This document shows positions 1 to 64,000 of a DNA stretch of 64,000 nt, one piece after another (position 1 is the stretch's first letter; the number at the start of each line of letters is the position of its first letter). This DNA is from Candidatus Aminicenantia bacterium. Lineage in GTDB: Bacteria; Acidobacteriota; Aminicenantia; Aminicenantales; Saccharicenantaceae. The notes beneath the pieces were generated by a model that had not been told where the DNA came from, ran no database searches, and was given only the letters and a program-made list of their open reading frames with translations. Where the stretch lies: assembly GCA_041479905.1 (NCBI GenBank), contig JBGOYY010000002.1, positions 16,802-80,801 on the forward strand, in the 5' to 3' direction. The position numbers were made by a program, and so were the translations under genes.

Positions 1-970
1 CCCCGATCATCCGGTAGGAAACGCCGCGCTCGGCCAGGGCCTTGTTGCCGGCGCCGAGCATGACGTAGAGACGGACGGGGAGGGCGCCCTCCCCGGCCAT
101 CTTCTTATAGAGGTCGATCGTCGAGAAGGAGGCGCCGGCGTCGTGAAATGTCGTGACGCCGTGAATGAGGCACTCTCGAGAAGCGAGCTCGATTTCCTTG
201 CGCTCGCGGGCCCGGGCTTCCTCGGAGGTGTCATGGCCGGCCTGGTAGCGGACGAGGCCCTGGGCCGTTTCGAGGAAAGCGCCGATGGCGTTCCCCTTGG
301 CGTCGCGGATGATCTCGCCCCCGGCGGGATTGCCCGTCGTGCTCGTGATCCTGGAAAGCTCCATGGCCTTGGCGTTGACGAGCGACGAATGGCCGCTGGC
401 GTGGGTCAGGAGGACCGGATTGTCCGGGGTCGCTTTACTGAGGGCGTCGTGGAAGGGCAGGCCGTCGACGTTGGGCTCGGGCACGCGGTCCCACTTGTCC
501 TGGTGCCAGCCGCGGCCGAGGATCCATTCGCCGGGCTTAGCCGTGGCGGCGGCCTCGGCGACCAGGGCCACGATATCGTCCCAGGAGCGGGCCTTGGTCA
601 GGTCGAGGATCATCTTGGAAGAGCCTAGGCCCGTGAAATGGCCGTGGCTCTCGATGAGGCCGGGGATGGCGAGCGCGCCGCCGAGGTCGATGATCTCGGT
701 CCCGTCGCCGACGTGGCGCTTGTAGTCCTTCGGCTCGGCGCCGAGGGCGGCGATGCGGCCGCCGCGGACCGCGATCCAGGAGGCCGCGGGGACGGCCGCG
801 TCCACGGTCACGATCTTGCCGTTGATGAGGACGAGGTCGGCCGGCTTGGGCCTGGGGACGCAGGCGGAAGCCGAGAAAAGGGCCGCGGCCAGCGCGGCGA
901 TGAATAGAAACGCGGCGGCGGAAGCGACGGCCCGCAGCCCCGTCGATTTTGGGATTACTGATCCAGCCAT
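1..970 (-). CDS. Amidohydrolase, YtcJ-like (amidohydro_3), probably exported; runs off the window edge
   Basis: Manual translation from ATG at 970 (RBS GGAGGAGG upstream): signal-like N-terminus ending SASAC, then ADLVLINGKIVT, PGLIESHGH, WILGRGWHQ, HASGH, GVTTFHDAG. Not in the ORF track because it has no stop in the window. Confidence 0.85.
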   Translation of the reverse strand, partial: MAGSVIPKSTGLRAVASAAAFLFIAALAAALFSASACVPRPKPADLVLINGKIVTVDAAVPAASWIAVRGGRIAALGAEPKDYKRHVGDGTEIIDLGGALAIPGLIESHGHFTGLGSSKMILDLTKARSWDDIVALVAEAAATAKPGEWILGRGWHQDKWDRVPEPNVDGLPFHDALSKATPDNPVLLTHASGHSSLVNAKAMELSRITSTTGNPAGGEIIRDAKGNAIGAFLETAQGLVRYQAGHDTSEEARARERKEIELASRECLIHGVTTFHDAGASFSTIDLYKKMAGEGALPVRLYVMLGAGNKALAERGVSYRMIG

Positions 971-1109
971 GAGTTAGCCTCCTCCTGAATCGGCATCAGG
1001 CCAAAAAATATACCGGCTGACCGCCCCTGTCAAGAAAAAACGGGGTAAAAAGCGCCGCTCAGTATTAACCCTGAGCATACCCCGGGCTTCAGACCGGGGA
1101 TCGAAAAGG

Positions 1110-1138
1110 TTGATTTCACGGTGTCCCCTGCATAAGAT
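1110..1138 (+). promoter_or_regulatory. Sigma70-type promoter, probably leaderless
   Basis: TTGATT(1110-1115)-17 bp-TAAGAT(1133-1138); ATG 6 nt downstream with no SD. Confidence 0.55.
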
Positions 1139-1144
1139 AGCCGC

Positions 1145-2533
1145 ATGTCCAGTTACGATAAAAGTTTAACAGGCAGACCGACCGCGGCAGCTGACACCGC
1201 CTCCGTGCCCGGCCCTCAACTCTCCCGGGTACTCGGCAAGGGAAGCATTATCGGCATCGTCGTTGGCACGATGATCGGATCGGGCATCTTCATCGTGCCG
1301 GCCACCGTGGCCGCCGAGGTCAAGGCGCCGCTCATTATGCTCGCCGTGTGGATTGTGGGTGGCCTTTTGAGCGTTTTCGGTGCCCTCTCTCTGGCCGAGC
1401 TGGCCGCGGCCTATTCGGAGACCGGCGGCATCTACGTTTACTTGCGGGAGGCGTACGGTCCGCTGGCCGGCTTCCTCTTTGGCTGGACGCTGTTCCTCGT
1501 CATCGATTCGGGGAGCATCGCGGCGCTGTCCGTGGCTTTCGCCTCGAAATACCTGCCCCATTTCTTTCACGTGACGCCGGTCGTCCAGAAGGCGGTGGCC
1601 ATCCTGTTCATCCTGATCCTGATGGGGATTAACTATCTTGGGGTCAAGCGTGGCGCTTTCTTCCAGAACCTGCTGACAACGTTGAAGTTCGCGGCGTTAC
1701 TGGGCGTCAGTGTTGTCGTCTTCCTGTTCGCGCGCGGGGACTGGGCGAATTTTGTGACGCCTCCGGCTTCCGGCACGGGGGGAGACATCGTTGGGAAGTT
1801 CGGCCTGGCTTTGGTGGCCGCGCTCTGGGCCTACAAGGGCTTCGAGTCGTCCACGTACAATTCAGGCGAGACCCGGAATCCTTCCCGGACCCTGCCCGTC
1901 GGCATCATCGCCGGATGCGGCCTGGTCACGCTCCTCTATCTGATGGCGAACGCCGCCTACCTGTACGCGGTGCCGGCCGCCCGGATGGCCGGGTCGAGCC
2001 GGATCGCGGCCGACGCGATGAACGCCGCGGTCGGGCCGCTCGGCGCGTCCATCGTTTCGTTCATCATCCTGTTCTCGATCATGGGCGCGGCCAACGGCCA
2101 CATCCTGACCGGACCGCGGGTATATTACGCGATGGCCAAGGACGGCCTTTTCTTCCGGAAGATGGCCTCCGTCCATCCGAAATACAAGACCCCGCACGTG
2201 TCCATTCTGGTTGTGGGGAGCTGGAGCATCCTCCTCAGCCTGAGCGGGACCTTCGAGCAGCTCCTTCGGTATGTCATCTTCGGCCACTGGATCTTCATGG
2301 GGCTGGCTGTGTCCGCGGTCATCGTCATGCGGAAGAAGCGTCCCGACCTGCCTCGTCCGTATAAAGCCCTGGGCTACCCGGTGACGCCGGGGCTCTTCGT
2401 CCTGGCGGCCCTTTTCGTTACGGTCAATGCCCTCATCGGAACGTTCTGGAACTCGTTCGCCGGACTCGCCATCATCGCCCTGGGCATCCCCGCCTATGTG
2501 TATTGGAACAGGAAGCGCTCGCGGGGAAAATAG
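1145..2533 (+). CDS. APC family amino acid permease
   Basis: GTMIGSGIF in TM1, GGIYVYLREAYG, LWAYKGF, PRVYYAMAKDG; about 12 hydrophobic segments. Confidence 0.92.
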   Translation: MSSYDKSLTGRPTAAADTASVPGPQLSRVLGKGSIIGIVVGTMIGSGIFIVPATVAAEVKAPLIMLAVWIVGGLLSVFGALSLAELAAAYSETGGIYVYLREAYGPLAGFLFGWTLFLVIDSGSIAALSVAFASKYLPHFFHVTPVVQKAVAILFILILMGINYLGVKRGAFFQNLLTTLKFAALLGVSVVVFLFARGDWANFVTPPASGTGGDIVGKFGLALVAALWAYKGFESSTYNSGETRNPSRTLPVGIIAGCGLVTLLYLMANAAYLYAVPAARMAGSSRIAADAMNAAVGPLGASIVSFIILFSIMGAANGHILTGPRVYYAMAKDGLFFRKMASVHPKYKTPHVSILVVGSWSILLSLSGTFEQLLRYVIFGHWIFMGLAVSAVIVMRKKRPDLPRPYKALGYPVTPGLFVLAALFVTVNALIGTFWNSFAGLAIIALGIPAYVYWNRKRSRGK

Positions 2534-2684
2534 CCGACCCCCGCGGATAACCTCAAGACTCGTTTCAGATATCTACCAGAAGTCCGGCTCCGAGCCACTC
2601 CGCCGTACTTCTGCCGGTCGCTCCTCAGAATCCGCTCCCTGCCGGCCACCAAGCCGCCCCTGGTCCGTTGTCGTAAAGCCGGGC

Positions 2685-3785
2685 CTACTTTTTCTTCCGG
2701 ATATAGATGTCGCCGCTGAAAGTGTTGAAGCCGATCTCTTGACCGCCGCCGTTGACGATACCGTAGAGCGACTTGTCGAAGGTGATGCGGAACTTGCCCT
2801 GCTCGGTCTTCTCCGCCGCCTCGGACTTGGCCGGCTGCCGGGTCATGTTGATGTCGAAGTCGCTGTAGATCTCGCCCTGCTCGGACTTCATCTTGAGATT
2901 GGCCTTGACGTCGGCCGGGAGCGTGACGTCGATGTCGCCGTTCATGGTGCTGAACGACAGCGGCTTGTCGGCCGCGACCCGGGCCAGCACGACCTCGATA
3001 TCGCCGTTGACGGTGTGGACGAGCGTGTTCCCCGAAACGTTCTTCAGCGTCACCGGCCCGTTGATGTTGTTGATATCGATCTCGCCGGTGACGCCCTCGA
3101 CGACGACCGCCCCGTCCATGGTCGATCGGACCTCGAGCGAGGTCGAACGAGGCACCTGGATGACGAGGTCCGTGGCCGCCTTCCACGACTGGGTGCTGAC
3201 CTGGACGACGTTATTCTCCTCCTGGATCTCGAGCCCCGACGCGGACCCGGAGAGGAGCTTCATGCCGGCCATCCTCTTCTCCTTCGCTTCGCGCTGGGCC
3301 TTGTTGTCCTGGAAGTATTCGTTGTACAGGTTGCGGGCCTTGTCGCTCTGGGTGAGTCGCTTGGCCAGAACTTCCTGCTCGGCCAGGCTCTGGGCGAGGG
3401 CCGCTTCGACCTGCCTTTGAACGCGCTCAGCCTCGACGCGTTGCCCGGCTTGGGCAGAGGGAGCCGGTGCCGTGGCGGGCGCCGGCTGTCCCGCCGGCGC
3501 CGGAGGCGCGACGACGGCGTATGGAGCGGCGGGATAATAACCGGTGTAGTTCGACAGCGCCTTTTCCCTGACCCGGGCCTCGACGATGACTTCCTTGCCC
3601 TCGTAGCCCTTGACCGTGATGCTGCCCCGGATGACCGAGACCTCGATCTTGGCCGGCTTGGCCGGGTTGCTGAGCGGGACGACGGCCCGGTCCGGCGGCT
3701 CTTCCTTGGTCTGGGCCAGGGCCCAGCCGCACGTCCCGGCGACGAGGAGCGCCAGGATGACGATGTTCGCGATTCTTTTTCTCAT
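2685..3785 (-). CDS. Exported DUF4097 (beta-strand repeat) protein
   Basis: Signal peptide; repeated NG[PD][VI] motifs and C-terminal TFSGDIYIRK; last gene of an ECF/anti-sigma cassette. Confidence 0.8.
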   Translation of the reverse strand: MRKRIANIVILALLVAGTCGWALAQTKEEPPDRAVVPLSNPAKPAKIEVSVIRGSITVKGYEGKEVIVEARVREKALSNYTGYYPAAPYAVVAPPAPAGQPAPATAPAPSAQAGQRVEAERVQRQVEAALAQSLAEQEVLAKRLTQSDKARNLYNEYFQDNKAQREAKEKRMAGMKLLSGSASGLEIQEENNVVQVSTQSWKAATDLVIQVPRSTSLEVRSTMDGAVVVEGVTGEIDINNINGPVTLKNVSGNTLVHTVNGDIEVVLARVAADKPLSFSTMNGDIDVTLPADVKANLKMKSEQGEIYSDFDINMTRQPAKSEAAEKTEQGKFRITFDKSLYGIVNGGGQEIGFNTFSGDIYIRKKK

Positions 3786-3803
3786 ATTCTTCTCCTTGAG
3801 GAT

Positions 3804-4619
3804 TTAGACGATTTGCTTCAGACCCTGTTCGGCTCGCTTCTTGACTTCCGGCGTGAGCTCGTTTTTCTCGATGAGGAGCTTGAGGGCCGCGACCGCCCGC
3901 GCCTCGCGGATCTCGACCAGGAAATCGATCAAGGCGACCTGGACGAGGGGATAGTTCTGGATGGCGAGTGACCGGACCAGGCTTTCCCGGACGCCCGGCT
4001 TGTTCCGGAAAAGGTAGAGCGCGTCCACGGCCGCGAGCCGGACGTTGGGGCTGGGGTCGTTGTCGAGCGCGTCGGTCAGTGCGGCCAGCGTCGTGCCGTT
4101 CGGATTTTCGACGGCGGCGCTGAAACCGATGCCCTGGATCCGCTCCGTGGCGGAGGATTTGCCCAGCAGCGAGAGGGCGACCTGCTGGCGCATGTCCTGG
4201 ACCTCGCGCGACAGCGTGGTGAGGCGTTCGCCTCCCGCGCGGCCGCCGTTCAGGAGCCAGCCGGCGCCGAGGCCGACGAAAAGAAGGAAGGCCGAGAACG
4301 AGGCGGCGAAGGCGGGCCGCCGGAACGTGAACCATTCCCTCCAGCCGGCCAGGAACCCCGTCGCCCGGGCCGTCTTCCCCTTGGCCTTGAGCCCGTCTTT
4401 GTACTCCTCGAGCATGGCGTAAAAGCGGTGCCGGAGGCCGCTGCCCGGCTGTTCCTCGGGCAGGACGCCGAGCTTGGCCCAAACGACGGTCAGGTTCTCG
4501 AGGTCTTCGCGGCACGCCGCGCACGAGAGGATGTGTTCCCGGACCTGGCCGCGGCCTCCCTCGTCGAGGTCTTCCGTCAGGTAGTCGGCGAACTTTTCCT
4601 GTGTTTTTTCGCAGTTCAT
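3804..4619 (-). CDS. zf-HC2 anti-sigma factor with TM helix and C-terminal HEAT repeats
   Basis: Start MNCEK at 4619 overlaps the sigma stop; HILSCAAC motif; one TM; DPSPNVRLAAVDAL HEAT-like repeat. Confidence 0.85.
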   Translation of the reverse strand: MNCEKTQEKFADYLTEDLDEGGRGQVREHILSCAACREDLENLTVVWAKLGVLPEEQPGSGLRHRFYAMLEEYKDGLKAKGKTARATGFLAGWREWFTFRRPAFAASFSAFLLFVGLGAGWLLNGGRAGGERLTTLSREVQDMRQQVALSLLGKSSATERIQGIGFSAAVENPNGTTLAALTDALDNDPSPNVRLAAVDALYLFRNKPGVRESLVRSLAIQNYPLVQVALIDFLVEIREARAVAALKLLIEKNELTPEVKKRAEQGLKQIV

Positions 4620-5209
4620 GACACGCTCCCTTTCTGGAGGTCCAGGTAGATGCGGCCGAGGTCCTTGAGGGCCCGGTGGACCTGGGCTTTGACCGTGCCC
4701 ACCTGGCATCCCAGGAGCTCGGCGATCTCCCGGAGCTTGAGGTTCTGGAAGCGGAAGAGGACGAGGAGCTCCCGTTTCTGGACGGGCAGACGGTCGAGGG
4801 CGCGGCGGACGAGCTCGGCTTCCCGTTCAACCTCATAGGCCGCCTCGGGCAGGGGTTCGCGGCTGGGCGTTTCGACGTGCTGCCCGTCGAGGGGGAGCAT
4901 GCTCTTCCGCTTCCTCAGGTAGTCGACGTGGGCGTTGCGGGCGATCTGGAAGAGCCAGACGTTGAACCGGCTGTCGCCCATGTAGCCGGCCCGGTATTTC
5001 AGAACGCGCATGAAGACCTCCTGGACGAGGTCTTCGCTCGCGGCCCTGTTTCCCGTCAGGCGAAGGAAAAAGTTGTAAAGCATCGTCTGGTATCTTTCGA
5101 AGAGGACGGCCAGCTTCTCGACCCGGCCGTCCCTGACGTTTTCCATCAGCTCGTTGTCCGTCGGTGACATGCGTCCGGTCTTCTCTCGCTCAGGATTATC
5201 AGCGTTCAT
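4616..5209 (-). CDS. ECF RNA polymerase sigma factor (start 5209 or 5170)
   Basis: EDLVQEVF, WLFQIARN, EIAELLGCQVGTVKAQVHRA (regions 2 and 4). Confidence 0.92.
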   Translation of the reverse strand: MNADNPEREKTGRMSPTDNELMENVRDGRVEKLAVLFERYQTMLYNFFLRLTGNRAASEDLVQEVFMRVLKYRAGYMGDSRFNVWLFQIARNAHVDYLRKRKSMLPLDGQHVETPSREPLPEAAYEVEREAELVRRALDRLPVQKRELLVLFRFQNLKLREIAELLGCQVGTVKAQVHRALKDLGRIYLDLQKGSVS

Positions 5210-5214
5210 GGATA

Positions 5215-5242
5215 ATTACCGCCCTTTGGCAAAAAGGTTACA
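5215..5242 (-). promoter_or_regulatory. Putative ECF autoregulatory promoter
   Basis: Minus strand TGTAACC-15 nt-GGTAAT just upstream of the sigma ATG; AAC in the -35 is typical of ECF promoters. Confidence 0.5.
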
Positions 5243-5310
5243 CCGGAAACAAGAAGGGGTCAAAACCACGTAATGCCAATTTTCCGGATCTTCTCCCGAT
5301 TTCGGGGGCA

Positions 5311-5475
5311 CGCCGGGGACGCTGCCCGTTTTTGTCAGTGATGGGGGCCATGCATCTCCCCCGGCCCCCCCGGGAACCAGTCCCGGCGGTTCCCCCGCCG
5401 GCAAGCCGGCGGGTCCCCCTCCGCTACGGGGGCTATGCATGGCCCCCATCACTGCCCCGAGCAGCGTCCCCGGCG
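5311..5475. repeat. Large nested palindromic intergenic element (REP/MITE-like), copy A
   Basis: Perfect inverted repeats 5311-5325/5461-5475 (15 bp) and 5336-5355/5435-5454 (20 bp); the core is homologous to 61879-61948. Confidence 0.8.
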
Positions 5476-5588
5476 AATTTTGAGAAGAACCATTTTTTTC
5501 TGGCATTGCGTGGGTCTGACCCCTTCTCGTTTGACTTACCGGGGAGGGGAGTGCTATAAAAAGGACGAATTTTCCCTGGAGAGCGCTC

Positions 5589-6590
5589 ATGGCCCGAGTG
5601 ACCTACAAGAAAGCCGGCGTCGACATCGACGCGGCGGACCGCTTCATCCGGCTGATCAAGCCCCTCGTCCGGAAGACCGGCCGGCCGGAGGTCCTCGGGG
5701 GGATCGGCGGCTTCAGCGGGCTCTTCAAACCCCGCCTGGCCGGGATGAAAAGGCCCGTCCTCGTCTCCTCGACGGACGGCGTCGGCACGAAACTCCTCAT
5801 CGCCGCCATGGTGGGCAAATACGATACGGTGGGCGTCGACCTCGTGGCCATGTCCGTCGACGACGTGGTCGTCCTCGGCGCCGAGCCGCTCTTCTTCCTC
5901 GATTACATCGCCGTTGGCAAGGTCGTGCCCCGTATGCTCGTCGACATCGTCCGAGGTGTCGCCCGAGGCTGCCGCGAGGCCCACTGCGCCCTTGTCGGCG
6001 GCGAGACGGCCGAGCTCCCCGGCCTTTACGGTCCCGGGAAATGGGACCTGGCCGGATTCTGCGTCGGCCTCGTCGACGAGTCGAAGATCATCGACGGTCG
6101 CGCCTGCCGGGCGGGGGACGCCGTCATCGGGCTGGCATCGAGCGGCCTCCACAGCAACGGATATTCCCTGGCCCGCAAGGTTTTTTCCGAAAAGGAGATC
6201 AAAGCGGGCCTCTGGCGGGAGCTCCTGCGGCCGACGAAGATTTACTGCACGGCCATCCTCGAGGTCCTCGAGAAGGTCCGGATCAAGTCCATGGCCCACA
6301 TCACCGGGGGCGGCTTTTACGACAACATCCCCCGGGTCATCCCCGAGGGCTGCGGTGTCCGGGTCGAAAAGGGATCCTGGCCCATCCCGCCCATCTTCCG
6401 CAAGATCCAGCGGGCCGGGAACGTCGGCGAGCGGGAGATGTTCCGGACCCTGAACATGGGCATCGGCATGGCCCTGGCCGTCTCGGCCCGGGACGCCGAC
6501 CGGGCGGTCGCCCTTTTCGCCGAACGGGGCCAAAAAGCCTGGATCATCGGCGAAATCGTCCGCGGCAAGCGCGAAGTCGCTCTCCTCTGA
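5589..6590 (+). CDS. purM: Phosphoribosylformylglycinamidine cyclo-ligase
   Basis: YKKAGVDI, STDGVGTK, GGETAE, SSGLHSNGYSL, HITGGG, NMGIG. Confidence 0.97.
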   Translation: MARVTYKKAGVDIDAADRFIRLIKPLVRKTGRPEVLGGIGGFSGLFKPRLAGMKRPVLVSSTDGVGTKLLIAAMVGKYDTVGVDLVAMSVDDVVVLGAEPLFFLDYIAVGKVVPRMLVDIVRGVARGCREAHCALVGGETAELPGLYGPGKWDLAGFCVGLVDESKIIDGRACRAGDAVIGLASSGLHSNGYSLARKVFSEKEIKAGLWRELLRPTKIYCTAILEVLEKVRIKSMAHITGGGFYDNIPRVIPEGCGVRVEKGSWPIPPIFRKIQRAGNVGEREMFRTLNMGIGMALAVSARDADRAVALFAERGQKAWIIGEIVRGKREVALL

Positions 6591-6744
6591 AGGACCCCGC
6601 CGAGGGTGTCCGCCCCTCCGGGATGTGACAAAGACTGACATCATCGGACATCCGGCCAAACTCTATTGACTTTGATAATAGCTGGGTTATTTTAAAATCT
6701 CGGGAACATCAAGGTGTGGCCAAGGATGCCATCAAGGTGAGAAA

Positions 6745-6861
6745 ATGAGCAAAAGGGGGGTCTTTACGTTTTGGGGGCTGGGCGCCCTTCTCTTGGGAGC
6801 CCTGATTTTCAGCCTGTCCAAGCTCTCCGACCGGCACAAAGGCCCTTCTCTCCTGCGCTAG
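6745..6861 (+). CDS. Putative 38-aa single-pass membrane peptide
   Basis: MSKRGVFTFWGLGALLLGALIFSLSKLSDRHKGPSLLR*; SD-like AAGGTGA; TTGACT/AT-rich promoter-like region at 6666-6698; convergent with the GH36 gene. Confidence 0.45.
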   Translation: MSKRGVFTFWGLGALLLGALIFSLSKLSDRHKGPSLLR

Positions 6862-6879
6862 TTCACGCCTTTCCCGCCC

Positions 6880-8538
6880 TTATTCTCCCGTTCCATCCCC
6901 CGATTCAGGCTTGAGGAACGCCCCGGACCGGGGAGCCACGGAAATCCCCCCGATGACGGCCTCCCCGTCGGACAAATTGACGCCGAGGCGTACGTCACCC
7001 GATGGACCGCCTTGGGAGTGAATGACATAAGCATCCTCCCCGAGTAGCCCTGAAACCCGGCTCCTGCCGCCCCGGAGGGCAAGAGCGCGCAGAAAAAGGC
7101 TTTTCTCCTCGGGGCCGAGAAGCGAGAGCTTGTCGCTCGCGATGACCATGTTGTCGAGCGCGCCGGCTGCGAGGGCGTAGAGCTCCCGCTCGTTCCGGGT
7201 GAGCTCGGTTTCCCGGCCGCGAAGGAGCAGGCAGTCCGGGTCGTTGAGCCAGAAAGCCCGGTGCATGAACTGGCGGAGCAGGGCGTTCTTGAGGGCGAAG
7301 TAGGCGTTCGGGCCCTGGAAACCGGTGGGCTTGGTTTTCCAGTAGGGGGCGGTGTCCTCGCCGACGCGCATGCCGTCCACGAGCCCGGCCGAGGGCAGAA
7401 GGGGCGCGCCGCAGGCGAGGATAAAATCCCTTCCCGCCGCCCGGCGAATCACGCTCAGGCCCTCCCTATAGGCCTGGACGGGGGTGACGCGCTTTCGTCT
7501 TGTCCCGGGCATGGCCGCGGCGAAGAGAAAGTCGATCTTGAGGTATGAGAACCCGGCTTTTCTGAGGCCCGTGACCATCTCGTGAAGCCAGGTCTTCGCT
7601 TCCGGATGGGTCGTGTCGAGGGCGAAGATCGGTTTCCCCCAGCCCCGGTAGCAGAGCTTGGGCCGGCCGTCCTCCTGGACCATCCAGTCCGGGTGCTTGG
7701 CGAACAATTCGGAAGTCGCGGCCGCGCTGAACGGCGCCGTCCAGATCCCGGCTTTGAATTTCTTCCGGGCGATGGCCCGGGCCAGGCCGGGGAGGTCCGG
7801 ATAGCCCGGCTTGGGCGACATCCAGTCGCCGATGTCGGTTTCGTAGCCGTCGTCGACTTGGAAAACGTCGAACGGGAAGGACTTCCGGTCGCGGGCCGCG
7901 ATGTCGAGGTTCTCGAGGACGTCGTTCCAAACGAGCTTCCCGAAATAGTGATACCAGCTGCACCAGCCGATGGGGTTCCAGGCATTGATGCGGACGCGAT
8001 TGGCCCGCTTGACGAGCGCGCCGTAGACGTCGAGGAGCCTTTCGGCCCGGCCGCCCGAAAGGACGGCCAGGGGCTCGAGCGCGACCGGTGCGTCGAATTC
8101 GGCGCCGAAATAATCGACCCAGCCGACGAGGTCCCTGCCTTCGACGGTAAAGAACGGGTGGCCGACGCGGGAGGTCAGGAAACCGGCGACCGTGCCCTCC
8201 CAGGCGGTGAAATAGTCGCTCACCGGGCCGCGCAGAAGGAGGCCCGGCAGCGGCGAGAAAAGATACGGACTGTAATCACGGACGATGGTCTCGAGCTCGG
8301 GGAACCTGGTCGAAGGGGTGACGCGCTCCATCGGGCCCCAGGACTGCCAGTTGTTGAGGAGGAATGCCGGCGGGGCGGGCGCCCGGAAGATTTCCAGGCG
8401 TCCAGGCCGGCCGGTGACCGTACCCTTGAGGATGTATCCGTGCGCCGATCTCTCGACGTCGGCCTCGATCCGCGCTTTCTCCAGCCGCCGGACCAGTCGC
8501 CCGGCGCGGACGGGTTTTCCGAGAAGTTGGGCTGTCAA
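6880..8538 (-). CDS. Alpha-galactosidase, glycoside hydrolase family 36
   Basis: GWCSWYHY, FQVDDGY, YLKIDF (nucleophile), MRVGED (acid/base), WLNDPDC. Confidence 0.88.
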   Translation of the reverse strand: MTAQLLGKPVRAGRLVRRLEKARIEADVERSAHGYILKGTVTGRPGRLEIFRAPAPPAFLLNNWQSWGPMERVTPSTRFPELETIVRDYSPYLFSPLPGLLLRGPVSDYFTAWEGTVAGFLTSRVGHPFFTVEGRDLVGWVDYFGAEFDAPVALEPLAVLSGGRAERLLDVYGALVKRANRVRINAWNPIGWCSWYHYFGKLVWNDVLENLDIAARDRKSFPFDVFQVDDGYETDIGDWMSPKPGYPDLPGLARAIARKKFKAGIWTAPFSAAATSELFAKHPDWMVQEDGRPKLCYRGWGKPIFALDTTHPEAKTWLHEMVTGLRKAGFSYLKIDFLFAAAMPGTRRKRVTPVQAYREGLSVIRRAAGRDFILACGAPLLPSAGLVDGMRVGEDTAPYWKTKPTGFQGPNAYFALKNALLRQFMHRAFWLNDPDCLLLRGRETELTRNERELYALAAGALDNMVIASDKLSLLGPEEKSLFLRALALRGGRSRVSGLLGEDAYVIHSQGGPSGDVRLGVNLSDGEAVIGGISVAPRSGAFLKPESGDGTGE

Positions 8539-8879
8539 GGCCGGATGATGTCGTTCTTCTTGCAGAAAGATTCGATCTTTTCCGCGAGCGCGGCGGCCTT
8601 GCCGATGGCCTTCTCTTCGGTCAGCGTCTTTCGAAGCTGGACCAGCTCGTCCCGGAGCTTGAGGACTTGGCCGACGGCGGGATCGGAGTCGGCGAGCGTG
8701 TCGAGTCCCAGCGCGCCTGCCCGGCCCGCGGCGCTCATGAACTTGTGGGCGACGACGGCGTAGCGGTCCTGGAAGGAAGCGACCATCTCCTCTTCTTCCG
8801 AAGGCGCCCGGCTGGTTTGCCGGTAGATGAAGAATGCGGCCAGGACGATCAGGAGCAGGACGAGCAGCGCTTTAGCCAT
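8535..8879 (-). CDS. Hypothetical membrane-anchored helical protein
   Basis: MAKALLVLLLIVLAAFFIY anchor; host-like codon usage; stop overlaps the GH36 start. Confidence 0.7.
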   Translation of the reverse strand: MAKALLVLLLIVLAAFFIYRQTSRAPSEEEEMVASFQDRYAVVAHKFMSAAGRAGALGLDTLADSDPAVGQVLKLRDELVQLRKTLTEEKAIGKAAALAEKIESFCKKNDIIRP

Positions 8880-9124
8880 GGTGGTTTTCCCGAGGGCATT
8901 GTAGGCCAGTCGGCGCGGGATTTCAATCCCCTTCGCGGGATCCCGCGGACGTATGCCCCTGGAGGAGTAGCGAATTCCCCGCTTCGGGGACGGGGCTCCA
9001 AGGCCCGGAGCCCATAAATCCACGGACGCTTACGCGCGGAGCCTCCGTCTTTCTGATCGGAATAGAAAAAATCGCCGAAACGTGCTAAATTTAGAGGGCT
9101 CTTAGGCCTTGAAGGCCGGGGTGT

Positions 9125-9200
9125 GGGCGGTTAGCTCAGTTGGGAGAGCGCGGCGTTCGCAACGCTGAGGCCGGGAGTTCGAGTCTCCTACCGTCCACCA
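9125..9200 (+). tRNA. tRNA-Ala(CGC)
   Basis: 76-nt cloverleaf: GGGCGGT/ACCGTCC acceptor with G3:U70, anticodon loop TT-CGC-AA, T loop TTCGAGT, encoded CCA. Confidence 0.97.
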
Positions 9201-9246
9201 TTTTTTTTGCCCCCTTGCCGGGCGCGTGCCGCGAAGAGGAGTCGAG

Positions 9247-9999
9247 ATGATCGAGCGCGAGATCTGGGTCCTGGCCGGAACGGCCGCGTCGCTCGGCCTC
9301 ATCCACACCGTCATCGGTCCCGACCACTACCTCCCGTTCATCGTCATCAGCCGGGCCCGCAACTGGACTCTCCGTAAGACCCTCTTCGTCTCCTTTCTGG
9401 CCGGCCTCGGCCATATCCTGAGCTCGGTCGTCCTCGGCTTCGTCGGCATCGCCCTCGGCATCGCCGTGGCCCGGCTCGAGGGCGTGGAGTCGGCCCGGGG
9501 CGAGATCGCCGCCTGGCTCCTCATCGGCTTCGGGTTGGCCTATTTCATTTGGGGGACGCGCCGGGCCTGGAAGGGCAAGCCGCACACGCATGCCCACCTG
9601 CACGGCCACGACGGGGCCTACGAGCACCCGCACAGCCCGGAGCACAGCCTTCATGAACACGCCCATTCGCACGAGAAAGCCGAGCATGCCCACCTCCACG
9701 GCGAAGAGAAGAAGGCCAACATCACCCCCTGGGTCCTGTTCACCATTTTCGTCTTCGGCCCCTGCGAGCCGCTCATCCCCCTGGTCATGTACCCCGCGGC
9801 CCGCCACAGCACGGCCGGTGTCGTCCTGGTCGCCGGGGCCTTCGGCCTGGTCACCATCGCCACCATGCTCATTATCATCACGGCCGCTTCGTGGGGGGCG
9901 CGCTTCGTCCGGCTGGGCAAGCTCGAGCGGTACTCCCACGCCCTGGCCGGGCTGATGATCTTCGTCTCCGGCCTCGCCGTCCAGTTCCTAGGCCTTTGA
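9247..9999 (+). CDS. His-rich nickel/cobalt transporter-like membrane protein (UreH/RcnA/NiCoT-like)
   Basis: HTVIGPDH motif in TM1, long His-rich loop, GPCEP motif. Confidence 0.8.
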   Translation: MIEREIWVLAGTAASLGLIHTVIGPDHYLPFIVISRARNWTLRKTLFVSFLAGLGHILSSVVLGFVGIALGIAVARLEGVESARGEIAAWLLIGFGLAYFIWGTRRAWKGKPHTHAHLHGHDGAYEHPHSPEHSLHEHAHSHEKAEHAHLHGEEKKANITPWVLFTIFVFGPCEPLIPLVMYPAARHSTAGVVLVAGAFGLVTIATMLIIITAASWGARFVRLGKLERYSHALAGLMIFVSGLAVQFLGL

Positions 10000-10009
10000 G
10001 GCGCCGGCC

Positions 10010-10492
10010 ATGACCTCCTTCGTCGCCGACTGCATGCTCGGCCGGCTGGCCAAGTGGCTCAGGATCCTCGGCTTCGACGTCCTCTATTTTTCCAGGGCGG
10101 AGGACAAAGACCTTGTCGACATCGCGCGGCGCGAAGGCCGGGTCCTCTTGACCCGGGACACCGGGCTTATCGAGAGGACGGCCAGGCGGCCGAACCGCCT
10201 CTTCGTCCGGAGCGACGATTGGGAGGACCAGGTCGCCCAGATCCTCGACGAGTTCGGGCTCTGGGACGAGGTCCGGCCGAACACGCGCTGTATCGAATGC
10301 AACCTCCCTCTCAAGCCCCTGGCCAGGGAACGGGCGCGGAACCTCGTTACGCCCTACGTCTTGGAGCACGCCTCGTCGTTCTCCATCTGCCCGGGCTGTG
10401 ACCGCGTCTTCTGGCAGGGCACTCATACCGGCGATATGGAGCGAAAAATCGAGAGGCTTCTCGAGCGGAGAAGGAAAACGATAACCGGGTGA
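10010..10492 (+). CDS. Mut7-C RNase (PIN-like) domain protein with Zn ribbon
   Basis: FVADCMLGRLAKWLRILGFD, LLTRD, RCIECN...CPGCDRVFWQGTH. Confidence 0.9.
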   Translation: MTSFVADCMLGRLAKWLRILGFDVLYFSRAEDKDLVDIARREGRVLLTRDTGLIERTARRPNRLFVRSDDWEDQVAQILDEFGLWDEVRPNTRCIECNLPLKPLARERARNLVTPYVLEHASSFSICPGCDRVFWQGTHTGDMERKIERLLERRRKTITG

Positions 10493-10583
10493 AGCGCTCG
10501 CCGGACACGTTTGACTTTACGGCTTTAATCCGTTAGAAAAAGAACGACATCGAATATCCTCTGATCCGAAGGAGGGCACGTCC

Positions 10584-13259
10584 ATGCGAAAACTCCTGAT
10601 CCTCGGCCTGATCTCTTCCCTCATCCTGCCGGCTGTCGCGGCGGCAGAGGATTCGAAAGCGTCCCAAGCCGCGTCCCCGGCTTACGGCCGCGACGAGCTC
10701 TTCCGGCCCGGGCCCGTGCGGACGTTCGAGGGTGCGGCCCTCCGTGAGGTCGCCTTCCCGCTCGGCGGCATCGGAACGGGGACGATCTCCCTCGGCGGCC
10801 GCGGCAACCTCCGCGACTGGGAGATCTTCAACCGGCCGGGAAAGGGCGTCAACCTGCCGTTCACGTTCTTCGCCCTTTATTTCGAGCAGGACGGCCGCAA
10901 GCTCGTCCGCGTCCTCGAAGGCCCGCTCGGACCTCCGTTCACGACCGGGTTCGGCTTCCGCCGCGAGGACGTGCCCGGCCTGCCGCGCATGGAGAAGGCC
11001 CGCTTCAAGGGCGAGTATCCGTTCGCCGCGATCGAGCTCTCAGATAGCCAGATCCCGCTCCAGATCACGCTCGAGGCCTTCAACCCGCTCGTCCCGCTCA
11101 AGCCCGAGGATTCCGGGATCTCCGCCTTCATCCTGCGCTACCGGGTGAAGAACACCGGCTCAGCTCCCGCAAAAATCACAATCGCCGGCTCTATCCTCAA
11201 CCCGGTCGGCTTCGACGGCGAAGGCCAGGTCGGCGGCCTCGGCCATGACAAGTTCGGTCAGAACGTCAACGAGATCAAAAGAACACCGGCCCTCCGCGGC
11301 CTCGCCATGTCCTCTCGCAAAGTCAAGCCGGAGGCGGCGGCCTACGGAACGATGGCCCTCGCGACTCCCTGGCCCGACATTACCACCCTTACCCATTGGG
11401 TCCGGGGCGAGTGGTGGGACGACCTCCAGATCTTCTGGGACGACTTCGCTGCCGACGGCCGGCTCAAGGACCTGGCCGAAATCTCGCCCTCGCCCGACGG
11501 CCGTTCCGACGTCGGGACGCTCGGCCTCATGGCCACGGTCGCGCCCGGCGAGGAGGTCGTCCTGCCGTTCATCCTGTCCTGGCATTTCCCCAACGTCCTC
11601 AATTATTTCGACATCGTCCCGGAACAGCGCGGCCGGATCTTCAAGAACCACTACGCCGAGCGTTTCCCGGACGCCTGGGCCGCCGCGGATTATCTCCAGG
11701 CGAACCTCGGTCGCCTCGAGGCCGAGAGCCGCGTCTTCCACCAGGCCTTCTTCTCGACGACCCTGCCGCCCTACGTCCTCGACGCCGTCTCCAGCCAGGC
11801 CGCGATCATCCGGACGACGACGGGGCTCTGGCTCGAGGGCGGGAATTATTTCGGCTTCGAGGGTTGCGGCGATCAGGGCGGCTGTTGCCCGCTTAACTGC
11901 GCCCACGTCTGGAACTATGCCCAGAGCCTGGCCTTCCTCTTCCCGTCGCTCGAGCGTTCCATGCGCGAGACCGACTTCCTGGTCAACGTCAAGCCCGACG
12001 GGGCCATGGTTTTCCGGACTTCTCTGCCGCTCGGGAGCGGAGTCCTGTGGAACTTCAAGTCCGCGGCCGACGGTCAGATGGGCCGCATTATCAGCCTCTA
12101 CCGCGACTGGCAGATCTCGGGTGACACGGGCTGGCTCCGCAGGCTCTGGCCGCAGGCCAAGAAGGCCCTCGACTACGCTTGGACATCGTGGGACGCCGAC
12201 CGCGACGGGCTGATGGAGGGCGAACAGCACAACACCTACGACATCGAATTCTACGGCCCGAACAGCATGATGGGGGCCTTCTATCTCGGCGCGCTCAAGG
12301 CCGGCGCGGCCATGGCCACGGCCGTGGGCGACCGCGCCTCGGCCAAAGAATACCTGGCCGTCTTCGACAAGGGCCGGGCCGCCTACGACAAGCTCCTCTG
12401 GAACGGCGAGTTCTACGTCCAGAAGTACGCCCAGGTCATGGAGAAAAAATACCAGTACGGCGAGGGCTGCCTCTCCGACATGCTCCTCGGTCAATGGCTG
12501 GGCATGGTCTCGGGCCTCGGCCGGTTCCTCCCCGCCGAACGCATCCAGTCCTCGCTCCGGTCGATCTTCAAATATAATTTTCTGACCGACTTCCGGAACT
12601 TCTCCAACGTCCAGCGGACCTACGCCCTCGGTGACGAGAAAGGCCTGCTCCTCTGCTCCTGGCCCCGCGGCGGCCGGCCGCCCCTGCCTTTTCCCTACTC
12701 CGACGAGGTCTGGACCGGGATCGAGTATCAGGTCGCCTCCCATCTCATCTACGAGGGGCTCCTCGAGGAGGGGCTGAGCGTCGTCAAGGCCGTCCGCGAC
12801 CGCTACGACGGCGTCCGGCGCAACCCGTGGGACGAGGTCGAGTGCGGACACCACTACGCCCGGGCCATGTCCTCTTGGGGCGTCCTGCTGGCGCTCTCGG
12901 GCTTTTCCTATTCGGGCCCGGAAATGAGGATGGGCTTCGACCCGAAGATGAACGCCGACGACTTCCGGACGGTCTGGACGGCCGGCTCCTGCTGGGGGGA
13001 TTTCTCCCAGAAAGCGGATCCCGGCAAGGCCGTGATCCTGCGGCTTGAAGCCGGGTCCGGGACGCTCGACCTCAAGGAGCTCGCCGTCGTCCTCCCGCCC
13101 GCGGCGGCTGGGAAGCAAGTCCGTTCGGTCAAGGGAACTCTGGCCGGAGCCGCGACGAAATCCGCGTTCCGCCAGTCCGGGAACGTCGTCCGGATCCAAT
13201 GGAGCAAGCCCATCCGGGTCGAGCCGGGAAAGCCTCTCGCGCTCGAGGTCACGTTCTAA
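10584..13259 (+). CDS. Exported glycoside hydrolase family 116 (GBA2-like)
   Basis: Signal peptide; FPLGGIGTG, HVWNYAQ, QHNTYDIEF, EVWTGIEY, ECGHHYAR. Confidence 0.9.
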   Translation: MRKLLILGLISSLILPAVAAAEDSKASQAASPAYGRDELFRPGPVRTFEGAALREVAFPLGGIGTGTISLGGRGNLRDWEIFNRPGKGVNLPFTFFALYFEQDGRKLVRVLEGPLGPPFTTGFGFRREDVPGLPRMEKARFKGEYPFAAIELSDSQIPLQITLEAFNPLVPLKPEDSGISAFILRYRVKNTGSAPAKITIAGSILNPVGFDGEGQVGGLGHDKFGQNVNEIKRTPALRGLAMSSRKVKPEAAAYGTMALATPWPDITTLTHWVRGEWWDDLQIFWDDFAADGRLKDLAEISPSPDGRSDVGTLGLMATVAPGEEVVLPFILSWHFPNVLNYFDIVPEQRGRIFKNHYAERFPDAWAAADYLQANLGRLEAESRVFHQAFFSTTLPPYVLDAVSSQAAIIRTTTGLWLEGGNYFGFEGCGDQGGCCPLNCAHVWNYAQSLAFLFPSLERSMRETDFLVNVKPDGAMVFRTSLPLGSGVLWNFKSAADGQMGRIISLYRDWQISGDTGWLRRLWPQAKKALDYAWTSWDADRDGLMEGEQHNTYDIEFYGPNSMMGAFYLGALKAGAAMATAVGDRASAKEYLAVFDKGRAAYDKLLWNGEFYVQKYAQVMEKKYQYGEGCLSDMLLGQWLGMVSGLGRFLPAERIQSSLRSIFKYNFLTDFRNFSNVQRTYALGDEKGLLLCSWPRGGRPPLPFPYSDEVWTGIEYQVASHLIYEGLLEEGLSVVKAVRDRYDGVRRNPWDEVECGHHYARAMSSWGVLLALSGFSYSGPEMRMGFDPKMNADDFRTVWTAGSCWGDFSQKADPGKAVILRLEAGSGTLDLKELAVVLPPAAAGKQVRSVKGTLAGAATKSAFRQSGNVVRIQWSKPIRVEPGKPLALEVTF

Positions 13260-13336
13260 AATAATAACGAAGACAAATGGGCCGCTTCCGGTTCCCCCCC
13301 GATTAGAGTATAGTCTTGATTTTAGCGGAGGATGAG

Positions 13337-14230
13337 TTGAGAAAAATTGCGTTCTTCGTTCCCATGGCCCTTATCCTTGCGGCCATGTCCCTCGCCTCGG
13401 CCTGTTCGCGCGCCGTACCGGCCGGACCCAAGGGGCACCTCTTCATCGTCGGAGGAGGCGACCGCGACGAGCCCCTGATGAAGCGCTATGTCGAGCTGGC
13501 CGGGGGATACGGCACGGGCCGGGTCGTTATTTTCACTATGGCCAGCAGCGTCCCCCTCGAAGTGGGTCCCGAGCTCGTCGCCGAATTCCAGAAGCTCGGC
13601 GTCAAGGACGTCGTCTTTTACCAGCTCACCCGGGAGGAGGCCATGAGGCCCGGCAGCGCCAAGATCCTCGACGGTGTGAGCGCCATCTGGTTCGCCGGCG
13701 GGGACCAAGCCAGGTTGACCGCCGCGCTCCTCGACACGCCCATCCACGCCCGGATGCTCGAGCTCTACGCGGCGGGGTGCCTCATCGGGGGCACGAGCGC
13801 CGGCGCGGCCGTGATGAGCGAGGTCATGATCACCGGCGACGAGAAACGGACCAAGAAAGAGGACGAGCTGTGGCAGACGGTCGAAGCCGATAACGTCGTC
13901 CGCGTCCGCGGCTTCGGTTTCGTCAAGAACGCCGTCATCGACCAGCATTTCCTCGTCCGGCGTCGGCACAACCGCCTCATCAGCCTCGTCCTGGAGAACC
14001 CGGCCCTCATCGGGGCCGGCATCGACGAATCGACGGCCATTCTGGTCCGTCCCGACGGCAAGTGGGAGGTCCTCGGCGAGAGCCAGGTCTTCGTGGTCGA
14101 CGCCCGCAAGGCGGTCGTCTCCAAGGCCTCGTCCAACAAGCTGGGCGGCCATGGCCTGGCCCTGCACCTCCTCCTTCCCGGAGACGTCTTCGACCCGGTC
14201 GAGGGGCGTGCGGAGGGCCCGTCGAAATGA
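13337..14230 (+). CDS. cphB: Cyanophycinase (peptidase S51), predicted lipoprotein
   Basis: TTG start after GGAGGA; lipobox-like ASAC; LFIVGGG, GGDQ, GTSAGAA nucleophile, IDQHF, GIDEST. Confidence 0.85.
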   Translation: MRKIAFFVPMALILAAMSLASACSRAVPAGPKGHLFIVGGGDRDEPLMKRYVELAGGYGTGRVVIFTMASSVPLEVGPELVAEFQKLGVKDVVFYQLTREEAMRPGSAKILDGVSAIWFAGGDQARLTAALLDTPIHARMLELYAAGCLIGGTSAGAAVMSEVMITGDEKRTKKEDELWQTVEADNVVRVRGFGFVKNAVIDQHFLVRRRHNRLISLVLENPALIGAGIDESTAILVRPDGKWEVLGESQVFVVDARKAVVSKASSNKLGGHGLALHLLLPGDVFDPVEGRAEGPSK

Positions 14231-15633
14231 GCCTGAAGAAGCTGAAACTCCCCCACACGCTCATCCTCATCTACATCATGGTCGTCCTGACCGTGGTGGC
14301 CACCTGGATCATCCCCGGCGGCGCGTACCAGCGGGTGGAGAAGGACGGCCGGACTATCCCTGTGGCCGGCTCCTACCAGCGCATCGAGAACGAGCACCAG
14401 GGACTCGGCGGGCTCTTCGTCTCGCCGGTCAAGGGCTTCGTCGACGCCGCGGCCATTATCGTCATCGTCTTTATCTTCGGCGGTGCGTTCTCCATCATAC
14501 AGAAGACAGGGGCCATTTCGACGGTCATCCACAACCTGGCCTTGAAGTTCGGACGAAGCAAGACCCTCCGGGTCCTTTTCATCCCCGTGACCATGATCAT
14601 TTTTTCCCTGGGAGGCGCCATCTGGGGCATGTGCGAGGAGACCATGCCCTTCATCCTGATCTTCGTGCCGCTCTCCCTGTCGCTGGGATATGACACCATC
14701 GTTGGGGTTGCCCTGCCGTTCCTGGGCGCGGCGGCCGGCTTCGCCGGTGCCTTTTTCAACCCGTTTACGGTTGGGATCGCCCAGGGCATCGCTGGCCTGC
14801 CCCTCTATTCCGGGCTGGGCTACAGGCTCATCGTCTGGGCCGGCGGGACGGCCATCGTCATCGCCATCGTCATGCGCTACGCGGGCCGGATCCACAAAGA
14901 CCCGACGAAGAGCCCGACCTACGAAGAGGACCTCGAGAAGCGGAAAAATCTCCAGGTCGGGAGTCAGATGATCGAGAAGCTCGTGCTGACGGCCGCCCAC
15001 AAGCGGGTCATGGCGGTCTTCGGCCTGGGCTTCGGCGTCATGATCTTCGGCATCCTGAAATACCAATGGTTCATCTACGAGATCGGCGGTGTTTTCCTGG
15101 CCATGGGGATTTTCGCCGGGGTCGCGGGCAAGCTCAAGAACGAAGAGATAGGGAAATCGTTCGTCGAGGGGGCCAAGGACATGGTCAACGCGGCCCTGAT
15201 CATCGGCACGGCCCGGGCCATCCTCATCGTGGCCCAGGACGGCCGGATCCTGGACACGATCCTGGCGGCCATGGCCGGGACGATCTCCCAGTTCCACCCA
15301 CTCATCTCGGCCGAGCTCATGTTCGTTTCCCAGTGCGTCATTAACTTCTTCGTCCATTCGGGGACGGCCCAGGCGGCGCTGACCATCCCCATCATGGCCC
15401 CCTTGGGGGACCTCGTCGGCATCACTCGGCAGACGTCCGTCTTCGCCTTCCAGCTGGCCGAGTACATCAACCCCGTCCTGCCGACCTCCGGCGTGACCAT
15501 GGGGGTCCTGGGCCTGGCCGGGCTGAAGTGGGAGAAATGGGCCAAGTGGCTCGTGCCGCTCCTCGTCCTCTGGGTCCTGTTCGCGGCCCTGACCCTCATC
15601 CCGCCTGTTCTGATGAAGTGGGGTCCGGCTTAA
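14227..15633 (+). CDS. YfcC family transporter (putative basic amino acid/dipeptide antiporter)
   Basis: LPHTLILI start overlaps the cyanophycinase stop; GMCEET, NPFTVGIAQGIAGLP, SGTAQA, WEKWAKW. Confidence 0.9.
   Translation: MSLKKLKLPHTLILIYIMVVLTVVATWIIPGGAYQRVEKDGRTIPVAGSYQRIENEHQGLGGLFVSPVKGFVDAAAIIVIVFIFGGAFSIIQKTGAISTVIHNLALKFGRSKTLRVLFIPVTMIIFSLGGAIWGMCEETMPFILIFVPLSLSLGYDTIVGVALPFLGAAAGFAGAFFNPFTVGIAQGIAGLPLYSGLGYRLIVWAGGTAIVIAIVMRYAGRIHKDPTKSPTYEEDLEKRKNLQVGSQMIEKLVLTAAHKRVMAVFGLGFGVMIFGILKYQWFIYEIGGVFLAMGIFAGVAGKLKNEEIGKSFVEGAKDMVNAALIIGTARAILIVAQDGRILDTILAAMAGTISQFHPLISAELMFVSQCVINFFVHSGTAQAALTIPIMAPLGDLVGITRQTSVFAFQLAEYINPVLPTSGVTMGVLGLAGLKWEKWAKWLVPLLVLWVLFAALTLIPPVLMKWGPA
15586..15633 (+). 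repeat. Direct repeat, left copy (3' end of the YfcC gene)
   Basis: 48 nt, 40/48 identical to 16698-16745, first 20 nt identical. Confidence 0.9.
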
Positions 15634-15697
15634 GGGGCTGCCCCCATTCCGGGGCTGCCCTCATTCAGGGGCTGCCCCTGAATGAGGACTGTCCCTC
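15634..15697. repeat. Three tandem GGGGCTGCCC units with hairpin
   Basis: GGGGCTGCCC x3 separated by CATTC; 12-bp stem CTCATTCAGGGG/CCCCTGAATGAG. Confidence 0.7.
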
Positions 15698-16165
15698 TTT
15701 TCCTGAAGCGCATTCCTCACGGAGTATGCCGGCGAGGTTTCTCGCCCCTATTGGATCTTCGGGCGCGGTTTTCGAGGCTATTGACATCGCCGCCCGGCCG
15801 GGGGTACAGTTCCACCATGGATTGGGGGGCAAATTCAATGCCGGGAGGGGGAATTCAGCTCGCTCAGAAAAAGCAAATTCTTATCCTTAACTGCGTGAGA
15901 TGCGTAGGATCTCAGCTCGGGCCTTGGTTCTCAAAACAGGAAGGAAGGCACCATGATGTCAGCAGATCTGGCTCGGCTCCCACGATTCCACCCACGTCAG
16001 ATGGAGATATGAAGAGGGAGGACCTAGATCAGCGCCGAGTGAACAAGGATGGGCTCTTCGTCGGTCGTCCACGCCACACAAAAGAACGCTGCTCACCGAG
16101 TTTTGCAAGATCCTCTTTTGTTCGGTTCATATTTAGCTTTAGACTGTAAAGGACGTGCAACCGCC

Positions 16166-16561
16166 ATGAACAATAATCAAAAGGACATTATCGCTATCAA
16201 ACAACTACGAGAAGATTATATGAAAGCGCAAGGCGCTGGAGATGTGGAAGGATGTTTGAGCTTCTGGACGGATGACGGAGTGTTGATGCCGCCAAATGCT
16301 CCTTCTGTCTCGGGTAAACAGGCGCTTCGTACCACGTATACGGATCTGTTTAATGCCTTTAAGTTGGAAAATAAGGTTTTTTACGATGTTATTGAGGCAT
16401 TTGATGGAATTAGTTTTGCCAGGGGTAGATATCGTGGACAGAACGTACCAAAAGGCGGGGGCGCACCTATTCCAGAACAAGGCAAATTTCTGGAAATTCA
16501 CAAGAAGCAAAAAGATGGAACCTGGAAGTTTGCTTATCATATGTGGTCGTTCGATGAATAG
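16166..16561 (+). CDS. SnoaL/NTF2-like (DUF4440/YybH) protein, AT-rich
   Basis: GDVEGCLSFWTDDGVLMPPN, GKFLEIHKKQKDGTWK; codon usage unlike the flanks. Confidence 0.85.
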   Translation: MNNNQKDIIAIKQLREDYMKAQGAGDVEGCLSFWTDDGVLMPPNAPSVSGKQALRTTYTDLFNAFKLENKVFYDVIEAFDGISFARGRYRGQNVPKGGGAPIPEQGKFLEIHKKQKDGTWKFAYHMWSFDE

Positions 16562-16697
16562 AAATACGCCCATAAACGTAATCGGTCGGTGATCCTTTCT
16601 GAGTATCAGAGATACTGGGTATGAACGAGACTCAGCTTGAGAGACAAAGCTCAGCATTTCCAAGGCACTCGTGCGGGCCGTCCAAAGGCCAACGCGT

Positions 16698-16745
16698 GCC
16701 CTGACCCTCATCCCGCCCGTCCTCATGAAGTGGGGCCCGAACTGA
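16698..16745 (+). repeat. Direct repeat, right copy (displaced original YfcC 3' end)
   Basis: Encodes ALTLIPPVLMKWGPN* against ALTLIPPVLMKWGPA* in the gene. Confidence 0.9.
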
Positions 16746-17018
16746 TCTTCTATTTACTCCGGACGGTCCCCTCCCGGCGGCCGTCGTCGTACAGCCCGAC
16801 GGCCTTGACGGCTGACCCTTCTTGTCGAACTCGATCTTCAACCGGAAGGACGGGAGTGTTTTCCGGACGAACGTATCCATTCCGCCTAAAGGATTGACAC
16901 CGCTAGGAGGCGACGATATACTCCCGGCGTGACCGGGAGGAGGGATTCAATGTCCTCCTCGGCGTCCCGTGCGCCTTTTATCGACGCCGCGATCGAGCCT
17001 CGCGGCGGTGGAGGAACC

Positions 17019-17543
17019 ATGAGATTCCCGAAGCTTTCGGTAGTCGCAGGAGTCGTCCCGATCCTCGCCGGCCTTCTCGTTTTCGCCTCTTGCGGGGGAG
17101 GGGAAAAGGCCGCCAACAGGCGGGCCGAGGCCGCCGTTGAGAAGGTTATGAAGGCGACGACCGGCAAGGACGCCGATGTCAAGATAGACGGCAAGTCGGT
17201 CGAGATCACGGGGAAGGGGTTCACACACAACGTTGCCGAAACAACCGAGTGGCCGGCCGACATGTTCGAGGGAGTGCCGGAGTTCACCTTCGGAAAGATC
17301 GAGCGCGTAAGCAAGGGCGAGGAAGGTGGAATGACGAAGTTCAACATTTACTTTCGCGACATCGAACCGGGGGGCGTCGAGCGGTACGTTGAGTTTCTGA
17401 AAGAAGCCGGCTGGCAAGCGGACCTCATCGGGGGGCCGCAAGGCGGGCTGGTCTCCGGGCAGAAGGACGAACTCGGCCTGAACTTTATGTTCAGCGCCGA
17501 GAAAAAAGACGGCATGCTCGCCGTTTTCTCGGGCATGAAATAG
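17019..17543 (+). CDS. Hypothetical lipoprotein
   Basis: RBS GGAGG; signal peptide with lipobox FASC followed by GGG. Confidence 0.75.
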   Translation: MRFPKLSVVAGVVPILAGLLVFASCGGGEKAANRRAEAAVEKVMKATTGKDADVKIDGKSVEITGKGFTHNVAETTEWPADMFEGVPEFTFGKIERVSKGEEGGMTKFNIYFRDIEPGGVERYVEFLKEAGWQADLIGGPQGGLVSGQKDELGLNFMFSAEKKDGMLAVFSGMK

Positions 17544-17568
17544 TAGGCGAATTCCCCTTTTCCCCCAG

Positions 17569-17596
17569 GCAACCTTTTGCCCGGCTTTTTCATCTA
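17569..17596 (+). promoter_or_regulatory. Putative ECF autoregulatory promoter
   Basis: GCAACC-16 nt-CATCTA directly upstream of the second ECF gene. Confidence 0.55.
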
Positions 17597-17601
17597 TACG
17601 G

Positions 17602-18297
17602 GTGAGGCAAGAAATGGACTCACCCGGCTTGATCCTGGCGATTCAAGGCCAAATCGGCGATAATAGCCTCCGTGCGGAGTACGAATCCTTCCTGGAGGCG
17701 GCCTTAGTCATGGGGCGGGACACCGGGGAGGGGCCGGTCTGGGGGACTTCGGACAAGGCCCGCCTGGGCGAACTCGTGGCCCGCGGCCGCGACGGCGACC
17801 TGGCCGCCGTGGAATCCCTCTACGAGATGTTCAAGCGGCCGGTTTTCGGCCTCATCTACAGGCACACCCAGAACCAGGCCGTCGCCGAGGACCTTCTCCA
17901 GGACGTTTTCCTCAAGATCTTCAGCCATCTCCGGAACGTCCGCGACGCGGCGACTTTCCCCGGCTGGGTCTTCCGGATCGCCCTCAACACCAGCTACAGC
18001 TACCTCCGCCAGAAAAAGGCCCAGGGCGTCAAGCTCGTCCCCCTGTCCGACCTCGAGGGCCGTCTCGAAGAGCGGGGCGGCGAGCCCGTCGAAAGGGACC
18101 TCCGGAAGCCCTTGGACGAGGCCATCCAGGTGCTGGCGCCGCGTCTGCGGAGTGTTTTTATCCTCCACGACGTCCAGGGGTTCAAGCACGAGGAGATCGC
18201 GCGGGCGCTCGGCTGCGCGGTCGGGACGTCGAAGTCCCAGCTCTTCAAGGCCAGGATCAAGGTCCGCGAATACCTGCGGGCCAAAAGGGCCGTTTGA
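17602..18297 (+). CDS. ECF RNA polymerase sigma factor (start uncertain)
   Basis: AEDLLQDVF, WVFRIALN, GFKHEEIA...GTSKSQLFKAR. Confidence 0.92.
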   Translation: MRQEMDSPGLILAIQGQIGDNSLRAEYESFLEAALVMGRDTGEGPVWGTSDKARLGELVARGRDGDLAAVESLYEMFKRPVFGLIYRHTQNQAVAEDLLQDVFLKIFSHLRNVRDAATFPGWVFRIALNTSYSYLRQKKAQGVKLVPLSDLEGRLEERGGEPVERDLRKPLDEAIQVLAPRLRSVFILHDVQGFKHEEIARALGCAVGTSKSQLFKARIKVREYLRAKRAV

Positions 18298-18309
18298 GGG
18301 AGAACGACG

Positions 18310-19008
18310 ATGAGATGCCGTAAAGCCAACGAATACATCAGCCGGTCGATCGACGGCGAGCTCTCCGGGCGGCAGGCGGCCCGGCTCGAGAGTCACCTCG
18401 CATCGTGCGGCGAATGCCGCGCGCTCCTCGAGGATCTCCGGGCGATCGCCGGCGACGCCGCCAAGCTCGACGCGCCAGAGCCGTCGGACAGGGTCTGGAA
18501 AGGCATCCGGGCCGGGCTCGCCGCCACGGACCTGAAGCCGACGCGCGAAGGGCTTGGTCCTCTCTTCGGGTCGAGCCTCCCGGCCCTGCGCTATGCCGGC
18601 GTCGCCGCGCTGGCCGTCGTGCTCGTCGTCTCAGGGGTCGTCATAGGCACGCGCCTGAGACAACAGGGGACTCCGGCGGGATCGGACAGGGGCGAGAAAT
18701 ACACCCTGGCCAAGCTCGACGAGGCCGAAGGCCACTATCAGGCGGCCATCAAGTCCCTCAGCGAAGCCTTTGCCTCAGAGAAGGGCGCGCTCGTCCCCCA
18801 GGTCGCGGAGCTTTTCGACCGCAACCTGTCGGTCATCGACGCCACGATCCAGGCCTGCCGCCGGGCGGTCCTCGAGGAACCCGACGACCTCCAGGCCAGG
18901 AGCTACCTGCTGTCTGCTTACACCGAAAAAGTGACCTTGCTCGATTCGGCCCTGGATCTGCAGAGACAGGGCCGGGAAGCCGTGGGCAAGGGAAAGAAAA
19001 TACTCTAA
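18310..19008 (+). CDS. zf-HC2 anti-sigma factor
   Basis: IDGEL...HLASCGEC; one TM; helical C-terminal domain. Confidence 0.88.
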   Translation: MRCRKANEYISRSIDGELSGRQAARLESHLASCGECRALLEDLRAIAGDAAKLDAPEPSDRVWKGIRAGLAATDLKPTREGLGPLFGSSLPALRYAGVAALAVVLVVSGVVIGTRLRQQGTPAGSDRGEKYTLAKLDEAEGHYQAAIKSLSEAFASEKGALVPQVAELFDRNLSVIDATIQACRRAVLEEPDDLQARSYLLSAYTEKVTLLDSALDLQRQGREAVGKGKKIL

Positions 19009-19030
19009 GATACCGAGAAGGAGGACCATC

Positions 19031-19996
19031 ATGATGACAAAAACGGACCGAAAATGGCAGGCCGCCCTGATGGGCGCGGCTTTCGTCCTGGCCTTCGTGG
19101 CCGCCCCGGCCCTGGCCGAGGAAAAGTTCCAGGAGAAGTTCGAGAAGACCGAGGCTCTGGCCAAGACCGGCAAGCTGTATCTGAACAATGTCTCGGGCCA
19201 GATCGAGATCGCGACCTGGAAGGAAGCCAAGGTCAAGATCGAGGCCGTCAAGACGTCGAAGGCGGCGACGCTCGCCAAGGCCAAGGAGAACGCGGCCCTG
19301 GTGACCATCGAAGTGACCAAGGACGCCGACCTCGTTCGGGTCGAAACGAAATACCCCAAGCGCAGCGGCGGCTTCTGGGGCGGCGACTCCATCAACGTCT
19401 CCGTAGACTACAAGCTCTGGATCCCGGACACGGCGGCCGTCGAGCTCAAATCCGTGAGCGGCGACGTCCGGGTCGCGGCCATCGGCGGGCATGCCCGCGT
19501 CAGCTGCGTCAGCGGGGACGTCGACCTGCTGGGCGCGGCGGGGGCGGACGTCGACCTCGTCAGCGGCAACCTGACCCTGGAAAACATCGCCGGCGACGCC
19601 TACCTGAAGGCCGTCTCGGGGAACATCGACGTCACCCGGGTCAAGGGCTCGGTCGAGGCCGAGGCCGTGAGCGGCGACATCGACCTCCGGGACGTCTCCG
19701 AGGCCCAGACGGTCACCGCCAAGAACGTCAGCGGCAACATCACCTACGCCGGCAAGATCAAGGCGGGCGGCCGCTACGAGATCAAGACCCACAGCGGCGA
19801 CGTCCGGATGACCATCCCGGCGGACTCGGCCTTCGACTTCGAGGCCAACACGTTCAGCGGCGACATCGACAGCGATTTCGAGATCCAGGTCGTCGGCAAG
19901 ATCTCGCCGCGCGAGATCCACGGCACGGTCGGGAAGGGCGGGGCGACGGTCGTGCTCAAGAGTTTCAGCGGCAACGTGGAGCTGAAGAAGGGCTGA
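19031..19996 (+). CDS. Exported DUF4097 (beta-strand repeat) protein
   Basis: Signal peptide; many VSG[DN][IV] repeats. Confidence 0.88.
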   Translation: MMTKTDRKWQAALMGAAFVLAFVAAPALAEEKFQEKFEKTEALAKTGKLYLNNVSGQIEIATWKEAKVKIEAVKTSKAATLAKAKENAALVTIEVTKDADLVRVETKYPKRSGGFWGGDSINVSVDYKLWIPDTAAVELKSVSGDVRVAAIGGHARVSCVSGDVDLLGAAGADVDLVSGNLTLENIAGDAYLKAVSGNIDVTRVKGSVEAEAVSGDIDLRDVSEAQTVTAKNVSGNITYAGKIKAGGRYEIKTHSGDVRMTIPADSAFDFEANTFSGDIDSDFEIQVVGKISPREIHGTVGKGGATVVLKSFSGNVELKKG

Positions 19997-20023
19997 CGCC
20001 CCTTTTTTTGTATAATGGCCGGG

Positions 20024-21142
20024 ATGCGCCGCATCCATGCCCTCAACTTCGTCCGGACGATGACGGTGACGACCGTCTTCTTCCTGGCCCCGCTCCATTT
20101 CCTCGAGCTTGGGTTCGACGGCCTGGCCATCGGCCTCATCGTCTCTCTCTACGCCGCGGCGCCCATAATCTTTTCCTTCCCGACGGGCTGGATCAACGAC
20201 CGGCTGTCGATGAAAAAGGTCATCCTCGGAGCGCTCCTTCTCATATCGGGCCTTTTCGTCCTGGCCGGTTTTGTCCGGGACGTCCCCGGCATGGCCGCGC
20301 TGTTCCTCCTCATCGGCGTCGCCAACAACGCCCTCAACGTCTCGGTCAACAGCCTCTATTACAAAGACGACTCGGAGGCGAACCCGAACAGGAAGTACGG
20401 CATCTACATTTTCTGGATCTCGCTCGGCCCCCCGGCGGGGCTCTTCTTCGGCAGCCTCCTGATCCGGTCCGCGGGTTTCCGGACGCTCCTGCTGGTCTTC
20501 GCGGCGGTGACGGCCCTGACCTCGCTCGCGATGCGCGGCTTCGACCACGAGAGATTCGCGGCCGTTTCGATCCGGGACTATAAATACAGCGTTTTCAACA
20601 GGAAAACACTCGTCTTCTCGATCCTTCTCTTCGTCCTGGCCCTCCACTGGGGCACGGAAGGGACCGTCTACGGCCCGTTCTTGAGGGCCCGCTTCGGGCT
20701 GAGCGATTCAGGCGTCGCGCTCTACATGGCCGGGGCCTACATGGCCCTCGCCCTGGCCGCCTTTCTGGTCAGCCGGCTGAAGTACGACCCGGTCGTGAAC
20801 GGCCGCCTCTTCCTCCTGGGGATGACGCTCTCGGGCCTCGGGCTCGTCCTCATGACGCGGGGCGACGTCCGGCTGTCGTTCCTGTTCCGGTTCATGCACG
20901 AGGGCGGGGACGGCCTCATGGGCGCGTTCGTCGTCCTCTACATTTCCCGCCTCTTCGAAAAAAAGACGATCGGGGGGAGCGCCGGCATCCTGACCGCCTT
21001 GCAAACTTCCGGCCACATGGTCGGCTCGCTGGCATTCTCCTGGCTGGGGTTCCGCGCCGGTCTCCACGTGCCGATGGTCGTCGCCGGGCTCATCCTCTTG
21101 GGCAACGCCGCTTTCAGCCTCGTCGCCTTGCCCCGGGACTGA
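20024..21142 (+). CDS. MFS transporter
   Basis: GWINDRLSMK motif A variant; about 12 TM; start chosen 7 nt after TATAAT. Confidence 0.85.
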   Translation: MRRIHALNFVRTMTVTTVFFLAPLHFLELGFDGLAIGLIVSLYAAAPIIFSFPTGWINDRLSMKKVILGALLLISGLFVLAGFVRDVPGMAALFLLIGVANNALNVSVNSLYYKDDSEANPNRKYGIYIFWISLGPPAGLFFGSLLIRSAGFRTLLLVFAAVTALTSLAMRGFDHERFAAVSIRDYKYSVFNRKTLVFSILLFVLALHWGTEGTVYGPFLRARFGLSDSGVALYMAGAYMALALAAFLVSRLKYDPVVNGRLFLLGMTLSGLGLVLMTRGDVRLSFLFRFMHEGGDGLMGAFVVLYISRLFEKKTIGGSAGILTALQTSGHMVGSLAFSWLGFRAGLHVPMVVAGLILLGNAAFSLVALPRD

Positions 21143-21179
21143 ATTCCGGGACACCCCGATTTAGGGTAGAATAAGCGCG

Positions 21180-22880
21180 ATGATCGCCACAAAAGGGGCC
21201 GGGTTCGACGTCATCCTCGTCAGCGGAGAGCCCTATGCCGACCACCCGCTCTCGCCCGTCGGGATGATCGCCCGGGTGCTCGACGCCGAAGGATACACGG
21301 TCGGCGTCATCGAGTGCCCGGACTGGAAGGGGAAAGAGGATTTCCTCAAGCTCGGCCGGCCCCGGCTCTTCTTCGGCATCACCTCGGGCTCGATCGACAG
21401 CATGCTCGTCAACTACACGCCGCTCAAGCGGGAGAGGGCCGTCGACCCGAATGCGCCCTTCCAGTCGCGGATGCCGGATCGGGCCGTCATCGTCTACGCC
21501 AACCGGATCCGGGAGCTCCACAAGGGGGCGCGGATCGTCCTCGGCGGCATCGAGGCTTCTCTCCGGCGCTTCGCCCACTATGATTACTGGGGGGACGACG
21601 TCCGCCGCTCGATCCTCCTCGACACGCGGGCCGATATCCTCGTCTACGGGCCGGGCGAGCTCCAGGTCATCGAGATCGCCAAGCGCCTCGACCGGGGCGA
21701 AGGCCTCGACGGCATCCGGGGGACGTGCGTCATGCGGGCCGAGGCGCCCGAAGGGGCGCTCGTCATTCCCTCGTTCGAGGAGGTCAAGGCGGACAAAGAC
21801 AAGTTTTGCGAAGCGCAGAAGCGCCTCGCGAACCGGCGGGCGATCGCCCAGAAGCACGCCAACCGCTTCGTCGTCCAGTACCCGGCTCCGGATTACACGC
21901 CGGCCGACCTCGACCGGGTCTACGGCCTGCCCTTCACGCGCCGCATCCCGGAGGGCTTCCCCGAGCTCGGCATGGCCCGCTTTTCGCTCCAGACCCACCG
22001 GGGATGCGTCGGGCGGTGCTCCTTCTGCGCCCTGTCCCTCCATCAGGGCGACCGGATCGTTTCCCGCAGCGAAGACTCCATCCTCGAGGAGATCCGGCGG
22101 ATGACGAAGCACCCGGAGTGGCGCGGCTTCGTCGACGACCTGGGCGGGCCGACGGCCAACATGTACGGCATGGACCGGGCGGCGGCCGAGGTGCGCTGCG
22201 AGGGCGATGCGGAAGCGGATAGCGACCAAAAGGATAGAAAGCCGGAACGAGTCAAACGCGGGGTCGTCGAAGCGGCCCACCGCAGGCTCGTCGGACTGAT
22301 GCGCGCCGCCCGCAAGGTCCCTGGCGTCAAGAAGGTCTTTGTCCGGAGCGGCATCCGCTACGACCTGGCCCTCGAGAGCCCGGAGTACGTCCGGGAGCTC
22401 GCCCGCCACCACGTTTCGGGCCTTCTCAAAATTGCGCCCGAGCATGTCTCGGAAAACGTCCTGCGGCTGATGAACAAGAGCGGCGGCCGGCGGAGCCTCG
22501 AGGAGTTCCGGCGGATGTTCGCCGAGATGACCGTGGAGAAGGGCCCGGCGGGTTCGGGGAAGCGGGGGGGCGCGCCGCGACGCGGACGCTTGGCCGGCCG
22601 GCCCCAGCACCTCAAGTATTACTTCATGGTCGCCCATCCGGGGACGACCGATAAGGAAGCCCGCGAGCTCGCCGCCTTCCTCCGGGAGATCGAGGAAAGC
22701 GGGGAGAAGCCGGTCGAGGGCGTTCAGATCTTCACGCCGACGCCCATGACCCGCTCGACCTGCATGTACCACACGGGCAAGGATCCGCAGACGGGCGAGA
22801 GCGTCTACGTCCCGCGCCCCTACGCCGAGAAGAAGGCCCAGAAACGGATGTTGAATCCCCCTGCCGCTGACGACGATTAA
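21180..22880 (+). CDS. YgiQ (UPF0313) family radical SAM protein
   Basis: DVILVSGEPYADHP, SLRRFAHYDYW, RGCVGRCSFC, DLGGPTANMYG, SGIRYD, KIAPEH, FTPTPMT. Confidence 0.92.
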   Translation: MIATKGAGFDVILVSGEPYADHPLSPVGMIARVLDAEGYTVGVIECPDWKGKEDFLKLGRPRLFFGITSGSIDSMLVNYTPLKRERAVDPNAPFQSRMPDRAVIVYANRIRELHKGARIVLGGIEASLRRFAHYDYWGDDVRRSILLDTRADILVYGPGELQVIEIAKRLDRGEGLDGIRGTCVMRAEAPEGALVIPSFEEVKADKDKFCEAQKRLANRRAIAQKHANRFVVQYPAPDYTPADLDRVYGLPFTRRIPEGFPELGMARFSLQTHRGCVGRCSFCALSLHQGDRIVSRSEDSILEEIRRMTKHPEWRGFVDDLGGPTANMYGMDRAAAEVRCEGDAEADSDQKDRKPERVKRGVVEAAHRRLVGLMRAARKVPGVKKVFVRSGIRYDLALESPEYVRELARHHVSGLLKIAPEHVSENVLRLMNKSGGRRSLEEFRRMFAEMTVEKGPAGSGKRGGAPRRGRLAGRPQHLKYYFMVAHPGTTDKEARELAAFLREIEESGEKPVEGVQIFTPTPMTRSTCMYHTGKDPQTGESVYVPRPYAEKKAQKRMLNPPAADDD

Positions 22881-25519
22881 TCGGCGAGCTTGAACAGGGC
22901 CCGGAACCCCGGGTCTTTTCTGATGGGCAAGTAATCCGGCAGGATGACCGGAAAGAAGGGGTCTGAATAACCCTTATCCAAGGCCTTCTTCAGCAAGCCG
23001 ACGGCCTGCTCGGCCTGCCCAAGCTGGGCGTAGAGTCCAGCAAGATCGAGGAGGGCATGGGCGTCGTCGGCCGCGGCGGCCAGCGCCTTATTCAGATAGG
23101 CACGAGCTCCGCCGGCCTTTCCCGAAACCGCGTTCAGCATCCCGAGCAGGGGGTAGTAGTTCTTGGCGTTCAGCTTGCCCTTCCCGAGTTCCTTCAGCAA
23201 TGACGCTTCGGCCTCCGTTGCGACCTTCTTGGCCTCTTCCCGGTTCCCGGCCTCCTTGAGCGCCACGGCGAGGTCAAAGGCGTTAACCGCCGGATCGCCG
23301 GCCATCCCGCCTTGGGGTCCAAGTTCGGCGACCCGCCGATAGCAGGGCACCGCTTCGGCCGCCTTCCCCGCCGCGAGAAGCATGTGGGCGAGGTTGGGCA
23401 GGGCATAGGGGTGTCCGGGCTCGAGCTCGACGGCCTTCCGCAATTCTTTCTCTGCTTCCGGAAATTTCTCCTGGACCGCGAGAGTGTATCCCAGGATCGA
23501 ATGAGTGTTGGCCAATTCGGGGGCCATGGCCACATAGCGCCTGGCCGTCGTTTCCGCCGCCCGGATGTCTTTTTGAAAAAGGTTCTGGCAGTACCAGAGA
23601 TTGAGGAGGGGGATGGAATTGTGCGGGGCCAGCCCGGCGGCCTTTTCGAACATCGCCGCGGCCTCGTCGTAGCGGCCGAGGGACTGCAGGATCCTCCCGG
23701 CGTTGTTCCAGGCCGGCATGAAATCGGGATAGAGCTCCCGGAGCATGCGGTATTCCTCGAGCGCCCCGGCCGGGTCCTTGTCCACGAATTGTTTGTTCAC
23801 GGCCTTGAGCTTGAGCAGGTCGCGCGGCGGATAGTCCTGGGCTTCGGCGTTCTTCAAGGCCTGACGGAGCATCTCCTGGCCCTTCTCTTCCTGCCGCAGG
23901 AACTGGATCAAGAGGAGCCCCAGCGAGCCGCGGGCTTCGACGAATTCGGGGTCCTTTTCGAGGGCCAGCTCGAAGAACTTGGCCGCCTCCGGGAACTTGC
24001 TTTCCTGCCACCTGGCCAGGCCCAGGGAAAACTCTTTCAGGGCCTCCCAGGACGATGTCGTCACTTCGCTGACGGGCCTGTTGGCTTTTTCGATGCTGCG
24101 GATCGACTCGCCCAGCCGGGAGCGGAGCTTTTCGGACAGCGCGTCGATAGCCCGGAGAAGGACTTCCTCCCGGCCCTTGGCGGTGACGCGGATCCGGTCG
24201 ACGTGCCGGCGCTTGACCGGGTCGATGACGATGGCCTGGAGCTCGTAGGCGTCGCCGGCGGAAAGGATGCGCGGCAGGACGAAGGCTCGGACCCCGCCGA
24301 AGTGGCAGAGTTCGTAGCCGAGGGCCTCGTCGACCTTCGACGCGGGGTCCTTCCTCATCAGCCGCAGGGTTTCGCTGATCTGGGGCTTGTCGAAGATGGC
24401 CACGTAAGGCGACTGTTGCAGGGCGGCTTCGATGGCTGTCCGCAAGGCTAAGTCAAAGACTTGGTCGCCGGTGAGATTCTCGACGTCGGCCACCATGAGC
24501 TTATCGCGGTTCTCGAAGGCCAGCCCGGGCCGGCTGAGAAGCCAGACGGCGACCGCGACGGCGGCCAGGGAAAGCGCCCCGGCGGCGATCCAGACGGGTC
24601 TCGGCCGGCGGCGGAACGACAGCCTTTTCGCCGTCGGAAAAGCGCGGGCGCTCATCGCCTCTCTCAGACCGCGGAGCTCGCCGGCCATCTCCCGGGCTGA
24701 GGCGTATCTCTTGTCCGGGTCCTTGGCCAGGGCCTTGCGGATGACATGGGAGAGCTCGGCCGGGAAGCCCGGCCGCAAGTCCTTCGTCGGGCGGGGCTCG
24801 TCGTGAACGATGGCGTTGAGGACGGCCCGGTCGGTGTCGCGGCCGAAGGGGAGAGCGCCCGTTGCCATCTCGTAGAGGACGACGCCGAGCGACCAGACGT
24901 CCGTTCGGGCGTCGACCTCGTCGCCGCGAGCCTGTTCGGGGGACATGTAGGCCACCGTGCCCACGGTCGTCCCCGTGACGGTCATCCTGGCCTCGCCGGT
25001 GAGCTTGGCCAGGCCGAAATCGAGGATCTTAGCCAGCCCGTCGGAGGTGACCATGATGTTCCCCGGCTTGATGTCGCGGTGGACGATGCCGTACTCGTGG
25101 GCCTTGGCCAAACCCTCGCCGACTTCGGACGCGATCCTGATCGCCTCGACCGGCTCCAGGGCGCCGCGGCCGAGTTTGTCCTTCAGGCTTTCGCCCTGAT
25201 AGCAAGCCATGACGATATAGAGGCCGCCGTCCTCGGATTCGTCGACTTCGTGGATAGTGCAGATGTTTGGATGGTCAAGGCTCGACGCGGCCCGGGCTTC
25301 GTGGATGAAACGTTCGCGGGCTTCGGCGTCCGCGGTCAGTCCGGGCGGCAGGAACTTGAGGGCGACCGTCCGCTTGAGGCGGAGGTCCTCGGCCTCGTAG
25401 ACGACGCCCATGCCGCCCCGGCCGAGCTTGCGGACGATGCGGTACTTGCCGGCCACGGTCTGCCCGGGCTGGACCTCGGCGGCGGCAATTTTCAGTGTCC
25501 TGGTCGGGACATCCCCCAA
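22877..25519 (-). CDS. Membrane Ser/Thr protein kinase with extracytoplasmic TPR domain
   Basis: GRGGMG, HRDIKPGN, DFGLAK, YMSPEQ; TM; TPR-like repeats; TTG start after GGAGG. Confidence 0.92.
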   Translation of the reverse strand: MGDVPTRTLKIAAAEVQPGQTVAGKYRIVRKLGRGGMGVVYEAEDLRLKRTVALKFLPPGLTADAEARERFIHEARAASSLDHPNICTIHEVDESEDGGLYIVMACYQGESLKDKLGRGALEPVEAIRIASEVGEGLAKAHEYGIVHRDIKPGNIMVTSDGLAKILDFGLAKLTGEARMTVTGTTVGTVAYMSPEQARGDEVDARTDVWSLGVVLYEMATGALPFGRDTDRAVLNAIVHDEPRPTKDLRPGFPAELSHVIRKALAKDPDKRYASAREMAGELRGLREAMSARAFPTAKRLSFRRRPRPVWIAAGALSLAAVAVAVWLLSRPGLAFENRDKLMVADVENLTGDQVFDLALRTAIEAALQQSPYVAIFDKPQISETLRLMRKDPASKVDEALGYELCHFGGVRAFVLPRILSAGDAYELQAIVIDPVKRRHVDRIRVTAKGREEVLLRAIDALSEKLRSRLGESIRSIEKANRPVSEVTTSSWEALKEFSLGLARWQESKFPEAAKFFELALEKDPEFVEARGSLGLLLIQFLRQEEKGQEMLRQALKNAEAQDYPPRDLLKLKAVNKQFVDKDPAGALEEYRMLRELYPDFMPAWNNAGRILQSLGRYDEAAAMFEKAAGLAPHNSIPLLNLWYCQNLFQKDIRAAETTARRYVAMAPELANTHSILGYTLAVQEKFPEAEKELRKAVELEPGHPYALPNLAHMLLAAGKAAEAVPCYRRVAELGPQGGMAGDPAVNAFDLAVALKEAGNREEAKKVATEAEASLLKELGKGKLNAKNYYPLLGMLNAVSGKAGGARAYLNKALAAAADDAHALLDLAGLYAQLGQAEQAVGLLKKALDKGYSDPFFPVILPDYLPIRKDPGFRALFKLAD

Positions 25520-25593
25520 TTTCCCCTCCGATCAGCTGATGGGAAGGATAACAACTCCGGGGTCCGTAGTCAAATCCGGGCCTCGTCCGCAGC

Positions 25594-25638
25594 TTGACAG
25601 GCGCCGGCCGATAATATATGAATATATCTTCATATGAT
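25594..25638 (+). promoter_or_regulatory. Promoter with ArsR/SmtB-type operator
   Basis: TTGACA at 25594-25599; inverted repeat ATATGAA-N6-TTCATAT at 25616-25635 over the -10/start region. Confidence 0.7.
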
Positions 25639-25641
25639 GCC

Positions 25642-26985
25642 ATGAGTGAGAAAAAGTTCGCCTTGAGCATGCCGGAAGGAGCCGGACTCCTGGCTTATCT
25701 CGAGAAGGGCGAGATAGGCCCGGCCGGCGGCCGCACGCGTCCGGCCAAGGTCGTCCATGAGCTCCGCTTTGAGGAGGGACGGCTCGTCGTCCCCGGGGAA
25801 CTCGAGAAAAAGCTCGGCCTGGCCCCCGGCGCCCGCCTCGAGATCGTCACCGACCGTGGCCGCGTCGAGATCCTGCCCAACATCCACAGCTTGAATCGCC
25901 TCACCATCGAGCCCACCTCTCGCTGTAACCTGTCCTGCCGGACCTGCATCCGCAATACCTGGGAAGAACCCATGGGCGACATGGACATGAAGGTTTTCGA
26001 CCGGCTGGCCGGCCAGCTCGCCCGCTTCCCCCACCTCGAAACGGTCATGTTCGGCGGCTTCGGCGAACCGACAGCCCACCCGCGCATCCTCGACATGATC
26101 CGCGCCGTCAAGGCCCTGGGGCTCCGCGCCGAGATGACGACCAATGCGACCCTCCTCGACGATGCCTTGATCGACGGCCTGCTCCGCGAGCGTCTCGACA
26201 CCCTCTGGATCTCGCTCGACGGGACGACCGAAGAGAGCTTCGAAACGATCCGCGAGGGCGCGAGCTTCCCCCTCGTCCTCGAGAACGTCGAACGGCTCGG
26301 CCGGCGAAACGGCCGGGACGGCCACCGGATCGACATCGGCATCGCTTTCGTCGTCATGAAAACGAACCTCCACGACGTCAAGCACCTCGACCGCCTGGCC
26401 CGGTCCGTCGGGGCCCGCCGCATCCTTATCAGCCACGTCCTGCCGTACAGCGAGGCGATGGAAAAAGAGATGCTCTGCCTCCAGACGCTGACCCTCGAGA
26501 CGTTCACCTTCGCTCCCGGCAAGACGGAGCTCAGCCTGCCCCGGATCGACGTCAACAACACGACCAAGGAGACGCTTTTCAGCCTGCTCCAGGGGTTCGA
26601 GAACCTGACCTTCATGGGCAACAGGATCGCCGTCGACGCCCGCCGCTGCCGCTTCGTCCACGAACGTTCGTCGTTTGTCCGCTGGGACGGGAAGGTCGGT
26701 CCTTGCATGGGGCTCCTCCATTCCCACCGGACCTACCTTTACGGGCTCGAGCGGCGGGTCCGGTCTCACGCCTTCGGCGACGCGCGCGAGGGAGACCTCT
26801 TCGAGATCTGGAATTCGAAGGCCTACGCGGACTTCCGGGAGAAGGTCAAAGCCTTCGATTTCTCGCCCTGCCACGTCTGCGGCGGCTGTTCCATGCTCGA
26901 GTCGAACGAGGAGGACTGCTACGGGAACACTTTCCCGGCATGCGGCGGCTGCCTCTGGGCCCAGGGGGTCATCCAATGCCCGTGA
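25642..26985 (+). CDS. Radical SAM/SPASM protein with N-terminal AbrB-like domain
   Basis: GRLVVPGELEKKLGLAPG (AbrB-like), CNLSCRTC, GGFGEP, SPASM Cys cluster CHVCGGC...DC...CGGCLW. Confidence 0.88.
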   Translation: MSEKKFALSMPEGAGLLAYLEKGEIGPAGGRTRPAKVVHELRFEEGRLVVPGELEKKLGLAPGARLEIVTDRGRVEILPNIHSLNRLTIEPTSRCNLSCRTCIRNTWEEPMGDMDMKVFDRLAGQLARFPHLETVMFGGFGEPTAHPRILDMIRAVKALGLRAEMTTNATLLDDALIDGLLRERLDTLWISLDGTTEESFETIREGASFPLVLENVERLGRRNGRDGHRIDIGIAFVVMKTNLHDVKHLDRLARSVGARRILISHVLPYSEAMEKEMLCLQTLTLETFTFAPGKTELSLPRIDVNNTTKETLFSLLQGFENLTFMGNRIAVDARRCRFVHERSSFVRWDGKVGPCMGLLHSHRTYLYGLERRVRSHAFGDAREGDLFEIWNSKAYADFREKVKAFDFSPCHVCGGCSMLESNEEDCYGNTFPACGGCLWAQGVIQCP

Positions 26986-27359
26986 AAGACGTCGTCCGGA
27001 TCTTCAAGGCCCTGGCCGACCCCGCCCGGTTGCGGATCATGATCCTTCTCGGGCGTCGGGAGCTCTGCGTCTGCGAGATCATGTTCGTCCTGGGCATGGA
27101 GCAATCACGGGTGTCCCACCACATGCGCGTCCTGCGGGACGCCGGCATCGCTGAGGACGTCCGCGAGGGACGGTGGATCATCTACCGGATCCCGGAGGCC
27201 TCGCGCGGCCTCGTCGAGGGCCTCTTCGCCGGCGCGCTCCGGGAACGGATCGAGGGCTCCGGCGAGACGGCCGCCGACGCCCATAAGCTCGAGGCCTGCG
27301 TCCGGGAAAACATCCGCGGCCGTGTCTGCGAAGCGCGCCCCCGATTGGAGGGACAGTGA
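26982..27359 (+). CDS. arsR: ArsR family metalloregulator
   Basis: FKALADPARLRI, ELCVCEI, SRVSHHMRVL, REGRWIIY; GTG overlaps the upstream TGA. Confidence 0.9.
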   Translation: MKDVVRIFKALADPARLRIMILLGRRELCVCEIMFVLGMEQSRVSHHMRVLRDAGIAEDVREGRWIIYRIPEASRGLVEGLFAGALRERIEGSGETAADAHKLEACVRENIRGRVCEARPRLEGQ

Positions 27360-28204
27360 AGAAAACGATCCTCTTTATCTGCGTTCACAATTCTGCCCGA
27401 TCCCAGATCGCCGAGGGCCTGGTCAACGCCCTTTATGGAGACAGGTTTCTGGCCTCGAGCGGCGGGACGATGGCCACGAAGGTCCATCCCGGGGCGATCA
27501 AAGCCATGGCCGAGATCGGCATCGACATCAGCGGGCACCGATCGAAGAGCATCGACGTGTTCGAAGGCCAGCGCTTCGATCATGTCGTGATGGTCTGCGA
27601 CGATAAGCAGTCGGATTGCCCGTTCTTCCCCGGCGGCAAGGACTATATTCACCACGCCTTCGACGACCCGGCGGCCTGCAAAGGAACGGACGAGGAAGTC
27701 CTCGCCTGTTTCCGCCGCAGCCGCGACGAGATCCGCGCTTGGATCGAGGAGACGCTCATCGATCAAATCTTGGAACTCGCCGTCGATAAATTCCTGTTCC
27801 GATTTCCGGCCGACCTCTACTACAGCGAGGCCGGGATCTGGGTGAGATTCGAGGGATCACGGGCGCGCATCGGGCTTTCCGATTTTACCCAGCAGAGGAA
27901 CGGCGACGTGGCCTTTGCCGAGCCGAAAGAGGTGGGGACTCAGGTCCGGTTGGGGGACGAGGTGGCCGTCGTCGAGACGATCAAGGTCAACCTCAGCATC
28001 CCCTCGCCCGTGGGGGGGAAGGTCATCGAAGTCAACAACGATCTCTTGACCGCTCCCGAGCTCGTCAACCAGGACCCGTACGGGAAGGGCTGGCTGGCTA
28101 TCCTCGAGGTCGAGGAGAGCGAAACGGCGCGCCGAGCTTTGAAGACGGCGGCCGGCTATCTGGCACTGGCCAAGGTCCAGGCGGAGGCGGAGGTCGCGCG
28201 ATGA
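27356..28204 (+). CDS. arsC: Fusion of arsenate reductase (LMW-PTP type) and glycine cleavage H-protein-like lipoyl domain
   Basis: CVHNSAR P-loop, VCDDKQSDCP redox pair, FDDP; then ARIGLSDF, VETIKV (lipoyl-Lys position), SPVGGKVIEVN, VNQDPYGKGWL. Confidence 0.88.
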   Translation: MKKTILFICVHNSARSQIAEGLVNALYGDRFLASSGGTMATKVHPGAIKAMAEIGIDISGHRSKSIDVFEGQRFDHVVMVCDDKQSDCPFFPGGKDYIHHAFDDPAACKGTDEEVLACFRRSRDEIRAWIEETLIDQILELAVDKFLFRFPADLYYSEAGIWVRFEGSRARIGLSDFTQQRNGDVAFAEPKEVGTQVRLGDEVAVVETIKVNLSIPSPVGGKVIEVNNDLLTAPELVNQDPYGKGWLAILEVEESETARRALKTAAGYLALAKVQAEAEVAR

Positions 28205-28620
28205 GCGGAACGCGGCGCAAGATCCCCGTCGTCCCCTGCAGCGGGATCGGGAAAAGCCTCGGAGCCGCGGCCCGGGAAGCGGCCTTTGTCCTTGCCGAGG
28301 ACCTCCGTCCCGACAAAACGAAGATCGTCGCCCTTTCCCTCCTCGTCCTGGGGGACGAAGAAGCACGGCGCGAAGTCGTGGGACGCAAGGCCGTCGCCAT
28401 CGACGGCTGTAAGCTCGAGTGCGCCGCTAAAGGGCTAGCTTGTTCGGGCGCCTCAAAGGTCCACAAAGTCGCCGTCTTCGATGTCGTCCGGCGCCATCGC
28501 GGCCTAAAGCCCGAAGGCGTTTGCGACCTCAACGAGGACGGTCTGATACTGGCCCGGGCGACGGCCGATGAGGCCGCGAAGATCGTCGATAACGTCGACG
28601 CGGAGGGCGGCCATGCCTGA
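28201..28620 (+). CDS. DGC domain (putative zinc-binding) protein
   Basis: PCSG...AIDGCKLECA. Confidence 0.85.
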   Translation: MSGTRRKIPVVPCSGIGKSLGAAAREAAFVLAEDLRPDKTKIVALSLLVLGDEEARREVVGRKAVAIDGCKLECAAKGLACSGASKVHKVAVFDVVRRHRGLKPEGVCDLNEDGLILARATADEAAKIVDNVDAEGGHA

Positions 28621-29065
28621 CCTGCCGAGAAAGAAAATCGGTCTGATCGCCTGCTCCGGCGAGGAGCTCGCCGAGGGCACGGTGACCCGCAGGGCCGTCC
28701 GGAAAGTGCTCGAGACTCTCCGGCCCGACGACGCCGTAACGCTGTGCCTGCCGCTGTTCCTTGCGGGAGGCGAGGGAGAACGGGCCTTCGCCCGCCACTA
28801 TCCGACCATCGCCGTCGACGGGTGCGATAAACGGTGCGCCGCCCTGGCGACGGAGAAGTATAGCGCCAAGCCGGCCGCGAGCATCGTCGTGACGGAGATC
28901 GCGAAGGAAAGCGGCTGCGGGGCGATCGGCACGGCGCGGAGGCTGAACGAAAATGGGCAACGGCTCGCTGAGACTGTCGCCGAGAAGATCGTGGAGGAAA
29001 CGGACCGGCTGTTGAAGAGAAAGCCAAAGGATGCAGGACGCGCGGCCGGCAGGGAGAAGCGCTGA
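28613..29065 (+). CDS. DGC domain (putative zinc-binding) protein
   Basis: ACSG...TLCL...AVDGCDKRCA; RBS GGAGGG. Confidence 0.85.
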   Translation: MPDLPRKKIGLIACSGEELAEGTVTRRAVRKVLETLRPDDAVTLCLPLFLAGGEGERAFARHYPTIAVDGCDKRCAALATEKYSAKPAASIVVTEIAKESGCGAIGTARRLNENGQRLAETVAEKIVEETDRLLKRKPKDAGRAAGREKR

Positions 29066-29514
29066 TGGCCAAAACCGAACTCTACGAAACCTCCGTGAGT
29101 TGGACGGGCGGCCACCGGGGCCATTTGAAGTTCGGCAACGGCCCGGAGATGGACTTCTCCGCGCCGCCGGCTTCGCATGGCGAGGCCGGTGTCCTCACCC
29201 CTGAGGACGCGTTCGTCGGTGCCGTCAACACCTGTGTCATGCTGATGTTCATCTGGGCGGCCGAGCGCTTCCGGCTGGACCTTGTCTCTTATGAGTGCCG
29301 GGCCGAGGGCACGAAGCTCATCGAGCTCGACCGGACGGAGATATTCACGACGGTCGTTTTGCGGCCCCGCATCGCCGTGCGGGCCGGGAATGGGCCAAAA
29401 GAAGCCGTCGAAAAGCGGATCCGCCGGGCGCTCGAATCAGCGCAAAAATTCAGCCTCGTCGCCAACTCCGTCAAGAGCAAGGTCATCATCGAACCGGAAA
29501 TCGTGATCACTTGA
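29065..29514 (+). CDS. OsmC/Ohr family protein
   Basis: [18 protein letters not shown]; the second Cys position reads QKFSLVANS. Confidence 0.82.
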
Positions 29515-29525
29515 AGGGAATTGCC

Positions 29526-30572
29526 GTGAAGAGAAACATGCGCCTCAAGTTCTTCGACAGATACCTGACCCTCTGGATCTTCCTGGCTATGGCCGTCGGC
29601 GTCGGCCTGGGCTACCTCGTCCCGGCCGTCGTCGGTTTCATCAACAAATTCCAATCGGGGACGACCAACATCCCTATCGCCATCGGGCTCATCCTGATGA
29701 TGTATCCGCCCCTGGCCAAGGTGAAGTACGAGGAACTCGGCGATGTCTTCAAGAACGTCAAGGTCCTGACGCTATCCCTCGTCCAGAACTGGGTTATCGG
29801 GCCGCTCCTGATGTTCGCCCTGGCCGTCCTTTTCCTGCGCGACAAGCCCGAATACATGTACGGCCTGATCTTGATCGGCCTGGCCCGCTGCATCGCCATG
29901 GTCATCGTCTGGAACGACCTGGCCCAGGGGGACCGGGAGTACGCGGCCGGACTCGTCGCCTTCAACTCGATCTTCCAGGTGCTGTTTTTCTCCGTCTATG
30001 CTTATATCTTCATCACCGTCTTCCCGACTTGGCTCGGCCTCAAGGGGACGGCGGTCAATATCACCATCCGCCAGATCGCCGAGAGCGTCTTCATCTATCT
30101 CGGCATCCCGTTCCTCGCCGGGCTCATCACGCGCTTCAGCCTGCTTAAGCTCAAGGGCCGGACGTGGTACGAAACGAAGTTCATCCCGCGCATCAGCCCT
30201 ATCACCCTCATCGCCCTGCTCTTCACCATCATCGTCATGTTCTCGCTCAAGGGCGAGTTCATCGTCAAGATCCCGCTCGACGTCCTGCGCATCGCCGCCC
30301 CGCTCCTCATTTATTTCGTGGTCATGTTCCTCGTCTCGTTCTTCTTGAGCCGCAAGGCTGGCGCGGACTACCCCAAGGCGGCGACACTCTCGTTCACCGC
30401 GGCCAGCAACAACTTCGAACTCGCGATCGCCGTGGCCGTGGCCGTCTTTGGTATCAATTCGGGCGAGGCCTTCGCGGCGGTCATCGGTCCGCTCGTCGAG
30501 GTCCCGGTCATGATCGGCTTGGTCAACGTGGCGCTCTATTTCAAGCGGAAGTATTTCGCGAAACCGGTCTGA
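29526..30572 (+). CDS. acr3: ACR3 family arsenite efflux transporter
   Basis: [45 protein letters not shown]. Confidence 0.95.
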
Positions 30573-30706
30573 GGGCGGATCCGGAAGCGGAGGCGTTCCC
30601 TGCGGCCAGGGCCTGGTCGTCAGGGAGCCGGGTCTTATCGTCGAGACTTATGGGTCTATTATAAACCTTGAAATCCCCGCTGCAAATATCGAATAATGGC
30701 CTGAGC

Positions 30707-32269
30707 ATGGAAGACATCGCCAAGGGCGTCCGCTCCTTCACCGCCGGCACGGCGGTGAGCCGGGTCATGGGCCTCTTGCGGGAGATGGTCTTCGCCCACC
30801 TGTTCGGCGCCAGCCAAAGCGCCGCCGCCGACGCGTTCAACGTCGCCTTCCGCATCCCGAACATGCTCCGGGACCTCTTCGCCGAAACGGCGCTTTCGGC
30901 CGCCTTCATCCCGGTCCTGACGAGCGAGCGGGCCAAGGGCAAGGAATTCCAAAACCGCCTGGCCTCGAACATCTTCAACGTCCTGATCATCGTGACGGGC
31001 ATCGTCTCCGTCGCCGGCCTCCTGGCCTCGCCCCATCTCGCCAAGTGGATCGCCTTCGGATTCGGCAAGGTGCCGGGCAAGATCGGCCTGACCGCCCAGC
31101 TGACGGCCGTCCTTTTTCCCTTCCTGATCGTCGTCAGCCTCGGCGCCTGGGCCATGAGTTATTTGAACACGGAAAAGTCGTTCTTCGTGCCGTCGGTCGC
31201 CCCGGCCCTTTTCAACGTTTTTTCGATCCTCGTCCCGGTCCTGACCTACGGCTGGTACGTCTCGCACGGCAAGGAGCCGATCTTCGGCATGGCCATCGGC
31301 GTCCTCGTCGGGGGCCTGATGCAGTTCCTGTTTCAGATGCCGCTCGTCTTCAAGAAGGGCTTTCGCTACAGCTTTGTCATCAGCTTCCGCGACCCTGAGT
31401 TTCGCCGGGTCCTGACCCTCTTCGTTCCCGTGGCCATCGGGCTCGCCGGGCCGCGGATCAACGTCCTCGTCAACACGATCCTGGTGACGCCCTTGAAGCA
31501 GGGAAGCGTCAGCTGGCTGAATTACGCCTACCGGATCATGCAGCTCCCCCTGGGATTGTTCGGTGTGGCCGTCGGGACGGTGACTCTCCAGTCGCTATCC
31601 CGCATCGTCCTGGACAACGACGTCGTGGCCGTCCGCTCGAGGCTGACGGATTCGCTGAAGATGGCCCTTTTCCTGACGGTCCCGACGTCCGTCCTGATCG
31701 CGTTCCTCTCCCGCCCGGTGACGCGCGTCATTTACCAGAGAGGGCACTTCCGGCCCGAAGACACGCTGCCCACGGCCGTGGCCCTCGTCCTCTACACGCT
31801 GGGCATCCCCTTCATCGCCGGCCTGCGGAACGTAGCCGCGGTTTACTACGCGTACAAGGACGCGAGGCTGCCTATGTACGCCAGCCTCGTCTCCGTCGCC
31901 CTGACGATCGCCCTCAACGTTTCGCTCATCGGGGTCCTAGGGTTCATGATCTTTCCATTATCGACGAGCCTGGCCGCGGCCCTCAATTTCTGGCTCCTCG
32001 TCGGCTTCCTCCCGAAGAAGATCGGCAAGTTCGAGATGCGACCGCTCGGCCGCTATTTCGCCTCCCTGACCGCCGCGTCCGTCATCGGCGGCGCGGCGGC
32101 CTGGTTCAGTAATCAGATTTTCATCAAGTGGCTGGGGGCCGGGTTCCTTCCCGCCCTCGCCGGCGTCATCGCCTGCGGCCTCCTCGGGCTGGCCGTTTTC
32201 TATGGCGCATCGCGTCTCCTCGGGATGACCGAAACTCGCGACTACCTCCGCCGCTTCCTTCGCCGCTGA
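30707..32269 (+). CDS. murJ: Lipid II flippase MurJ
   Basis: SRVMGLLRE, DAFNVAFRIPN, LFAE, YAYRIMQLPLG, YQRGHF. Confidence 0.93.
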   Translation: MEDIAKGVRSFTAGTAVSRVMGLLREMVFAHLFGASQSAAADAFNVAFRIPNMLRDLFAETALSAAFIPVLTSERAKGKEFQNRLASNIFNVLIIVTGIVSVAGLLASPHLAKWIAFGFGKVPGKIGLTAQLTAVLFPFLIVVSLGAWAMSYLNTEKSFFVPSVAPALFNVFSILVPVLTYGWYVSHGKEPIFGMAIGVLVGGLMQFLFQMPLVFKKGFRYSFVISFRDPEFRRVLTLFVPVAIGLAGPRINVLVNTILVTPLKQGSVSWLNYAYRIMQLPLGLFGVAVGTVTLQSLSRIVLDNDVVAVRSRLTDSLKMALFLTVPTSVLIAFLSRPVTRVIYQRGHFRPEDTLPTAVALVLYTLGIPFIAGLRNVAAVYYAYKDARLPMYASLVSVALTIALNVSLIGVLGFMIFPLSTSLAAALNFWLLVGFLPKKIGKFEMRPLGRYFASLTAASVIGGAAAWFSNQIFIKWLGAGFLPALAGVIACGLLGLAVFYGASRLLGMTETRDYLRRFLRR

Positions 32270-32299
32270 GGCTATCCGCTCCGAGCCTGTTTCTGTATA

Positions 32300-33715
32300 A
32301 TGACCCCCGACATGGGCACGATGGGACCGGCTCCGGCATCCGAAAGATCCCTCCGGCGGACCGCTCTTGCGGTTTCGATGGTTTCCTCGTTCCTGACCCC
32401 GTTCATGGCCTCGGGCATCAACGTGGCCATGCCCTTCATTGCCAAGGAGTTCGGGCTGAGCGCCGTCGCCCTGGGCTGGGTCGTCACGGTCTACATGCTG
32501 GCCGCGGCCATGTTCCTCGTGCCCTTCGGCCGTCTGGCCGACCTCGTCGGCCGCAAGATGATCTTCGCCCTGGGCATCGGCGTCAACATCGCCGGCACCG
32601 TCATGGGCGCGCTCGCGCCCTCCACCTTCATCCTCATCCTCGGCCGCGGCATCCAGGGGGTCGGCGGGGCCATGATCTTCGGCACGGGAGTGGCCATCCT
32701 GACCTCGGTCTACCCGCCGGGCGAGCGCGGTCAGGCCCTCGGCCTGAACACGGCGGCCGTCTACTCCGGCCTTTCCCTCGGCCCCGTCCTGGGCGGATTT
32801 CTCGTCCACGCCTGGGGCTGGCGGAGCATATTCTGGGCGACGGTCCCCATCGCCGCCGCGGCCCTGGGGCTCACCCTCGTCCGGCTCAAAGGCGAGTGGG
32901 CTGAAGCCCGCGGCGAAGGGTTCGACTTCAAGGGTTCCCTGATTTTCGGCTCCGGGCTCGTCGCCCTGATGTACGGTTTCTCCCGCCTGCCCTCGCTCTT
33001 CGGCCTCTCGCTCACGGCCGTCGGAATCCTGGCCCTGGCCGGGTTCGTCCTGTTCGAGCTCCGAGCCAAGGCCCCTCTCCTCGACCTGCGGCTCTTCCGG
33101 ACCAACCGGACCTTCGCCTTTTCCAACCTGGCCGCCCTGTTCAATTACAGCGCCACGTCGGCCGTCGCCTTCCTGATGAGCCTCTACCTTCAGTACATCA
33201 AGGGCCTGCCGCCGCAAAAAGCGGGCCTGGTCCTGGTCGCCCAGCCCATCATCATGGCCCTCTCCTCGCCCCTCGCCGGCAAGCTCTCGGACCGTTCCGA
33301 GCCGCGGCTCATCGCCTCGGTCGGCATGGCCCTTTCGGCCGCCGGCCTCCTTCTCTTCTCGTTCCTCCGCGCCGGCACGGGTTTCGGCTTCATCGTCGGG
33401 AGCCTCGTCTGCCTCGGGCTCGGCTTCGGGATCTTCTCCTCGCCGAACACGAACTCCGTTATGTGCTCGGTCGAGAAGCGGCACCTCGGCATCGCCGCGG
33501 CCGCGCTTGGGACCATGCGCCTCTCCGGCCAGATGCTGAGCGCCGGGATCACGATGATGATCTTCGCCCTGGTCATGGGCCGGGCGCCCATCCAGCCGTC
33601 CGTCTACCCGCAATTCCTGCGCAGTGTCCGCATCGCCTTTATCTTTTATGCCCTTCTCTGCGGTGCCGGGATCTTCGCCTCGCTCGCCCGCGGCAACCGC
33701 CGGCCGGCGGATTGA
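32300..33715 (+). CDS. MFS transporter, DHA2 (14-TM) type; start may be 32312
   Basis: GRLADLVGRK, GRGIQGVGGA, GPVLGG, LLDLRLF, SPNTNSVM. Confidence 0.9.
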   Translation: MTPDMGTMGPAPASERSLRRTALAVSMVSSFLTPFMASGINVAMPFIAKEFGLSAVALGWVVTVYMLAAAMFLVPFGRLADLVGRKMIFALGIGVNIAGTVMGALAPSTFILILGRGIQGVGGAMIFGTGVAILTSVYPPGERGQALGLNTAAVYSGLSLGPVLGGFLVHAWGWRSIFWATVPIAAAALGLTLVRLKGEWAEARGEGFDFKGSLIFGSGLVALMYGFSRLPSLFGLSLTAVGILALAGFVLFELRAKAPLLDLRLFRTNRTFAFSNLAALFNYSATSAVAFLMSLYLQYIKGLPPQKAGLVLVAQPIIMALSSPLAGKLSDRSEPRLIASVGMALSAAGLLLFSFLRAGTGFGFIVGSLVCLGLGFGIFSSPNTNSVMCSVEKRHLGIAAAALGTMRLSGQMLSAGITMMIFALVMGRAPIQPSVYPQFLRSVRIAFIFYALLCGAGIFASLARGNRRPAD

Positions 33716-33826
33716 TACGTTCGGCGGCGCCAACCTCTCCAGGGCTCAGTGAATCACGCTTGCCAAGTTCCCAGCCGAGCGGATAGAATGAGTCGACTCC
33801 CCGCCGGGAGCGCGAAAGGAGAGACC

Positions 33827-35038
33827 ATGAGCCTGTCCCGCAAAGGATTCCTGAAAATGCTTGGCCTGGGGGCCCTGGCCGCCGGCTCGAAGGCCTACGG
33901 TCTGCCTTCGAAGGCGCTCGAGGACGCCCGCGCCGCCGCGAAGAAACTCAAGATCACGGACGTCGAGATCTTCCTCTTCGACATCCCGCTCACGTCCCCC
34001 TTCCGGATCGCCATCGGCGAGATGACGGCGGCCAACGACCTCCTCCTCCGCATCCGGACGGACCAAGGCGTCGTCGGACTCGGCGAGGCCTGCCCGTTCC
34101 CGCCCATCACCGGCGAGACCCAGGCGACCAACGCCGCCGCGGCCCGCAGCATCCGGGACATGCTCATCGGCAAGGACCCGCTGGCGATCGATGCTCTCCT
34201 TCGCGAGATCGGGCCCCTCGTCCACTCCAACCCGAGCGCCGTCGCCGCCTTCGACATGGCCCTCCACGATATCCTGGGCAAGGTCGCCGGCCTGCCGCTC
34301 TTCAGGCTCCTCGGCGGGACGAAGAGCACCTTCGAAACCGACATCACGACGAGCCTCGACACGCTGGAGAACATGACGGCCGAGTCGAAGAAATACGCCG
34401 ACATGGGCTACAAGACGCTCAAGGTCAAGGTCGGGCTCGACCCGGACGAGGACTTCGCCCGGCTTTCGGCCATCCGCGCCGCCGTCGGCCGCGGCGTGGC
34501 CATCCGCATCGACGCCAACCAGGGCTGGACCGTGCCTCAGGCCGTCTACGCCCTGCGCAAGATGGAGCCGCTGGCGATCCAGTTCTGCGAACAGCCTGTC
34601 CTCGCATCGGACACGGCCGGCCTCAAGGCCGTCCGGTCGCAGAGCCCCATCGCCATCATGGCTGACGAGGCCCTGTTCCTGCCGGCCGACGCGATCAAGC
34701 TCATCCGGGCCGAGGCCTGCGACACGTTCAACATCAAGGTCATGAAGGCCGGCGGCCTCCTCAACTCCATCCGCATCGCCCACATCGCCGACGCCGCCAA
34801 CATGCGCTGCATGGTCGGCTGCATGCTCGAGTCGAAGCTGGCCCTGACGGCGGCGGCCCACATCGTCGCCTCGCAGGCCAACATCGTCTACGCCGACCTC
34901 GACGGGAATTCCGAGCACGTGATCGACCCCATCATCGACGGGATGACGGTCAAGGCGGGGGTGCTCACGCTTCCCGAGAAGCCGGGCCTCGGCTGCGACG
35001 TCGACCCGGCGTTCCTGAAGAAGCTGCGGAAGATCTGA
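33827..35038 (+). CDS. Dipeptide epimerase (L-Ala-D/L-Glu epimerase family) with Tat-like signal
   Basis: SRKGFLK leader; KVKVG, RIDANQGW, EQP, MADE, NIKVMK, GCMLE, DLD. Confidence 0.88.
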   Translation: MSLSRKGFLKMLGLGALAAGSKAYGLPSKALEDARAAAKKLKITDVEIFLFDIPLTSPFRIAIGEMTAANDLLLRIRTDQGVVGLGEACPFPPITGETQATNAAAARSIRDMLIGKDPLAIDALLREIGPLVHSNPSAVAAFDMALHDILGKVAGLPLFRLLGGTKSTFETDITTSLDTLENMTAESKKYADMGYKTLKVKVGLDPDEDFARLSAIRAAVGRGVAIRIDANQGWTVPQAVYALRKMEPLAIQFCEQPVLASDTAGLKAVRSQSPIAIMADEALFLPADAIKLIRAEACDTFNIKVMKAGGLLNSIRIAHIADAANMRCMVGCMLESKLALTAAAHIVASQANIVYADLDGNSEHVIDPIIDGMTVKAGVLTLPEKPGLGCDVDPAFLKKLRKI

Positions 35039-35072
35039 CCGGCCCTCGACGACGGGGGAACGGAGGACGATC

Positions 35073-36098
35073 ATGGACCGGAAGGTCAACTGGGGCATCC
35101 TGGGGTGCGCCGGGATCGCCGAGAAGGCGTTCATCCCGGCCGTCTGCGGATCGCGGAACGGCGTCCTGACCGGCATCGCGGCCAGGGACGTGAGCCGGGC
35201 CAGGGATTGGGCGGACCGATTCGGATTCCTGAAGTTCCACCGGACCTATCAAGAGCTCGTCGAGGACCCGGCCATCGACGCGATCTACAACCCCCTCCCG
35301 AACGACCTCCACGCCGAGTGGTCCATCAGGGCGATGCGGGCCGGGAAACACGTCCTCTGCGAGAAGCCCATGGCCATGAACGCCCCCGAGGTGCGGGCGA
35401 TGATCGGGGCGGCGGAGTCGGGCGGCGTCCTGCTGATGGAAGGATTCATGTACAAGTTCCATCCCCAGATGGAGAAGACACTTGCACTCATCAGAGAAGG
35501 GAAAATCGGCGAAGTCCGAGCCGTCCACTCCTCGTTCACTTTCCATTTCGAACGGGACGGCGCGAACTACCGCTGGTTCCCGGCCATGGGCGGCGGGGCC
35601 CTTTATGACGTGGGCTGTTATCCGATCAGCCTTGCGCGCCTGATATTCGGCGCCGAGCCCGCTTCCGTTTTCGCCCGGGCCAGAGTCGACCCCACGACGG
35701 GCGTGGACATGACCACGGCCGCGCTCCTCGAGTTTCCCGGGGGCCGTTTCGCCCAGTGCGATGCGAGCTTCGAATCGCAATTCCAGAGCCGGCTTCTCGC
35801 CGTCGGGACCGAAGGGACGCTCGCCCTCGACCGCGCCTTTTCAGCCAAGGATTTCGATACCGCGATCGAGGTCGTCAAGGACGACAGGACGGAAGCCGTG
35901 CGTATCCCGCGGGCCAACATGTTCACCTTGATGGCCGAACACTTCGGCGACGCCGTGCTCGAAAAAACGCCGCTCCGCTATCCCGCGGGCGACGCCCTCG
36001 ACAACATGCATGCGATCGACGCCTGCTTCGAGTCCATCCGGACCGGGCGGGCCGTCGAGATCCCGAATAATATCCATCAAAGAGACGGCGTGTCATGA
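35073..36098 (+). CDS. Gfo/Idh/MocA family oxidoreductase
   Basis: WGILGCAGIA, PLPNDLH, GKHVLCEKP, GGGALYDVGCY. Confidence 0.92.
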   Translation: MDRKVNWGILGCAGIAEKAFIPAVCGSRNGVLTGIAARDVSRARDWADRFGFLKFHRTYQELVEDPAIDAIYNPLPNDLHAEWSIRAMRAGKHVLCEKPMAMNAPEVRAMIGAAESGGVLLMEGFMYKFHPQMEKTLALIREGKIGEVRAVHSSFTFHFERDGANYRWFPAMGGGALYDVGCYPISLARLIFGAEPASVFARARVDPTTGVDMTTAALLEFPGGRFAQCDASFESQFQSRLLAVGTEGTLALDRAFSAKDFDTAIEVVKDDRTEAVRIPRANMFTLMAEHFGDAVLEKTPLRYPAGDALDNMHAIDACFESIRTGRAVEIPNNIHQRDGVS

Positions 36099-36244
36099 AA
36101 TCGGAAAAAACCCCGACTTTAGGGCATCATCGATTACACCTTCTTCTTCCAGGAGAAGTCCTGACGGGCCGCCCCCGCCGGACCAGATCGATCGTCTGCT
36201 CTTCGAATTGAAGAGGCCGGCCTGAAAAATAGTATAATACTTTT

Positions 36245-36991
36245 GTGTCCGACCTGATCTATCGTAAAGAGTACACCGTCCATACGTACGAAACGGACGC
36301 CCGGGGCCTCGCCCGGCCCGTCGCCCTCCTCAACTTCCTCCAGGACGCCGCCGGGAACCACGCCGGCCGTCTCGGCCTGTCCGTCGTCGACCTTTTCAAA
36401 CGCAATATGACCTGGGTCCTCTCCCGCTATCATGTCCTTATCCATCGCTACCCCGCCCTGGGCGAAAGGCTCGAGGTCATGACCTGGCCGTCCGGGAAAC
36501 ACGGCTATTTCGCCCTCCGTGACTTCGAGGTTTCCGACGGAAGCGGCGGCCCCATCCTCTCGGCGACGAGCTCCTGGATGGTCATCAACCTAGATAAGAA
36601 ACAAGCGGTCAAAGTCGACGACGTCGTCGGCCCCGGCTACGCCGTGGAGAAACGGGCCCTCGACGACCCGTTCGCCTCTCTTCCCGTCCTCTCCGCCCGC
36701 GAGTCCGAAGTGCGCTTCCGCGTCGAGACGGCCCACCTCGATTGGAACCGCCACGTCAACAACGCGGTTTATATCCAATGGGCGCTCGAAGGCGTCCCGC
36801 CGGACATCCTGATGAGCCGCCGGCCGATGGAACTCGAGGTCTCCTACAGAGCCGAAGCCCTCTACGGCGACGAGGTCATGTCCGCGGCCCAGCGAGTCCC
36901 GGAGGGAGACGCCGGGCCCGTATTCCTCCATCAGATTTTCAACGCGGCCACGGGCGTGGAGCTCGCCCGGTTGAGGACACGCTGGGAATGA
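36245..36991 (+). CDS. Acyl-ACP thioesterase (double hotdog)
   Basis: YETD, WVLSR, HLDWNRHVNNAVY. Confidence 0.9.
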   Translation: MSDLIYRKEYTVHTYETDARGLARPVALLNFLQDAAGNHAGRLGLSVVDLFKRNMTWVLSRYHVLIHRYPALGERLEVMTWPSGKHGYFALRDFEVSDGSGGPILSATSSWMVINLDKKQAVKVDDVVGPGYAVEKRALDDPFASLPVLSARESEVRFRVETAHLDWNRHVNNAVYIQWALEGVPPDILMSRRPMELEVSYRAEALYGDEVMSAAQRVPEGDAGPVFLHQIFNAATGVELARLRTRWE

Positions 36992-37007
36992 ACGAGAGAA
37001 TCCGGGA

Positions 37008-39098
37008 ATGACCATGACAACAAAACGCGCCGCGACCGTTCTTTTCATCCTGCTCTTCGGCGCTCTCCTCGTCGCGCCGGCCGCCTCCGCCGGCGAGAAG
37101 GGCCAGAAGCCGAAACTCCCCGAGAACTACAGAAAATGGCTCGACGAGGAAGTCGTCTACATCATCGCGCCCCTGGAAAGAGATGTCTTTCTCAAGCTCC
37201 AGACCGACCGGGAGCGCGACCTCTTCATCGAAGCCTTCTGGAAACAGCGCGACCCGACTCCCGGGGACGCGGAGAACGAATTCAAGACCGAGCACTACCG
37301 CCGTATCGACCACGCCAACCGCTATTTCGGCCGGGATGCGCCGCGCCCGGGATGGAAGACGGACCGGGGCCGCATCTACATCATCCTGGGAGAAGCGCGG
37401 GACATCCAGAGGTTCGAGGGAAAATCCTCGACCTACGACGCCGAGGTCTGGTTTTACCAGGGGAAAACGGACATAGGGCTGCCGGCGGGCTTCAACCTCG
37501 TCTTTTTCAAGGATGGCGGACACGGCGAGTACAAGCTTTACAGCCCGGTCGGCGACGGGCCCCAAGCCCTGCTGGCGGGCTATTTTGGCGGCCCCGATTA
37601 CGCGCGAGCCTATGAGAAGCTGCGGGAGGTCGAGCCCGGCCTAGCCGCCGTCTCGCTCTCGCTCGTCCCCGGCGAAACCGGGGCCGTCTACGGCCAGCCG
37701 TCGATGTCGTCCGACCTCCTCATCCAGCGGATCGAATCGGCCCCGGCCCGCGGCGTCGAGGCCAAGTACGCCCAGAAATTTCTCCAGTACAAGGACCTCG
37801 TCGAGGTCGAATATACCGCTAATTATCTCGACAGCGACAGCCTCATCAAGGTCTTCCGCGACCCTTCGGGCCTCTACTTTGTCCATTATGCCGTCGAGCC
37901 CCGGCGGCTGTCCGTGAACCAGTACGAGAGCAAGTATTACACGACGCTCAAAGTCAACGGCCGGGTCACGACCGCCGACGGCCGCCTCGTCCACCAGTTC
38001 GACAAAACCGTTTCCTTGGACATGACCGCCGAGCAGATGAGAGAGGCGAGCGGGGCGCCCTTCGACTTCCAGGACCTCTTCCCGCTCCTCGGAGGCGATT
38101 ACAGCCTGTCCGTCCTGATCAAGAACGAGGCCTCGAAGGAGTTCACCTCCGTCGAGCAGGCCCTGCGCATCCCCCAGGGCGGAGCGGCCGTCCAGCTGAC
38201 CCAGCCGCTCCTCGGCTACAAAGTCGTTCGCCTGGAGCCGGCCGAGCGCCGGATGAAGGCCTTCCGCGTCGGCCCCTTCCAGATCTACTGCCAGCCGAAC
38301 CGGGTTTTCGCGAGGAAGGAGACGCTGGCCGTCCTCTTCCAGATCAACAACTTGGCCGACGAGGTCGCAGCCCGCGGCGAGGTCCGGGTCGAGTTCCGCA
38401 AGGACGGCCAGCCTTTCCGGGATATCCGCCGGAAGCCCTCGGATTACCACGAGCTGCCCAACGTCTTTGAAGAGGTTCCGCTGGCGGATTTCCCGCCCGC
38501 CCACTACACGGTCCGGGTCTCGGTCGCGAACGCCGGCGTCGAAGTCGTGTCGGCCGCCGAGGAGTTCGACCTGTCCTTCGCCGAGTCCATCCCTCGGCCC
38601 TGGTTCTCTTCCCGGATCCTGCCCGACGCGGGAGACCCCGTCTACACGGAGATCATGGGTGCCCAGCTCTTCAACGTCGGCCGCTACCAGGAGTCGCGCG
38701 TGTTCCTGGAGCGGGCCTTTCAGAAGAAGCCGGATTCGGAGGACACGGCAACGAACCTGGCCCGGGTGTATCTCGCGCTCGCCGACGCCGCGTCCGCCGC
38801 GAGGACACTCGCCCCCTTCATCGGTCCCCAAAAGACGGCGAAATACGAGACTTCCCTCCTTGCCGCCGAGGCCCTGAAGAGGACGGGCGAGTTCGGCCGG
38901 GCCGTCGAGCTCCTCGACCGGGTCATCGCACACTACGGAGTCAACGCCGTCCTTCTGAACTCGGCCGGGGAGTGCTACGCGGGCTTGGGAAAGATCAAAG
39001 AAGCGTTGGCGGCCTTCGAAAAATCGCTTGAGCTCAGCCCCGACCAGCCCGAAGTCAGGAAAAGGGTCGAAGAGCTGAGGAAGAAAGCTCCGCTCTAG
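37008..39098 (+). CDS. GWxTD domain protein with C-terminal TPRs
   Basis: Signal peptide; WLDEEVVYII, FWKQRDP, GWKTDRGRIYI; TPRs. Confidence 0.92.
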   Translation: MTMTTKRAATVLFILLFGALLVAPAASAGEKGQKPKLPENYRKWLDEEVVYIIAPLERDVFLKLQTDRERDLFIEAFWKQRDPTPGDAENEFKTEHYRRIDHANRYFGRDAPRPGWKTDRGRIYIILGEARDIQRFEGKSSTYDAEVWFYQGKTDIGLPAGFNLVFFKDGGHGEYKLYSPVGDGPQALLAGYFGGPDYARAYEKLREVEPGLAAVSLSLVPGETGAVYGQPSMSSDLLIQRIESAPARGVEAKYAQKFLQYKDLVEVEYTANYLDSDSLIKVFRDPSGLYFVHYAVEPRRLSVNQYESKYYTTLKVNGRVTTADGRLVHQFDKTVSLDMTAEQMREASGAPFDFQDLFPLLGGDYSLSVLIKNEASKEFTSVEQALRIPQGGAAVQLTQPLLGYKVVRLEPAERRMKAFRVGPFQIYCQPNRVFARKETLAVLFQINNLADEVAARGEVRVEFRKDGQPFRDIRRKPSDYHELPNVFEEVPLADFPPAHYTVRVSVANAGVEVVSAAEEFDLSFAESIPRPWFSSRILPDAGDPVYTEIMGAQLFNVGRYQESRVFLERAFQKKPDSEDTATNLARVYLALADAASAARTLAPFIGPQKTAKYETSLLAAEALKRTGEFGRAVELLDRVIAHYGVNAVLLNSAGECYAGLGKIKEALAAFEKSLELSPDQPEVRKRVEELRKKAPL

Positions 39099-40492
39099 CC
39101 CTTGCCGGCCTTCGGCAAAGAAGCGGGGAGCGCCTCCTCGCGCGCGTAGACGACACCCACCTGCCGGAGCATCGTCTGGGCCTCGGCCTCCGGGATCTCC
39201 GATTTGACTTCGGCCGTGACGTCCCGGCCGACATAAAGCCGCTGGTTGAGCTCTTCGATGAGCGCGGTGATGCGGATGTAAACCTTGGCCGGGGCCTTGT
39301 CCAGGACGATGGTCACGTGGTTTTCGCGGATGACGACGAGCCGGACCTCCGGGAACTTGGCGATCTTCTTCGTGAACGCGGCCAGGCGCCGTTTTTTCCG
39401 GTTGCGGATGTACCGGTAAAAGAAGAGGGCTATAAAGGCCGGGCCGATGAGACCGCCCCAGTTGAAATTCGCGGCCACCAGAACAACGGCCAGGGCGACG
39501 GCCCCGGCCAGGATGGCCAGCCCCTTGTAGCCGCCTGGGAACGACGTCTTCAGCCAATCAGCCCAGTTGCGCAGGCGGGCGCCGGCGGGGAGTCTCGAGC
39601 TCGTCCCCGTCTCGAGGTCGAGTTTCAAATGCCGGAGGTCCGCCGCCAGGGCGTGGGCGTCGGGATAGCGGTCGTCCGGGTTCTTCCGGAGGCAACGGAA
39701 GACGATGCGGTGGAGCTCGGGTGTGAGGCTGCGGCGGACGATGGTCACCGGCCTAGCCTCTTCGTAGGCGATGGCGTGCATCGTGTCGAGAGGGGTCTCG
39801 CCTTTGAACGGCAGTTCGGACGTGACCATCTCATAGAGGACGGTGCCGAGGGAGAAGATGTCGCTGCGGCGGTCGAGCTCCTTGCCCCGGGCCTGCTCGG
39901 GGCTCATGTAGCTGAGCGTGCCCATGACCGCCCCGGGCATGGTGTGGGCCCGGCCGCGGGTCAGAGTTCGGTCGAGATCGGCGGGCGCCGCCGGCTCTAT
40001 CGCGCCGGGCTCGACGAGCTTGGCCAGGCCGAAATCGAGGAGCTTGGCGTGCCCGTCCCGCGTGACCATGATGTTGTCGGACTTGATGTCGCGGTGGAGG
40101 ATGCCCGCGTCGTGGGCCTTGGCCAGGCCCTCGGTGACTTGGAGAGCGATCTCGATCGCCCCCAGGAGGTCGAGCTCGCCGTCGGCGATGAGCCGGCTGA
40201 CGGTCCGGCCGTCGACGTATTCCATGGCGATGAACAGGTTCCCGTCGGCTTCGTCGATGTCGTAGACCTGGGCGATGGCCGGATGGGAGATGGCCGCGGC
40301 GGACCGGGCCTCGAGGAGGAGACGGCGCCGTCTCTCGGGGTTGGCGACGAGGCCGGGCGTGATCGTCTTGAGGGCCACCAGGCGGTCGAGGCGGGTGTCC
40401 CGGGCCCGGTAGACGACCCCCATGCCGCCCTTGCCGAGCTGGGCTTCGATCCGGTAATGCTTGAGAGTTGTTCCGACCATGCCTTTTATCAC
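39095..40492 (-). CDS. Ser/Thr protein kinase with two C-terminal TM helices (start 40492 or 40480)
   Basis: GKGGMG, HRDIKSDN, DFGLAK, YMSPEQ. Confidence 0.92.
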   Translation of the reverse strand: MIKGMVGTTLKHYRIEAQLGKGGMGVVYRARDTRLDRLVALKTITPGLVANPERRRRLLLEARSAAAISHPAIAQVYDIDEADGNLFIAMEYVDGRTVSRLIADGELDLLGAIEIALQVTEGLAKAHDAGILHRDIKSDNIMVTRDGHAKLLDFGLAKLVEPGAIEPAAPADLDRTLTRGRAHTMPGAVMGTLSYMSPEQARGKELDRRSDIFSLGTVLYEMVTSELPFKGETPLDTMHAIAYEEARPVTIVRRSLTPELHRIVFRCLRKNPDDRYPDAHALAADLRHLKLDLETGTSSRLPAGARLRNWADWLKTSFPGGYKGLAILAGAVALAVVLVAANFNWGGLIGPAFIALFFYRYIRNRKKRRLAAFTKKIAKFPEVRLVVIRENHVTIVLDKAPAKVYIRITALIEELNQRLYVGRDVTAEVKSEIPEAEAQTMLRQVGVVYAREEALPASLPKAGKG

Positions 40493-40599
40493 TAAATATC
40501 ATACGCGGGGACGGGGGTCAATCGTTCCGGGGGGCGCAAGATTGAAATGGACGCGTTTTTGGGATAAAAGGGAGGAATCTGCTCCTCGTGGAGGCGACG

Positions 40600-41634
40600 A
40601 TGAAGCTTTTCGGACATCTCGCCGACGGCACGGCCGTCGATATCTACACCCTGACCAATAAATCAGGGATCGAAGCCCGGGTCATGACCTACGGGGCGAT
40701 CCTGGTTTCCCTCCGCCTGCCGGACCGGAACGGCGCGTTCGTCGACGTCAACCTCGGCTTCGACAACCTCGAGGGATATCTCGGGACGCATCCTTATTTC
40801 GGGGTCATCGTCGGCCGGTACGCCAACCGGATCGCCAAGGGTCGGTTCACCCTCGACGGGATCGAATACACGCTGGCCCAAAACAACAACGGCAACAGTC
40901 TGCACGGCGGGCTCAAGGGCTTCGACAAGGTCGTCTGGAAACCCGAGCCGGTCCAAACCGCCGATGGCGTGGGCGTCAAGCTGACCTACCTGAGCAAAGA
41001 CATGGAGGAGGGCTATCCCGGCAATCTCTCAGTCACGGTCGTCTACATGCTGACGAACGCCGACGAGCTCAAGATCAGCTACGAAGCCGAGACCGACAAG
41101 AAGACGCCGGTCAATCTGACCAACCACGCCTACTGGAATTTCAAGGGGGAGGGGAACGGCGACGTCCTCGGCCACCTCGTCCGGCTCAAAGCCGAAAAGT
41201 ACACGGCCGTCGATTCAGCGGTGACCCTCATCCCGACAGGAGAGATCGTGGGTGTCGCCGGGACCCCGCTCGACTTCACGTCGTCTCACGCCATCGGGGA
41301 GCGGATCGCCCAGGTCGAAGGCGGCTACGACCACAATTTCGTCCTTCGCGGCGGCGGGGGAACGCTAGTCCTGGCCGCACGCGTCGAAGAGCCGGGGAGC
41401 GGCCGGGCGATGGAGATCTATACCGACCAGCCGGCCATCCAGCTTTACACGGGCAATTTCCTGGACGGAACAATCGTCGGTAAGGGCGGCAAGGCCTACC
41501 AAAAGCACTGCGCCTTCTGCCTCGAGACCCAGCATTTCCCCGATTCTCCGAACCACCCCAACTTCCCCTCGACCATCCTGGAGCCGGGGCGGAAATACCG
41601 CACCGTCACGTTACACAAGTTCTTCGTGAAATAG
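40600..41634 (+). CDS. galM: Aldose 1-epimerase (galactose mutarotase)
   Basis: GRYANRI, LHGG, NLTNHAY, GYDHNF, CLETQHFPD. Confidence 0.95.
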   Translation: MKLFGHLADGTAVDIYTLTNKSGIEARVMTYGAILVSLRLPDRNGAFVDVNLGFDNLEGYLGTHPYFGVIVGRYANRIAKGRFTLDGIEYTLAQNNNGNSLHGGLKGFDKVVWKPEPVQTADGVGVKLTYLSKDMEEGYPGNLSVTVVYMLTNADELKISYEAETDKKTPVNLTNHAYWNFKGEGNGDVLGHLVRLKAEKYTAVDSAVTLIPTGEIVGVAGTPLDFTSSHAIGERIAQVEGGYDHNFVLRGGGGTLVLAARVEEPGSGRAMEIYTDQPAIQLYTGNFLDGTIVGKGGKAYQKHCAFCLETQHFPDSPNHPNFPSTILEPGRKYRTVTLHKFFVK

Positions 41635-41654
41635 TAAGGGCCCGGGCCGCGCTC

Positions 41655-41749
41655 AGCGGAAGAGTGGGGCAGCGAAGGGGGACATCACCCCTTGGTAGGT
41701 GTCCCCCGAGCAGCGCCGATTCTCCGCTCTGGTTAGCGGAGAATCGGTG
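41655..41749. terminator. Palindromic region between convergent genes; probable terminator/REP-like element
   Basis: GGGGGACA/TGTCCCCC stem and a 15-bp stem 41714-41728/41735-41749 overlapping the SpoIIM-like stop; shares CCCCGAGCAGCG with 5455-5466. Confidence 0.55.
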
Positions 41750-42383
41750 TGATGAAGCCCTCGATGAACGCGGCCACGAGCAGGAGCGGCAGGACGACGA
41801 GGAGAAACGAGCGGAAGACGGTTCTGGCCAGGCTCTCGGGCTCGACGGCCACCTCGGCCGGCGGCTCGTTCGTCCTCTTGTTCCATGCGGCGACGGCCTT
41901 CTTCCCCATACCCGCCGAAAGATAGAGGCCGAGGCTCGTCGTGTAGAGGACGGCGGTGAGCTCGAAAATGCCGTGGGGGAGGATCTTGGTCAGGACGAGC
42001 CGGGGGACGTCGAGGCCCTGGTGTTTCGTGACGGAGACGAGAAGACCCAGGACGCCGCCGTTGAGGAGCGGGTCGAGGATGGGCAGAAAGAGGAAAGGGA
42101 TGACGCCCGCCGTTACGGCGACAACGGAGGCGCGGGCGTTATGATAGAAGAGAGTCAATGCCAGGACGAGCGGCGAGCCCTGGAGCTTGATGTCCTTGAG
42201 CGACCGGAGCACGAATTCCAGGGCCTTTTTTTCCTGGTCCGGCCTCAGCATGAAATAGACGAAGCCGATGACGAAGCCCGCGCCGAGGGCCCGCGCGGCG
42301 TACTTGAAATACTTCCTGTAGTGCTTGCGCCAAGCGTCCCGTTCTTCGGAGTAAAGACGTTTGATTGTTTCAAACGGGTGCAT
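41733..42383 (-). CDS. SpoIIM (DUF95) family membrane protein
   Basis: LFYHN, NGGVLG, LPHGIFE, AAFIEGFITP. Confidence 0.9.
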   Translation of the reverse strand: MHPFETIKRLYSEERDAWRKHYRKYFKYAARALGAGFVIGFVYFMLRPDQEKKALEFVLRSLKDIKLQGSPLVLALTLFYHNARASVVAVTAGVIPFLFLPILDPLLNGGVLGLLVSVTKHQGLDVPRLVLTKILPHGIFELTAVLYTTSLGLYLSAGMGKKAVAAWNKRTNEPPAEVAVEPESLARTVFRSFLLVVLPLLLVAAFIEGFITPILR

Positions 42384-42443
42384 CTATGAAGCTTATATTC
42401 TGATAAGAAGATTCCGATAGTAGATTAATCTGGCCATCCCAAA

Positions 42444-44126
42444 TCATCTTATTGGCCAGGCCTTCAGGGCTAAATCAGCTAAATGAGCTTGACGATCCTC
42501 AATACTACGTCGATCCCATCTTGAATACTTTGCCAGAGATTGTGTTAGTCTGAATTCGGACTTTGCATAGAGTTTTTTCTTGAAAGCGAATCCATCGTTA
42601 CCGGCTTTTGCATTGATTCTTGTTGTCATCAAGGCTAGATTACCAAGCTTATCGAAGAGGAGCGTTTGTTCCTCCTCCGGAAAATGCGACCAAATAGATG
42701 AGGGATTTTGGGGGAGGATATGCTCTAGATTGATGACTTCGGAATTGTCATTTGGGACGAGTTCCGCGCCAGGCAAATCCCCTTCTTGTTGTTCAAGTGC
42801 GCGGAGGTAGTAGCGTGCGAGGAAAGCCTTGGAAACAGAGGCGGATAGGAGAGCAGTTCGGAATTTGGCATCCGTGGGAATGACCGACTTGAGGTAACCA
42901 AAGAGCTTGGCAGCCGTTGTGATCTTTCCCTCTCGGATAGCTTTGGCGGCCTGGCTATAATTTGTCTCTATCGCACCCGTCCCTAGTCCGCCGTGAATAA
43001 GAAATCGAACTGACCAAGACAGCATATTCTTGATTGCGATTTTGGCTTCTGCTTCTTTAAATGTACTTAGCACAGACAAGATGAGAGGGCGGATCTGGAT
43101 CATTCTGAGGATATTAAGCATTTCCATGTGCTTTCTACACGTATCCCCATATTTGCTCCAAAAAGCCTCAGCGGTATTTACGATTGCTACGTATATTTGT
43201 GCATTCTGTTCGAGTTCTTTAGCGAAATCGACCGCAAGTGACAGGTTGCTGACCCGCTTTTTTATATCTGCATATAGTTCCTTCTCCCGGACCAGCCCAA
43301 AACGTGATGACCAATAGTGGCGCAAAAAAGTGAGGAGAATGTTCTCCTCGTCGGCTCCTTCAAGGACACTAACCGTGCTAATCCATGCCATCTGGACTTC
43401 GCTAAGTCTAGCCCCAGATAGTCCGAATAAGTGATTTTTTAGAAGATCCGTAATAGCTAGTGATAAACCACGGTCATTGAGAGTTTCAAAAATCATAAAT
43501 GCATTGGTATCATCAGGGACTCGTACCCAAATAACCTTCACGGAGTCCGATAAATAGGTGACAAGGTCTACGAGCTTATCTGTCGCATTAGGTGCTGCCG
43601 CAATATATTTAATATGCTTTTTTGCTAAAGCTGCCGCATTGTCTATCCGAAAATGAGATTTATTGGCAGGGCTTTCCTCGCGCTTCGGAGAATCTGGAGG
43701 TAGCAAAACTCGGCCCGCAAAGTAGTTGTTATCGATATCATTAAGCTTCATTTTCGGAATAGGAGTAAGGGTTTTAAGTTCTCTTTTGTGAAGATAATCT
43801 GAAGTGATTAAATCGGCATGTCCTCTGTCGCCTTTTTCATAAAAATAATCTCGTATAGCGGCAAGCAATATTGTGATCGTCGCGAGTCGCTGTTGACCGT
43901 CAGCAATTTCAACTCGTGCAGCTTGATTATTGGTCGTTACGATCGAACCAATAAAATATTCCGGTGCACCCGCCTTCATAGCGGTTGCGATATCATTAAA
44001 CAAGTCAGTTACATGCTCATCTTCCCACGCATAGGAACGTTGGTAGATAGGGACACTCACATTGCAATTGATAAGAATTCTGCCCACGCCTTCAAGGCTA
44101 ATTTCGATTTTTGAAGTGGACGTCAT
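42444..44126 (-). CDS. DUF262 + DUF1524 (HNH) protein, GmrSD/SspE-like
   Basis: VPIYQRSYAW, DGQQR, FETLNDRG; LEHILPQ...LGNLAL...IN. Confidence 0.9.
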   Translation of the reverse strand: MTSTSKIEISLEGVGRILINCNVSVPIYQRSYAWEDEHVTDLFNDIATAMKAGAPEYFIGSIVTTNNQAARVEIADGQQRLATITILLAAIRDYFYEKGDRGHADLITSDYLHKRELKTLTPIPKMKLNDIDNNYFAGRVLLPPDSPKREESPANKSHFRIDNAAALAKKHIKYIAAAPNATDKLVDLVTYLSDSVKVIWVRVPDDTNAFMIFETLNDRGLSLAITDLLKNHLFGLSGARLSEVQMAWISTVSVLEGADEENILLTFLRHYWSSRFGLVREKELYADIKKRVSNLSLAVDFAKELEQNAQIYVAIVNTAEAFWSKYGDTCRKHMEMLNILRMIQIRPLILSVLSTFKEAEAKIAIKNMLSWSVRFLIHGGLGTGAIETNYSQAAKAIREGKITTAAKLFGYLKSVIPTDAKFRTALLSASVSKAFLARYYLRALEQQEGDLPGAELVPNDNSEVINLEHILPQNPSSIWSHFPEEEQTLLFDKLGNLALMTTRINAKAGNDGFAFKKKLYAKSEFRLTQSLAKYSRWDRRSIEDRQAHLADLALKAWPIR

Positions 44127-44238
44127 TTTGCTTTCTCCCAATAAGATGAAGACTCGATATTGAACTTGGGCTCATTCGCAACGAGAGTCCAATGATCCCG
44201 GTGTTTCATTTAGCTACAGGGAATAATGAATAAATAGT

Positions 44239-45276
44239 TTATCCTTGCTTAGTTCGAAATTCATGAAGGCGGGTATTGTCGATCATGCTTCCGAGTGTTT
44301 TTATTGTAAAAACCTTGCCCCTTGTGGACAGTATCATTTTTTTCATGTCTTCCCGACGTACACCAAAGCCGCGGCCGCCGATACAGGCTATAACCTCGTA
44401 TTTGGGCTTGTTCTTAGGGCGTCCTGCAACGCTGAGTTCGCCAAGATGTTGAATGCGTGTCACTTTGTCTCTGGCCGTGCCGTCATCTTCTGTAATTTTT
44501 GCTTCGATAATAATCTGTGGATTAAATTCGCTGGGAATAATGAAATCGGGCGATTGGTCAAATCCCTCGATCCTTTCCGCGCGTTTCGTTTTGCGGAAGC
44601 TTATTCCAGCTTTCGCAAGAATATCCTCTATGGCCGACTCAAGACTATCTCCTACTAACTCGCTGACGGAATCCCGGTGCCCGGCAAACGGTCGGCCCAA
44701 GAAACGCTCATAAAGGAGCATAGCATAAGGCGCGCCCATCGCTGAGAGATTCTCGATGCTCTCAATCCCCTGCTTTGTATCTGCCTTATCCAGTCGATGC
44801 AATTGGTCCTTTTCTACCTCTGGCACACTTGCAGATAACATCTGAAATGCAGTTTCTAATAATGCTTCTACGCGTTTCTTTGATATTCCGGTTAGCTTCA
44901 TAGGCTTATCCGGGGACATCCTTATTCTCCGGTCGAGAGACCGAACAAAACCCTGAGGTATTTTCAAATCTGTACGCTGGGTCGTTACATATCCCCACTC
45001 GGGTGGGGTGAAACCGAGCATTGTACGCAAGACAATAATTGAAATCGGTTGTGATTCAATAAAGGGAAAAATCCTCTCCAGCTTGAGCTTGGAAAAACCG
45101 GCAGTTGATGATTTAAGAACTTCATAACCACGCTCGAAGATTGGATATTCAATAAAGCCCACGCCTTTTGGCATCACTAAGAATTCCGATTCTAAACTTG
45201 AAAAGATGGCATCTACAAACAGGTCTGGATTCCGCTCAATTTCTTCAAATGATGACTTAAAAGGATACATAGTCAT
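44239..45276 (-). CDS. Putative PD-(D/E)xK restriction endonuclease
   Basis: GDSLE...SPDFIIP...IIEAK motif; overlaps the methyltransferase 3' end; RBS GGAG. Confidence 0.7.
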   Translation of the reverse strand: MTMYPFKSSFEEIERNPDLFVDAIFSSLESEFLVMPKGVGFIEYPIFERGYEVLKSSTAGFSKLKLERIFPFIESQPISIIVLRTMLGFTPPEWGYVTTQRTDLKIPQGFVRSLDRRIRMSPDKPMKLTGISKKRVEALLETAFQMLSASVPEVEKDQLHRLDKADTKQGIESIENLSAMGAPYAMLLYERFLGRPFAGHRDSVSELVGDSLESAIEDILAKAGISFRKTKRAERIEGFDQSPDFIIPSEFNPQIIIEAKITEDDGTARDKVTRIQHLGELSVAGRPKNKPKYEVIACIGGRGFGVRREDMKKMILSTRGKVFTIKTLGSMIDNTRLHEFRTKQG

Positions 45277-47470
45277 GGAGTTCTCCATAGCCTTTGACAG
45301 GTTCATTGAGAATTAGCGGCAAGTCCTCTCCTGTATACGAGAAATCTCCGGCATGAATTAGCCTTTCTACTTCGGGCCAGCCACCTATCTTCTGAATCCA
45401 AACATTCACTCTGCGCATTCGGCTAGCAATGTCCTCATGCCGGTCCCATTCTTTACGTAATGACCAGATGGCGAGGCGTATAAGATGTCCGTAGGCTATG
45501 CACCTGGTGTCGCCGGGCGAGGGCCTAATATCACCAGCTTTAAGGTGTTTAAGATCTTCCATGACGAGTTGCGCTATCCCATAAGCCGAATCGGCAAGCC
45601 ATTTTTTATGCATCAAGCCAGCCGACCGGCAGACGAAGATGGTATCAATTATCGATGAACCCGTGCCCTTAATATGAATGGAAGCTCCCATCTCCGCCGG
45701 ACAAGGAAGGGAGGCAGAACATGCCAATCCAGCGTCCAATATGGCAACTGCGATCGGAAGATATGCCGTTAATTCGTTATGATGATATGTAAAGGCAAGG
45801 GGAGAACCCGGCTTTAGTCCGAATGCCATACTGCGAAAAACAGCTGAGAGTCCCTCAGCGAAATGATCTATGCCTCTTCCCATATCGTCATTGCCGGTCA
45901 ACTCTTGAGGATTTCGAGTTGATGGCTTTTGGAATGCGGGAGTAGTATCTCCAATCAAACGACGAAGCCATACATAACAAAAATCCATTAACTCTGCATA
46001 TTGTACGTTACTAAAATAAGGAGGATCGGTAAAGACTGCATCGAGCGAAGCTGGAGGGATATCAGCTTTTGATGCATCTTCGCACCGTAGATCAACGATC
46101 CTCCCGGAATTGACGCTTTCCCCATTCAAGCGGTCCCCAATCCATTCACCGCTGATAGGAACGACTTTCTTTGTCCGTCCGGTGTGTTTTATCTCAAATG
46201 GGCTGTCACAATAAGCTTTGGCTTTACGAAATTTTTCAATGATATTTGCCCATCCTCCGCTTCCAATACACACATTTTTATTATTATCGATTATTCCTAA
46301 TAAATTAGACTCGCATTGGATGAGACCAATAGGGAACCCATGAACAGAAAAAATATCAAGGGACTTTAGGGCCATCGTATCATATCGGCATAGCATATTT
46401 TGATATCGCAATAAATCGGAAAGATTGGTCGCGAGGGCGTTGCGCAGACGTTCACTTGGTATGCCGGAGATCAAGCGCGCGGACAGCTCCAGGCCAAGCA
46501 ACTGTCTTGAATTGAACATCTCATGATAGCTGCGATAACCCCAGCGATGTAAACGGTTCGTTTCATCCCCGGTGGGTATCTGCTCTTCGGGGACAAGCGT
46601 TGGTTCTATCTTAGCCCATCTCTGTGAAGATTCTTCAATCCGGGAGATATCCGTTGAATCTGGTGCTTTGAAATATCGGCCAACATGCTTATTCTTACAA
46701 AACGAACAGTAATATTCTATTGCGAAGAGCCTATGAAGGGGCGCCCCAAGCGTCGCATTTGGATACTCGTTAATAGTCCCGCAAGTCTTACAAGCGCATC
46801 GATTACGCTTAGCTGGCCCATCAGGAGAAAGACGTGTATGGCAGCTTCGGCAGAGGCCGGGATTATGTCTATCTATGGTTTCAGTCAACTGTCCACACGA
46901 CGGACAAACGAATACGTTCATTGGGTGACGTGTATTATCGGCAAGTAAATAGCCAGGGAAAAGATCAATTTTAGCCTGGCAATTTTTGCATGGAATATGT
47001 TTTACCCAAAGAAAATATTTAACGTCTGCGTTGTCTGCGCCACAAACTTCGCAAGTGGTCTTATAAAGCTGTCCAACCTCGTTCGAAATGCTTCTTCTTA
47101 AAGAATCAGCTGCCTTGATATAAGCCTTAAGATCGAGATGTTCAATTTCTTGCTTAACAATCCAATAGGCCATCGGGTTGATATCAAAGCCAAGGACATC
47201 ACAGTCCATCCGATTCGCCTCTAAAAGCGGGGTTCCACCGCCCATGAATGGGTCCGCAATTCGTATCCCTTTGAAATGGTTAGCGCGATAAAATGATTCT
47301 CGAATGGGAACTTCCGAAAATTCCGCTAGGAGCAGCCCACGAAACAACGTTCCGGGGCGACGGGCAAACCATTTATGAACGGCAATAATCGGGCGATACT
47401 CTTGTTGGATTTGTTTCTCTCTTAAGGCAAGATCCGCAATAAATTGAATATCGAAATTGTTTTCTATCAT
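45257..47470 (-). CDS. Amino-type DNA methyltransferase with Zn ribbons (DUF1156-like)
   Basis: HKWFARRP, DPFMGGGT (motif I), six CxxC pairs, TDPPY (motif IV). Confidence 0.88.
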   Translation of the reverse strand: MIENNFDIQFIADLALREKQIQQEYRPIIAVHKWFARRPGTLFRGLLLAEFSEVPIRESFYRANHFKGIRIADPFMGGGTPLLEANRMDCDVLGFDINPMAYWIVKQEIEHLDLKAYIKAADSLRRSISNEVGQLYKTTCEVCGADNADVKYFLWVKHIPCKNCQAKIDLFPGYLLADNTRHPMNVFVCPSCGQLTETIDRHNPGLCRSCHTRLSPDGPAKRNRCACKTCGTINEYPNATLGAPLHRLFAIEYYCSFCKNKHVGRYFKAPDSTDISRIEESSQRWAKIEPTLVPEEQIPTGDETNRLHRWGYRSYHEMFNSRQLLGLELSARLISGIPSERLRNALATNLSDLLRYQNMLCRYDTMALKSLDIFSVHGFPIGLIQCESNLLGIIDNNKNVCIGSGGWANIIEKFRKAKAYCDSPFEIKHTGRTKKVVPISGEWIGDRLNGESVNSGRIVDLRCEDASKADIPPASLDAVFTDPPYFSNVQYAELMDFCYVWLRRLIGDTTPAFQKPSTRNPQELTGNDDMGRGIDHFAEGLSAVFRSMAFGLKPGSPLAFTYHHNELTAYLPIAVAILDAGLACSASLPCPAEMGASIHIKGTGSSIIDTIFVCRSAGLMHKKWLADSAYGIAQLVMEDLKHLKAGDIRPSPGDTRCIAYGHLIRLAIWSLRKEWDRHEDIASRMRRVNVWIQKIGGWPEVERLIHAGDFSYTGEDLPLILNEPVKGYGELHDYVSF

Positions 47471-47664
47471 GTCTTCAATAATAATGACGTTTTTAGAAAT
47501 AAATTACTATCATTCTATAACATATTCCCCGACTGGTGGAATGGTAGTCTCCTAGTGCTTTTTACCAACTGGAATGCATATATTAAGTGTATTATATATC
47601 AATAAGATACGTAGCGGGTGGGGGACATTTAATTTTTTCAGAGTGCGCGAATGCCGGTAGTGTC

Positions 47665-48483
47665 CTAATTTAAATCTAACAGATCGCCGACGGCCCAAGG
47701 TTCCCGCGTGATTCCAGCCTCCATGGCGGGGGTAACCCTCAAGCTACTGTGTATCCTGACAAAGTTGTAATGGGCAAAGTGTGGGGCGACAGCCGCCTTA
47801 AGGTTCTCCAGCTTCTTGCTAAATGCGTTAGTTAGGCGGGTGAAGCGGCGCATCTGCATACGCATAGTTAGGTTCTGGCGCTCAACATAGGATGTAGATA
47901 TTCGCTCAATTCGCGGCTGGCCGGTTATGACAAATCGATCAGCCGCGATAACCATTGGCGGGGAATACCGCCCGGGCCCAATGGCCTCACCTTCAAAAGT
48001 TTTTACGATTTGCCCATAATCAACGCCTGCCCCGAAGGACAATTCCACGGCCTCGACATAGGCAGAGAGAGAATCGCTTGATAATTGAACGAGGTTATTC
48101 ACCCGGCCCGATAGATCGGCCAGAAAATCATAAGCCGTCGGCAAGTCTCGCTTGCCGATTTTATATGATGGAATCAACTTGCTTTCTGCATCTATCGCCA
48201 CAAAAACCCATTGGTCGCCCAAGACAGAATGATCATCGGTCTTTTTTAGGTGCCGCTGCTTTTTCCCGACATAGCACCAAATCTCATCTAACTCAATATA
48301 CTTGCATGGCAGATCGCGCATGGTTTCATCTAAAAGCCGCTCACAATTCTGCCCAACTCGGAGCATTAAACGCATAATTGTATCTCGATGGATTCCCGTC
48401 ATACGCTCAACCGAACGAATAGACGAACCTTCAACCAGAGCGGAGATTGCCATTTCCTGTTTTTCTTGGCATAGAACGTTCAT
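47665..48483 (-). CDS. IS1-family DDE transposase, single ORF, no Zn finger
   Basis: HTH (SIRSVERMTGIHRDTIMR), ELDEIW, SSDSLSAY, YVERQNLTMR, AFSKK, HYN; stop lies inside the left inverted repeat. Confidence 0.9.
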   Translation of the reverse strand: MNVLCQEKQEMAISALVEGSSIRSVERMTGIHRDTIMRLMLRVGQNCERLLDETMRDLPCKYIELDEIWCYVGKKQRHLKKTDDHSVLGDQWVFVAIDAESKLIPSYKIGKRDLPTAYDFLADLSGRVNNLVQLSSDSLSAYVEAVELSFGAGVDYGQIVKTFEGEAIGPGRYSPPMVIAADRFVITGQPRIERISTSYVERQNLTMRMQMRRFTRLTNAFSKKLENLKAAVAPHFAHYNFVRIHSSLRVTPAMEAGITREPWAVGDLLDLN

Positions 48484-48531
48484 TTTTGTGTCCCCATTGA
48501 CAAAGAGCTTAACCGATGTGATAGAATGCAA

Positions 48532-48602
48532 GGGTGGAGGCAGGGGGAATCGGACCCCCACGGCGAGATGTAAAGGCTAGCCTGGGCACCAGCCCTGCCC
48601 CC
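48532..48602 (-). ncRNA. Compact tRNA-like sequence with alanine identity
   Basis: Acceptor GGGGGCA/TGCCTCC with G3:U70 and discriminator A, followed by CCC; T arm GGGGG-TCCGATT-CCCCC; short arm GGGC-TGGT-GCCC; imperfect anticodon-like arm. Confidence 0.65.
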
Positions 48603-48754
48603 ATAAGATAATCGCCACGGCCCTAAACTTGGCCACTCTTGGGGAATTGTCAGGTTTAGGGCCTTCCTGTTCTGGCCCCCGCTGACGGCGATTCTGTAAT
48701 CAACGAGGGCTTTGTCTCTTCTCATGAATTCTCTTCTTATGATGGTCATGTTAT

Positions 48755-48860
48755 ATTTATATACAATAATCGGTTATTTGTCAAGATATTTATCGGTTCT
48801 ATCGGCATTTATATTATTTTTTAACTTGGCCTTGACAAACGCCTCCCTATCGGCTATATT
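48755..48860. promoter_or_regulatory. Divergent sigma70 promoters with repeated ATCGG boxes
   Basis: Plus strand TTGACA(48832)-17-TATATT; minus strand TTGACA(48784)-17-TATAAA; four [AT]ATCGG[TC] direct repeats. Confidence 0.7.
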
Positions 48861-48889
48861 ATGAGTGGCAATTGATAAGGAGCATTCTG

Positions 48890-49690
48890 ATGGAAGAGCA
48901 AGCCAAGAAAAAAAAGACCAAAGTTAGGAGTCCAAATTATCCCGGATATTCCCTTGATCGATGCATTAAATTGGTTGGCATTCTCTATGAGAATTTCAAA
49001 AGAACATCAAGCGCTATTGAGGTTGCCACAAAGTCTATCGGGTTTTCTTCTAAGAGTAGCTCCGGCATGCAAGTCATGGCCTCTCTGTCATATTATGGTC
49101 TAATCAACATAGAGGGGACTGGGGCAGATCGTAGGGTTAGCGTCTCTGATTTGGCGTTCAAGATCATCTTTGATAAGCGACCTGAATCCACAGAACGTGA
49201 GGCTGCAATTAAAGAGGCTGCATTAAACCCGGCGCTCTTTAAGAAAATCAAAGAATTTTATGGAAATCAAATTCCTAATGATTCATCCTTAGAATACGAT
49301 TTGCCATTTAAATTTAAGTTTAATCCAGGAACAGTTAGGGAGTTTATTCGGGTTTTTAAAGATACAATGGACTTTGCTAAAGTGTATGAATCTGATATAA
49401 TGGCAGGTGAGAATATATCAGAGGAGGACAGTGGCATGATACCTCAAGAAGAAAAGATGGAACCAAGGGGGCTGATTCCCCCGGGGACAATGAGGCCCCC
49501 CGTTCGCACTGTGGCTGGGGATGAGCGCGAAAAGGCCCTATATTCTCTGGGAGGCGATTTAAAAGTCCGGATTGTCTTCTCTGGCACGTCCACCATTTCA
49601 GACAAGGCTATCGAAAAACTAATGAAACTGCTCGCTATCAACAAAGAGGATTTTATCGAAGAAAAGGTTGATGACAAAGAACCAAAATAA
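48890..49690 (+). CDS. Hypothetical IS passenger protein, possibly winged-helix DNA-binding
   Basis: RBS AAGGAG; RSPNYPGYSL...ASLSYYGLI; 266 aa open frame in AT-rich DNA. Confidence 0.75.
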   Translation: MEEQAKKKKTKVRSPNYPGYSLDRCIKLVGILYENFKRTSSAIEVATKSIGFSSKSSSGMQVMASLSYYGLINIEGTGADRRVSVSDLAFKIIFDKRPESTEREAAIKEAALNPALFKKIKEFYGNQIPNDSSLEYDLPFKFKFNPGTVREFIRVFKDTMDFAKVYESDIMAGENISEEDSGMIPQEEKMEPRGLIPPGTMRPPVRTVAGDEREKALYSLGGDLKVRIVFSGTSTISDKAIEKLMKLLAINKEDFIEEKVDDKEPK

Positions 49691-49985
49691 ACCTATAAAT
49701 AGGCTCAAAGATCTAGTTGAACAACTCCACCATTGTACGGCCTCCCATATTGAAGAGGTTGCAGTAATAGAAAAATACGGCTCAAGTACCGCTTGGGAGG
49801 GCATTGTCCACGTTTTCAAAATATCGGGTCATCCCCTAACTGATATTTGCTATGCTTGGTCATCTTCAATTGAAGGCTCAACTAAGCGCCGTTATTATGC
49901 TGTTTTAAAAATATCCCCGATAGACTCCCCGGAAAAGGCCGTCCGGGCCTCAATCGTCCACGATTACAAAAAGGAGAAACCATAA
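49671..49985 (+). CDS. Hypothetical IS passenger protein
   Basis: WEGIVHVF...CYAWS...SPEKAVRASI; overlaps both neighbours. Confidence 0.7.
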   Translation: MTKNQNKPINRLKDLVEQLHHCTASHIEEVAVIEKYGSSTAWEGIVHVFKISGHPLTDICYAWSSSIEGSTKRRYYAVLKISPIDSPEKAVRASIVHDYKKEKP

Positions 49986-50125
49986 TGTCTAAAAAGCAAC
50001 CGCAAACAACTCTCAAGGGGAGGGACGCCAAGACGGGGCATTTTATCCCCGTTGAGAAGGCTCGCAAAAACCCTGACCATACCACAGTTGAGCGGGTGCC
50101 TCTCCCCGGAAAGGGCAAAAAGTAG
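49985..50125 (+). CDS. 46-aa basic IS passenger protein
   Basis: RBS AAGGAG, TAATG coupling; MSKKQPQTTLKGRDAKTGHFIPVEKARKNPDHTTVERVPLPGKGKK*. Confidence 0.7.
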   Translation: MSKKQPQTTLKGRDAKTGHFIPVEKARKNPDHTTVERVPLPGKGKK

Positions 50126-50155
50126 CCTAGTACTCTCGTAGTCTCCTGGTTTTTA

Positions 50156-50389
50156 TTATTGTATTGCCCGTTTGGGAATTGTTATGTCTCCGCTGTACTG
50201 TGCCTCCCCCTGTCTCTGACCTGCGACATGAGGGACTATCGTCCAGCATTTGGCATTCTTATTGATTAGCCAGCCCACAGATTGACAATGGAGCGGTTCT
50301 GCGGCTTTTTTTAGATCCTCAAGCGATTGCCAGCCCCGCCCTGAATGTGAATCCGTCCATTCGACTAGAACCAATTTTTCTTTTTTCAT
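50156..50389 (-). CDS. Small beta-rich, phage-like IS passenger protein
   Basis: VLVEWTDS...CQSVGWL...ITIPKRAI; ATG abuts the right inverted repeat. Confidence 0.65.
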   Translation of the reverse strand: MKKEKLVLVEWTDSHSGRGWQSLEDLKKAAEPLHCQSVGWLINKNAKCWTIVPHVAGQRQGEAQYSGDITIPKRAIQ

Positions 50390-50434
50390 ATTAGGACACT
50401 ACCCGAATGCCTCGCCGATTGACAAAATAGTTGG

Positions 50435-51829
50435 TTACCCGACGAATTCCCGCTCGATCTGTTCCAAGGTTTTTCCCTTGGTCTCCCGGACGCGGGACCT
50501 GATGAAGATGAAACCGAGGACGCTCGTCCCGGCGTAGATCCAGAACGTCCCGGCCGGGCCGAGGCTCTTGTTGAGGAGCGGGAAGGTGTAGGTCAGCACG
50601 AAACAAGCCGACCAGAGGGAAAACGTCGAGACGGACATGGCCGCGCCCCGGATGCGGTTGGGGAAGATCTCCGAGAGGAGGACCCATGTCACCGGGGCGA
50701 GGGACAGGGCGTAGAGAGCCATGGCGACGACGACGAGGGCCAGGAGATGAACGCCCTTGCTGTGGAAGGCGTAGCTCGCGCCGATGAGGCCGAAGACGAC
50801 GGCCAGACCCGCGGAGCCGGCCATCATCAGCGGCTTCCGGCCCAGCCTGTCGACGAGGCGGATGGCGATGAGGGTGAAGATCAGGTTGACCGTGCCGGTG
50901 ATGACGATGTTGAAGAGGACGTCGCTCACGCCGTAGCCCGCGGCGGTGAAGATCTCCTCGGCGTAATAGAAAATGACGTTGATGCCGCACCACTGCTGGT
51001 AGACGGCCAGAACGACGCCGACGACAAGGACCTTGGCCAGGCCCGGCCCGAGGAGGGAGCGGAAGTGGACCTTCCGGATCTCGCCGGTCGCCAGGGTGTC
51101 GCGGATCTCACCCAGGGCCTGTCCGGCGAAGCCGGTCCCGCCGACCCTGGCCAGGATCTTTTCGGCTTCCGCATCGCGCCCGTTCTTGACCAGCCAGCGC
51201 GGGCTTTCCGGGATGAGGAACATCAGCAGGAAGAAGAGAAAAGCGGGGACGGCCTCGGCGCCGAACATCCAGCGCCAGCCGGTCTGTCCGTTCCAGGACG
51301 CGAGGATATCGGCGGCCGTTGCCCCGGCCGGGACGGGCTTGGCGATGAGCCAGTTGACGAGTTGGGCGGCCAGGATGCCGATGACGATGGTCAGCTGGTT
51401 GACGGAGACGAACTTGCCCCGCATCGCGGCCGGCGAGATCTCGGCGATGTACATGGGCGAGAGGTTCGAGGCCAGGCCGATGGCGACGCCGCCGAGGATG
51501 CGGTTCCCGATGAAGAACGAGAAGCTCGGGGCCAGGGCGGTCAGGATGCCCGTCCCGGTGAAGAGGAACCCGGCCAGGATGAGGAGCCGCTTCCGGCCGA
51601 AACGGTCGCTCAGCCCGCCGGAGACGAGCGACCCGATGAGACAGCCGACGAGGGCGCTCGACATGGCCCAGCCGATCTGGGACGGTGTCGTCAGTCCGAA
51701 GAATTTCTCGTAGAAGGGCTTGGCCCCGCCGATGACGACCCAATCGTAGCCGAAGAGAAGCCCGCCCATGGCCGAGATGAGGGTTGTCGTCCAGATAAAG
51801 CGCATGTTGAAGGCGGGGCGTTCGCTCAT
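50435..51829 (-). CDS. Sugar porter family MFS transporter (XylE/AraE-like)
   Basis: GGLLFGYD, DRFGRK, PESPRWL, QQWCGIN, SEIFP, ETKGKTLE. Confidence 0.95.
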   Translation of the reverse strand: MSERPAFNMRFIWTTTLISAMGGLLFGYDWVVIGGAKPFYEKFFGLTTPSQIGWAMSSALVGCLIGSLVSGGLSDRFGRKRLLILAGFLFTGTGILTALAPSFSFFIGNRILGGVAIGLASNLSPMYIAEISPAAMRGKFVSVNQLTIVIGILAAQLVNWLIAKPVPAGATAADILASWNGQTGWRWMFGAEAVPAFLFFLLMFLIPESPRWLVKNGRDAEAEKILARVGGTGFAGQALGEIRDTLATGEIRKVHFRSLLGPGLAKVLVVGVVLAVYQQWCGINVIFYYAEEIFTAAGYGVSDVLFNIVITGTVNLIFTLIAIRLVDRLGRKPLMMAGSAGLAVVFGLIGASYAFHSKGVHLLALVVVAMALYALSLAPVTWVLLSEIFPNRIRGAAMSVSTFSLWSACFVLTYTFPLLNKSLGPAGTFWIYAGTSVLGFIFIRSRVRETKGKTLEQIEREFVG

Positions 51830-51942
51830 GGCTTCTCCTAACGGTCCGGCGCGGATTCCTGTCGGGGCCGCCGGATGACCCCGGAAAGGGATTTTTATAC
51901 TAAATCAGGGGAAAAGTGTAGAAGTTTCGTCTAAAAAAGTGC

Positions 51943-51971
51943 TTGATTTGTGGTCTGATATCTGATATATT
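51943..51971 (+). promoter_or_regulatory. Sigma70 promoter with TCTGATA tandem repeat (possible operator)
   Basis: TTGATT-17-TATATT; TCTGATA x2 at 51954-51967. Confidence 0.55.
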
Positions 51972-52027
51972 ACGACTAAATAGAAGGCAGAGAGACCGAA
52001 ATCGACGGGAACCGCGGAGGACTTAGC

Positions 52028-52933
52028 GTGACAGGCAAGGTTTTCGACATCAAGCGCTACTCGATCCACGACGGGCCGGGCATCCGGACGACCGTCTTCC
52101 TCAAGGGCTGTTCCCTGCGCTGTCTCTGGTGCCACAATCCCGAAAGCGTCGACCCCGGACCCGAACTCATGCACTGGCCGGGACGGTGCTCCCGTTGTTA
52201 CGCTTGTATCGAGGCCTGTCCGAAGGGCGCCATCGCCAAGGACGCCGCGGGCGCCGTCGTCATCGACAGGAAGGTCTGCGACCTCTGCGGCAAGTGCGCC
52301 GAAGCCTGCCTCTACGACGCCATGCAGATGGTCGGCCGCGAGATAAGCGTCGAGGACGTCCTGGCCGAGGTCGAGAAGGACCGGGTTTTTTACGAGCAAT
52401 CGGGCGGGGGCCTGACGCTCTCCGGCGGCGACCCGTTCGTCCAGGCAGCGTTCGCCGAAGCGCTTCTCGACGGCTGCCGCTCCCGCGGCATCCGCACGGC
52501 CGTGGACACCGCCGGCTACTCCAAGAACGGCGTCCTCGACCTCATGGCCTCGAAGACCGACCTTATCCTCTATGACCTGAAGTGCATGGACGACGCCCGG
52601 CACAAAGAGCTCACCGGCGTTTCGAATGTCCCCATCATCGACAACCTGAAGCGCCTGGCCGCGGGCCGAACCGAAGTCTGGGTCCGCCTCCCGCTCGTCA
52701 TCGGCGTCAACGACGACGACGACAATATCCGGCGGACGATCGCCTTTCTCTCGTCCTTGAAAACGATACGGCGGGTCGGCATCCTGCCCTACCATTCCGG
52801 CGGCCTGGAAAAGGCCCGCAGGATCGGTAAAGAGTCACATTTCCGGAAATTCGAGACTCCTTCCGAAGAGCGCATCGCCGCCATCGAGGCCGCGTTCCGG
52901 GAGGCGGGTTTCGAGGTCCGGCGCGGAGGATGA
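52028..52933 (+). CDS. Glycyl-radical enzyme activating protein
   Basis: HDGPGIRTTVFLKGCSLRCLWCHNPE plus ferredoxin insert. Confidence 0.95.
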   Translation: MTGKVFDIKRYSIHDGPGIRTTVFLKGCSLRCLWCHNPESVDPGPELMHWPGRCSRCYACIEACPKGAIAKDAAGAVVIDRKVCDLCGKCAEACLYDAMQMVGREISVEDVLAEVEKDRVFYEQSGGGLTLSGGDPFVQAAFAEALLDGCRSRGIRTAVDTAGYSKNGVLDLMASKTDLILYDLKCMDDARHKELTGVSNVPIIDNLKRLAAGRTEVWVRLPLVIGVNDDDDNIRRTIAFLSSLKTIRRVGILPYHSGGLEKARRIGKESHFRKFETPSEERIAAIEAAFREAGFEVRRGG

Positions 52934-55299
52934 CCATGAACGAACGCATCAAGAAGCTCAGGGCGCAGACGCTCGAAGCCAAGCCGACGATCAGCGCCGA
53001 GCGGGCCAAGCTCGTCACTGACTTCTACAAGAGGCCCGAAACGCGCGGCCTGTCGAGCCCGATGTTGCACGCCCTGGTCTTCAAGCACATCATGGAGAAT
53101 AAGAGCGTCGTCTTTAACGAGGACGAGCTCATCGTCGGGGAACGCGGCCCCGCGCCCAAGGCGACGCCGACTTACCCCGAGGTCTGCATCCACTCCCTCC
53201 AGGACCTTCAATACCTCAACGATCGGAAAAAGACCGCCTTCGCCTCGGACGAGGAGACGCGCCGGCTCTACGCCGAGGAGATCATTCCCTTCTGGAAGGG
53301 CCGCTCGCAGAGGGACCGCATCTTCGCCGAGATGACCCGGGAATGGATCGACGCCTACGAGGCCGGCGTCTTCACCGAGTTCATGGAACAGCGCGCCCCG
53401 GGCCACACCGTCCTCGACGGCAAGATCTACAAGAAAGGCATGCTCGACTTCAAGAAGGACATCGAAGCGGCCCTGGCCGGCCTCGACTTCATGACCGATC
53501 CGGAGGCCTACGATAAGCAGGAAGAGCTCAAGGCCATGGCCGTGAGCGCGGACGCTATCGTCGCCTTCGCACGGAGGCACGCCGAGAAAGCCCGCGAGCA
53601 GGCGACGAACGAGAAAGACGCCGTCCGGAAAAAAGAGCTTGAGAGGATCGCCGAAGTCTGCGACTGGGTGCCGGCCAACGCGCCGCGCGATTTCTGGGAG
53701 GCCCTCCAGGCCTACTGGTTCGTCCACCTCGGTGTCATCACCGAATACAACACCTGGGATTCCTTCAACCCGGGCCGTCTCGACCAGCACCTCGGACCGT
53801 TCTACCAGGAAGGGCTGGCCGACGGCACCCTGACGAAGGAGAGCGCCCGGGAGCTCCTCCAGGCCTTCTGGGTCAAATTCAACAACCAGCCCGCTCCGCC
53901 CAAGGTCGGCGTCACGGCCGAGGAGAGCGGCACCTACACCGATTTTGCCCTGATCAATATCGGCGGCTTGAAGGAGGACGGGACGGACGGCGTCAACGAG
54001 CTGTCCTATCTCATCCTCGACGTCATCGAGGAGATGCGCATCCTCCAGCCGAGCTCGATGGTCCAAGTCAGCGCCAAGGGGCCGGACTCCTTCCTCCTGC
54101 GGGCCCTCAAGATCGTCAAGACCGGCTTCGGCCAGCCCTCGATCTTCAACACCGACGCCATCGTCCAGGAGCTCGTCCGCCAGGGCAAATCGGTCGTCGA
54201 CGCCAGGAACGGCGGCGCCAGCGGCTGCGTCGAGTCCGGGGCCTTCGGCAAAGAGGCCTACATCCTGACCGGGTATTTCAACCTGCCGAAGATCTTCGAG
54301 ATCACCCTCGGAAACGGCGTCGACCCGAGGACGGGGAAGAAAATAGGGCTCGAAACGGGCGACCCGACGGCGTTCGCGACCTTCGACAAGCTCTTCGAGG
54401 CCTTCCGCAAACAGATCCGGCACTTCGTCGACATCAAGGTCCGCGGCAGCAACGTCATCGAAAGGCTCTACGCAACGTATCTACCCGCACCGTTCCTGTC
54501 CGTGCTCGTCGACGACTGCGTCAAGAACGGCAAGGACTACCACGCCGGAGGCGCCCGCTACAACACGAACTACATCCAGGGCGTCGGCATGGGCACGATC
54601 ACCGACATCCTCAGCGCCGTCCGTTACAACGTCTACGACAACAAGCACTTCGCGATGAAGGAGCTCCTGGCCGCGCTCGAAAGCAATTTCGTCGGCTACG
54701 AGACGCTCCGCCAGCGTGTCCTCAACCGGACGCCGAAGTTCGGAAACGACGACGACTACGCCGACAGCCTGATGAAGCGGGTCTTCGAGGCCTACTTCGA
54801 GGCGGTCGACGGCCGACCGACGCCGCGCGGCGGCTCGTACCGGATCAACCTCCTGCCGACGACGGCCCACATCTACTTCGGGAAGATGACCGGGGCCACG
54901 GCGGACGGGAGACTGGCGGGGGATGCCGTTTCGGAAGGCGTTTCACCGGTCCAGGGCGCCGACCGCAAGGGCCCGACGGCCGTCATCAAGTCGCTCGGCA
55001 AGATGGACCACGTCCGGACGGGCGGGACGCTCCTCAACCAGAAATTCACGCCCCAGCTTCTGGCCGACGATACGGGTTTGGCCGCGGTCAAGGATCTGGT
55101 GAGGTCCTACTTCCGGCTCATGGGCCATCACATCCAGTTCAACGTCGTCACGGCCGACCTCTTAAGGGAAGCGCAGGCCCAACCCGAGAAGTATCGCGAC
55201 CTCATCGTCCGCGTCGCCGGCTACAGCGACTACTTCGTCGACTGCAGCACCGAGCTCCAGGACGAGATCATCCACCGCACCGAGCACCAGGAGCTCTAG
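52930..55299 (+). CDS. hypD: Glycyl radical enzyme, trans-4-hydroxy-L-proline dehydratase
   Basis: APGHT, WDSF, ESGTYTDF, SGCVE, YILTGY, LPTT and RVAGYS match the HypD active-site pattern as I recall it. Confidence 0.85.
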   Translation: MTMNERIKKLRAQTLEAKPTISAERAKLVTDFYKRPETRGLSSPMLHALVFKHIMENKSVVFNEDELIVGERGPAPKATPTYPEVCIHSLQDLQYLNDRKKTAFASDEETRRLYAEEIIPFWKGRSQRDRIFAEMTREWIDAYEAGVFTEFMEQRAPGHTVLDGKIYKKGMLDFKKDIEAALAGLDFMTDPEAYDKQEELKAMAVSADAIVAFARRHAEKAREQATNEKDAVRKKELERIAEVCDWVPANAPRDFWEALQAYWFVHLGVITEYNTWDSFNPGRLDQHLGPFYQEGLADGTLTKESARELLQAFWVKFNNQPAPPKVGVTAEESGTYTDFALINIGGLKEDGTDGVNELSYLILDVIEEMRILQPSSMVQVSAKGPDSFLLRALKIVKTGFGQPSIFNTDAIVQELVRQGKSVVDARNGGASGCVESGAFGKEAYILTGYFNLPKIFEITLGNGVDPRTGKKIGLETGDPTAFATFDKLFEAFRKQIRHFVDIKVRGSNVIERLYATYLPAPFLSVLVDDCVKNGKDYHAGGARYNTNYIQGVGMGTITDILSAVRYNVYDNKHFAMKELLAALESNFVGYETLRQRVLNRTPKFGNDDDYADSLMKRVFEAYFEAVDGRPTPRGGSYRINLLPTTAHIYFGKMTGATADGRLAGDAVSEGVSPVQGADRKGPTAVIKSLGKMDHVRTGGTLLNQKFTPQLLADDTGLAAVKDLVRSYFRLMGHHIQFNVVTADLLREAQAQPEKYRDLIVRVAGYSDYFVDCSTELQDEIIHRTEHQEL

Positions 55300-55332
55300 G
55301 GACTGTCCCCGTTTGGGGGCCGTCCCTCTGAT

Positions 55333-56124
55333 TCACTTGGCCTTGGCCGCAGGAGCGAAAGACAGGTCGGGCCGGACCGAGCCCGTCTTGAACTCGTATT
55401 TCCGCATCAGGGACAACACCTTGTTCCAGATGTCGGTGATCTCCTGGCCCAAGATCTTATCCGTCTTTTCGGACGTCATGAAAAAGTCGCCCGCCGTCCG
55501 GCCGAACTCCGTATAGAAGTAGAGCGGCGCATCCGTCCCGATCCCGCCGATAAAGGTGTTGAATTGGATGGTGAGCTTCTTGGACTTGCAGAGCTCCACG
55601 ATTTTCTTGAAAAGGGCCTCGAATTCTTTTTCCCTCCCTGGCATGACGTAGCAGAATCCCCAGTAGGCGAACTTTTCCTCTTCGGGTTTGAGCCGAGGCT
55701 TTTCGGGGATGTAGGACAGCTCGGGGTAGAACGTGAATGTTCCCTGCTTGTAGTACTCGGTGGCGTCACCCATCTTCTTGTTGAGGGCGTCCCATTTGTC
55801 CGCCCCGATCCTGCCGAGGATTTCAACGAAGGTGGCGAATGCCTTGTCGATCTCGGCCATGTTCTCGAACGGATAGACGAAATAGTAATGAAAATCCTCC
55901 GTGACGTAGGTTCCGACCGGCCACGGCCAATTGTGCGGTTTAAAGACCGTTGCCATGAATTCTTTGAATGCCGCTTCGAATTGAGGAACCATGGACGGCT
56001 TGACCACATAATCCTCGACGAAATAGAGCTGGGGTTTTTTCTCCTGCGCGGCCGCAGCGACAGTGAGCGCCAGGACGCAAACCGCCAGGAAAAGAAAGAC
56101 GCCTGCCCATTTTTTGGGTTTCAT
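55333..56124 (-). CDS. Hypothetical exported protein, two NIPSNAP-like alpha/beta repeats
   Basis: Signal peptide; two similar halves (YVVKPSMVPQFE / YVMPGREKEFE; PELSY / PDLSF). Confidence 0.75.
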   Translation of the reverse strand: MKPKKWAGVFLFLAVCVLALTVAAAAQEKKPQLYFVEDYVVKPSMVPQFEAAFKEFMATVFKPHNWPWPVGTYVTEDFHYYFVYPFENMAEIDKAFATFVEILGRIGADKWDALNKKMGDATEYYKQGTFTFYPELSYIPEKPRLKPEEEKFAYWGFCYVMPGREKEFEALFKKIVELCKSKKLTIQFNTFIGGIGTDAPLYFYTEFGRTAGDFFMTSEKTDKILGQEITDIWNKVLSLMRKYEFKTGSVRPDLSFAPAAKAK

Positions 56125-56489
56125 AGATCCCCTCCTCGAGAAGAAATAGAAAATGGCCGAATCCTGACGGACCGGTCGATTTTCGGCTATTGTTATCCCC
56201 CGGAAGGCAATTGGAGTCTAGACCAGGAGATGGGCTTTGTCAACGGCCTTAAAAAGAGTGTGCTGAGCCCGGCCCTCGGATCCTTCTAGACGGACCCAAG
56301 CACGCGATATAGCCGGCATCTTTGGACCATTTGCGTTTTGCCCACCGTCTCGGGCTTGACTTCTCCGGGCGTTGATGGCTATCATCCGCAGAAGAGAATC
56401 GAAGACAACATGGGGGGTGGCTATCTCTTTCCCCCATCAAGACAGCCTCGATGTCTTGGGGGATTCTTCGCCGGAAGGAGGGTTATCGG

Positions 56490-57782
56490 ATGGATCGTCA
56501 AACTCATGTCAGGGTCATTTGGGTATTCGTTTTTCTTGGGCTATTCTGCGGCCTTGCCGCCGGGCAGATGCTGGCCGCCACGACGGCGCTGCGCGTCGGA
56601 CACCTGATCGACCCGGCGACGGGCGCGGTCGCTGCGAACCAGGTCATCCTGGTCAAGGACGGCAAGATCGCGGAGGTCGGTCCAAGCGTCAAGATCCCCG
56701 CCGGGGCCGAGGTCATCGACCTCTCGAGATCCTGGGTCATGCCCGGGCTTATGGACGCCCACACGCATATCACCCTCGGGACCTTGGATTTGACCGCGGG
56801 TATCGAGGCCGGCTATCTCAAGCAGAGCTCTGCCGCGCGCGCTCTGATCGGTCTCCGCAACGCCCAGGATGTCCTCCGGGCGGGGTTCACGACGATCCGC
56901 GATGTCGGCAACGAGGCCAACTTCGCCTCGGTGGACCTCCGGGACGCCATTAACAGGGGCTTGTTCGACGGGCCGACCATCCTGACCACCGGGAAGATCA
57001 TCGCCCCCTTCGGCGGCCAGTCCATGCGAATCTCACCGGAACAAGGGCGGTTCTGGCTCTACGAGTACATCGACGCCGATACGCCCGACGAGGTCCGGAA
57101 GGCCGTTCGCCAAGTCATTTTTTACGGCGCGGACGCCGTCAAGCTCGTGGCCGACAACAGCCCCTTCTATTATTCTCTCGCTGAGATCCAAGCGGCCGTT
57201 TCGGAAGGGCATGCCGCGGGCCGGGCTGTTTCCGTGCACGTCTTCGCCGGAGGGGAGCCGGCCCGCAACTGCATCCTCGGGGGAGTGGACTCGATCGAGC
57301 ACGGCATGCTGCTCGAGGACGATCTGCTGACCCTCATGAAAGAAAAAGGGACGGCCCTGGTCAGCACGGATTTTCCCGAGTCCCACATCGCGGCCCTCGA
57401 CCCGAACGGCCTTTACTTCGGATCGGCAAAAGAGTTCGCGGGCATGATCATCGACCGCCTCAGACGGGCTCACCGGATCGGCGTGACGCTCGTTTTCGGC
57501 ACGGACACGGTCAAGAATCTCCCGGGAAAGATCAAGCCGGAGATGATGCTGGATTATCTCGCCGTCTGGCAGGCGGCGGGAATTCCGGCCGCCGAAACGC
57601 TCAAGGCCATGACGACGAACGCGGCCAAGCTGCTCCGCATCGAGAAGATCCGGGGGACGATCGCCGCCGGTTTCGCCGCCGACCTCATCGCGACACCGGC
57701 CAGCCCGCTCGACGACGTCCAGGCGCTCCGCCGCGTCATGTTCGTGATGAAGGACGGCAAGGTCATCCGGCACGAAAAATGA
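56490..57782 (+). CDS. Exported amidohydrolase (Xaa-Pro dipeptidase-like)
   Basis: PGLMDAHTH, GFTTIRDVG, GADAVK, SIEHG, FGTD, ADLIA. Confidence 0.88.
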   Translation: MDRQTHVRVIWVFVFLGLFCGLAAGQMLAATTALRVGHLIDPATGAVAANQVILVKDGKIAEVGPSVKIPAGAEVIDLSRSWVMPGLMDAHTHITLGTLDLTAGIEAGYLKQSSAARALIGLRNAQDVLRAGFTTIRDVGNEANFASVDLRDAINRGLFDGPTILTTGKIIAPFGGQSMRISPEQGRFWLYEYIDADTPDEVRKAVRQVIFYGADAVKLVADNSPFYYSLAEIQAAVSEGHAAGRAVSVHVFAGGEPARNCILGGVDSIEHGMLLEDDLLTLMKEKGTALVSTDFPESHIAALDPNGLYFGSAKEFAGMIIDRLRRAHRIGVTLVFGTDTVKNLPGKIKPEMMLDYLAVWQAAGIPAAETLKAMTTNAAKLLRIEKIRGTIAAGFAADLIATPASPLDDVQALRRVMFVMKDGKVIRHEK

Positions 57783-57881
57783 ACGGAGGCTGCCCGGGCA
57801 CCGTTGGTCCGTAACATGTCCTTGACGAGCGCTTAGGACCAGTGAAGGCTGGTCCTTGCTGCGGGTTCAAAGGAGCAAGAG

Positions 57882-58310
57882 ATGGCGAAAGAAGTTCGAA
57901 CCGAGGTCGTATTCAAGGGCGGGATGCGGTTCGACGGCAAGTCGGGCCGGGCCGGAACGCCTGTAGCCATCGACTTCACGCCGGAAGGGGAGGCGATCGA
58001 TGGCTATTCGCCCCTCGAACTGCTCCTCACGAGCCTGGCCGGCTGTAGCAGCCAGGTCGTCGTCGGGCTCTTGAAGCGGATGGGCCAGGAGGTCCGGGAC
58101 CTCACGGTCCGCGCCCGCGGCGAGAAGCGCGAGATCCACCCGACCGTCTTCAATTCGGTCGAGCTCGAGTTCGAATTCCGGGGCGGCCGGGTCAACGGCC
58201 CCTCGGTTGAGAAAGCCTTCGCCCTGTCGGAAGAACGCTTTTGTCCGGTCTGGGTCATGCTCAAGGCCAGCGTCCCCATCACGGCGAAGTACCGGCTCAT
58301 GGCCGGCTGA
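57882..58310 (+). CDS. OsmC family protein (YhfA-like)
   Basis: SPLELLLTSLAGC...RFCPV, both Cys present. Confidence 0.9.
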   Translation: MAKEVRTEVVFKGGMRFDGKSGRAGTPVAIDFTPEGEAIDGYSPLELLLTSLAGCSSQVVVGLLKRMGQEVRDLTVRARGEKREIHPTVFNSVELEFEFRGGRVNGPSVEKAFALSEERFCPVWVMLKASVPITAKYRLMAG

Positions 58311-58394
58311 ATACCAAGTTTTTCGCTCCGAATTCGAGAAAATCAGGACGGGCCGGCGTCCCTTCTATATGAGGGCAGCACATAAAATGAAGCA

Positions 58395-58440
58395 TTGACA
58401 TATCTCTGATATGTATTTAATATATGTATTGGAGATATGT
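58395..58440 (+). promoter_or_regulatory. vapBC promoter with palindromic operator
   Basis: TTGACA-17-TAATAT; inverted repeat ACATATCTC(58398)/GAGATATGT(58432). Confidence 0.7.
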
Positions 58441-58641
58441 ATGAGGACGACATTGATCATCCCTGACGACCTGATGAACGACCTGACGGAGGAAACGGGC
58501 GAGAAGAGCAAAACCCTTCTTGTCCGCCGTTCCCTCGAAGAGATGCTCCAGCGCCTCCGCCGCGAGAACTTGAAGCGCTTGCGGGGGACCATCCCCTTGG
58601 ATATCGACCTGGAAACCCTGCGGACGAAAGACCTCACGTGA
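58441..58641 (+). CDS. vapB: VapB-type antitoxin (RHH)
   Basis: MRTTLIIPDDL...SKTLLVRRSL; overlaps the PIN toxin start. Confidence 0.85.
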   Translation: MRTTLIIPDDLMNDLTEETGEKSKTLLVRRSLEEMLQRLRRENLKRLRGTIPLDIDLETLRTKDLT

Positions 58642-59054
58642 AGCCGGAATATTTTATCGATACGAGTGTCTGGATCCCGTATTTCCGGGACGGCGGATCA
58701 GAACATGGAGATTTCATCGATGAGCTCATCGACGATAGTCGCGTTCATATCAACGGTATCGTCCTGGCCGAACTTCTGACTGGAGCGAGGAGTTCGGCCG
58801 AGCTCGACCGGCTGGCCTCGGCGCTGGCCGGATTGAAGCTCCTCCCGAGCGACCGGGCCTCCTCCGAGTCCGCCGGCCGGAGCGGGTTCGTGTTGAAGAA
58901 AAAGGGCCTATCCGTTCCGCTGAGCGATATCATCATCGCCACGGACTGCATCGATCACAGCCTCGTCCTCGTCGAAGCGGACAGGCATTACGCGGCGATC
59001 GCCGCCCATCTGCCTCTCAAGCGGTACGCCCAACAAGTGCATATTCCGGAATGA
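58638..59054 (+). CDS. vapC: VapC-type PIN domain toxin
   Basis: FIDTSVWI, ELLTG, DIIIA, DRHY. Confidence 0.9.
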   Translation: MKPEYFIDTSVWIPYFRDGGSEHGDFIDELIDDSRVHINGIVLAELLTGARSSAELDRLASALAGLKLLPSDRASSESAGRSGFVLKKKGLSVPLSDIIIATDCIDHSLVLVEADRHYAAIAAHLPLKRYAQQVHIPE

Positions 59055-59098
59055 TCCTTGCGCCGAGGCCAAGATGCGCGAGAAGATGAAATGAGCCT

Positions 59099-60133
59099 TT
59101 AGGGTGTGACGATGGCCTTGAGGACACCGTCTCGGCGGGCGGCGGCGGTCTCGTAGGCCGCGCCGGCTTCATCGAGCTTGAAGAAGTGGGTGGCCAGAAA
59201 GTCCGGCTTGACCCGCCCCGTGTAGATCATGCCGACGGCCTTCTCCAGGCACTTATTCTGGCGCCGGACGTTTTGGACGCGGATCTCCCGGCGACGCACT
59301 TTGGAGCTGTCGAACGACACCCGCGGCTCGAGGGGGATGCCGACGACGACGAGCGTCCCGCCGGGCTTGAGCAGGGCGACGGCTTGGTCCAGGGCCGCCT
59401 GGTCGCCGCAGCACTCGAAGACGATGTCGAGACCGAGGGATTCGCGGCCGAGGATCTCGGCGACGACGTCCTCGCGGTCGGGATTGCCGGTCCAATCGGC
59501 CCCGGCCATTTTGGCGGCCTTGACCCGGGCTTCGACCTTGTCCGTCATGAAGAGGGCCCCGGCGCCCTCCGCCTTGAGAACCATGGCCGCGCACAATCCG
59601 ATCGGCCCGGCCCCGAGGAGCCCGGCCGTTTTTCCGCGGACCGACCCGGCCAGCCCGGCCGCGTAGAGGGCGATCGAAAGAGGCTCGGCCAACGCTCCCT
59701 GGATGACGCTCATTTTCGCCGGCAGGGGGACGCAATTCCTCTCCGGGGCCAGGGCGAATTCGGCCATACCGCCGGTGAGTTCGCCGTAGTGGCCGAGGAA
59801 GAGGAGTTTCCGGCAGGTGTGCGGCCGGCCCGTCCGGCACTGGTCGCACGTCCCGCAGGATACGGCCGGTTCGACGACGACCGCGTCTCCCGGCTTGACC
59901 CGGGTGACGCCGCGGCCCACCTCCTCGACGACTCCGGCGCACTCGTGTCCGGGGATGAAGGGGTAGGACACCCGGTCGCCGCCGACGGAGCCGGAGAGGA
60001 AGTAGTGGAGATCGCTGCCGCAGACGCCGACGGCTTGGCTGCGGACGAGGACGTCGTCGTCCCGGACGACGCGCGGCGCAGGAACCTCGCGGATCTCGAT
60101 CGTCCGGACACCGGTCAGGAAGGCGGCTTTCAT
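59099..60133 (-). CDS. Zn-dependent alcohol dehydrogenase (sorbitol/threonine dehydrogenase-like)
   Basis: GVCGSD, GHE, CGTCDQC...C, GAGPIG. Confidence 0.92.
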   Translation of the reverse strand: MKAAFLTGVRTIEIREVPAPRVVRDDDVLVRSQAVGVCGSDLHYFLSGSVGGDRVSYPFIPGHECAGVVEEVGRGVTRVKPGDAVVVEPAVSCGTCDQCRTGRPHTCRKLLFLGHYGELTGGMAEFALAPERNCVPLPAKMSVIQGALAEPLSIALYAAGLAGSVRGKTAGLLGAGPIGLCAAMVLKAEGAGALFMTDKVEARVKAAKMAGADWTGNPDREDVVAEILGRESLGLDIVFECCGDQAALDQAVALLKPGGTLVVVGIPLEPRVSFDSSKVRRREIRVQNVRRQNKCLEKAVGMIYTGRVKPDFLATHFFKLDEAGAAYETAAARRDGVLKAIVTP

Positions 60134-60236
60134 GGCTGCCCTATTATAATGCAGGACGGCCCGATTCCGGAAGACTCGGCCCTTTGACACCGGCCCGGCA
60201 GGTTGATATAGTTCCGGCGTCTTCGAGGAGGCACGC

Positions 60237-61814
60237 ATGAAAAAGCATCTCTCGGGGCGTTCGTTCGCCGTCGTCATCCTGCTCGTCCTTTTCACCGTCC
60301 AGATCGGCGCCCAGGAAAAGCTCGACCTTCCGATGGTCCAGCGCATCCGCAAGGAGGGGCTCGAGAATTCCAGGATCACGGATCTCCTGATCTATCTCTG
60401 CGACGTCTACGGCCCGCGGCTCCCGGCCTCGCCGCAGTACCTCAAGGCCGGGGAATGGGTTGTCGGCAAGGCCAAGGAGCTCGGCCTGGCGAACGCGCAG
60501 ATGGAGACCTACGGCACGTTCGGCCGCAGCTGGGAACTCCAGAAGTTCTACGCCGCGATGACCGCTCCCCAGTACATGCCGCTCATCGCCTTCCCAAAGG
60601 CCTGGACGCCCGGGACGAACGGCGTCCTCAAGGGCAACGCGGTCCTGCTCAACGTCAAGAAGCCCGCCGACTTGGACAAGTACAAGGGCAAGCTCAAGGA
60701 CGCCATCGTCCTGACGCAGGCGGCGCAAGATATCCCGATCTCTTTCGACCCGGTCGCTTCCCGGCTCTCGGACGAAGAACTCAAGAAACTCGTCCTGGCC
60801 GCCGAGCCCGGCGCGCGCTCGCCGTACGCCGCCCGGATGGAGGAGATGATGGCCCAGCAGCAGCTCCAGCTGGCGGTGACCAAGTTCCTCCAGGCCGAAG
60901 GGGCCGGAGTCGTCCTCGAGCCCAGCCGGGGCGGGAAGGACGGGACGGTCTTCGTCGCGAGCGGCGGGTCCCGCACGAAGGGCGCCCCGATGACGCTGCC
61001 GACGGTCGTCGTTGCCCTTGAACACTACAACCGGATCGCTCGCATCCTGCAGAAGGATATCCCCGTCGCGATGGAGGTCGAGGTCCAGGCCCGGTTCACG
61101 GACGACGACCAGCCGGGCTATAACGTCGTCGCCGAACTCCCGGGCGTGGATAAAAAGCTCAAAGCCGAGGTCGTCATGCTGGGCGGCCACTTCGACACCT
61201 GGCACTCGGGCACGGGGGCCACGGACGACGGCGCCGGATGCGCCGTGGCCTTCGAGGCGGTCAGGATCCTGAAGGCGCTGGGCGTCCAGCCCCGCCGCAC
61301 GATCCGCCTGGCCATGTGGGACGCCGAGGAACAGGGCTTCCTCGGCTCGCGCGGCTACGTCACGAACCATTTCTTCGACAGGGGGAAGAAGGAAAAGAAG
61401 CCGGACTACGACAAGCTCGCGGCCTACTTCAACTTCGACAACGGCAGCGGCAAGATCCGCGGCATCTACGCCCAGGGCAACAGCGCCGCGGCCCCGATCT
61501 TCGAGGAGTGGCTCAAGCCCATCCACGACCTCGGCGCCACGACCGTGACCCTCCGCAATACGGGCGGCACCGACCACCTGTCCTTCGACGCCGTCGGCCT
61601 GCCCGGCTTCCAGTTCATCCAGGACGACCTCGAGTACGACACGCTGACCCACCATTCGAACATGGACGTCTACGACCACCTGTCGCGGGGGGATCTGATG
61701 CAGGCGGCGACGGTCATGGCCTGGTTCGTCTACAACGCGGCCATGCGCGAGGAGAAGCTGCCGAGGAAATATTTCGACGCGAGCGCGCCCGTGCCCGGGC
61801 GCGGAAGGAATTAA
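60237..61814 (+). CDS. Exported M28 family peptidase (carboxypeptidase Q-like)
   Basis: GGHFDTW, GATDDG, AEEQG, NFDNG, GTDH, HHSNMD. Confidence 0.9.
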   Translation: MKKHLSGRSFAVVILLVLFTVQIGAQEKLDLPMVQRIRKEGLENSRITDLLIYLCDVYGPRLPASPQYLKAGEWVVGKAKELGLANAQMETYGTFGRSWELQKFYAAMTAPQYMPLIAFPKAWTPGTNGVLKGNAVLLNVKKPADLDKYKGKLKDAIVLTQAAQDIPISFDPVASRLSDEELKKLVLAAEPGARSPYAARMEEMMAQQQLQLAVTKFLQAEGAGVVLEPSRGGKDGTVFVASGGSRTKGAPMTLPTVVVALEHYNRIARILQKDIPVAMEVEVQARFTDDDQPGYNVVAELPGVDKKLKAEVVMLGGHFDTWHSGTGATDDGAGCAVAFEAVRILKALGVQPRRTIRLAMWDAEEQGFLGSRGYVTNHFFDRGKKEKKPDYDKLAAYFNFDNGSGKIRGIYAQGNSAAAPIFEEWLKPIHDLGATTVTLRNTGGTDHLSFDAVGLPGFQFIQDDLEYDTLTHHSNMDVYDHLSRGDLMQAATVMAWFVYNAAMREEKLPRKYFDASAPVPGRGRN

Positions 61815-61868
61815 TAAGGGCTTCTCCCGATTCTGGGTAAGTCCCTCTCTTCGGCTCTGCGATAGATA

Positions 61869-61960
61869 TCGCCCTTAGCCCCCCGCGCCCCCGGGGACCT
61901 GTCCCGACGGTCCCCCCGCCTTCGGCGGGCCCCCCTCCACTACGGGGGTCTTCAGGGCGA
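61869..61960. repeat. Palindromic intergenic element, copy B
   Basis: Core homologous to 5358-5433, closed by TCGCCCT/AGGGCGA. Confidence 0.8.
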
Positions 61961-62009
61961 CACCCATCGCCGCCTCACGAGGGACTTACAAATTAGGGGA
62001 GAAAAACCT

Positions 62010-63488
62010 TTAAAACGGACTCTCCGTCGGATAGAGCATCCCGGCCGGTCGGTTGAAGGAGACGTCCTCGACGCCGAGCATGCGCATCGCCGCCCAGAGC
62101 GTCTTGCCGGCGTGGTCGAAGGCGACAGCTGTGTGGTGGGGGAAGCGCTTCTCGATGAGGACGTGCCGGTAGAACCGTCCCATCTCTTTGATGCCGATGA
62201 CGCCGATCCCGCCGAACGATTTGGGGTCGATATCGAGGACCTCGCCTTCGGCCATGTAGGACCGCAGGACCGTGTCGGCCGTCGACTGGAGCCGGAAGAT
62301 CGTTACCCCGCCCGTCTTGATCCGGCCCTCGAGCGTCCCCCGGGTGATGTTCGGGTCTTTCCCGGGCTCCATGAGCCGGTGCATGATGAGCTGGTAGCGC
62401 ATCTCCGGGTCGAGCATGCACGGCGCCGGGGTGTTGCCGCAGTGGAAACCCATGAACAGGTCGGTGGGTTTGTAGCTTTTCATCGCCTTCTTGGCCCCGG
62501 CGATCATGTCGTAGGGGACGGTGTTGTTGATGTCGAGGAGGGTCGCCGGCAGCTCCGTCGCGCCCGTGCAGATGTACTCGCTGAGGGCGCCATAGATGTC
62601 GACTTCGCAGGCGACCGGGATGCCCCGCGCGGCCAGCCGTGAGTTCACGTAGCAGGGAACGAACCCGAAAAAGCTCTCGAACGCCGGCCAACACTTGTCG
62701 GCGAAGACGCCGTATTCCGACGCCCCAAGGTTGGCCGCCATGAACTTGAGCAGGGCGACCTCGAACTGGGCCAGCTTGACCAGGATGTCGGGGTATCGGT
62801 TCCCGGCGCCGAGCTCGCGGGCCATGTCCGCTGCGACGGCTTTAATCTTGGGGCTGCCCTCGGCCTGCCGGAAGATGTCGTAGAGGTCGAGCTCGCTGTT
62901 CTCCATGACCTCGACGCCGAGGTCGTAGAGGGGCTTGATGGGTGCGTTGCAGGCCAGAAAATCCTGGGGTCTCGGCCCGAAGGAGAATATCTTCAACTTG
63001 GCCAAACCGAGGATGATCCGGGCGACGGGCACGAAGCCGGCGACCATCGCGGCCACCTCTTCCGGCGTGCCGACCGGATACTCGGGGACGTGGGGCCGGA
63101 GCTTCCTCAGGCCCGTGTTGTAGGAGGTGTTGAGCAGGCCGCAGTAGGCGTCGCCCCGTCCGCCGACCAGGTCTTTCCCCGATTCCTCGGCGGCCGCGGC
63201 GTACATCACCGGCCCGCCGAACTTCTGGGCCAGGATCGTCGTCGGGCCCTCGGGCCCGAAGTTGCCGAGGTAGAGGACCAGAGCGTTGACGTTCTTCGCC
63301 CGGACCTCTTCGAGCGCTTGAAGCGCGTCTTTCTCGTTCTCGACGATGGTCGGGATCCGGGTTACGGTCAGGCCGGCCTTGCGGCACTCCTCGGCGACGC
63401 GGAGCTGGCGTTTCCGGGAGAGTTCGATCGGGAAGCAGTCGCGGCTGACGGCGACGAGGCCGAGGCGCACCTTGGGCATGTTAATCAT
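62010..63488 (-). CDS. L-fucose/L-arabinose isomerase family protein
   Basis: GNFGPE, GDAYCG, KCWP, ACEVD, FHCG, FPHH. Confidence 0.85.
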   Translation of the reverse strand: MINMPKVRLGLVAVSRDCFPIELSRKRQLRVAEECRKAGLTVTRIPTIVENEKDALQALEEVRAKNVNALVLYLGNFGPEGPTTILAQKFGGPVMYAAAAEESGKDLVGGRGDAYCGLLNTSYNTGLRKLRPHVPEYPVGTPEEVAAMVAGFVPVARIILGLAKLKIFSFGPRPQDFLACNAPIKPLYDLGVEVMENSELDLYDIFRQAEGSPKIKAVAADMARELGAGNRYPDILVKLAQFEVALLKFMAANLGASEYGVFADKCWPAFESFFGFVPCYVNSRLAARGIPVACEVDIYGALSEYICTGATELPATLLDINNTVPYDMIAGAKKAMKSYKPTDLFMGFHCGNTPAPCMLDPEMRYQLIMHRLMEPGKDPNITRGTLEGRIKTGGVTIFRLQSTADTVLRSYMAEGEVLDIDPKSFGGIGVIGIKEMGRFYRHVLIEKRFPHHTAVAFDHAGKTLWAAMRMLGVEDVSFNRPAGMLYPTESPF

Positions 63489-64000
63489 GATCGGTCTCCT
63501 TCTTCTGTCCGTAGTAAGCCTGGGGTCCGTGCTTTCTGAGGTAGTGCTTTTCCTGGATATAGCGGTCGAGGGGCGCGAGGTTGCGGTCGAGGGCCATCGT
63601 GCCGAAGGCCGTCTTGGCCACGAGCTCCAGGACGAGGGCGGTCTCGACGGATTCCGCGGGCGTCCGGCCCCAGGCGAAAGGCCCGTGCCCGGCGACGAGG
63701 ACCGCGGGGAGTTCGAGGGGGTCGACTCCGGCGAACCGTTCGACGATGATCTTTCCCGTGTTCCGCTCGTAATCCTCGACGACCTCGGCTTCGACGAGGA
63801 GCCGGGTCAGCGGGACCGGCCCGTGGAACTGGTCGGCGTGCGTCGTCCCGAAACAGGGGATCTCCCGCCCCGCCTGGGCGAACATCGTCGCGTACTCGCT
63901 ATGGGCGTGGGCGATGCCGCCGACCTGGGGGAAGGCCTTGTAGAGCTCGACATGCGTCGGCGTGTCCGAGGACGGACTGAGCCAGCCCTCGACGACGCGG
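63481..64000 (-). CDS. araD: L-ribulose-5-phosphate 4-epimerase (5' part outside the window)
   Basis: PSSDTPTH, HAHS, GTTHAD, HGPFAWG, HYLRKHG...YYGQ. Confidence 0.9.
   Translation of the reverse strand, partial: RVVEGWLSPSSDTPTHVELYKAFPQVGGIAHAHSEYATMFAQAGREIPCFGTTHADQFHGPVPLTRLLVEAEVVEDYERNTGKIIVERFAGVDPLELPAVLVAGHGPFAWGRTPAESVETALVLELVAKTAFGTMALDRNLAPLDRYIQEKHYLRKHGPQAYYGQKKETDHD

What the first reader, a model, noticed from the sequence alone, without database searches (positions are those of the whole stretch)
25594..30572. Arsenic operon with a lipoyl/thiol module: radical SAM, arsR, arsC-gcvH fusion, DGC x2, OsmC, acr3
Seen: seven co-oriented genes, six joined by overlapping stop and start codons, behind one promoter with an inverted repeat. 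Established: ArsR, ArsC and Acr3 form a standard arsenate reduction and efflux system. As(III) binds dihydrolipoamide tightly, and Ohr/OsmC proteins use lipoylated proteins as reductants. Inference: the genes between arsC and acr3 form a lipoate-dependent redox or As(III) hand-off relay in place of the usual thioredoxin or ArsD. No thioredoxin gene lies in the window. I know of no description of this arrangement.
Basis: partly seen in the sequence, partly recalled or inferred. Interest (0 to 1): 0.88.

Follow-up and report, generated by a model that had tools for sequence, protein, structure and literature searches.

The report
Arsenic operon with lipoyl-protein redox cassette
An arsenic-resistance operon of an uncultured sediment bacterium carries a conserved, undescribed four-gene cassette built around a lipoic-acid carrier protein, which probably feeds reducing power to arsenic or peroxide detoxification.

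Summary
Seven co-oriented intact genes (25642-30572) sit behind one conserved promoter and operator: rSAM/SPASM, ArsR, ArsC fused to a GcvH-like H-protein, two DGC paralogues, an OsmC-like protein and Acr3.

In 80 loci anchored on DGC2, from Acidobacteriota and Chloroflexota, the order H-protein > DGC1 > DGC2 > OsmC-like is kept in 75. The other 5 are cut by contig ends. An ArsR-family gene is present in 68 of 80, and an arsenic structural gene in 46 of 80. A true dihydrolipoyl dehydrogenase lies in 14 of 80, directly upstream of the H-protein gene in 12.

The H-protein is a separate clade from housekeeping GcvH and keeps the lipoyl lysine. DGC1 and DGC2 are predicted to form a heterodimer with their invariant cysteines at the interface.

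Best reading (0.5): an As(III)-derepressed, lipoate-driven dithiol relay. It resembles the L-protein/H-protein/OsmC peroxide reductase of Trichomonas hydrogenosomes and serves the OsmC-like protein and, in this lineage, ArsC.

"In place of thioredoxin or ArsD" is not shown. The terminal substrate and the DGC role are unknown. My searches found no description of the cassette.

The parts
25594..25599 (+). -35 hexamer TTGACA of the operon promoter
   Evidence: Invariant in 8 of 8 aligned relatives although the flanks are unalignable. Position read.
25612..25637 (+). Conserved AT-rich block covering the -10 region, with the inverted repeat ATATGAATAT/ATCTTCATAT (25616-25635). Probable ArsR operator.
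   Evidence: Inverted repeat. Conserved in 8 of 8 relatives. One site in the whole genome, reversed control 0. Binding by ArsR is inferred.
25642..26985 (+). Radical SAM/SPASM enzyme (447 aa) with a weak N-terminal AbrB/MazE-like domain. An accessory gene of ars islands; substrate unknown.
   Evidence: PF04055 and PF13186. Best NCBIfam match TIGR04317 at 299.5 bits, below the cut-off of 380. Start codon. Homologues sit in ars islands in 7 of 8 loci that lack the cassette.
26976..27359 (+). ArsR-family repressor with the C31-V-C33 pair in the DNA-binding region
   Evidence: PF01022 61.2 bits. NF033788 90.3 bits, above the cut-off of 55. CVC read. The nearest ArsR-family gene of 68 related loci has CVC in 44, CNC in 14 and neither in 10.
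27356..27760 (+). ArsC domain of the fusion protein: low-molecular-weight phosphatase type with the thioredoxin-type Cys triad C9, C81, C88 and R15
   Evidence: PF01451. Best solved relatives are B. subtilis ArsC 1jl3 and pI258 ArsC 1ljl. In 18 aligned sequences R15, C81 and C88 are invariant and C9 is kept in at least 90%.
27800..28204 (+). GcvH-like lipoyl-carrier domain of the fusion protein. Putative lipoyl lysine K210 (codon 27983-27985) in the motif E-T-I-K.
   Evidence: PF01597 106.5 bits. The lysine matches the window residue in at least 95% of 77 sequences. Forms a clade apart from housekeeping GcvH, support 95/95. The housekeeping gcvT-gcvH pair lies on contig C3.
28201..28620 (+). 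DGC1: DGC-domain protein with C13 (PCSGIGK), C70 (DGC) and C74 conserved in all related sequences
   Evidence: PF08859. C13 in 78 of 79 aligned sequences (1 gap), C70 and C74 in 79 of 79. Paralogue of DGC2, hhalign probability 99.7%. Predicted heterodimer with DGC2.
28613..29065 (+). DGC2: DGC-domain protein, short form (150 aa), with invariant C14, C45, C71 and C75. It lacks the roughly 90-aa C-terminal extension carried by most relatives.
   Evidence: PF08859. Cysteines in 81 of 81 sequences. By the length bins, 16 of 79 are 130-159 aa and 63 of 79 are 220 aa or longer.
29065..29514 (+). OsmC-like two-cysteine protein. C57 and C78 are invariant, E47 lies 10 residues before C57, and the canonical C-terminal cysteine is replaced by S130.
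   Evidence: PF02566 35.5 bits. C57 and C78 in 79 of 79 sequences. In the alignment to 2onf and 2d7v those chains carry Cys where this protein has S130.
29538..30572 (+). Acr3 arsenite efflux permease
   Evidence: TIGR00832 468.3 bits against a cut-off of 282.8. Start codon. The only Acr3 found in the genome with this query.

Best explanation
This is an As(III)-derepressed ars operon of an uncultured Aminicenantes-type Acidobacteriota bacterium.

The core is standard. ArsR holds the single promoter shut until As(III) binds its C31/C33 pair. ArsC reduces As(V). Acr3 exports As(III).

Two accessory units are inserted into this core.

(1) A radical SAM/SPASM enzyme. It is on its own a recurrent ars-island gene, and its substrate is unknown.

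(2) A fixed four-gene cassette: a dedicated lipoylated H-protein, a DGC1/DGC2 heterodimer with a cysteine cluster at its interface, and an atypical two-cysteine OsmC-like protein.

Proposed mechanism (inferred): NADH reduces the lipoyl arm of the H-protein through dihydrolipoyl dehydrogenase. That enzyme is encoded in the cassette in some genomes and elsewhere in this one. The dihydrolipoyl arm then passes two electrons, directly or through the DGC pair, to the OsmC-like protein. The OsmC-like protein reduces a hydroperoxide or another oxidised species formed under arsenic stress. In this lineage, where arsC and the H-protein gene have fused, the arm also re-reduces the C81-C88 disulfide of ArsC.

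The relay works like the L-protein/H-protein/OsmC system of Trichomonas hydrogenosomes and like the lipoyl-dependent Ohr/OsmC peroxidases.

Shown here: gene content, conservation, linkage and conserved residues. Inferred: lipoylation, the direction of electron flow, the substrate and the role of DGC.
For: LINKAGE
- The cassette order is kept in 75 of 80 DGC2-anchored loci. The other 5 are cut by contig ends. It is kept in 45 of 45 loci of at least 18 kb.
- It is also kept in 6 of 7 more divergent loci. The seventh (L149) holds no OsmC-like match.
- An ArsR-family gene is present in 68 of 80 loci, and in 44 of 45 of the long ones.
- At least one of Acr3, ArsC, ArsM, ArsA, ArsD or ArsP is present in 46 of 80 and in 31 of 45 long loci.
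- In this genome those genes occupy about 2-3 places in 3.15 Mb. My rough estimate from that is about 2% of 20-kb windows by chance.

LIPOATE
- Dihydrolipoyl dehydrogenase (TIGR01350, 510.7 bits against a cut-off of 408.8) lies in 14 of 80 loci. In 12 it is directly upstream of the H-protein gene on the same strand. It is also present in L147 and L148.
- The lysine in the E-T-x-K motif matches the window residue in at least 95% of 77 sequences.
- The 77 cassette H-proteins form one clade (95/95) against 8 housekeeping GcvH from both phyla and 3 other H-like proteins.
- This genome also holds lipoamide dehydrogenase, BPL/LplA/LipB-family genes and a housekeeping gcvT-gcvH pair.

FUSION
- 40 protein clusters (at 90% identity) of the full ArsC-GcvH fusion, at 66-92% identity to the window protein, plus one of 301 aa at 45%.
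- Among relatives with arsC directly upstream of the H-protein gene, 4 of 16 are fused and 12 of 16 are separate.
- ArsC fused to thioredoxin domains also occurs (P0102, P0107). Fusion to the reductant therefore has a precedent.

DGC
- The two are paralogues (hhalign probability 99.7%).
- Predicted heterodimer: score 0.82, best of 3 controls 0.01. That mark was reached by 58 of 80 solved complexes and by 2 of 110 mismatched pairs. Partner pLDDT is at least 84 and the runs agree in at least 88% of contacts.
- The interface contains the conserved Cys loops.
- No solved relative was found, so the pass is not from memory.
- Single-chain DGC1-DGC2 proteins exist.

PRECEDENT
- Ohr and OsmC show lipoyl peroxidase activity (PMC5384416, passages).

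IN SITU
- Contigs from four sediment RNA libraries of one study, 88-99% alike, cover nearly the whole operon and bridge several gene junctions. DNA carry-over is not excluded, so this is weak.
Against: - No experiment exists on any member of the cassette.
- Dihydrolipoyl groups are the classical target of As(III) (established knowledge, recalled). A lipoyl relay induced by arsenite should be poisoned by its own inducer unless binding As(III) is the point.
- The OsmC-like protein lacks the family hallmark of two cysteines about 60 residues apart (PMC5384416). Its cysteines are 21 residues apart, and S130 replaces the usual second cysteine. A conserved catalytic Arg was not identified.
- In the Chloroflexota-type loci, 34 of 62 show no ars structural gene in the DNA held (14 of the 31 long ones).
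- 10 of 68 nearest ArsR-family genes lack the CxC pair.
- No lpd gene lies in this window.
- ArsC keeps the thioredoxin-type triad and the genome has thioredoxin.
- The DGC pair has no assigned chemistry, and its fold could not be examined because structure prediction was off.
- Most apparent GcvH-DGC1 'fusions' look like frameshift artefacts.
Confidence: 0.5

Rival explanations
1. As(III) capture and hand-off. The dihydrolipoyl arm of the dedicated H-protein and the cysteine cluster of the DGC1/DGC2 dimer bind As(III). They act as a buffer or decoy that spares the housekeeping lipoyl enzymes, or as a chaperone that passes As(III) to Acr3, as ArsD does for ArsA.
For: - As(III) binds vicinal dithiols such as dihydrolipoamide tightly (established knowledge, recalled).
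- DGC1 has three conserved cysteines and DGC2 four. They are predicted to meet at the dimer interface.
- acr3 follows the cassette directly in the window and in several Chloroflexota loci, for example L082, L093, L110, L117, L125 and L129.
- Five overlapping stop/start junctions suggest coupled, stoichiometric synthesis.
- This reading removes the paradox of an arsenite-induced lipoyl protein.
Against: - A dihydrolipoyl dehydrogenase in 14 of 80 loci and an invariant OsmC-like enzyme point to redox turnover rather than passive binding.
- 51 of 80 loci have no Acr3 in the DNA held.
- ArsD co-occurs with the cassette in 9 of 80 loci, so it is not replaced.
- No metal or metalloid binding has been measured.
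Confidence: 0.2
2. New arsenic chemistry. The OsmC-like protein or the DGC pair, driven by the lipoyl arm, reduces pentavalent organoarsenicals or thioarsenates, for which no anaerobic enzyme is known to me. The rSAM/SPASM enzyme acts on an organoarsenical.
For: - The cassette and the rSAM sit with arsM, arsP and other ars genes in many islands.
- The OsmC-like protein departs from the peroxidase cysteine pattern.
- rSAM homologues lie in ars islands in 7 of 8 loci that have no cassette.
Against: - There is no sequence link to any known arsenic-transforming enzyme.
- The rSAM is present in only 34 of 80 cassette loci.
- Its best family match is a cofactor maturase type, below cut-off.
- The idea rests on context alone.
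Confidence: 0.12
3. A general thiol or peroxide stress cassette that is not specific to arsenic. Its ArsR-family regulator senses another thiophilic or oxidative signal in many genomes. Its presence in ars islands reflects shared regulation or co-transfer, and the ArsC fusion is an accident of adjacency.
For: - 34 of 62 Chloroflexota-type loci have the cassette with no ars structural gene found.
- 10 of 68 nearest regulators lack the CxC pair.
- Neighbours include TauE (9 of 80), CMD/AhpD-like proteins (12 of 80) and a PF04060 Fe-S protein (18 of 80).
Against: - 58 of 68 nearest regulators carry CVC or CNC at the position of the As(III) site of R773 ArsR (the site itself is recalled).
- 46 of 80 loci hold ars structural genes, far above my rough chance estimate of about 2%.
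- All 18 Aminicenantes-type loci are ars operons.
- The fusion persists in 40 clusters, some with many members.
Confidence: 0.1
4. Chance neighbours or an annotation artefact: the genes between arsC and acr3 are unrelated to each other and to arsenic.
For: None found.
Against: Fixed order in 75 of 80 loci across two phyla. Overlapping stop and start codons. A conserved promoter. Intact frames.
Confidence: 0.02

Closest known systems
L-protein / H-protein / OsmC peroxide-reducing system of Trichomonas vaginalis hydrogenosomes (Nyvltova et al. 2016, seen only as cited in a passage of PMC7946386)
   Same: A dihydrolipoyl dehydrogenase, a GcvH-type lipoyl carrier working outside glycine cleavage, and an OsmC-family thiol protein. 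Electrons flow NADH > L > H-lipoate > OsmC.
   Different: Here the genes form a bacterial operon cassette under an ArsR-family repressor and inside ars islands. Two DGC proteins are always inserted between the H-protein and the OsmC-like gene. The OsmC-like protein has a C57/C78 pair instead of the pair about 60 residues apart. Lpd is encoded in the cassette in only 14 of 80 loci, and not in this window.
Lipoyl-dependent Ohr/OsmC peroxidases of bacteria and fungi (PMC5384416, passages read; Cussiol et al. 2010, recalled)
   Same: OsmC fold (PF02566). A cysteine on the first long helix with a glutamate 10 residues before it. Lipoylated proteins serve as reductants.
   Different: The resolving cysteine is replaced by Ser130, and another invariant cysteine lies 21 residues after the first. 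A catalytic Arg was not identified. The NCBIfam peroxiredoxin model scores 28.6 bits against a cut-off of 166.
Lpd-DlaT-AhpD-AhpC NADH peroxidase of Mycobacterium tuberculosis (Bryk et al. 2002, recalled; not seen in any call)
   Same: A four-component chain: flavoprotein, lipoyl protein, cysteine adaptor and thiol peroxidase. By position, the DGC pair could play the adaptor role.
   Different: The DGC proteins are unrelated to AhpD. The lipoyl carrier is an H-protein rather than an E2. The terminal enzyme is OsmC-like rather than a peroxiredoxin.
Thioredoxin-coupled ars operons (pI258 / B. subtilis ArsC type), including ArsC-thioredoxin fusions (P0102, P0107)
   Same: ArsR, an LMWP-type ArsC with a three-cysteine relay, and Acr3. 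The reductase can be fused to its electron donor.
   Different: The fused partner is a lipoyl carrier, not a thioredoxin. I found no report of lipoate as the reductant for ArsC.
Third ars operon of Pseudodesulfovibrio mercurii ND132: ArsR5, ArsP, ArsE and a PF08859 protein (bioRxiv 10.1101/2022.10.17.512643, one passage read)
   Same: A DGC-domain protein of unknown function sits inside an ArsR-controlled ars operon.
   Different: That operon has a single DGC gene and no H-protein or OsmC-like gene. The same single-DGC type occurs in L157 and L158.
LbpA lipoate-binding proteins of the sHdr sulfur-oxidation system, and GcvH-L of S. aureus (PMC10332631 and PMC12440151, search listings only)
   Same: Extra GcvH-like paralogues that use the lipoyl arm outside glycine cleavage.
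   Different: Different partner proteins and regulation. Neither is arsenic-linked, as far as the listings show.

Membership tests
Acr3 arsenite efflux permease (TIGR00832) | Full-length match above the curated cut-off | tested here: met
   468.3 bits against a cut-off of 282.8, model positions 1-327 of 327.
ArsR/SmtB metalloregulator, As(III)-responsive type | HTH_5 domain above cut-off | tested here: met
   PF01022 61.2 bits against 22. NF033788 90.3 bits against 55.
ArsR/SmtB metalloregulator, As(III)-responsive type | Cys pair (C-V-C) in the DNA-binding region, as in R773 ArsR (site recalled) | tested here: met
   E-L-C31-V-C33-E in the window protein. The nearest ArsR-family gene has CVC in 44 and CNC in 14 of 68 related loci.
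ArsR/SmtB metalloregulator, As(III)-responsive type | Release from the operator on binding As(III) | not testable with these tools
   Needs EMSA or a reporter assay.
Thioredoxin-coupled LMWP arsenate reductase (TIGR02691, pI258 type) | P-loop C-X5-R-S with a nucleophilic Cys | tested here: met
   C9-V-H-N-S-A-R15-S16. In 18 aligned sequences R15 is invariant and C9 is kept in at least 90%.
Thioredoxin-coupled LMWP arsenate reductase (TIGR02691, pI258 type) | Second and third relay cysteines (Cys82/Cys89 equivalents) | tested here: met
   C81 and C88 are invariant in 18 of 18 sequences.
Thioredoxin-coupled LMWP arsenate reductase (TIGR02691, pI258 type) | Score above the equivalog cut-off | tested here: not met
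   109.6 bits against 174.3. It is therefore filed as an ArsC-type domain, not as an equivalog.
Thioredoxin-coupled LMWP arsenate reductase (TIGR02691, pI258 type) | Thioredoxin is the physiological reductant | not testable with these tools
   Thioredoxin genes exist elsewhere in the genome. The fused H-domain suggests another donor.
Glycine cleavage H-protein (PF01597 / TIGR00527) | GCV_H domain and lipoyl lysine | tested here: met
   PF01597 106.5 bits. K210 in E-T-I-K matches the window residue in at least 95% of 77 sequences.
Glycine cleavage H-protein (PF01597 / TIGR00527) | Equivalog score and a place in the gcvT/gcvP context | tested here: not met
   105.4 bits against 115.85, and 112.7 against 117. 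The housekeeping gcvT-gcvH pair lies on contig C3. The cassette proteins form a separate clade, 95/95.
OsmC/Ohr thiol peroxidases (PF02566) | OsmC domain above cut-off, with the first (peroxidatic) Cys preceded by a conserved Glu | tested here: met
   35.5 bits against 27.5. C57 is present in 79 of 79 sequences and E47 matches in at least 95%. C57 aligns with the Cys of 2onf and 2d7v.
OsmC/Ohr thiol peroxidases (PF02566) | Second catalytic Cys about 60 residues after the first (hallmark stated in PMC5384416) | tested here: not met
   That position is S130. The other invariant cysteine is C78, 21 residues after C57.
OsmC/Ohr thiol peroxidases (PF02566) | Peroxidase activity with a lipoyl reductant | not testable with these tools
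   Needs an enzyme assay.
DGC domain family (PF08859) | Domain above cut-off, with the D-G-C motif and conserved cysteines | tested here: met
   46.1 and 61.9 bits against 27. Cysteine conservation. The family has no known function. A DGC2 profile finds only 491 representatives at E <= 0.001 among 1.84 billion proteins.
Tungsten-cofactor oxidoreductase rSAM maturase (TIGR04317) | Score above the equivalog cut-off | tested here: not met
   299.5 bits against 380. It is a relative, not a member. The context is ars islands.
Radical SAM/SPASM superfamily | C-x3-C-x2-C motif and a SPASM domain | tested here: met
   C-N-L-S-C-R-T-C in the translation. PF04055 62.2 bits and PF13186 48.8 bits.
L/H/OsmC-type lipoate relay (a resemblance in how it works, not a sequence family) | A dihydrolipoyl dehydrogenase encoded with the H-protein and the OsmC-like gene | tested here: inconclusive
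   Present in 14 of 80 related loci. It is directly upstream of the H-protein gene in 12. It is absent from this window. The genome has lpd on contig C16, 472.9 bits.

The most novel reading that the evidence does not exclude
The H-protein/DGC1/DGC2/OsmC-like block is a self-contained, ArsR-controlled arsenic defence that has not been described. In it the classical victim of arsenite, a dihydrolipoyl arm, becomes the weapon. A dedicated lipoyl carrier, working with a new cysteine-cluster heterodimer (the DGC pair), either captures As(III) for export or reduces arsenic species that no known anaerobic enzyme handles. On this reading the DGC family is a new class of metalloid-binding or disulfide-reducing proteins, and lipoate is a third reductant for ArsC beside thioredoxin and glutaredoxin.
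Probability: 0.3. Interest if true: 0.85.

Novelty: new variant of a known kind. Interest (0 to 1): 0.7.

Why it matters
Arsenite toxicity is taught as the poisoning of dihydrolipoyl groups. Here, bacteria of two phyla place an extra lipoyl carrier under an arsenic-type repressor. In one lineage they fuse it to the arsenate reductase.

If the relay works as proposed, several things follow:
- Lipoate joins thioredoxin and glutaredoxin as an electron source for arsenic detoxification.
- The rare DGC family gets its first functional setting. Only 491 representatives were found among 1.84 billion proteins.
- The L/H/OsmC antioxidant system, known from a protist organelle, is extended to free-living anaerobes.

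The separate finding that a radical SAM/SPASM enzyme is a recurrent ars-island gene points to further unknown anaerobic arsenic chemistry.

All parts are small soluble proteins, so the hypotheses can be tested directly in vitro.

Tried and rejected
DGC AS AN ARSC-LIKE P-LOOP REDUCTASE. Rejected. Profile-profile comparison of DGC1 with an 18-sequence ArsC alignment gave a probability of 0.3%.

Profile searches of solved structures gave only chance-level hits, the best E-values being 0.049 and 0.032. The protein atlas returned only DGC clusters, even with PF08859 left out. The fold remains unknown to me.

GCVH-DGC1 FUSIONS AS ROSETTA-STONE EVIDENCE. A search for longer proteins returned 27. By domain mapping, 11 carry the H-domain followed by DGC1, and 2 more carry a DGC domain before the H-domain. 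I aligned 7 of the 11. In at least three (P0130, P0134, P0138) the end of the H-domain reads as scrambled sequence. The four others depart from the stand-alone proteins nearer the 3' end. That is what a frameshift across the overlapping stop/start would give, and most are single-member clusters. I do not count them. An atlas cluster of 56 members with both domains remains an untested lead.

RSAM AS PART OF THE CASSETTE. Rejected. It is in 34 of 80 cassette loci. Homologues lie in ars islands without the cassette in 7 of 8 fetched loci.

DGC2 SHORT FORM AS DAMAGE IN THIS GENOME. Rejected. 16 of 79 relatives are 130-159 aa long.

FIRST COUNT OF THE ARSR CYS PAIR. The 37 of 38 and 35 of 38 were biased by a length filter. 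A too-strict pattern then gave 40 of 68 and 49 of 68. The figures to use are those: CVC 44, CNC 14, neither 10, of 68.

LITERATURE. Nine searches were run.
- Searches found no description of the cassette, of a lipoate-linked ArsC, or of an ars-linked SPASM enzyme.
- One search gave the one passing mention of PF08859 in an ars operon.
- One search gave the Trichomonas precedent.
- Subscription journals and supplementary files were not searchable, so a description may exist there.

EXPRESSION. RNA-library contigs cover the operon. They are contigs from metatranscriptome libraries of one study, at 88-99% likeness, and DNA carry-over is not excluded. I use them only as a weak hint. The higher summed depth over acr3 is not interpreted.

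TOOLS THAT WERE CLOSED. The search of earlier findings and the listing of cluster members. No earlier notes and no taxon names of cluster members were seen.

UNPUBLISHED GENOMES. G024, G152 and G049 were among the 301 genomes tallied. None had a cassette or rSAM match, so they enter only as negatives in those denominators.

Full report
WHAT IS THERE. The window is part of contig C2 of a 3.15-Mb draft genome, 94% complete. The nearest protein relatives carry names such as Candidatus Aminicenantes and Acidobacteria bacterium.

Between a divergent Ser/Thr kinase-TPR gene (22877-25519, minus strand) and murJ (30668-32269) lie seven intact genes on the plus strand:
- a radical SAM/SPASM enzyme (25642-26985);
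- ArsR (26976-27359);
- a 282-aa fusion of a low-molecular-weight-phosphatase-type ArsC with a GcvH-like H-protein (27356-28204);
- two DGC-domain proteins (28201-28620 and 28613-29065);
- an OsmC-like protein (29065-29514);
- Acr3 (29538-30572; TIGR00832 468.3 bits against a cut-off of 282.8).

Five junctions overlap by 10, 4, 4, 8 and 1 nt. acr3 follows after 23 nt. G+C content (0.635-0.654) matches the surroundings.

PROMOTER AND OPERATOR. I aligned the upstream region with seven relatives that have the same gene order. Almost nothing aligns except two elements. One is TTGACA (25594-25599). The other is the block GATATATGAATATATCTTCATAT (25612-25637). The same alignment points to an ATG that corresponds to 25642. 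The block contains a 10-nt inverted repeat and occurs once in the whole genome, with the reversed control at 0. This is a phylogenetic footprint of a promoter with an overlapping operator. That the neighbouring ArsR binds it is inferred. The ATG at 25618 listed by the ORF finder lies inside the operator and is not conserved in frame, so I take 25642 as the start.

IS THE ARRANGEMENT CONSERVED? First I searched 301 Acidobacteriota genomes with the fusion protein. I fetched 20 regions and scanned them with the window's proteins. The six other genomes with the best H-domain matches all carry H-protein, DGC1 and DGC2 in that order beside ars genes. Four of the six have the OsmC-like gene next. Two housekeeping gcvH loci and 12 loci fetched on ArsC alone had none of the cassette.

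Next I used a DGC2 alignment to scan one genome per species of Bacteria and Archaea. At least 554 stretches encode relatives, and the 80 best loci were kept. About 18 are of the Aminicenantes/Acidobacteria type. The rest are mostly Chloroflexota by record title.

Counts in these 80 loci:
- H-protein 77, DGC1 79, DGC2 80, OsmC-like 78.
- Order H > DGC1 > DGC2 > OsmC in 75 of 80. The other five are cut by contig ends. In all 45 loci of at least 18 kb the order is complete.
- An ArsR-family gene in 68 of 80, and in 44 of 45 long loci.
- At least one of Acr3, ArsC, ArsM, ArsA, ArsD or ArsP in 46 of 80 and in 31 of 45 long loci. By group this is 18 of 18 Aminicenantes-type and 28 of 62 Chloroflexota-type loci.

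In this genome the same queries hit about 2-3 places in 3.15 Mb. I estimate roughly 2% of 20-kb windows would hold one by chance. This is my estimate, not a measured control.

Seven further, more divergent loci keep H > DGC1 > DGC2. Six of them also have the OsmC-like gene.

The cassette is rare and patchy. DGC2 was found in 8 of 301 Acidobacteriota genomes sampled. It was found in 7 of 301 genomes of the phylum of G301, which is Chloroflexota by the title of L074. A DGC2 profile finds only 491 representatives at E <= 0.001 among 1.84 billion proteins.

THE LIPOATE LINK. An unbiased clustering of all ORFs in the 80 loci brought up a 467-aa flavoprotein. It scores 510.7 bits on the dihydrolipoyl dehydrogenase equivalog TIGR01350, against a cut-off of 408.8. 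It lies directly upstream of the H-protein gene on the same strand in 12 loci and about 5 kb away in one more. By tblastn it is present in 14 of 80 loci, and also in L147 and L148.

The lysine of the H-domain (K210, E-T-I-K) matches the window residue in at least 95% of 77 sequences. In a maximum-likelihood tree the 77 cassette H-proteins form one clade (support 95/95). It stands against 8 housekeeping GcvH from the same genomes of both phyla and 3 other H-like proteins. This genome has its own gcvT-gcvH pair on contig C3. It also has lipoamide dehydrogenase (472.9 bits) and two BPL/LplA/LipB-family genes. So the ars-linked H-protein is a dedicated paralogue, and the means to lipoylate and reduce it are present. 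Lipoylation itself is inferred.

THE FUSION. The word-indexed protein search listed 40 clusters (at 90% identity) of the full 282-aa fusion, at 66-92% identity to the window protein. Several have many members, from four sources. There is also one 301-aa fusion at 45% identity.

Sixteen relatives have arsC directly upstream of the H-protein gene. The two are fused in 4 and separate in 12, where arsC ends a few tens of bases before the H-protein start. The fusion therefore arose from adjacent genes. The same search shows ArsC fused to thioredoxin domains (P0102, P0107), so fusion of this reductase to its electron donor has a precedent.

The ArsC domain keeps the P-loop C9-X5-R15 and the relay cysteines C81 and C88. 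It is closest to the thioredoxin-coupled ArsC of B. subtilis and pI258. No PF00085 match lies on contig C2, but four other contigs have one. Thioredoxin therefore cannot be excluded as the donor.

THE DGC PAIR. DGC1 and DGC2 are paralogues (hhalign probability 99.7%). DGC1 has conserved C13, C70 and C74. DGC2 has invariant C14, C45, C71 and C75.

A complex prediction supports a heterodimer. The score is 0.82, against 0.01 for the best of 3 controls. That mark was reached by 58 of 80 solved complexes and by 2 of 110 mismatched pairs. Partner pLDDT is at least 84, and the runs agree in at least 88% of contacts. The counts hold only roughly because my own alignments were used. The interface holds residues 12-17, 42-50 and 72-75 of DGC1 and 13-18, 45-52, 73 and 75-76 of DGC2. 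These are the loops that carry the conserved cysteines. No solved relative exists by profile search, so the pass is not a memory of a known complex.

Single-chain DGC1-DGC2 proteins exist, with an intact DGC1 tail and an in-frame DGC2 head. What the cysteine cluster binds (Zn, Fe-S or As(III)), or whether it cycles as a disulfide, is unknown. DGC is not related to ArsC.

Most relatives of DGC2 carry a roughly 90-aa C-terminal extension with a C-x-C motif. The window's form lacks it, as do 16 of 79 relatives.

THE OSMC-LIKE PROTEIN. It passes the Pfam OsmC threshold. C57 and C78 are present in 79 of 79 sequences. C57 aligns with the first cysteine of two uncharacterised OsmC-like structures, 2onf and 2d7v. 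The position of their second cysteine is Ser130 here.

According to passages of PMC5384416, a pair of cysteines about 60 residues apart is the hallmark of the Ohr/OsmC family. An Arg and a Glu are needed for peroxidase activity. A third, 'Ohr-like' group is poorly characterised. Here E47 lies 10 residues before C57. This matches the spacing of Glu51 in X. fastidiosa Ohr (Glu51 is named in an abstract listed; Cys61 is recalled). I found no conserved Arg. The protein is therefore an atypical member. It may be a peroxidase that is resolved by an external dithiol, or it may act on another substrate.

HOW IT MOST LIKELY WORKS. The closest working precedent is the hydrogenosomal system of Trichomonas vaginalis. 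[quoted passage not shown] Bacterial and fungal Ohr/OsmC are also lipoyl peroxidases.

The cassette has the same three actors, with L encoded in it in some genomes, plus the DGC pair. I therefore propose this chain: NADH > Lpd > lipoyl-H > (DGC1/2) > OsmC-like protein. In the Aminicenantes lineage the chain also runs lipoyl-H > ArsC. The whole is released from ArsR repression by As(III).

Regulation by arsenic is inferred from two things. One is the C31-V-C33 pair of the window ArsR. The other is the same or a C-N-C pair in 58 of 68 nearest regulators. The equivalence to the As(III) site of R773 ArsR is recalled.

Confidence is 0.5. The main objection is chemical: reduced lipoate is the best-known ligand of arsenite. 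This keeps the capture or hand-off reading alive (0.2). Other rivals are new arsenic chemistry (0.12), a stress cassette not specific to arsenic (0.1) and chance (0.02).

THE RSAM/SPASM ENZYME. Its best family match is the tungsten-cofactor maturase type TIGR04317, at 299.5 bits and below the cut-off of 380. Homologues occur in 12 of 301 Acidobacteriota genomes. I fetched eight loci from genomes in which no DGC2 match was found. Seven are ars islands with Acr3, ArsC, ArsM, ArsP, a membrane thioredoxin or CcdA. Within cassette loci the rSAM is present in 34 of 80. It is thus an independent, recurrent ars-island gene with an unknown substrate. My search for SPASM, radical SAM and acr3 together found no paper.

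EXPRESSION. Four sediment metatranscriptome runs of one study hold contigs 88-99% alike over nearly all of 25400-30800. One 2086-nt contig spans 26306-28364, covering rSAM, arsR, arsC-gcvH and dgc1. Two contigs span 28474-29128 and 28474-29171, covering dgc1, dgc2 and osmC. Contigs cannot prove a single transcript, and DNA carry-over is possible. This is only a hint that relatives express the cluster in anoxic sediment.

WHAT IS KNOWN AND WHAT IS NEW. The individual families are known. DGC is an exception: it has no function, and it appears once in print in an ars operon, as an unknown (bioRxiv 10.1101/2022.10.17.512643, one passage). Lipoyl-dependent OsmC/Ohr systems are known. Membrane thioredoxin and CcdA in ars operons are, from recall, known from Bacteroides.

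I could not find the following in nine full-text searches:
- the fixed H-protein/DGC/DGC/OsmC-like cassette;
- its ArsR control and ars linkage;
- an ArsC-H-protein fusion;
- an ars-linked SPASM enzyme.

Subscription journals and supplements were not searchable. I rate the finding as a new variant of a known kind, with interest 0.7.

LIMITS. All loci are from metagenome-assembled genomes. The 80 loci are the closest relatives of one query and are not independent. The unpublished genomes G024, G152 and G049 enter only as negatives in the denominators.

Noticed in passing
window 42444-49690: A low-G+C island (0.44-0.47 against about 0.65). It holds a GmrSD-type restriction endonuclease (42444-44141, minus strand), a 737-aa protein with weak DNA-methylase matches (45257-47470, minus strand), an IS1-like transposase (47665-48561, minus strand) and ORFs with no family. 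It looks like a horizontally acquired defence islet.
   Followed up: partly
G000:C2:14402-15683 (just outside the window, about 27 kb upstream of the operon): A second ArsR-family gene next to an ArsM-like methyltransferase, 41-51% identical to the arsM queries. The genome's arsenic genes are therefore split over two sites on one contig.
   Followed up: no
L151, L153, L154, L155, L157, L158: ars islands of other Acidobacteriota are mosaics of the same modules: ArsR, Acr3, ArsC, ArsM, ArsP, a membrane thioredoxin with CcdA, and the rSAM/SPASM enzyme. They lack the H-protein cassette.
   Followed up: partly
L157 about 7989, L158 about 13506, L037:11067-11432: A single third type of DGC gene sits between arsP and the thioredoxin/CcdA genes in ars islands without an H-protein. 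This is like the lone PF08859 gene of the P. mercurii ND132 ars operon.
   Followed up: no
L037:7143-7803, L038:6961-7615, L149 about 11367-11653, L101, L113, L132: An MvhD-like protein and a small ferredoxin lie next to the cassette in several loci. They may be an alternative electron input to Lpd.
   Followed up: no
18 of 80 cassette loci, for example L123:11693-12232: A roughly 180-aa protein with a PF04060 'putative Fe-S cluster' domain recurs beside the cassette. TauE (9 of 80 loci) and CMD/AhpD-like proteins (12 of 80 loci) recur as well.
   Followed up: partly
L053 (96-98% identical to the window proteins): The arsC part appears in two frames, and the region upstream of the rSAM gene holds a run of N. 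This is probably an assembly flaw in that record rather than biology.
   Followed up: no
window 22877-25519 (minus strand): An 880-aa Ser/Thr protein kinase with a long TPR region is transcribed divergently from the operon. Its start lies about 75 bases from the operon's -35 element.
   Followed up: no
P0056-P0074: A set of 303-aa proteins, one named as from Bathyarchaeia, carries an ArsC-type domain plus about 160 residues with no Pfam family. This is another uncharacterised ArsC fusion.
   Followed up: no
window 16001-18000: A dip in G+C to 0.56. Not examined.
   Followed up: no

Follow-up and report, generated by a model that had tools for sequence, protein, structure and literature searches.

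An ArsC-GcvH-like fusion protein and its four-gene carrier cassette in an ars operon of Aminicenantia

A reading frame in the ars operon of a Candidatus Aminicenantia bacterium (GenBank assembly GCA_041479905.1, contig JBGOYY010000002.1; the 64,000 nucleotides analysed are hereafter the window) encodes a genuine two-domain protein, in which a three-cysteine ArsC of the LMWP fold is followed by a carrier of the GcvH fold. The carrier, here named GcvHL, is a distinct GcvH paralogue and not the H protein of glycine cleavage. Judged from gene order and overlaps, it opens a translationally coupled cassette of four genes, a previously undescribed set inside ars operons. As the best explanation of the arrangement we propose, with not quite even confidence and from sequence and gene context, an arsenic-induced lipoyl-dithiol relay that would re-reduce ArsC.

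Two domains in one reading frame

An in-frame fusion of arsenate reductase to an H-protein-like domain had been proposed from the letters and open reading frames (hereafter the sequence-only reading), and was borne out by the domain calls of Pfam and NCBIfam. In the 282-aa product, LMWPc was matched on residues 5-109 (Pfam, 3.2e-15) and arsC_pI258_fam on residues 5-131 (NCBIfam, 109.6 bits). Residues 3-131 align to residues 4-132 of the B. subtilis ArsC 1jl3 with an offset of +1, so that C9, C81 and C88 fall on Cys10/82/89; the three catalytic cysteines named in the sequence-only reading are therefore the expected ones. Conservation of C9, R15, C81, C88 and D104 was at least 90% in an alignment of 91 sequences. 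The fusion thus shares with the ArsC of S. aureus pI258 and of B. subtilis the fold, the CX5R P-loop, the Cys10/82/89 triad and the equivalent of Asp105. It differs from them in that it alone has a C-terminal lipoyl carrier, and its ArsC half scores below the equivalog cut-off (TIGR02691, 109.6 vs 174.3 bits; NCBIfam). Besides this domain, no second ArsC-like match of note was found in the 94%-complete genome.

For the second half, Pfam GCV_H was matched on residues 154-270 (1.1e-30) and NCBIfam gcvH (TIGR00527) on residues 150-271. The lysine that had been noted at the lipoylation position in VETIKV is indeed in place: it is K210 (codon 27983-27985), the predicted lipoyl site, and aligns with the lysine of the canonical GcvH of the same genome, at 30% identity between the two proteins. 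The AF2 model of the fusion had a mean pLDDT of 90.3 and a pTM of 0.62. When the model was searched with Foldseek, the ArsC half matched 1jl3 and 8p5n (TMt 0.81-0.87, the higher value being that of 8p5n) and the GcvHL half matched the GcvH 1onl (TMt 0.93).

Table 1. Features of the operon and of the fusion protein, with positions in the window
Feature	Position	Strand	Basis and remarks
Radical SAM/SPASM protein, first gene of the operon	25618..26985	+	Pfam Radical_SAM + SPASM
ArsR-family repressor	26973..27359 (start provisional)	+	Pfam HTH_5 3.2e-17; ELCVCE motif
ArsC-GcvHL fusion ORF	27356..28204	+	282 aa; GTG start overlaps arsR stop
ArsC domain, residues 1-135	27356..27760	+	LMWP fold; P-loop C9-x5-R15, C81, C88, D104
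Junction, residues 136-139	27761..27772	+	DSSP of AF2 model; comparison with split relatives
GcvHL, GcvH-like lipoyl-carrier domain	27773..28204	+	Pfam GCV_H; predicted lipoyl site K210
DGC1	28201..28620	+	Pfam DGC 5.7e-12; start overlaps fusion stop
DGC2	28613..29065 (likely start ATG 28613; longest ORF from 28568)	+	Pfam DGC 7e-17
OsmC-like protein	29065..29514	+	Pfam OsmC 1.4e-8; C57, C78 invariant
ACR3-type arsenite efflux permease, last gene of the operon	29532..30572	+	Pfam SBF 8.2e-62

The domain-architecture search that had been suggested along with the fusion returned both LMWPc and GCV_H in 41 of the 120 matches listed, at 92-45% identity and from JGI, ENA, NCBI and Logan assemblies. 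Protein clusters with the fusion number about 40 and come from independent assemblies, and fusions to ArsC account for 40/45 of the carrier-domain relatives of greater length. The 303-aa 'ArsC' matches (65% coverage) were considered as divergent carriers and rejected, being tandem ArsC-ArsC proteins.

Origin of the junction

In the AF2 model, DSSP places the C-terminal ArsC helix (residues 112-135) almost directly before the carrier's opening strand (138-143), with a connector of 2-4 residues. With so short a connector, and a pTM of 0.62 against the pLDDT of 90.3, the arrangement of the two domains is not confidently predicted. A GAGGAG lies within the I-E-E codons at 27746-27751; the nearest in-frame start-like codon after it is TTG 27770, 18 nt downstream, which makes a poor Shine-Dalgarno spacing.

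That the junction is an artefact of assembly or sequencing, or marks a pseudogene, has a negligible probability in our view. Clear frameshifts do occur in some related MAG loci (L029, L030) and in the protein records P0121, P0123 and P0124. Against this, contigs of runs X3 and X4, from two different studies, span the junction with 0 differences, and it is gap-free in a divergent contig from an RNA library. The same architecture recurs in the roughly 40 independent clusters, and what separates fused from split forms is a clean deletion, with no frame error. At about 90% likeness, the stretch is also covered by contigs of the RNA run X23; this records presence in an RNA library and is no proof of transcription. 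The small word shares of runs X23 and X24 (0.08) and the habitat labels of the runs were given no weight.

Of 24 Aminicenantes-type loci, 8 have arsC fused to gcvHL and 11 have the two as separate genes, abutting or overlapping; arsC is fused to gcvHL or immediately upstream of it in 19/24, and it also adjoins gcvHL in L040, L083 and L100. The fused form is shorter than the split form by about 26 nt. Comparison of the two forms indicates that arsC and gcvHL, once neighbours with an overlap, became fused through a deletion of this size; sister species are still split. Fusion is seen down to 66% identity, and to 45% in P0046, and on the cassette tree its state changed four times or more. The fused forms fall into two or three junction types, the third being known from the P0046 protein record alone. 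A metagenome scan with P0046 as query did not retrieve the contig of P0046 itself; its nearest full-length relative in that scan, L100, has arsC and gcvHL adjacent yet separate.

The sequence-only reading had allowed that two neighbouring genes were fused recently and by accident. The origin from adjacent genes stands, and the accident does not, given the roughly 40 clusters, the depth of 66% and 45% identity, the two or three junction types and the four or more changes of state. It had also held that separate genes in close relatives would refute the proposal, and such relatives exist (the 11 split loci). A functional link survives this, since the split genes remain adjacent and co-oriented; the split loci do imply that the covalent tether is dispensable.

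The carrier domain and its cassette

The survey set comprised 80 related genome loci from Aminicenantes, other Acidobacteriota and Chloroflexota. The order GcvHL-DGC-DGC-OsmC-like was constant, with overlaps of 0-4 bp between genes (DGC1 in 79/80, DGC2 in 79/80 and the OsmC-like gene in 78/80 loci), and the same arrangement was present in metagenome contigs. At least one of arsR, arsC and acr3 accompanied the cassette in 78/80 loci: ArsR was found in 74, of which 64 have it upstream and co-oriented, and an ACR3 homologue in 52. A same-strand radical SAM/SPASM homologue was present in 35/80. In 35 of the 80 loci arsC was absent from the roughly 6 kb around the cassette, whose core task therefore cannot be to re-reduce ArsC.

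Immediately upstream of GcvHL, 7/80 loci encode a bona fide Lpd (TIGR01350, 504 bits, above cut-off); these loci are kin and not independent cases, since all are Anaerolineae-type records. AhpD-like CMD proteins follow downstream in 15/80, six of them overlapping the OsmC-like stop. Several apparent further fusions were rejected: P0121, P0123 and P0124, candidates for GcvHL-DGC fusions, are out-of-frame read-throughs with long Arg/Pro/Gly-rich stretches, and P0125, a candidate Lpd-GcvHL fusion, is likewise an out-of-frame read-through that only hints at further Lpd-gcvHL adjacency.

GcvHL shares with GcvH the fold, the hairpin of the lipoyl lysine and an acidic surface, and differs from it by an extra N-terminal strand motif and by its DGC and OsmC-like partners in ars operons. 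The motif, D5-K6-F7-x-F9, is invariant in the GcvHL family and particular to it, and the equivalent of K210 is invariant as well (78/78 members). Profile scores were bimodal (GcvHL at least 184 bits, canonical GcvH at most 118 bits), and the domain falls just below the GcvH equivalog cut-offs (112.7 vs 117; for TIGR00527, 105.4 bits vs 115.85). The genome has its gcvT-gcvH-gcvP cluster, with a 148-bit GcvH, on contig C3, while the window lies on C2; Lpd is encoded too, with matches to its family on C16, C37 and other contigs and never on C2. The claim that no gcvT, gcvP or lpd lies nearby thus agrees with the genome. No gcvT or gcvP copy was seen among the ORFs of 24-32 kb of the window, or among the gene families listed as the 45 most widespread around the 80 GcvHL loci.

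GcvHL might instead be an arsenic-induced spare for an As(III)-sensitive GcvH, or a lipoyl donor for poisoned enzymes. Its scores little under the GcvH cut-offs and its GcvH-like acidity would suit such a role, and in some bacteria GcvH serves to relay lipoyl groups. The lack of a gcvT or gcvP neighbour among the families listed, the constant coupling to DGC and OsmC-like genes and the N-terminal extension peculiar to the family argue against it, and we consider this reading very improbable.

Dedicated carriers derived from GcvH have a precedent in LbpA of sHdr sulfur oxidation, whose family comprises GcvH paralogues working as lipoyl carriers outside glycine cleavage, as parts of one study set out (PMC6067878). 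In the sections consulted of a recent preprint, LbpA is characterised by a conserved cysteine and basic surfaces, and an acidic, Cys-free character is given as a property of the acceptors of canonical ligases (bioRxiv 10.64898/2026.10.01.755906). Measured against LbpA traits as described there, GcvHL is unlike LbpA, being Cys-free in 72/78 members with a median pI of 4.56 (net charge -9), and so has the character given there for such acceptors. Among the genes that frequently neighbour the 80 GcvHL loci, none was noted as an Hdr gene. The genome encodes lipoylation machinery, namely LipA (358 bits) and a protein with an LplA-B_cat domain (LplA/B-type ligase). The GcvH-L of S. pyogenes (PDB 5a35) is also an H-protein paralogue (Foldseek 1.4e-7, TMt 0.85), at 23% identity to GcvHL and with no known arsenic link. 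It comes from a stress-linked operon with macrodomain and sirtuin partners.

DGC1 has three invariant cysteines, C13 (in CSGIGK), C70 (in DGC) and C74, and DGC2 has four; a conserved Met backs the start chosen for DGC2. A model of a long DGC2 homologue (AF2, pLDDT 85.3) gave no match in the PDB at E<=1e-3 with Foldseek, and a phmmer search of the PDB sequences with DGC2 found 0 matches at E<=1. Lumazine synthases (1.4e-2, TM ~0.25-0.38) were set aside as a fold match, the likeness being that of a generic flavodoxin-like alpha/beta sandwich. In the protein atlas, DGC2 matched DGC clusters only, named 'zinc-binding protein family'. A complex prediction for DGC1, DGC2 and the GcvHL domain (score 0.01, mark 0.32) supports neither side.

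In the OsmC-like protein, C57 stands at the peroxidatic position, aligns with the cysteine of the Ohr 6mjn and with those of 2d7v and 2onf, and is invariant (75/75). The position of the canonical resolving cysteine of 2d7v and 2onf is held by Ser, the invariant C78 being present instead, and in pairwise alignment an invariant H17 stands at the position of the Ohr catalytic Arg; catalytic roles for Arg and Glu in Ohr are described in the available part of a published study (PMC5962072). The best NCBIfam match of the radical SAM/SPASM protein was TIGR04317 (299.5 bits, below its cut-off of 380), and the protein resembles 'maturases' of metalloenzymes. A promoter and terminator scan of 25400-30800 gave none within the operon on the + strand, with fewer terminators than in shuffles, and carries no weight either way.

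The cassette bore no name in any library scanned. A literature search, confined to sources other than supplements and subscription journals and to the portions of text these offered, gave no account of the fusion or the cassette. Within the same portions, 'DGC domain' with arsenic led to diguanylate cyclase only, and texts on lipoate-binding or GcvH-like proteins held nothing on arsenic operons.

Proposed roles in arsenic resistance

In the proposed relay, the housekeeping ligase would lipoylate K210 together with LipA, and dihydrolipoyl dehydrogenase with NADH, or perhaps the two Cys-rich DGC proteins, would keep the lipoyl group in its dithiol form. The dihydrolipoyl arm may then re-reduce the C81-C88 disulfide of ArsC after each round of arsenate reduction, replacing thioredoxin or working beside it, and may also serve the downstream cysteine proteins, that is, the OsmC-like protein and, where present, the AhpD-like one.

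The gene context, with Lpd upstream in 7/80 loci, AhpD-like proteins in 15/80 and a near-universal OsmC-like gene, favours such a lipoyl redox relay. Reduction of OsmC/Ohr disulfides and of AhpD by lipoylated proteins with Lpd and NADH is described in those parts of a published article that were accessible (PMC8945050). The cast of these Lpd-lipoyl protein-AhpD/Ohr/OsmC systems recurs here in one operon, with the lipoyl protein in 80/80 loci, an OsmC-fold protein in 78/80, an AhpD-like one in 15/80 and an adjacent Lpd in only 7/80. There the donor is an E2 subunit, whereas here it is a dedicated H-type carrier, stand-alone or fused to ArsC; the cassette further adds two DGC proteins and ArsR control, and the second cysteine of its OsmC-like protein is relocated. 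For the joining of ArsC to its reductant, thioredoxin fusions offer a precedent (P0102, Trx + LMWPc; P0107, Thioredoxin_3 + LMWPc; from precomputed Pfam only). Both kinds of fusion tie ArsC covalently to a dithiol partner, a CxxC protein in the one and a lipoyl carrier in ArsC-GcvHL. Several points count against the relay. The cassette stands without a nearby arsC in 35/80 loci, 11/24 close relatives keep the genes separate, the domain arrangement is not confidently predicted, and the loci with adjacent Lpd are kin. The genome has a thioredoxin (123.5 bits) and a TrxR-like gene, making the classical route of ArsC available, and the OsmC-like protein appears from its alignment to be without the canonical resolving cysteine and to have His at the Ohr Arg position.

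The dihydrolipoyl arm is a prime target of As(III), as would be expected of a binding role no less than of a redox role. The reduced arm could capture arsenite, whether released by ArsC or entering the cell, as a cyclic dithioarsinite and hand it via the DGC and OsmC-like proteins to ACR3, a part likened to that of ArsD, the chaperone that serves ArsA. Dihydrolipoyl groups are textbook high-affinity ligands of As(III). The cassette is controlled by ArsR and often adjoins acr3, its occurrence without arsC in 35/80 loci suits an As(III)-centred role, and the invariant cysteines of DGC1 (three) and DGC2 (four) are numbers typical of As(III) sites. The consulted part of a preprint places DGC proteins in another ars operon, one without GcvHL (bioRxiv 10.1101/2022.10.17.512643). 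Stoichiometric binding, however, protects little unless the arsenite is handed off, and adjacency to Lpd, AhpD-like and OsmC-like genes is a signature of catalytic redox chemistry, not of metal trafficking. The DGC fold also gave no similarity to known metallochaperones in Foldseek against the PDB. Capture of As(III) seems to us unlikely, if still deserving of weight.

ArsC might instead stay thioredoxin-dependent, with the carrier serving the DGC and OsmC-like proteins only, for example in an arsenic-induced, lipoyl-dependent defence against peroxide or disulfide stress, and the two halves being joined merely because a small deletion easily welds overlapping neighbours. A deletion of about 26 nt across an ATGA-type overlap would suffice, and split loci are as common as fused ones (11 vs 8 of 24). 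All three thioredoxin-type cysteines are kept, thioredoxin is present in the genome, and many loci have the cassette independently of arsC. What speaks against a neutral fusion is that fused forms were kept over deep divergence, to 66% and 45% identity, and arose or changed several times, and that in several lineages arsC stands directly upstream of gcvHL and not at its other positions in ars operons. We regard a neutral fusion as decidedly unlikely.

Protein-bound dihydrolipoate is a classical victim of arsenite. Read from sequence and gene neighbourhood, the new module may have recruited it for resistance, driving a thioredoxin-independent ArsC powered by Lpd/NADH or by DGC proteins, a shuttle of As(III) to ACR3, or both; we offer this as a possibility, on balance improbable. 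If true, the ArsC-GcvHL fusion would be the Rosetta stone of a new ars-operon module. The established classes of arsenate reductase reductant are thioredoxin, glutaredoxin/glutathione and mycothiol/mycoredoxin, and an ArsC coupled to a lipoyl protein would be a fourth, linking arsenate reduction to NADH through Lpd. The components of the cassette and of the fusion are all small and soluble, and for the orphan DGC domain (PF08859) the cassette supplies a defined genetic setting and a partner that can be tested. The cassette is carried by uncultured anaerobes (Aminicenantes, Terriglobia, Anaerolineae) that are abundant in peat, soil and sediment, and in these settings arsenic speciation matters to groundwater.

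The ArsC-carrier fusion and its operon

The 282-aa ORF was assigned an LMWPc domain (residues 5-109) and a GCV_H domain (residues 154-270) by Pfam. NCBIfam matched it to pI258-type ArsC and gcvH models, each below the equivalog cut-off, and its closest solved relatives were B. subtilis ArsC (1jl3) and the T. thermophilus H protein (1onl). By a +1 offset to 1jl3, the residues that thioredoxin-coupled ArsC uses for catalysis fall at C9, R15, C81, C88 and D104, each conserved at ≥90% in a 91-sequence alignment, and the lipoyl-site lysine, K210, lines up with its counterpart in the H protein that the genome encodes elsewhere. With that alignment as input, AlphaFold2 gave a model (pLDDT 90.3, pTM 0.62) from which Foldseek retrieved both the ArsC and the H protein fold; its last ArsC helix (112-135) leads into the first carrier strand (138-143), leaving practically no linker. 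The fusion, domains and catalytic and lipoyl residues described in the sequence-only reading were thus borne out in every detail by Pfam, NCBIfam, Foldseek and the alignments, save that the GAGGAG at the junction, read there as SD-like, is no more than the coding sequence for I-E-E within the ArsC helix, badly spaced from any start codon.

The fusion lies in a single compact operon of seven genes, neighbours overlapping by few bases. No mobile-element genes were found directly at its borders, though the cassette (carrier-domain family GcvHL, DGC1, DGC2, OsmC-like) is patchy in the genus, GcvHL being present in 8 of 17 genomes and thus accessory.

Genes of the ars operon and its borders in the window
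Feature	Position	Strand	Remark
Ser/Thr protein kinase with TPR repeats	22877-25519	-	operon border
Radical SAM/SPASM protein	25618-26985	+	
arsR	about 26973-27359	+	
ArsC-carrier fusion ORF, 282 aa	27356-28204	+	
DGC-domain protein 1 (DGC1)	28201-28620	+	
DGC-domain protein 2 (DGC2)	28613-29065	+	
OsmC-like protein	29065-29514	+	
ACR3 arsenite permease	29532-30572	+	
murJ (lipid II flippase MurJ)	30668-32269	+	operon border

The carrier family and its cassette in related loci

The canonical gcvT-gcvH-gcvP cluster of the genome is on another contig, C3 (GcvH 148 bits), and the fused carrier domain shares only 30% identity with this GcvH. A GcvHL profile run on 201 same-class genomes scored 184-242 bits in 19 genomes and ≤118 bits in all other matches. 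Members have an invariant K71 (domain numbering) and are acidic and without cysteines, which sets them apart from LbpA carriers as a 2026 preprint describes these in its abstract. By sequence, GcvHL is a family distinct from the glycine-cleavage H protein.

Scanning a single genome for each of 185,579 species with the domain alignment gave 157 relatives, of which the best 80 were kept; by record title these were Aminicenantes/Acidobacteria, Terriglobia, Anaerolineae/Chloroflexia and one 'delta proteobacterium'. Gene presence was assessed by tblastn with the window's proteins. DGC1 and DGC2 were each found in 79/80 loci, the OsmC-like gene in 78, arsR in 74 (upstream and co-oriented in 64), acr3 in 52 and arsC in 45, with at least one ars gene in 78; the two loci lacking any were short or cut. 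The order GcvHL, DGC1, DGC2, OsmC-like was constant, with overlaps mostly of 0-4 bp, except that OsmC-like was missing on short contigs and the DGC genes from one locus (L048). Eighteen more metagenome contigs with GcvHL had the same order. The cassette is a conserved, previously undescribed ars module.

DGC1 has three invariant Cys and DGC2 four; in the OsmC-like protein C57 and C78 are invariant, C57 occupying the place of the peroxidatic Cys, and Ser is found instead of the usual resolving Cys. The predicted DGC2 fold was confident (pLDDT 85.3) and matched nothing among solved folds at E≤1e-3. At L054:6853-7584, and in most loci outside the Aminicenantes, DGC2 is extended at its C-terminus by ~100 aa that the window's DGC2 lacks; this extension holds a conserved Cys-x-Cys, folds confidently (AF2) and is matched by no Pfam or NCBIfam model.

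The radical SAM/SPASM gene is first in the operon and overlaps the arsR start. Its best likeness was TIGR04317, 'tungsten cofactor oxidoreductase / metalloenzyme maturases' (299.5 bits, below cut-off). A homologue was found on the same strand in 35/80 loci, the tblastn match ending ≤150 nt upstream of gcvHL in seven. This radical SAM protein may act on the DGC proteins or on the carrier.

Recurrence and origin of the fusion

The ArsC-carrier fusion is real and recurrent, not an artefact. The LMWPc + GCV_H architecture, for which a search had been proposed, was found repeatedly: when 5.8 billion proteins were searched, both domains were present in 41 of the 120 matches listed (P0001-P0040 at 92-66% identity, P0046 at 45%), from several sources. 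Among carrier-domain-like proteins >252 aa, 40/45 were ArsC fusions; the other five, considered as further architectures, proved on reading to be frame-shifted read-throughs or chimeras. The junction, whose integrity was also to be checked, was spanned with zero differences by Logan contigs from two sequencing runs of other studies, X3 (27650-27852) and X4 (27643-27830), and without gaps by an RNA-library contig roughly 90% alike; no indel near it was reported in these contigs.

Fused and split states were compared in 24 loci (L007-L030, identity 68-93%). The genes are fused in eight and not adjacent in five; in the other 11 they are separate yet abutting or overlapping, with L029 and L030 frame-disrupted, so close relatives do carry two separate genes. 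No fusion was found in the other 56 of the 80 loci. In split species the ArsC tail (e.g. ...GEKEKR, stop) overlaps the carrier start, and fused species lack about ten residues at the junction; the interval between the arsC start and the carrier's first aligned codon measures 417 nt in the window vs 443 nt in L008. Genomes show two junction types, and P0046 has a third, which is longer. A tree inferred from the four proteins of the cassette, with ArsC and the junction excluded (quick search, SH-aLRT being the sole support measure), requires at least four changes of fusion state and nests the window and L007 within a well-supported clade of unfused loci. Together with the split and overlapping relatives, it indicates that the fused gene did arise from two neighbouring ones. 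The earlier interpretation is therefore partly supported: the adjacent-gene origin stands, but a recent accident does not fit a fusion that is recurrent and retained. A neutral fusion is rather improbable.

Two further single-ORF gene calls from close relatives, P0044 and P0047 (258 and 255 aa), join ArsR to ArsC; they reflect either genuine fusion or read-through over the stop/start overlap seen at window 27356-27359. P0056 and P0060, each of 303 aa, consist of two ArsC copies in tandem (Bathyarchaeia according to one source); in the first copy a Cys-rich insertion replaces the usual Cys82-Cys89 loop.

A possible lipoyl-dithiol relay

All ORFs in the 80 loci were surveyed, with additional family scans. 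A bona fide dihydrolipoyl dehydrogenase (Lpd) lies directly upstream of gcvHL in 7/80 loci, all Anaerolineae-type, and AhpD-like CMD proteins occur in 15/80, in six of which the gene overlaps the OsmC-like stop codon. Exactly these components (Lpd, lipoylated protein, AhpD, OsmC/Ohr) make up the NADH-driven lipoyl-dependent thiol peroxidase systems, whose OsmC/Ohr disulfide is not reducible by thioredoxin or glutathione, according to PMC8945050. The window's genome encodes LipA, Lpd and an LplA/B-type ligase, and the fused ArsC is its sole recognisable arsenate reductase (no PF03960 match and one strong LMWP match at 94% completeness). ArsC-thioredoxin domain fusions exist as well among the matches listed. 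Taken together, this makes an arsenic-induced lipoyl-dithiol relay, with ArsC as one client of the arm, the most economical reading. Such a mechanism is plausible, and electron donation by the arm has a reasonable chance of being right, if somewhat below even. Against the relay, the cassette often occurs without a nearby arsC, the tether is dispensable and the classical thioredoxin route is present in the genome. The arm would itself bind As(III), which lends some weight to capture and hand-off of the product as an alternative, though we rate that alternative as unlikely.

The surveyed loci also held cysteine desulfurase (8/80), ArsM (11/80), membrane thioredoxin (21/80) and CcdA (22/80). In most Aminicenantes loci (L013:7781-9238 and about 21 others), the stretch that separates the OsmC-like gene from acr3 encodes a membrane-anchored thioredoxin together with a CcdA/DsbD-type thiol transporter; the pair is missing from the window's operon. 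Downstream of the cassette, L062:9930-10466 and 15 other loci encode a PF04060 'putative Fe-S cluster' protein of ~178 aa, whose domain resembles the N-terminus of the acetyl-CoA synthase gamma subunit.

In the source databases these proteins are called 'arsenate reductase', 'biotin/lipoyl-containing protein' or 'hypothetical'. A full-text literature search found no paper in which ArsC or ars operons are tied to an H-type or lipoyl protein; one preprint mentions that an ars operon contains a DGC protein of unknown function (bioRxiv 10.1101/2022.10.17.512643). What is new here is an ArsC with a new covalent dithiol partner, set in a conserved module of ars loci.

Follow-up and report, generated by a model that had tools for sequence, protein, structure and literature searches.

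A compact tRNA-like gene with an alanine identity set and a stop-codon anticodon in an IS1 lineage

An insertion sequence of the IS1 family in a Candidatus Aminicenantia bacterium carries a compact tRNA-like gene, which precedes the transposase on the same strand (Table 1). The window referred to below is the whole stretch of DNA that was analysed, 64,000 nucleotides of contig JBGOYY010000002.1. Amongst related elements, the four stems of this gene are kept by compensatory changes across phyla, and so are the G3:U70 pair, the discriminator A73 and, in nearly all members, an anticodon loop of the form N-U/C-[U/C]UA-C-A. Taken as a whole, the evidence is best read as a real compact, non-canonical tRNA gene that is co-transcribed with the transposase, accepts alanine, carries an ochre or amber anticodon and forms a conserved module of one IS1 lineage. 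We hold this reading with moderate confidence.

The location inside an insertion sequence, which had been proposed in the initial annotation of this DNA, is borne out by the terminal inverted repeats, by the 8-bp target duplication and by the congeneric genome G060, whose site is empty: both flanks are contiguous there and the target is present once, as the related word CGAAGGGC. IS1 ends begin with GGT and yield duplications of 8–9 bp. A GGTAGTG start and 8-bp repeats are common to 60 of the 156 related loci described below. The transposase exceeds the Pfam cut-off (Table 1); the NCBIfam model transpos_IS1 (NF033558) gives 67.8 bits (E 1.2e-18), which is under its cut-off of 100, so the protein is considered a distant IS1 member. 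Homologues with 54–86% identity were found in at least 160 loci, and the genome contains this element only once. A 13-nt inverted repeat (47511/48516), which would place the tRNA-like gene just outside the element, was also considered as its ends, and is ruled out by the GGTAGTG ends, the target duplications and the empty site. The element adjoins a gene for a DUF1156-type DNA methyltransferase. The locus is present in 17 sequencing runs, all of them DNA from sediment metagenomes, and a search of RNA runs did not find it. Read assembly of four DNA runs produced no contig joining both flanks, and a short joint in run X6 (47675 to 50384, side 25) probably reflects repeats or another organism; no inference was drawn from it.

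Table 1. Features of the IS1-family element and its surroundings (positions are those of the window)
Feature	Position	Strand	Basis or remark
Target-site duplication CGAATGCC, copy 1	47648..47655	.	8-bp direct repeat
IS1-family transposable element, 2748 bp, transposase on minus strand	47656..50403	minus	Inverted repeats, 8-bp direct repeat, empty site
Terminal inverted repeat GGTAGTGTCCTAAT, 14 bp, contains the transposase stop codon	47656..47669	.	Sequence
Transposase, 272 aa	47665..48483	minus	Pfam DDE_Tnp_IS1 PF03400, 38.7 bits vs cut-off 24.1
Compact tRNA-like gene	48532..48602	minus	Sequence, model R1 match and family covariation
Structured leader	48603..48725	minus	16-locus alignment
Promoter-like site TTGTCA-16-TAATAT	48811..48838	minus	9/12, consensus match only; candidate for leader, tRNA-like gene and transposase
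Cargo ORF C, 266-272 aa, winged-helix-like N-terminal domain	48890..49690	plus	Predicted structure, pLDDT 74
ORF B, 105 aa, second core gene of the IS lineage	49668..49985	plus	In 58/60 delimited elements
Small ORF, 46 aa	49986..50126	plus	Read from sequence
ORF A, 77 aa, adjoins inverted repeat	50156..50389	minus	Homologue at same place in G111 element
Terminal inverted repeat, 14 bp, reverse complement of other end	50390..50403	.	Sequence
Target-site duplication CGAATGCC, copy 2	50404..50411	.	8-bp direct repeat

Searches of the cargo proteins with Pfam, NCBIfam, a protein atlas, structure prediction and fold comparison returned no function. ORF C matches no family in Pfam or NCBIfam, and its predicted model gives winged-helix matches that are weak (E 0.02 or worse). 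For ORF B, the fold search with a better model (pLDDT 89) gave no clear match, and the profile searches found no family for the 46-aa small ORF. For ORF C, 14 of 15 sequences were aligned, and for ORF B 42 of 58. ORF C accompanies the tRNA-like gene in 12 of the 27 delimited elements that have one, compared with 3 of the 33 that do not.

Read on the minus strand, the gene consists of an acceptor stem GGGGGCA/UGCCUCC (48602-48596 with 48542-48536; seven of seven pairs, including G3:U70), a D-like hairpin GGGC-UGGU-GCCC (48595-48584; 4-bp stem, UGGU loop), an anticodon arm (48582-48562) with five of seven pairs, that is, two mismatches in the window copy, a variable region of 2 nt, and a T arm GGGGG-UCCGAUU-CCCCC (48559-48543; five of five pairs) whose 7-nt loop has C at position 55. 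A73 is at 48535 and is followed by CCC (48534-48532) in place of CCA, so that the window reads ACCC. The gene measures 68 nt up to the discriminator and is separated by 48 nt from the transposase ATG (48483). Direct reading therefore confirms the tRNA shape with an alanine identity set that the initial annotation had described on the transposase strand, together with its position, length and CCC end. G3:U70 with A73 is the set recognised by alanyl-tRNA synthetase (AlaRS), and the fuller tRNA-Ala identity set of G3:U70, A73 and G2:C71 is present both in the window and in the family. The 9-nt anticodon-like loop first proposed (CCUUUACAU) encloses the 7-nt loop of the family, CUUUACA (48575-48569), in which the anticodon UUA (48573-48571) is complementary to a stop codon.

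Compared with canonical elongator tRNAs, the window gene and its family have the 7-bp acceptor stem, the 5-bp T stem and the 7-nt T loop. They lack the linker at positions 8–9 and a D loop of 7–11 nt with G18 and G19, since the D hairpin directly abuts the acceptor stem, and UGG is retained in the D loop of the family. Decoding tRNAs normally carry a purine at position 37; in the window, U33 is present and position 37 is a C. Two of the tools named for this purpose in the initial annotation failed to recognise the gene: ARAGORN called neither a tRNA nor a tmRNA in the window, and Rfam returned for the element tmRNA matches alone, with 18.6 and 22.9 bits against a cut-off of 47. The folding energy of the single window sequence is ordinary (z -1.12), with 32 of 200 shuffles folding equally well.

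A covariance model (R1), seeded with 10 relatives of equal length that were picked from 59 sequences and did not include the window, recovers the window element with 55.9 bits (E 5.6e-10), the next best matches in the rest of that genome being ordinary tRNAs with at most 33.7 bits. R1 is not fully specific, as ordinary tRNA-Lys genes of other genomes reach 41–48 bits. From the confirmed transposase relatives, 80 of 573 and 80 of 567 were sampled as loci, and 156 of these 160 were tabulated (L077, L082, L174 and L182, in which the match is without the N-terminus, were omitted). A family member lies upstream on the transposase strand in 61 of the 156 loci, which belong to several phyla. Its frequency by transposase identity to the window is 12/13 at 70% or more, 16/23 at 65–69%, 18/35 at 60–64% and 12/67 at 54–59%. 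Wherever a delimited related element has an R1 match (27 elements), this match lies between the inverted repeats. The module is absent from 33 of the 60 delimited elements, indicating that it is not needed for transposition. The distance to the transposase ATG is 20–50 nt in 45 of 56 unique cases, mostly 30–50 nt; some members are found farther upstream, at 260–470 nt, or as tandem pairs.

The family was also searched for from the side of the RNA. A DNA search with the tRNA-like region in 86 relatives gave no match, and in 150 further genomes of the phylum one of the 21 matches examined is a family member (L208), the other 20 being ordinary tRNAs; L213 (genome G241) was omitted from the matches examined. 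L208 is degenerate, and no transposase lies closer to it than 1.5 kb. The nearest relative of the window module is found at L114, where it is 84% identical and stands beside a transposase only 56% identical to that of the window, whereas the closest transposases carry more divergent module copies. This mismatch suggests that the module has been exchanged in its own right.

The acceptor stem is paired in 100% and 99.5% of cases in the two match sets, with 6/7 and 5/7 pairs changed on both sides. The corresponding figures are 98.9% and 98.1% for the T stem, 87.7% and 81.8% for the D stem, and 68.4% and 73.4% for the anticodon stem, and none of the observed whole-structure measures was reached by any of 500 shuffles. 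The initial annotation had noted that relatives without the structure, or without covariation, would speak against it; the related elements carry the module and its stems covary. Within this structure, G3:U70 is found in 59 and A73 in 58 of the 60 unique members, counts which are partly circular for G3:U70 because all R1 seeds had that pair. Pair 2:71 is G:C in 36/37 and 32/32 members of the two sets. That the G:U pair persists although the pairs around it are free to vary argues for selection acting on the RNA, in agreement with recognition by AlaRS.

The anticodon is conserved as well. Position 35 is U and position 36 is A in all 60 unique members, and position 34 is either U (46) or C (14), so the family anticodons are UUA (46/60) and CUA (14/60). 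C37 is present in 58/60 and U33 in 45/60. The length to the discriminator is 67–71 nt in 55/60 (gene about 68–71 nt, variable region about 2–5 nt), and CCA is encoded in 19/60. Conserved G3:U70 and A73 together with a UUA or CUA loop fit a charged tRNA, in line with the charged small RNA that the initial annotation had listed among its possible roles. Standard tools recognise few of these genes: ARAGORN called 11 of 70 R1 matches, 4 of them as tRNA-Stop(tta), and of 20 loci scored with RF00005, four attained its gathering score, two of them with longer UUA members and two with Ser-type tRNAs, whereas in the remaining 16 every compact member fell below it. The upstream genes called tRNA-Stop(tta) number seven, namely those four R1 matches, a further member (L101) and two tRNAs of Leu type (L113 and L116). 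The occurrence of UUA on a different, Leu-type scaffold suggests that the UAA-reading anticodon itself is selected. The same slot in relatives also holds other odd tRNAs, with anticodons UAU, UAG, ACU, CAG and GAC, and this variety fits a more general role that any tRNA could fill.

The tRNA-like gene is preceded, in the window as in at least 15 relatives, by a covarying, pseudoknotted leader. It comprises the segment AUGAGAAGAG (48725-48716), helix P1 (48710-48700 with 48685-48675), helix P2 (48663-48651 with 48631-48619) and a pseudoknot in which AAUCGCC (48693-48687) pairs with GGCGAUU (48616-48610). In the alignment of 16 of 19 leaders (L156, L158 and L192, with different spacing, were omitted), 94.3% of cells are paired and 23 of 31 pairs are changed on both sides. 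A mini-ORF in the leader (AUG AGA AGA...) was rejected as a conserved protein, its length ranging from 3 to 81 codons and its peptide varying where the helices covary. In 18 of 45 loci, the 250 nt that precede the tRNA-like gene contain a sigma-70-like site, ten of these matching 11–12 of 12 positions; such a site lies between the gene and the ATG in only 4 of 45. These positions favour co-transcription with the transposase, which in turn fits the earlier idea of processing by RNase P and RNase Z.

On the preferred reading, one transcript would run from a promoter upstream of the structured leader through the tRNA-like gene and the transposase. The tRNA would be excised by RNase P together with the enzymes of tRNA 3' processing, whose cuts would at the same time set the 5' end of the transposase message. 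CCA would be added where it is unencoded, as in the window, after which host AlaRS could charge the RNA with alanine. The anticodon, UUA here and CUA in some relatives, would pair with UAA or UAG. Given this anticodon, the mature product would most probably be a weak nonsense suppressor that inserts alanine or, because position 37 is a C, a charged tRNA that decodes poorly; efficient decoding is doubtful considering that C37 is found in 58/60 members.

Targets of suppression were looked for within the elements, in transposase ORFs, interrupted frames and transposase stops, and none were found. The transposase ORFs are intact, with about 272 aa, with or without the module. In-frame breaks in elements with the module amount to 24 TGA, 19 TAG and 12 TAA, against 33, 22 and 18 in those without it, and frames interrupted by TAA or TAG are thus not commoner where the module is present. 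The type of anticodon does not track the transposase stop codon either, 18 of 56 transposases ending in TGA.

The main alternative is a purely cis-acting mimic. In this case RNase P and RNase Z would cleave at the structure for the sole purpose of detaching the transposase message from transcription that starts upstream or reads through, and of fixing its 5' end and stability; the RNA released would be uncharged and have no role. The short and fairly fixed distance to the ATG, the few promoter-like sites in between, the unrelated tRNA types in the same slot and the conserved structured leader are all in line with this. For cleavage by processing enzymes, G3:U70, A73 and a particular anticodon loop are all dispensable, and yet the three are kept (the loop in about 58–60 of 60 members); in addition, some members lie hundreds of nucleotides away or in tandem, and the L114 pairing suggests exchange of the module on its own. 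Considering both sides, we regard this explanation as possible but rather unlikely.

Less probable still is a decoy or antidote against a nuclease or modifying toxin that targets tRNA, encoded by host defence or by the cargo. The initial annotation had likewise suggested a decoy for tRNA-cleaving toxins. The adjoining methyltransferase gene could be taken in its favour, as could the loop, which is close enough to that of tRNA-Lys for R1 to cross-match tRNA-Lys genes. The weak structural matches of the ORF C winged-helix domain include RNA-hairpin binders, but they are at the level given above and ORF B has none. Pfam and NCBIfam detect no nuclease or toxin family in the element, and ORF C is missing from 15 of the 27 module-bearing elements. 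We therefore consider this role improbable.

The least probable explanation, a functionless decayed fragment of a captured tRNA or tmRNA (a pseudogene or integration-site remnant), to which the tmRNA ends found by Rfam, the imperfect anticodon stem and lack of CCA in the window copy, the silence of ARAGORN and the degenerate L208 could all be ascribed, is already contradicted for the family by the compensatory upkeep of the structure across phyla. For the window copy, the arguments against it are two acceptor strands that are both present and perfectly paired, a position inside the element and not at its border (the gene is not an att remnant, in agreement with the initial annotation), compensatory differences from the host tmRNA, and a downstream GGGG run, needed for a permuted tmRNA, that does not covary between the window and L012.

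Two tmRNA-related candidates were considered separately and rejected. A permuted, two-piece tmRNA (RF04321: T arm, 3' acceptor strand and downstream GGGGACA) would use a downstream strand that is mismatched and shows no covariation in an 82%-identical relative, while the upstream strand covaries. As for an origin from the host tmRNA, the latter is on another contig and its acceptor and T stems differ.

Among tRNAs already described, those nearest to this gene are the allo-tRNAs and further irregular tRNAs of Acidobacteria and relatives, but the defining features of allo-tRNAs are not found here. According to the main text of Mukai et al. 2017 (PMC5389517), allo-tRNAs are bacterial tRNAs of non-canonical form whose anticodons are missense or nonsense, and they are defined by a long variable arm and an acceptor/T branch arranged as 8/4 or 9/3; some have G3:U70 and a UUA anticodon, amber variants inserted alanine in E. 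coli, and a link to transposable elements is hinted at. The IS family resembles those described there in its D arm (a stem with a tetraloop), in G3:U70 with the nonsense anticodon UUA, and in a host from the same phylum, Acidobacteria. It differs in its 7/5 branch, in which pair 49:65 covaries, in its short variable region and total length as opposed to a long variable arm, and in its fixed slot in an IS1-family element with inverted repeats and target duplications, of which the main text makes no mention (PMC5389517). The first T-stem pair of the family is CG in 19 cases, AU in 6, GC in 4, UA in 4 and GU in 2, and its covariation indicates a T stem of five pairs. The family consensus has G8 opposite G; the window taken alone can also be drawn as 9/3. 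The view in the initial annotation that such a mimic had not been described stands in part: literature searches did not find the compact 7/5 family or its systematic linkage to IS1, with the reservation that figures S5/S6 of PMC5389517 may show similar sequences, but alanine-type, UAA-reading allo-tRNAs are already in print (PMC5389517).

With the tRNA-like domain of tmRNA (RF00023, RF04321), the gene shares the GGGG...CUCCACC acceptor, G3:U70, A73, the T arm and the alanine identity, and the common acceptor and T arm explain why Rfam aligns both tmRNA ends. The window element has no mRNA-like domain or tag frame (24 nt against 328 in the model), and it does have an anticodon arm, which tmRNA lacks. 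Suppressor tRNAs are also carried by phages and other mobile elements, and here again a tRNA with a stop-codon anticodon is found on a mobile element; the carrier in this case is a DDE insertion sequence of 2–4.6 kb, no recoded genes were found in the IS, and position 37 is a C. A loose family pattern gave one match in a viral contig collection. Finally, the 3' ends of plant virus RNAs carry tRNA-like structures with upstream pseudoknot domains. The likeness is one of layout only, a pseudoknot followed by a tRNA-shaped unit in the message-bearing RNA of a selfish element; here the unit precedes the coding region, its carrier is a DNA transposon of bacteria, and its acceptor stem is standard and not pseudoknotted.

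The common view of insertion sequences is that they contain hardly anything besides a transposase. The IS1 lineage described here has three extra conserved parts, namely the tRNA-like module, a second small protein and, in many copies, the covarying pseudoknotted leader. It is conceivable, and we propose it tentatively, that this one lineage spreads a miniaturised alanine tRNA reading UAA or UAG across Acidobacteriota, Desulfobacterota-type 'delta proteobacteria', Nitrospirota, Chloroflexota and other phyla, and that its elements act as mobile modifiers of stop-codon reading, with the tRNA on the same transcript as the transposase and a new leader that may gate both. If the RNA is charged and decoding, the elements would move a stop-codon suppressor between phyla, which bears on the origin of deviations from the genetic code and on readthrough. 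If it acts in cis only, it would represent a new route by which a bacterial transposon sets transposase expression via the tRNA-processing enzymes of its host. Either way, the family supplies compact tRNA scaffolds that standard tRNA finders miss, and gives a genomic context and many natural variants to the 'irregular tRNAs', which up to now have been known chiefly through surveys of metagenomes.

The IS1-family element that carries the tRNA-like gene could be delimited because homology with an 82%-identical homologue extended far beyond the transposase; it ends in terminal inverted repeats flanked by an 8-bp duplication (see table). In the congeneric genome G060 both flanks are contiguous, with only one related target word, which makes the 2748-bp element a precise insertion. 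Its own genome has one copy. The location inside an IS element proposed in the initial annotation is thereby confirmed. The NCBIfam model transpos_IS1 matches the transposase with an E-value of 1.2e-18, under the model's cut-off. Six relatives in the same order, 3.1–4.0 kb long, share the GGTAGTG ends and 8-bp duplications, and such ends with a duplication occur in 60 of the 156 tabulated loci (among the loci listed), spanning 2.0–4.6 kb. Wherever a delimited element has a tRNA-like match (27 elements), the inverted repeats enclose it. ORF B (about 100 aa) is found in 58 of the 60, on either side of the transposase; its predicted model is confident (pLDDT 89), with no fold match above Z 4.8. 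ORF C is commoner with the tRNA-like module (12/27 elements) than without it (3/33), and the weak structural matches of its predicted model include RNA-hairpin-binding winged helices. The methyltransferase-like gene adjoining the element hints at a defence island.

Features of the IS element, its tRNA-like gene and related loci (window positions unless a locus or genome is named)
Feature	Position	Strand	Description
tRNA-Ala(CGC)	9125-9200		sole ARAGORN call in the window
Gene adjoining IS	45257-47470	-	large DNA methyltransferase-like protein; weak DUF1156 and D12-class methylase matches
Terminal inverted repeat	47656-47669; inverted copy 50390-50403		GGTAGTGTCCTAAT; read in sequence
8-bp direct repeat	flanks both inverted repeats		CGAATGCC; read in sequence
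Transposase ORF	47665-48483	-	272 aa; Pfam DDE_Tnp_IS1 above cut-off
tRNA-like gene	48602->48532	-	compact tRNA fold
Acceptor stem		-	GGGGGCA/UGCCUCC; 7 bp, G3:U70
D-type hairpin		-	GGGC-UGGU-GCCC; usual two linker bases before it missing
Anticodon-like arm		-	loop CUUUACA; 5/7 pairs
Variable region		-	2 nt
T arm		-	GGGGG-UCCGAUU-CCCCC; perfect
3' end		-	discriminator A, then CCC
Leader RNA	48603-48725	-	GGAGG, Shine-Dalgarno-like; word RUGAGRAGRG, fixed 117-126 nt; covarying helices P1, P2; pseudoknot AAUCGCC (P1 loop) with GGCGAUU (after P2); same region in L123, L124, L044, L137, L138, others
ORF C	48890-49690	+	266-272 aa; winged-helix-like N-terminal half, well predicted
ORF B	49668-49985	+	105 aa; second core gene of this IS family
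Ser-type UAU, UAG tRNAs	L036 1555-1648; L038 2219-2310; L039 885-981		92-97 nt; in slot, ~50%-identical clade
Leu-type UUA tRNAs	L113 2432-2512; L116 586-671		81-86 nt; in slot
Tandem tRNA-like genes	L055 2763-2914; L045 2793-2957		two different genes before one transposase
Isolated copy, L208	G312:C239:2194-2265		CUUUACA loop, broken acceptor stem; no transposase within 1.5 kb
61-nt tRNA-like fragment	G000:C47:4848-4908 (L205 1501-1561)		T arm, acceptor stem ending ACCA; no ARAGORN call

Read on the minus strand, the gene agrees with its first description in the 7-bp acceptor stem with G3:U70 and discriminator A, the 5-bp T stem with a TCCGATT loop, the miniature D-like arm and the imperfect anticodon-like arm. 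The discriminator is indeed reached at 68 nt, the end is CCC and not CCA, and the ATG of the next ORF lies 48 nt past that end, where about 50 nt had been claimed. The compact gene escapes standard detectors: ARAGORN makes no call at it, and Rfam in E-value mode gives only matches that fall short of the cut-off of 47 bits, to the two ends of tmRNA (18.6 bits) and to permuted tmRNA (22.9 bits). Its single-sequence folding energy is ordinary (z -1.12).

The module recurs upstream of homologous transposases. The 160 related loci among the matches listed encode transposases 54–86% identical to that of the window. Their sources are metagenomes and MAGs with the titles Aminicenantes, delta proteobacteria, Desulfobaccales, Syntrophorhabdaceae, Nitrospirota, Acidobacteriota, Alphaproteobacteria, Chloroflexi, Dehalococcoidia, Verrucomicrobia and others. 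Scanning the 400 nt upstream of each transposase for the stems returned 58 unique candidates from the loci and, with that of the window, 59 in all; they measure 67–74 nt to the acceptor 3' end, and every one has GGG...UCC followed by A. The covariance model R1, built from ten 73-nt members with the window sequence left out, scores the window element at 55.9 bits (E 5.6e-10) and gives 72 matches in the loci listed, every one on the transposase strand and 71 upstream of the transposase (the exception being L054). After it, the highest scores in the window's own genome belong to tRNA-Glu, -His, -Gln and -Gly, none above 33.7 bits. Since ordinary tRNA-Lys genes in other genomes reach 41–48 bits, membership was defined by features and not by the R1 E-value alone, the members being the 60 of 67 unique match sequences that have the central loop motif. 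Among these 60, the acceptor is wholly paired in 57, G3:U70 is kept in 59, A73 in 58 and C74 in 50, and CCA is encoded in 19; the modal length to the discriminator equals the window's, 68 nt. Position 33 is U (45) or C (14), position 34 U (46) or C (14), positions 35, 36 and 38 are invariably U, A and A, and position 37 is C in 58. Presence of the module follows transposase relatedness to the window's, from 12/13 listed loci at 70% identity or more, through 16/23 at 65–69% and 18/35 at 60–64%, to 12/67 at 54–59%. The first tandem gene of L045 shares the G3:U70, C37-A38 framework and bears the anticodon CAG. Among the listed loci, the nearest module relative (L114, 84% identical) stands beside a transposase only 56% identical, while the closest transposases have more divergent module copies, so that the module seems to pass between elements.

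The stems covary. In two hit sets, 100% and 99.5% of cells pair in the acceptor stem, 98.9% and 98.1% in the T stem, 87.7% and 81.8% in the D stem and 68.4% and 73.4% in the anticodon stem; changes on both sides of a pair are many in the acceptor stem, present in the T and anticodon stems, and found in all four D-stem pairs. None of 500 shuffles equals the observed structure in any whole-structure measure; with slid partners, pairing drops to 44–64%. The alignments were fitted to R1, which favours the structure, but compensatory changes are still plain in the raw sequences. A strand-specific G:U, a T loop of tRNA type and covariation together show that selection acts on RNA from the transposase strand.

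A leader roughly 125 nt long, conserved in the window and at least 15 relatives, precedes the gene; in the window, GGAGG and AUGAGAAGAG stand before the helices and pseudoknot. Over 16 loci, 94.3% of leader cells pair, with both-side changes in 23/31 pairs and, for the pseudoknot, in 4/7. A conserved mini-ORF protein was rejected (length 3–81 codons), and the leader RNA has no match in Rfam. Other relatives have in its place a near-consensus sigma-70 promoter 42–80 nt upstream, followed by a stretch rich in A and by a GC hairpin. Promoter-like sites lie upstream of the tRNA-like gene in 18/45 loci, and between it and the ATG in only 4/45, which favours a single transcript for leader, predicted tRNA and transposase. 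In the ~50%-identical clade (L036–L042), only about 6 nt separate the end of a consensus promoter, TTGACA-17-TATAAT, from the ATG of the transposase, suggesting a leaderless message there.

The kept G3:U70 and A73 fit AlaRS recognition, and ARAGORN independently labels seven upstream genes tRNA-Stop(tta), two of them Leu-type genes of this IS family that are built on another scaffold. Together with the selection on the RNA, this favours a processed, putatively alanine-charged nonsense tRNA: one transcript would carry the tRNA-like RNA and the transposase, processing would free the former, and the freed tRNA, with an anticodon of nonsense type, would receive alanine. The near-invariant C37 and the weak anticodon stem of the window copy count against efficient suppression, and no stop-codon targets for it were found in the elements. 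Transposase stops are TAG or TAA in 45/65 loci beside a tRNA-like gene and 37/88 without (156 related loci), an excess probably confounded by shared ancestry; stop codon and anticodon type show no link. The main rival, a general cis role of slot tRNAs in processing or expression, stays alive because other odd tRNAs occupy the same upstream slot in related elements. ACU, CAG and GAC types also occur in the slot (ACU/GAC entries: L096 and L175, L104).

Other identities were rejected. A standard tRNA does not agree with the missing 8-9 linker, tetraloop D arm and C37; the allo-tRNAs described in the main text of Mukai et al. 2017 (PMC5389517) have a long variable arm, whereas this family has none and has five covarying T-stem pairs; and the host tmRNA, on contig 17, shows compensatory differences in acceptor and T stems. 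Two longer members, L093 and L188, have a normal D arm and reach the Rfam tRNA threshold, which suggests that the compact gene arose from an ordinary tRNA by shrinkage. The 61-nt fragment is perhaps a tRNA that was truncated, or else the remnant of an integration site.

Full-text literature searches, including the main text of PMC5389517, gave no account of the compact family, nor of a systematic link between it and an IS1-family element. The initial remark that no such gene was recognised as described stands, within these searches, for the compact family and its IS1 setting, and not for irregular tRNAs as such, allo-tRNAs being in print (PMC5389517) and non-canonical tRNAs reviewed (PMC7609411). 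Against these sources, the gene belongs to a known kind, irregular and possibly suppressor tRNAs on mobile elements, of which the compact IS1-linked family is a new one.
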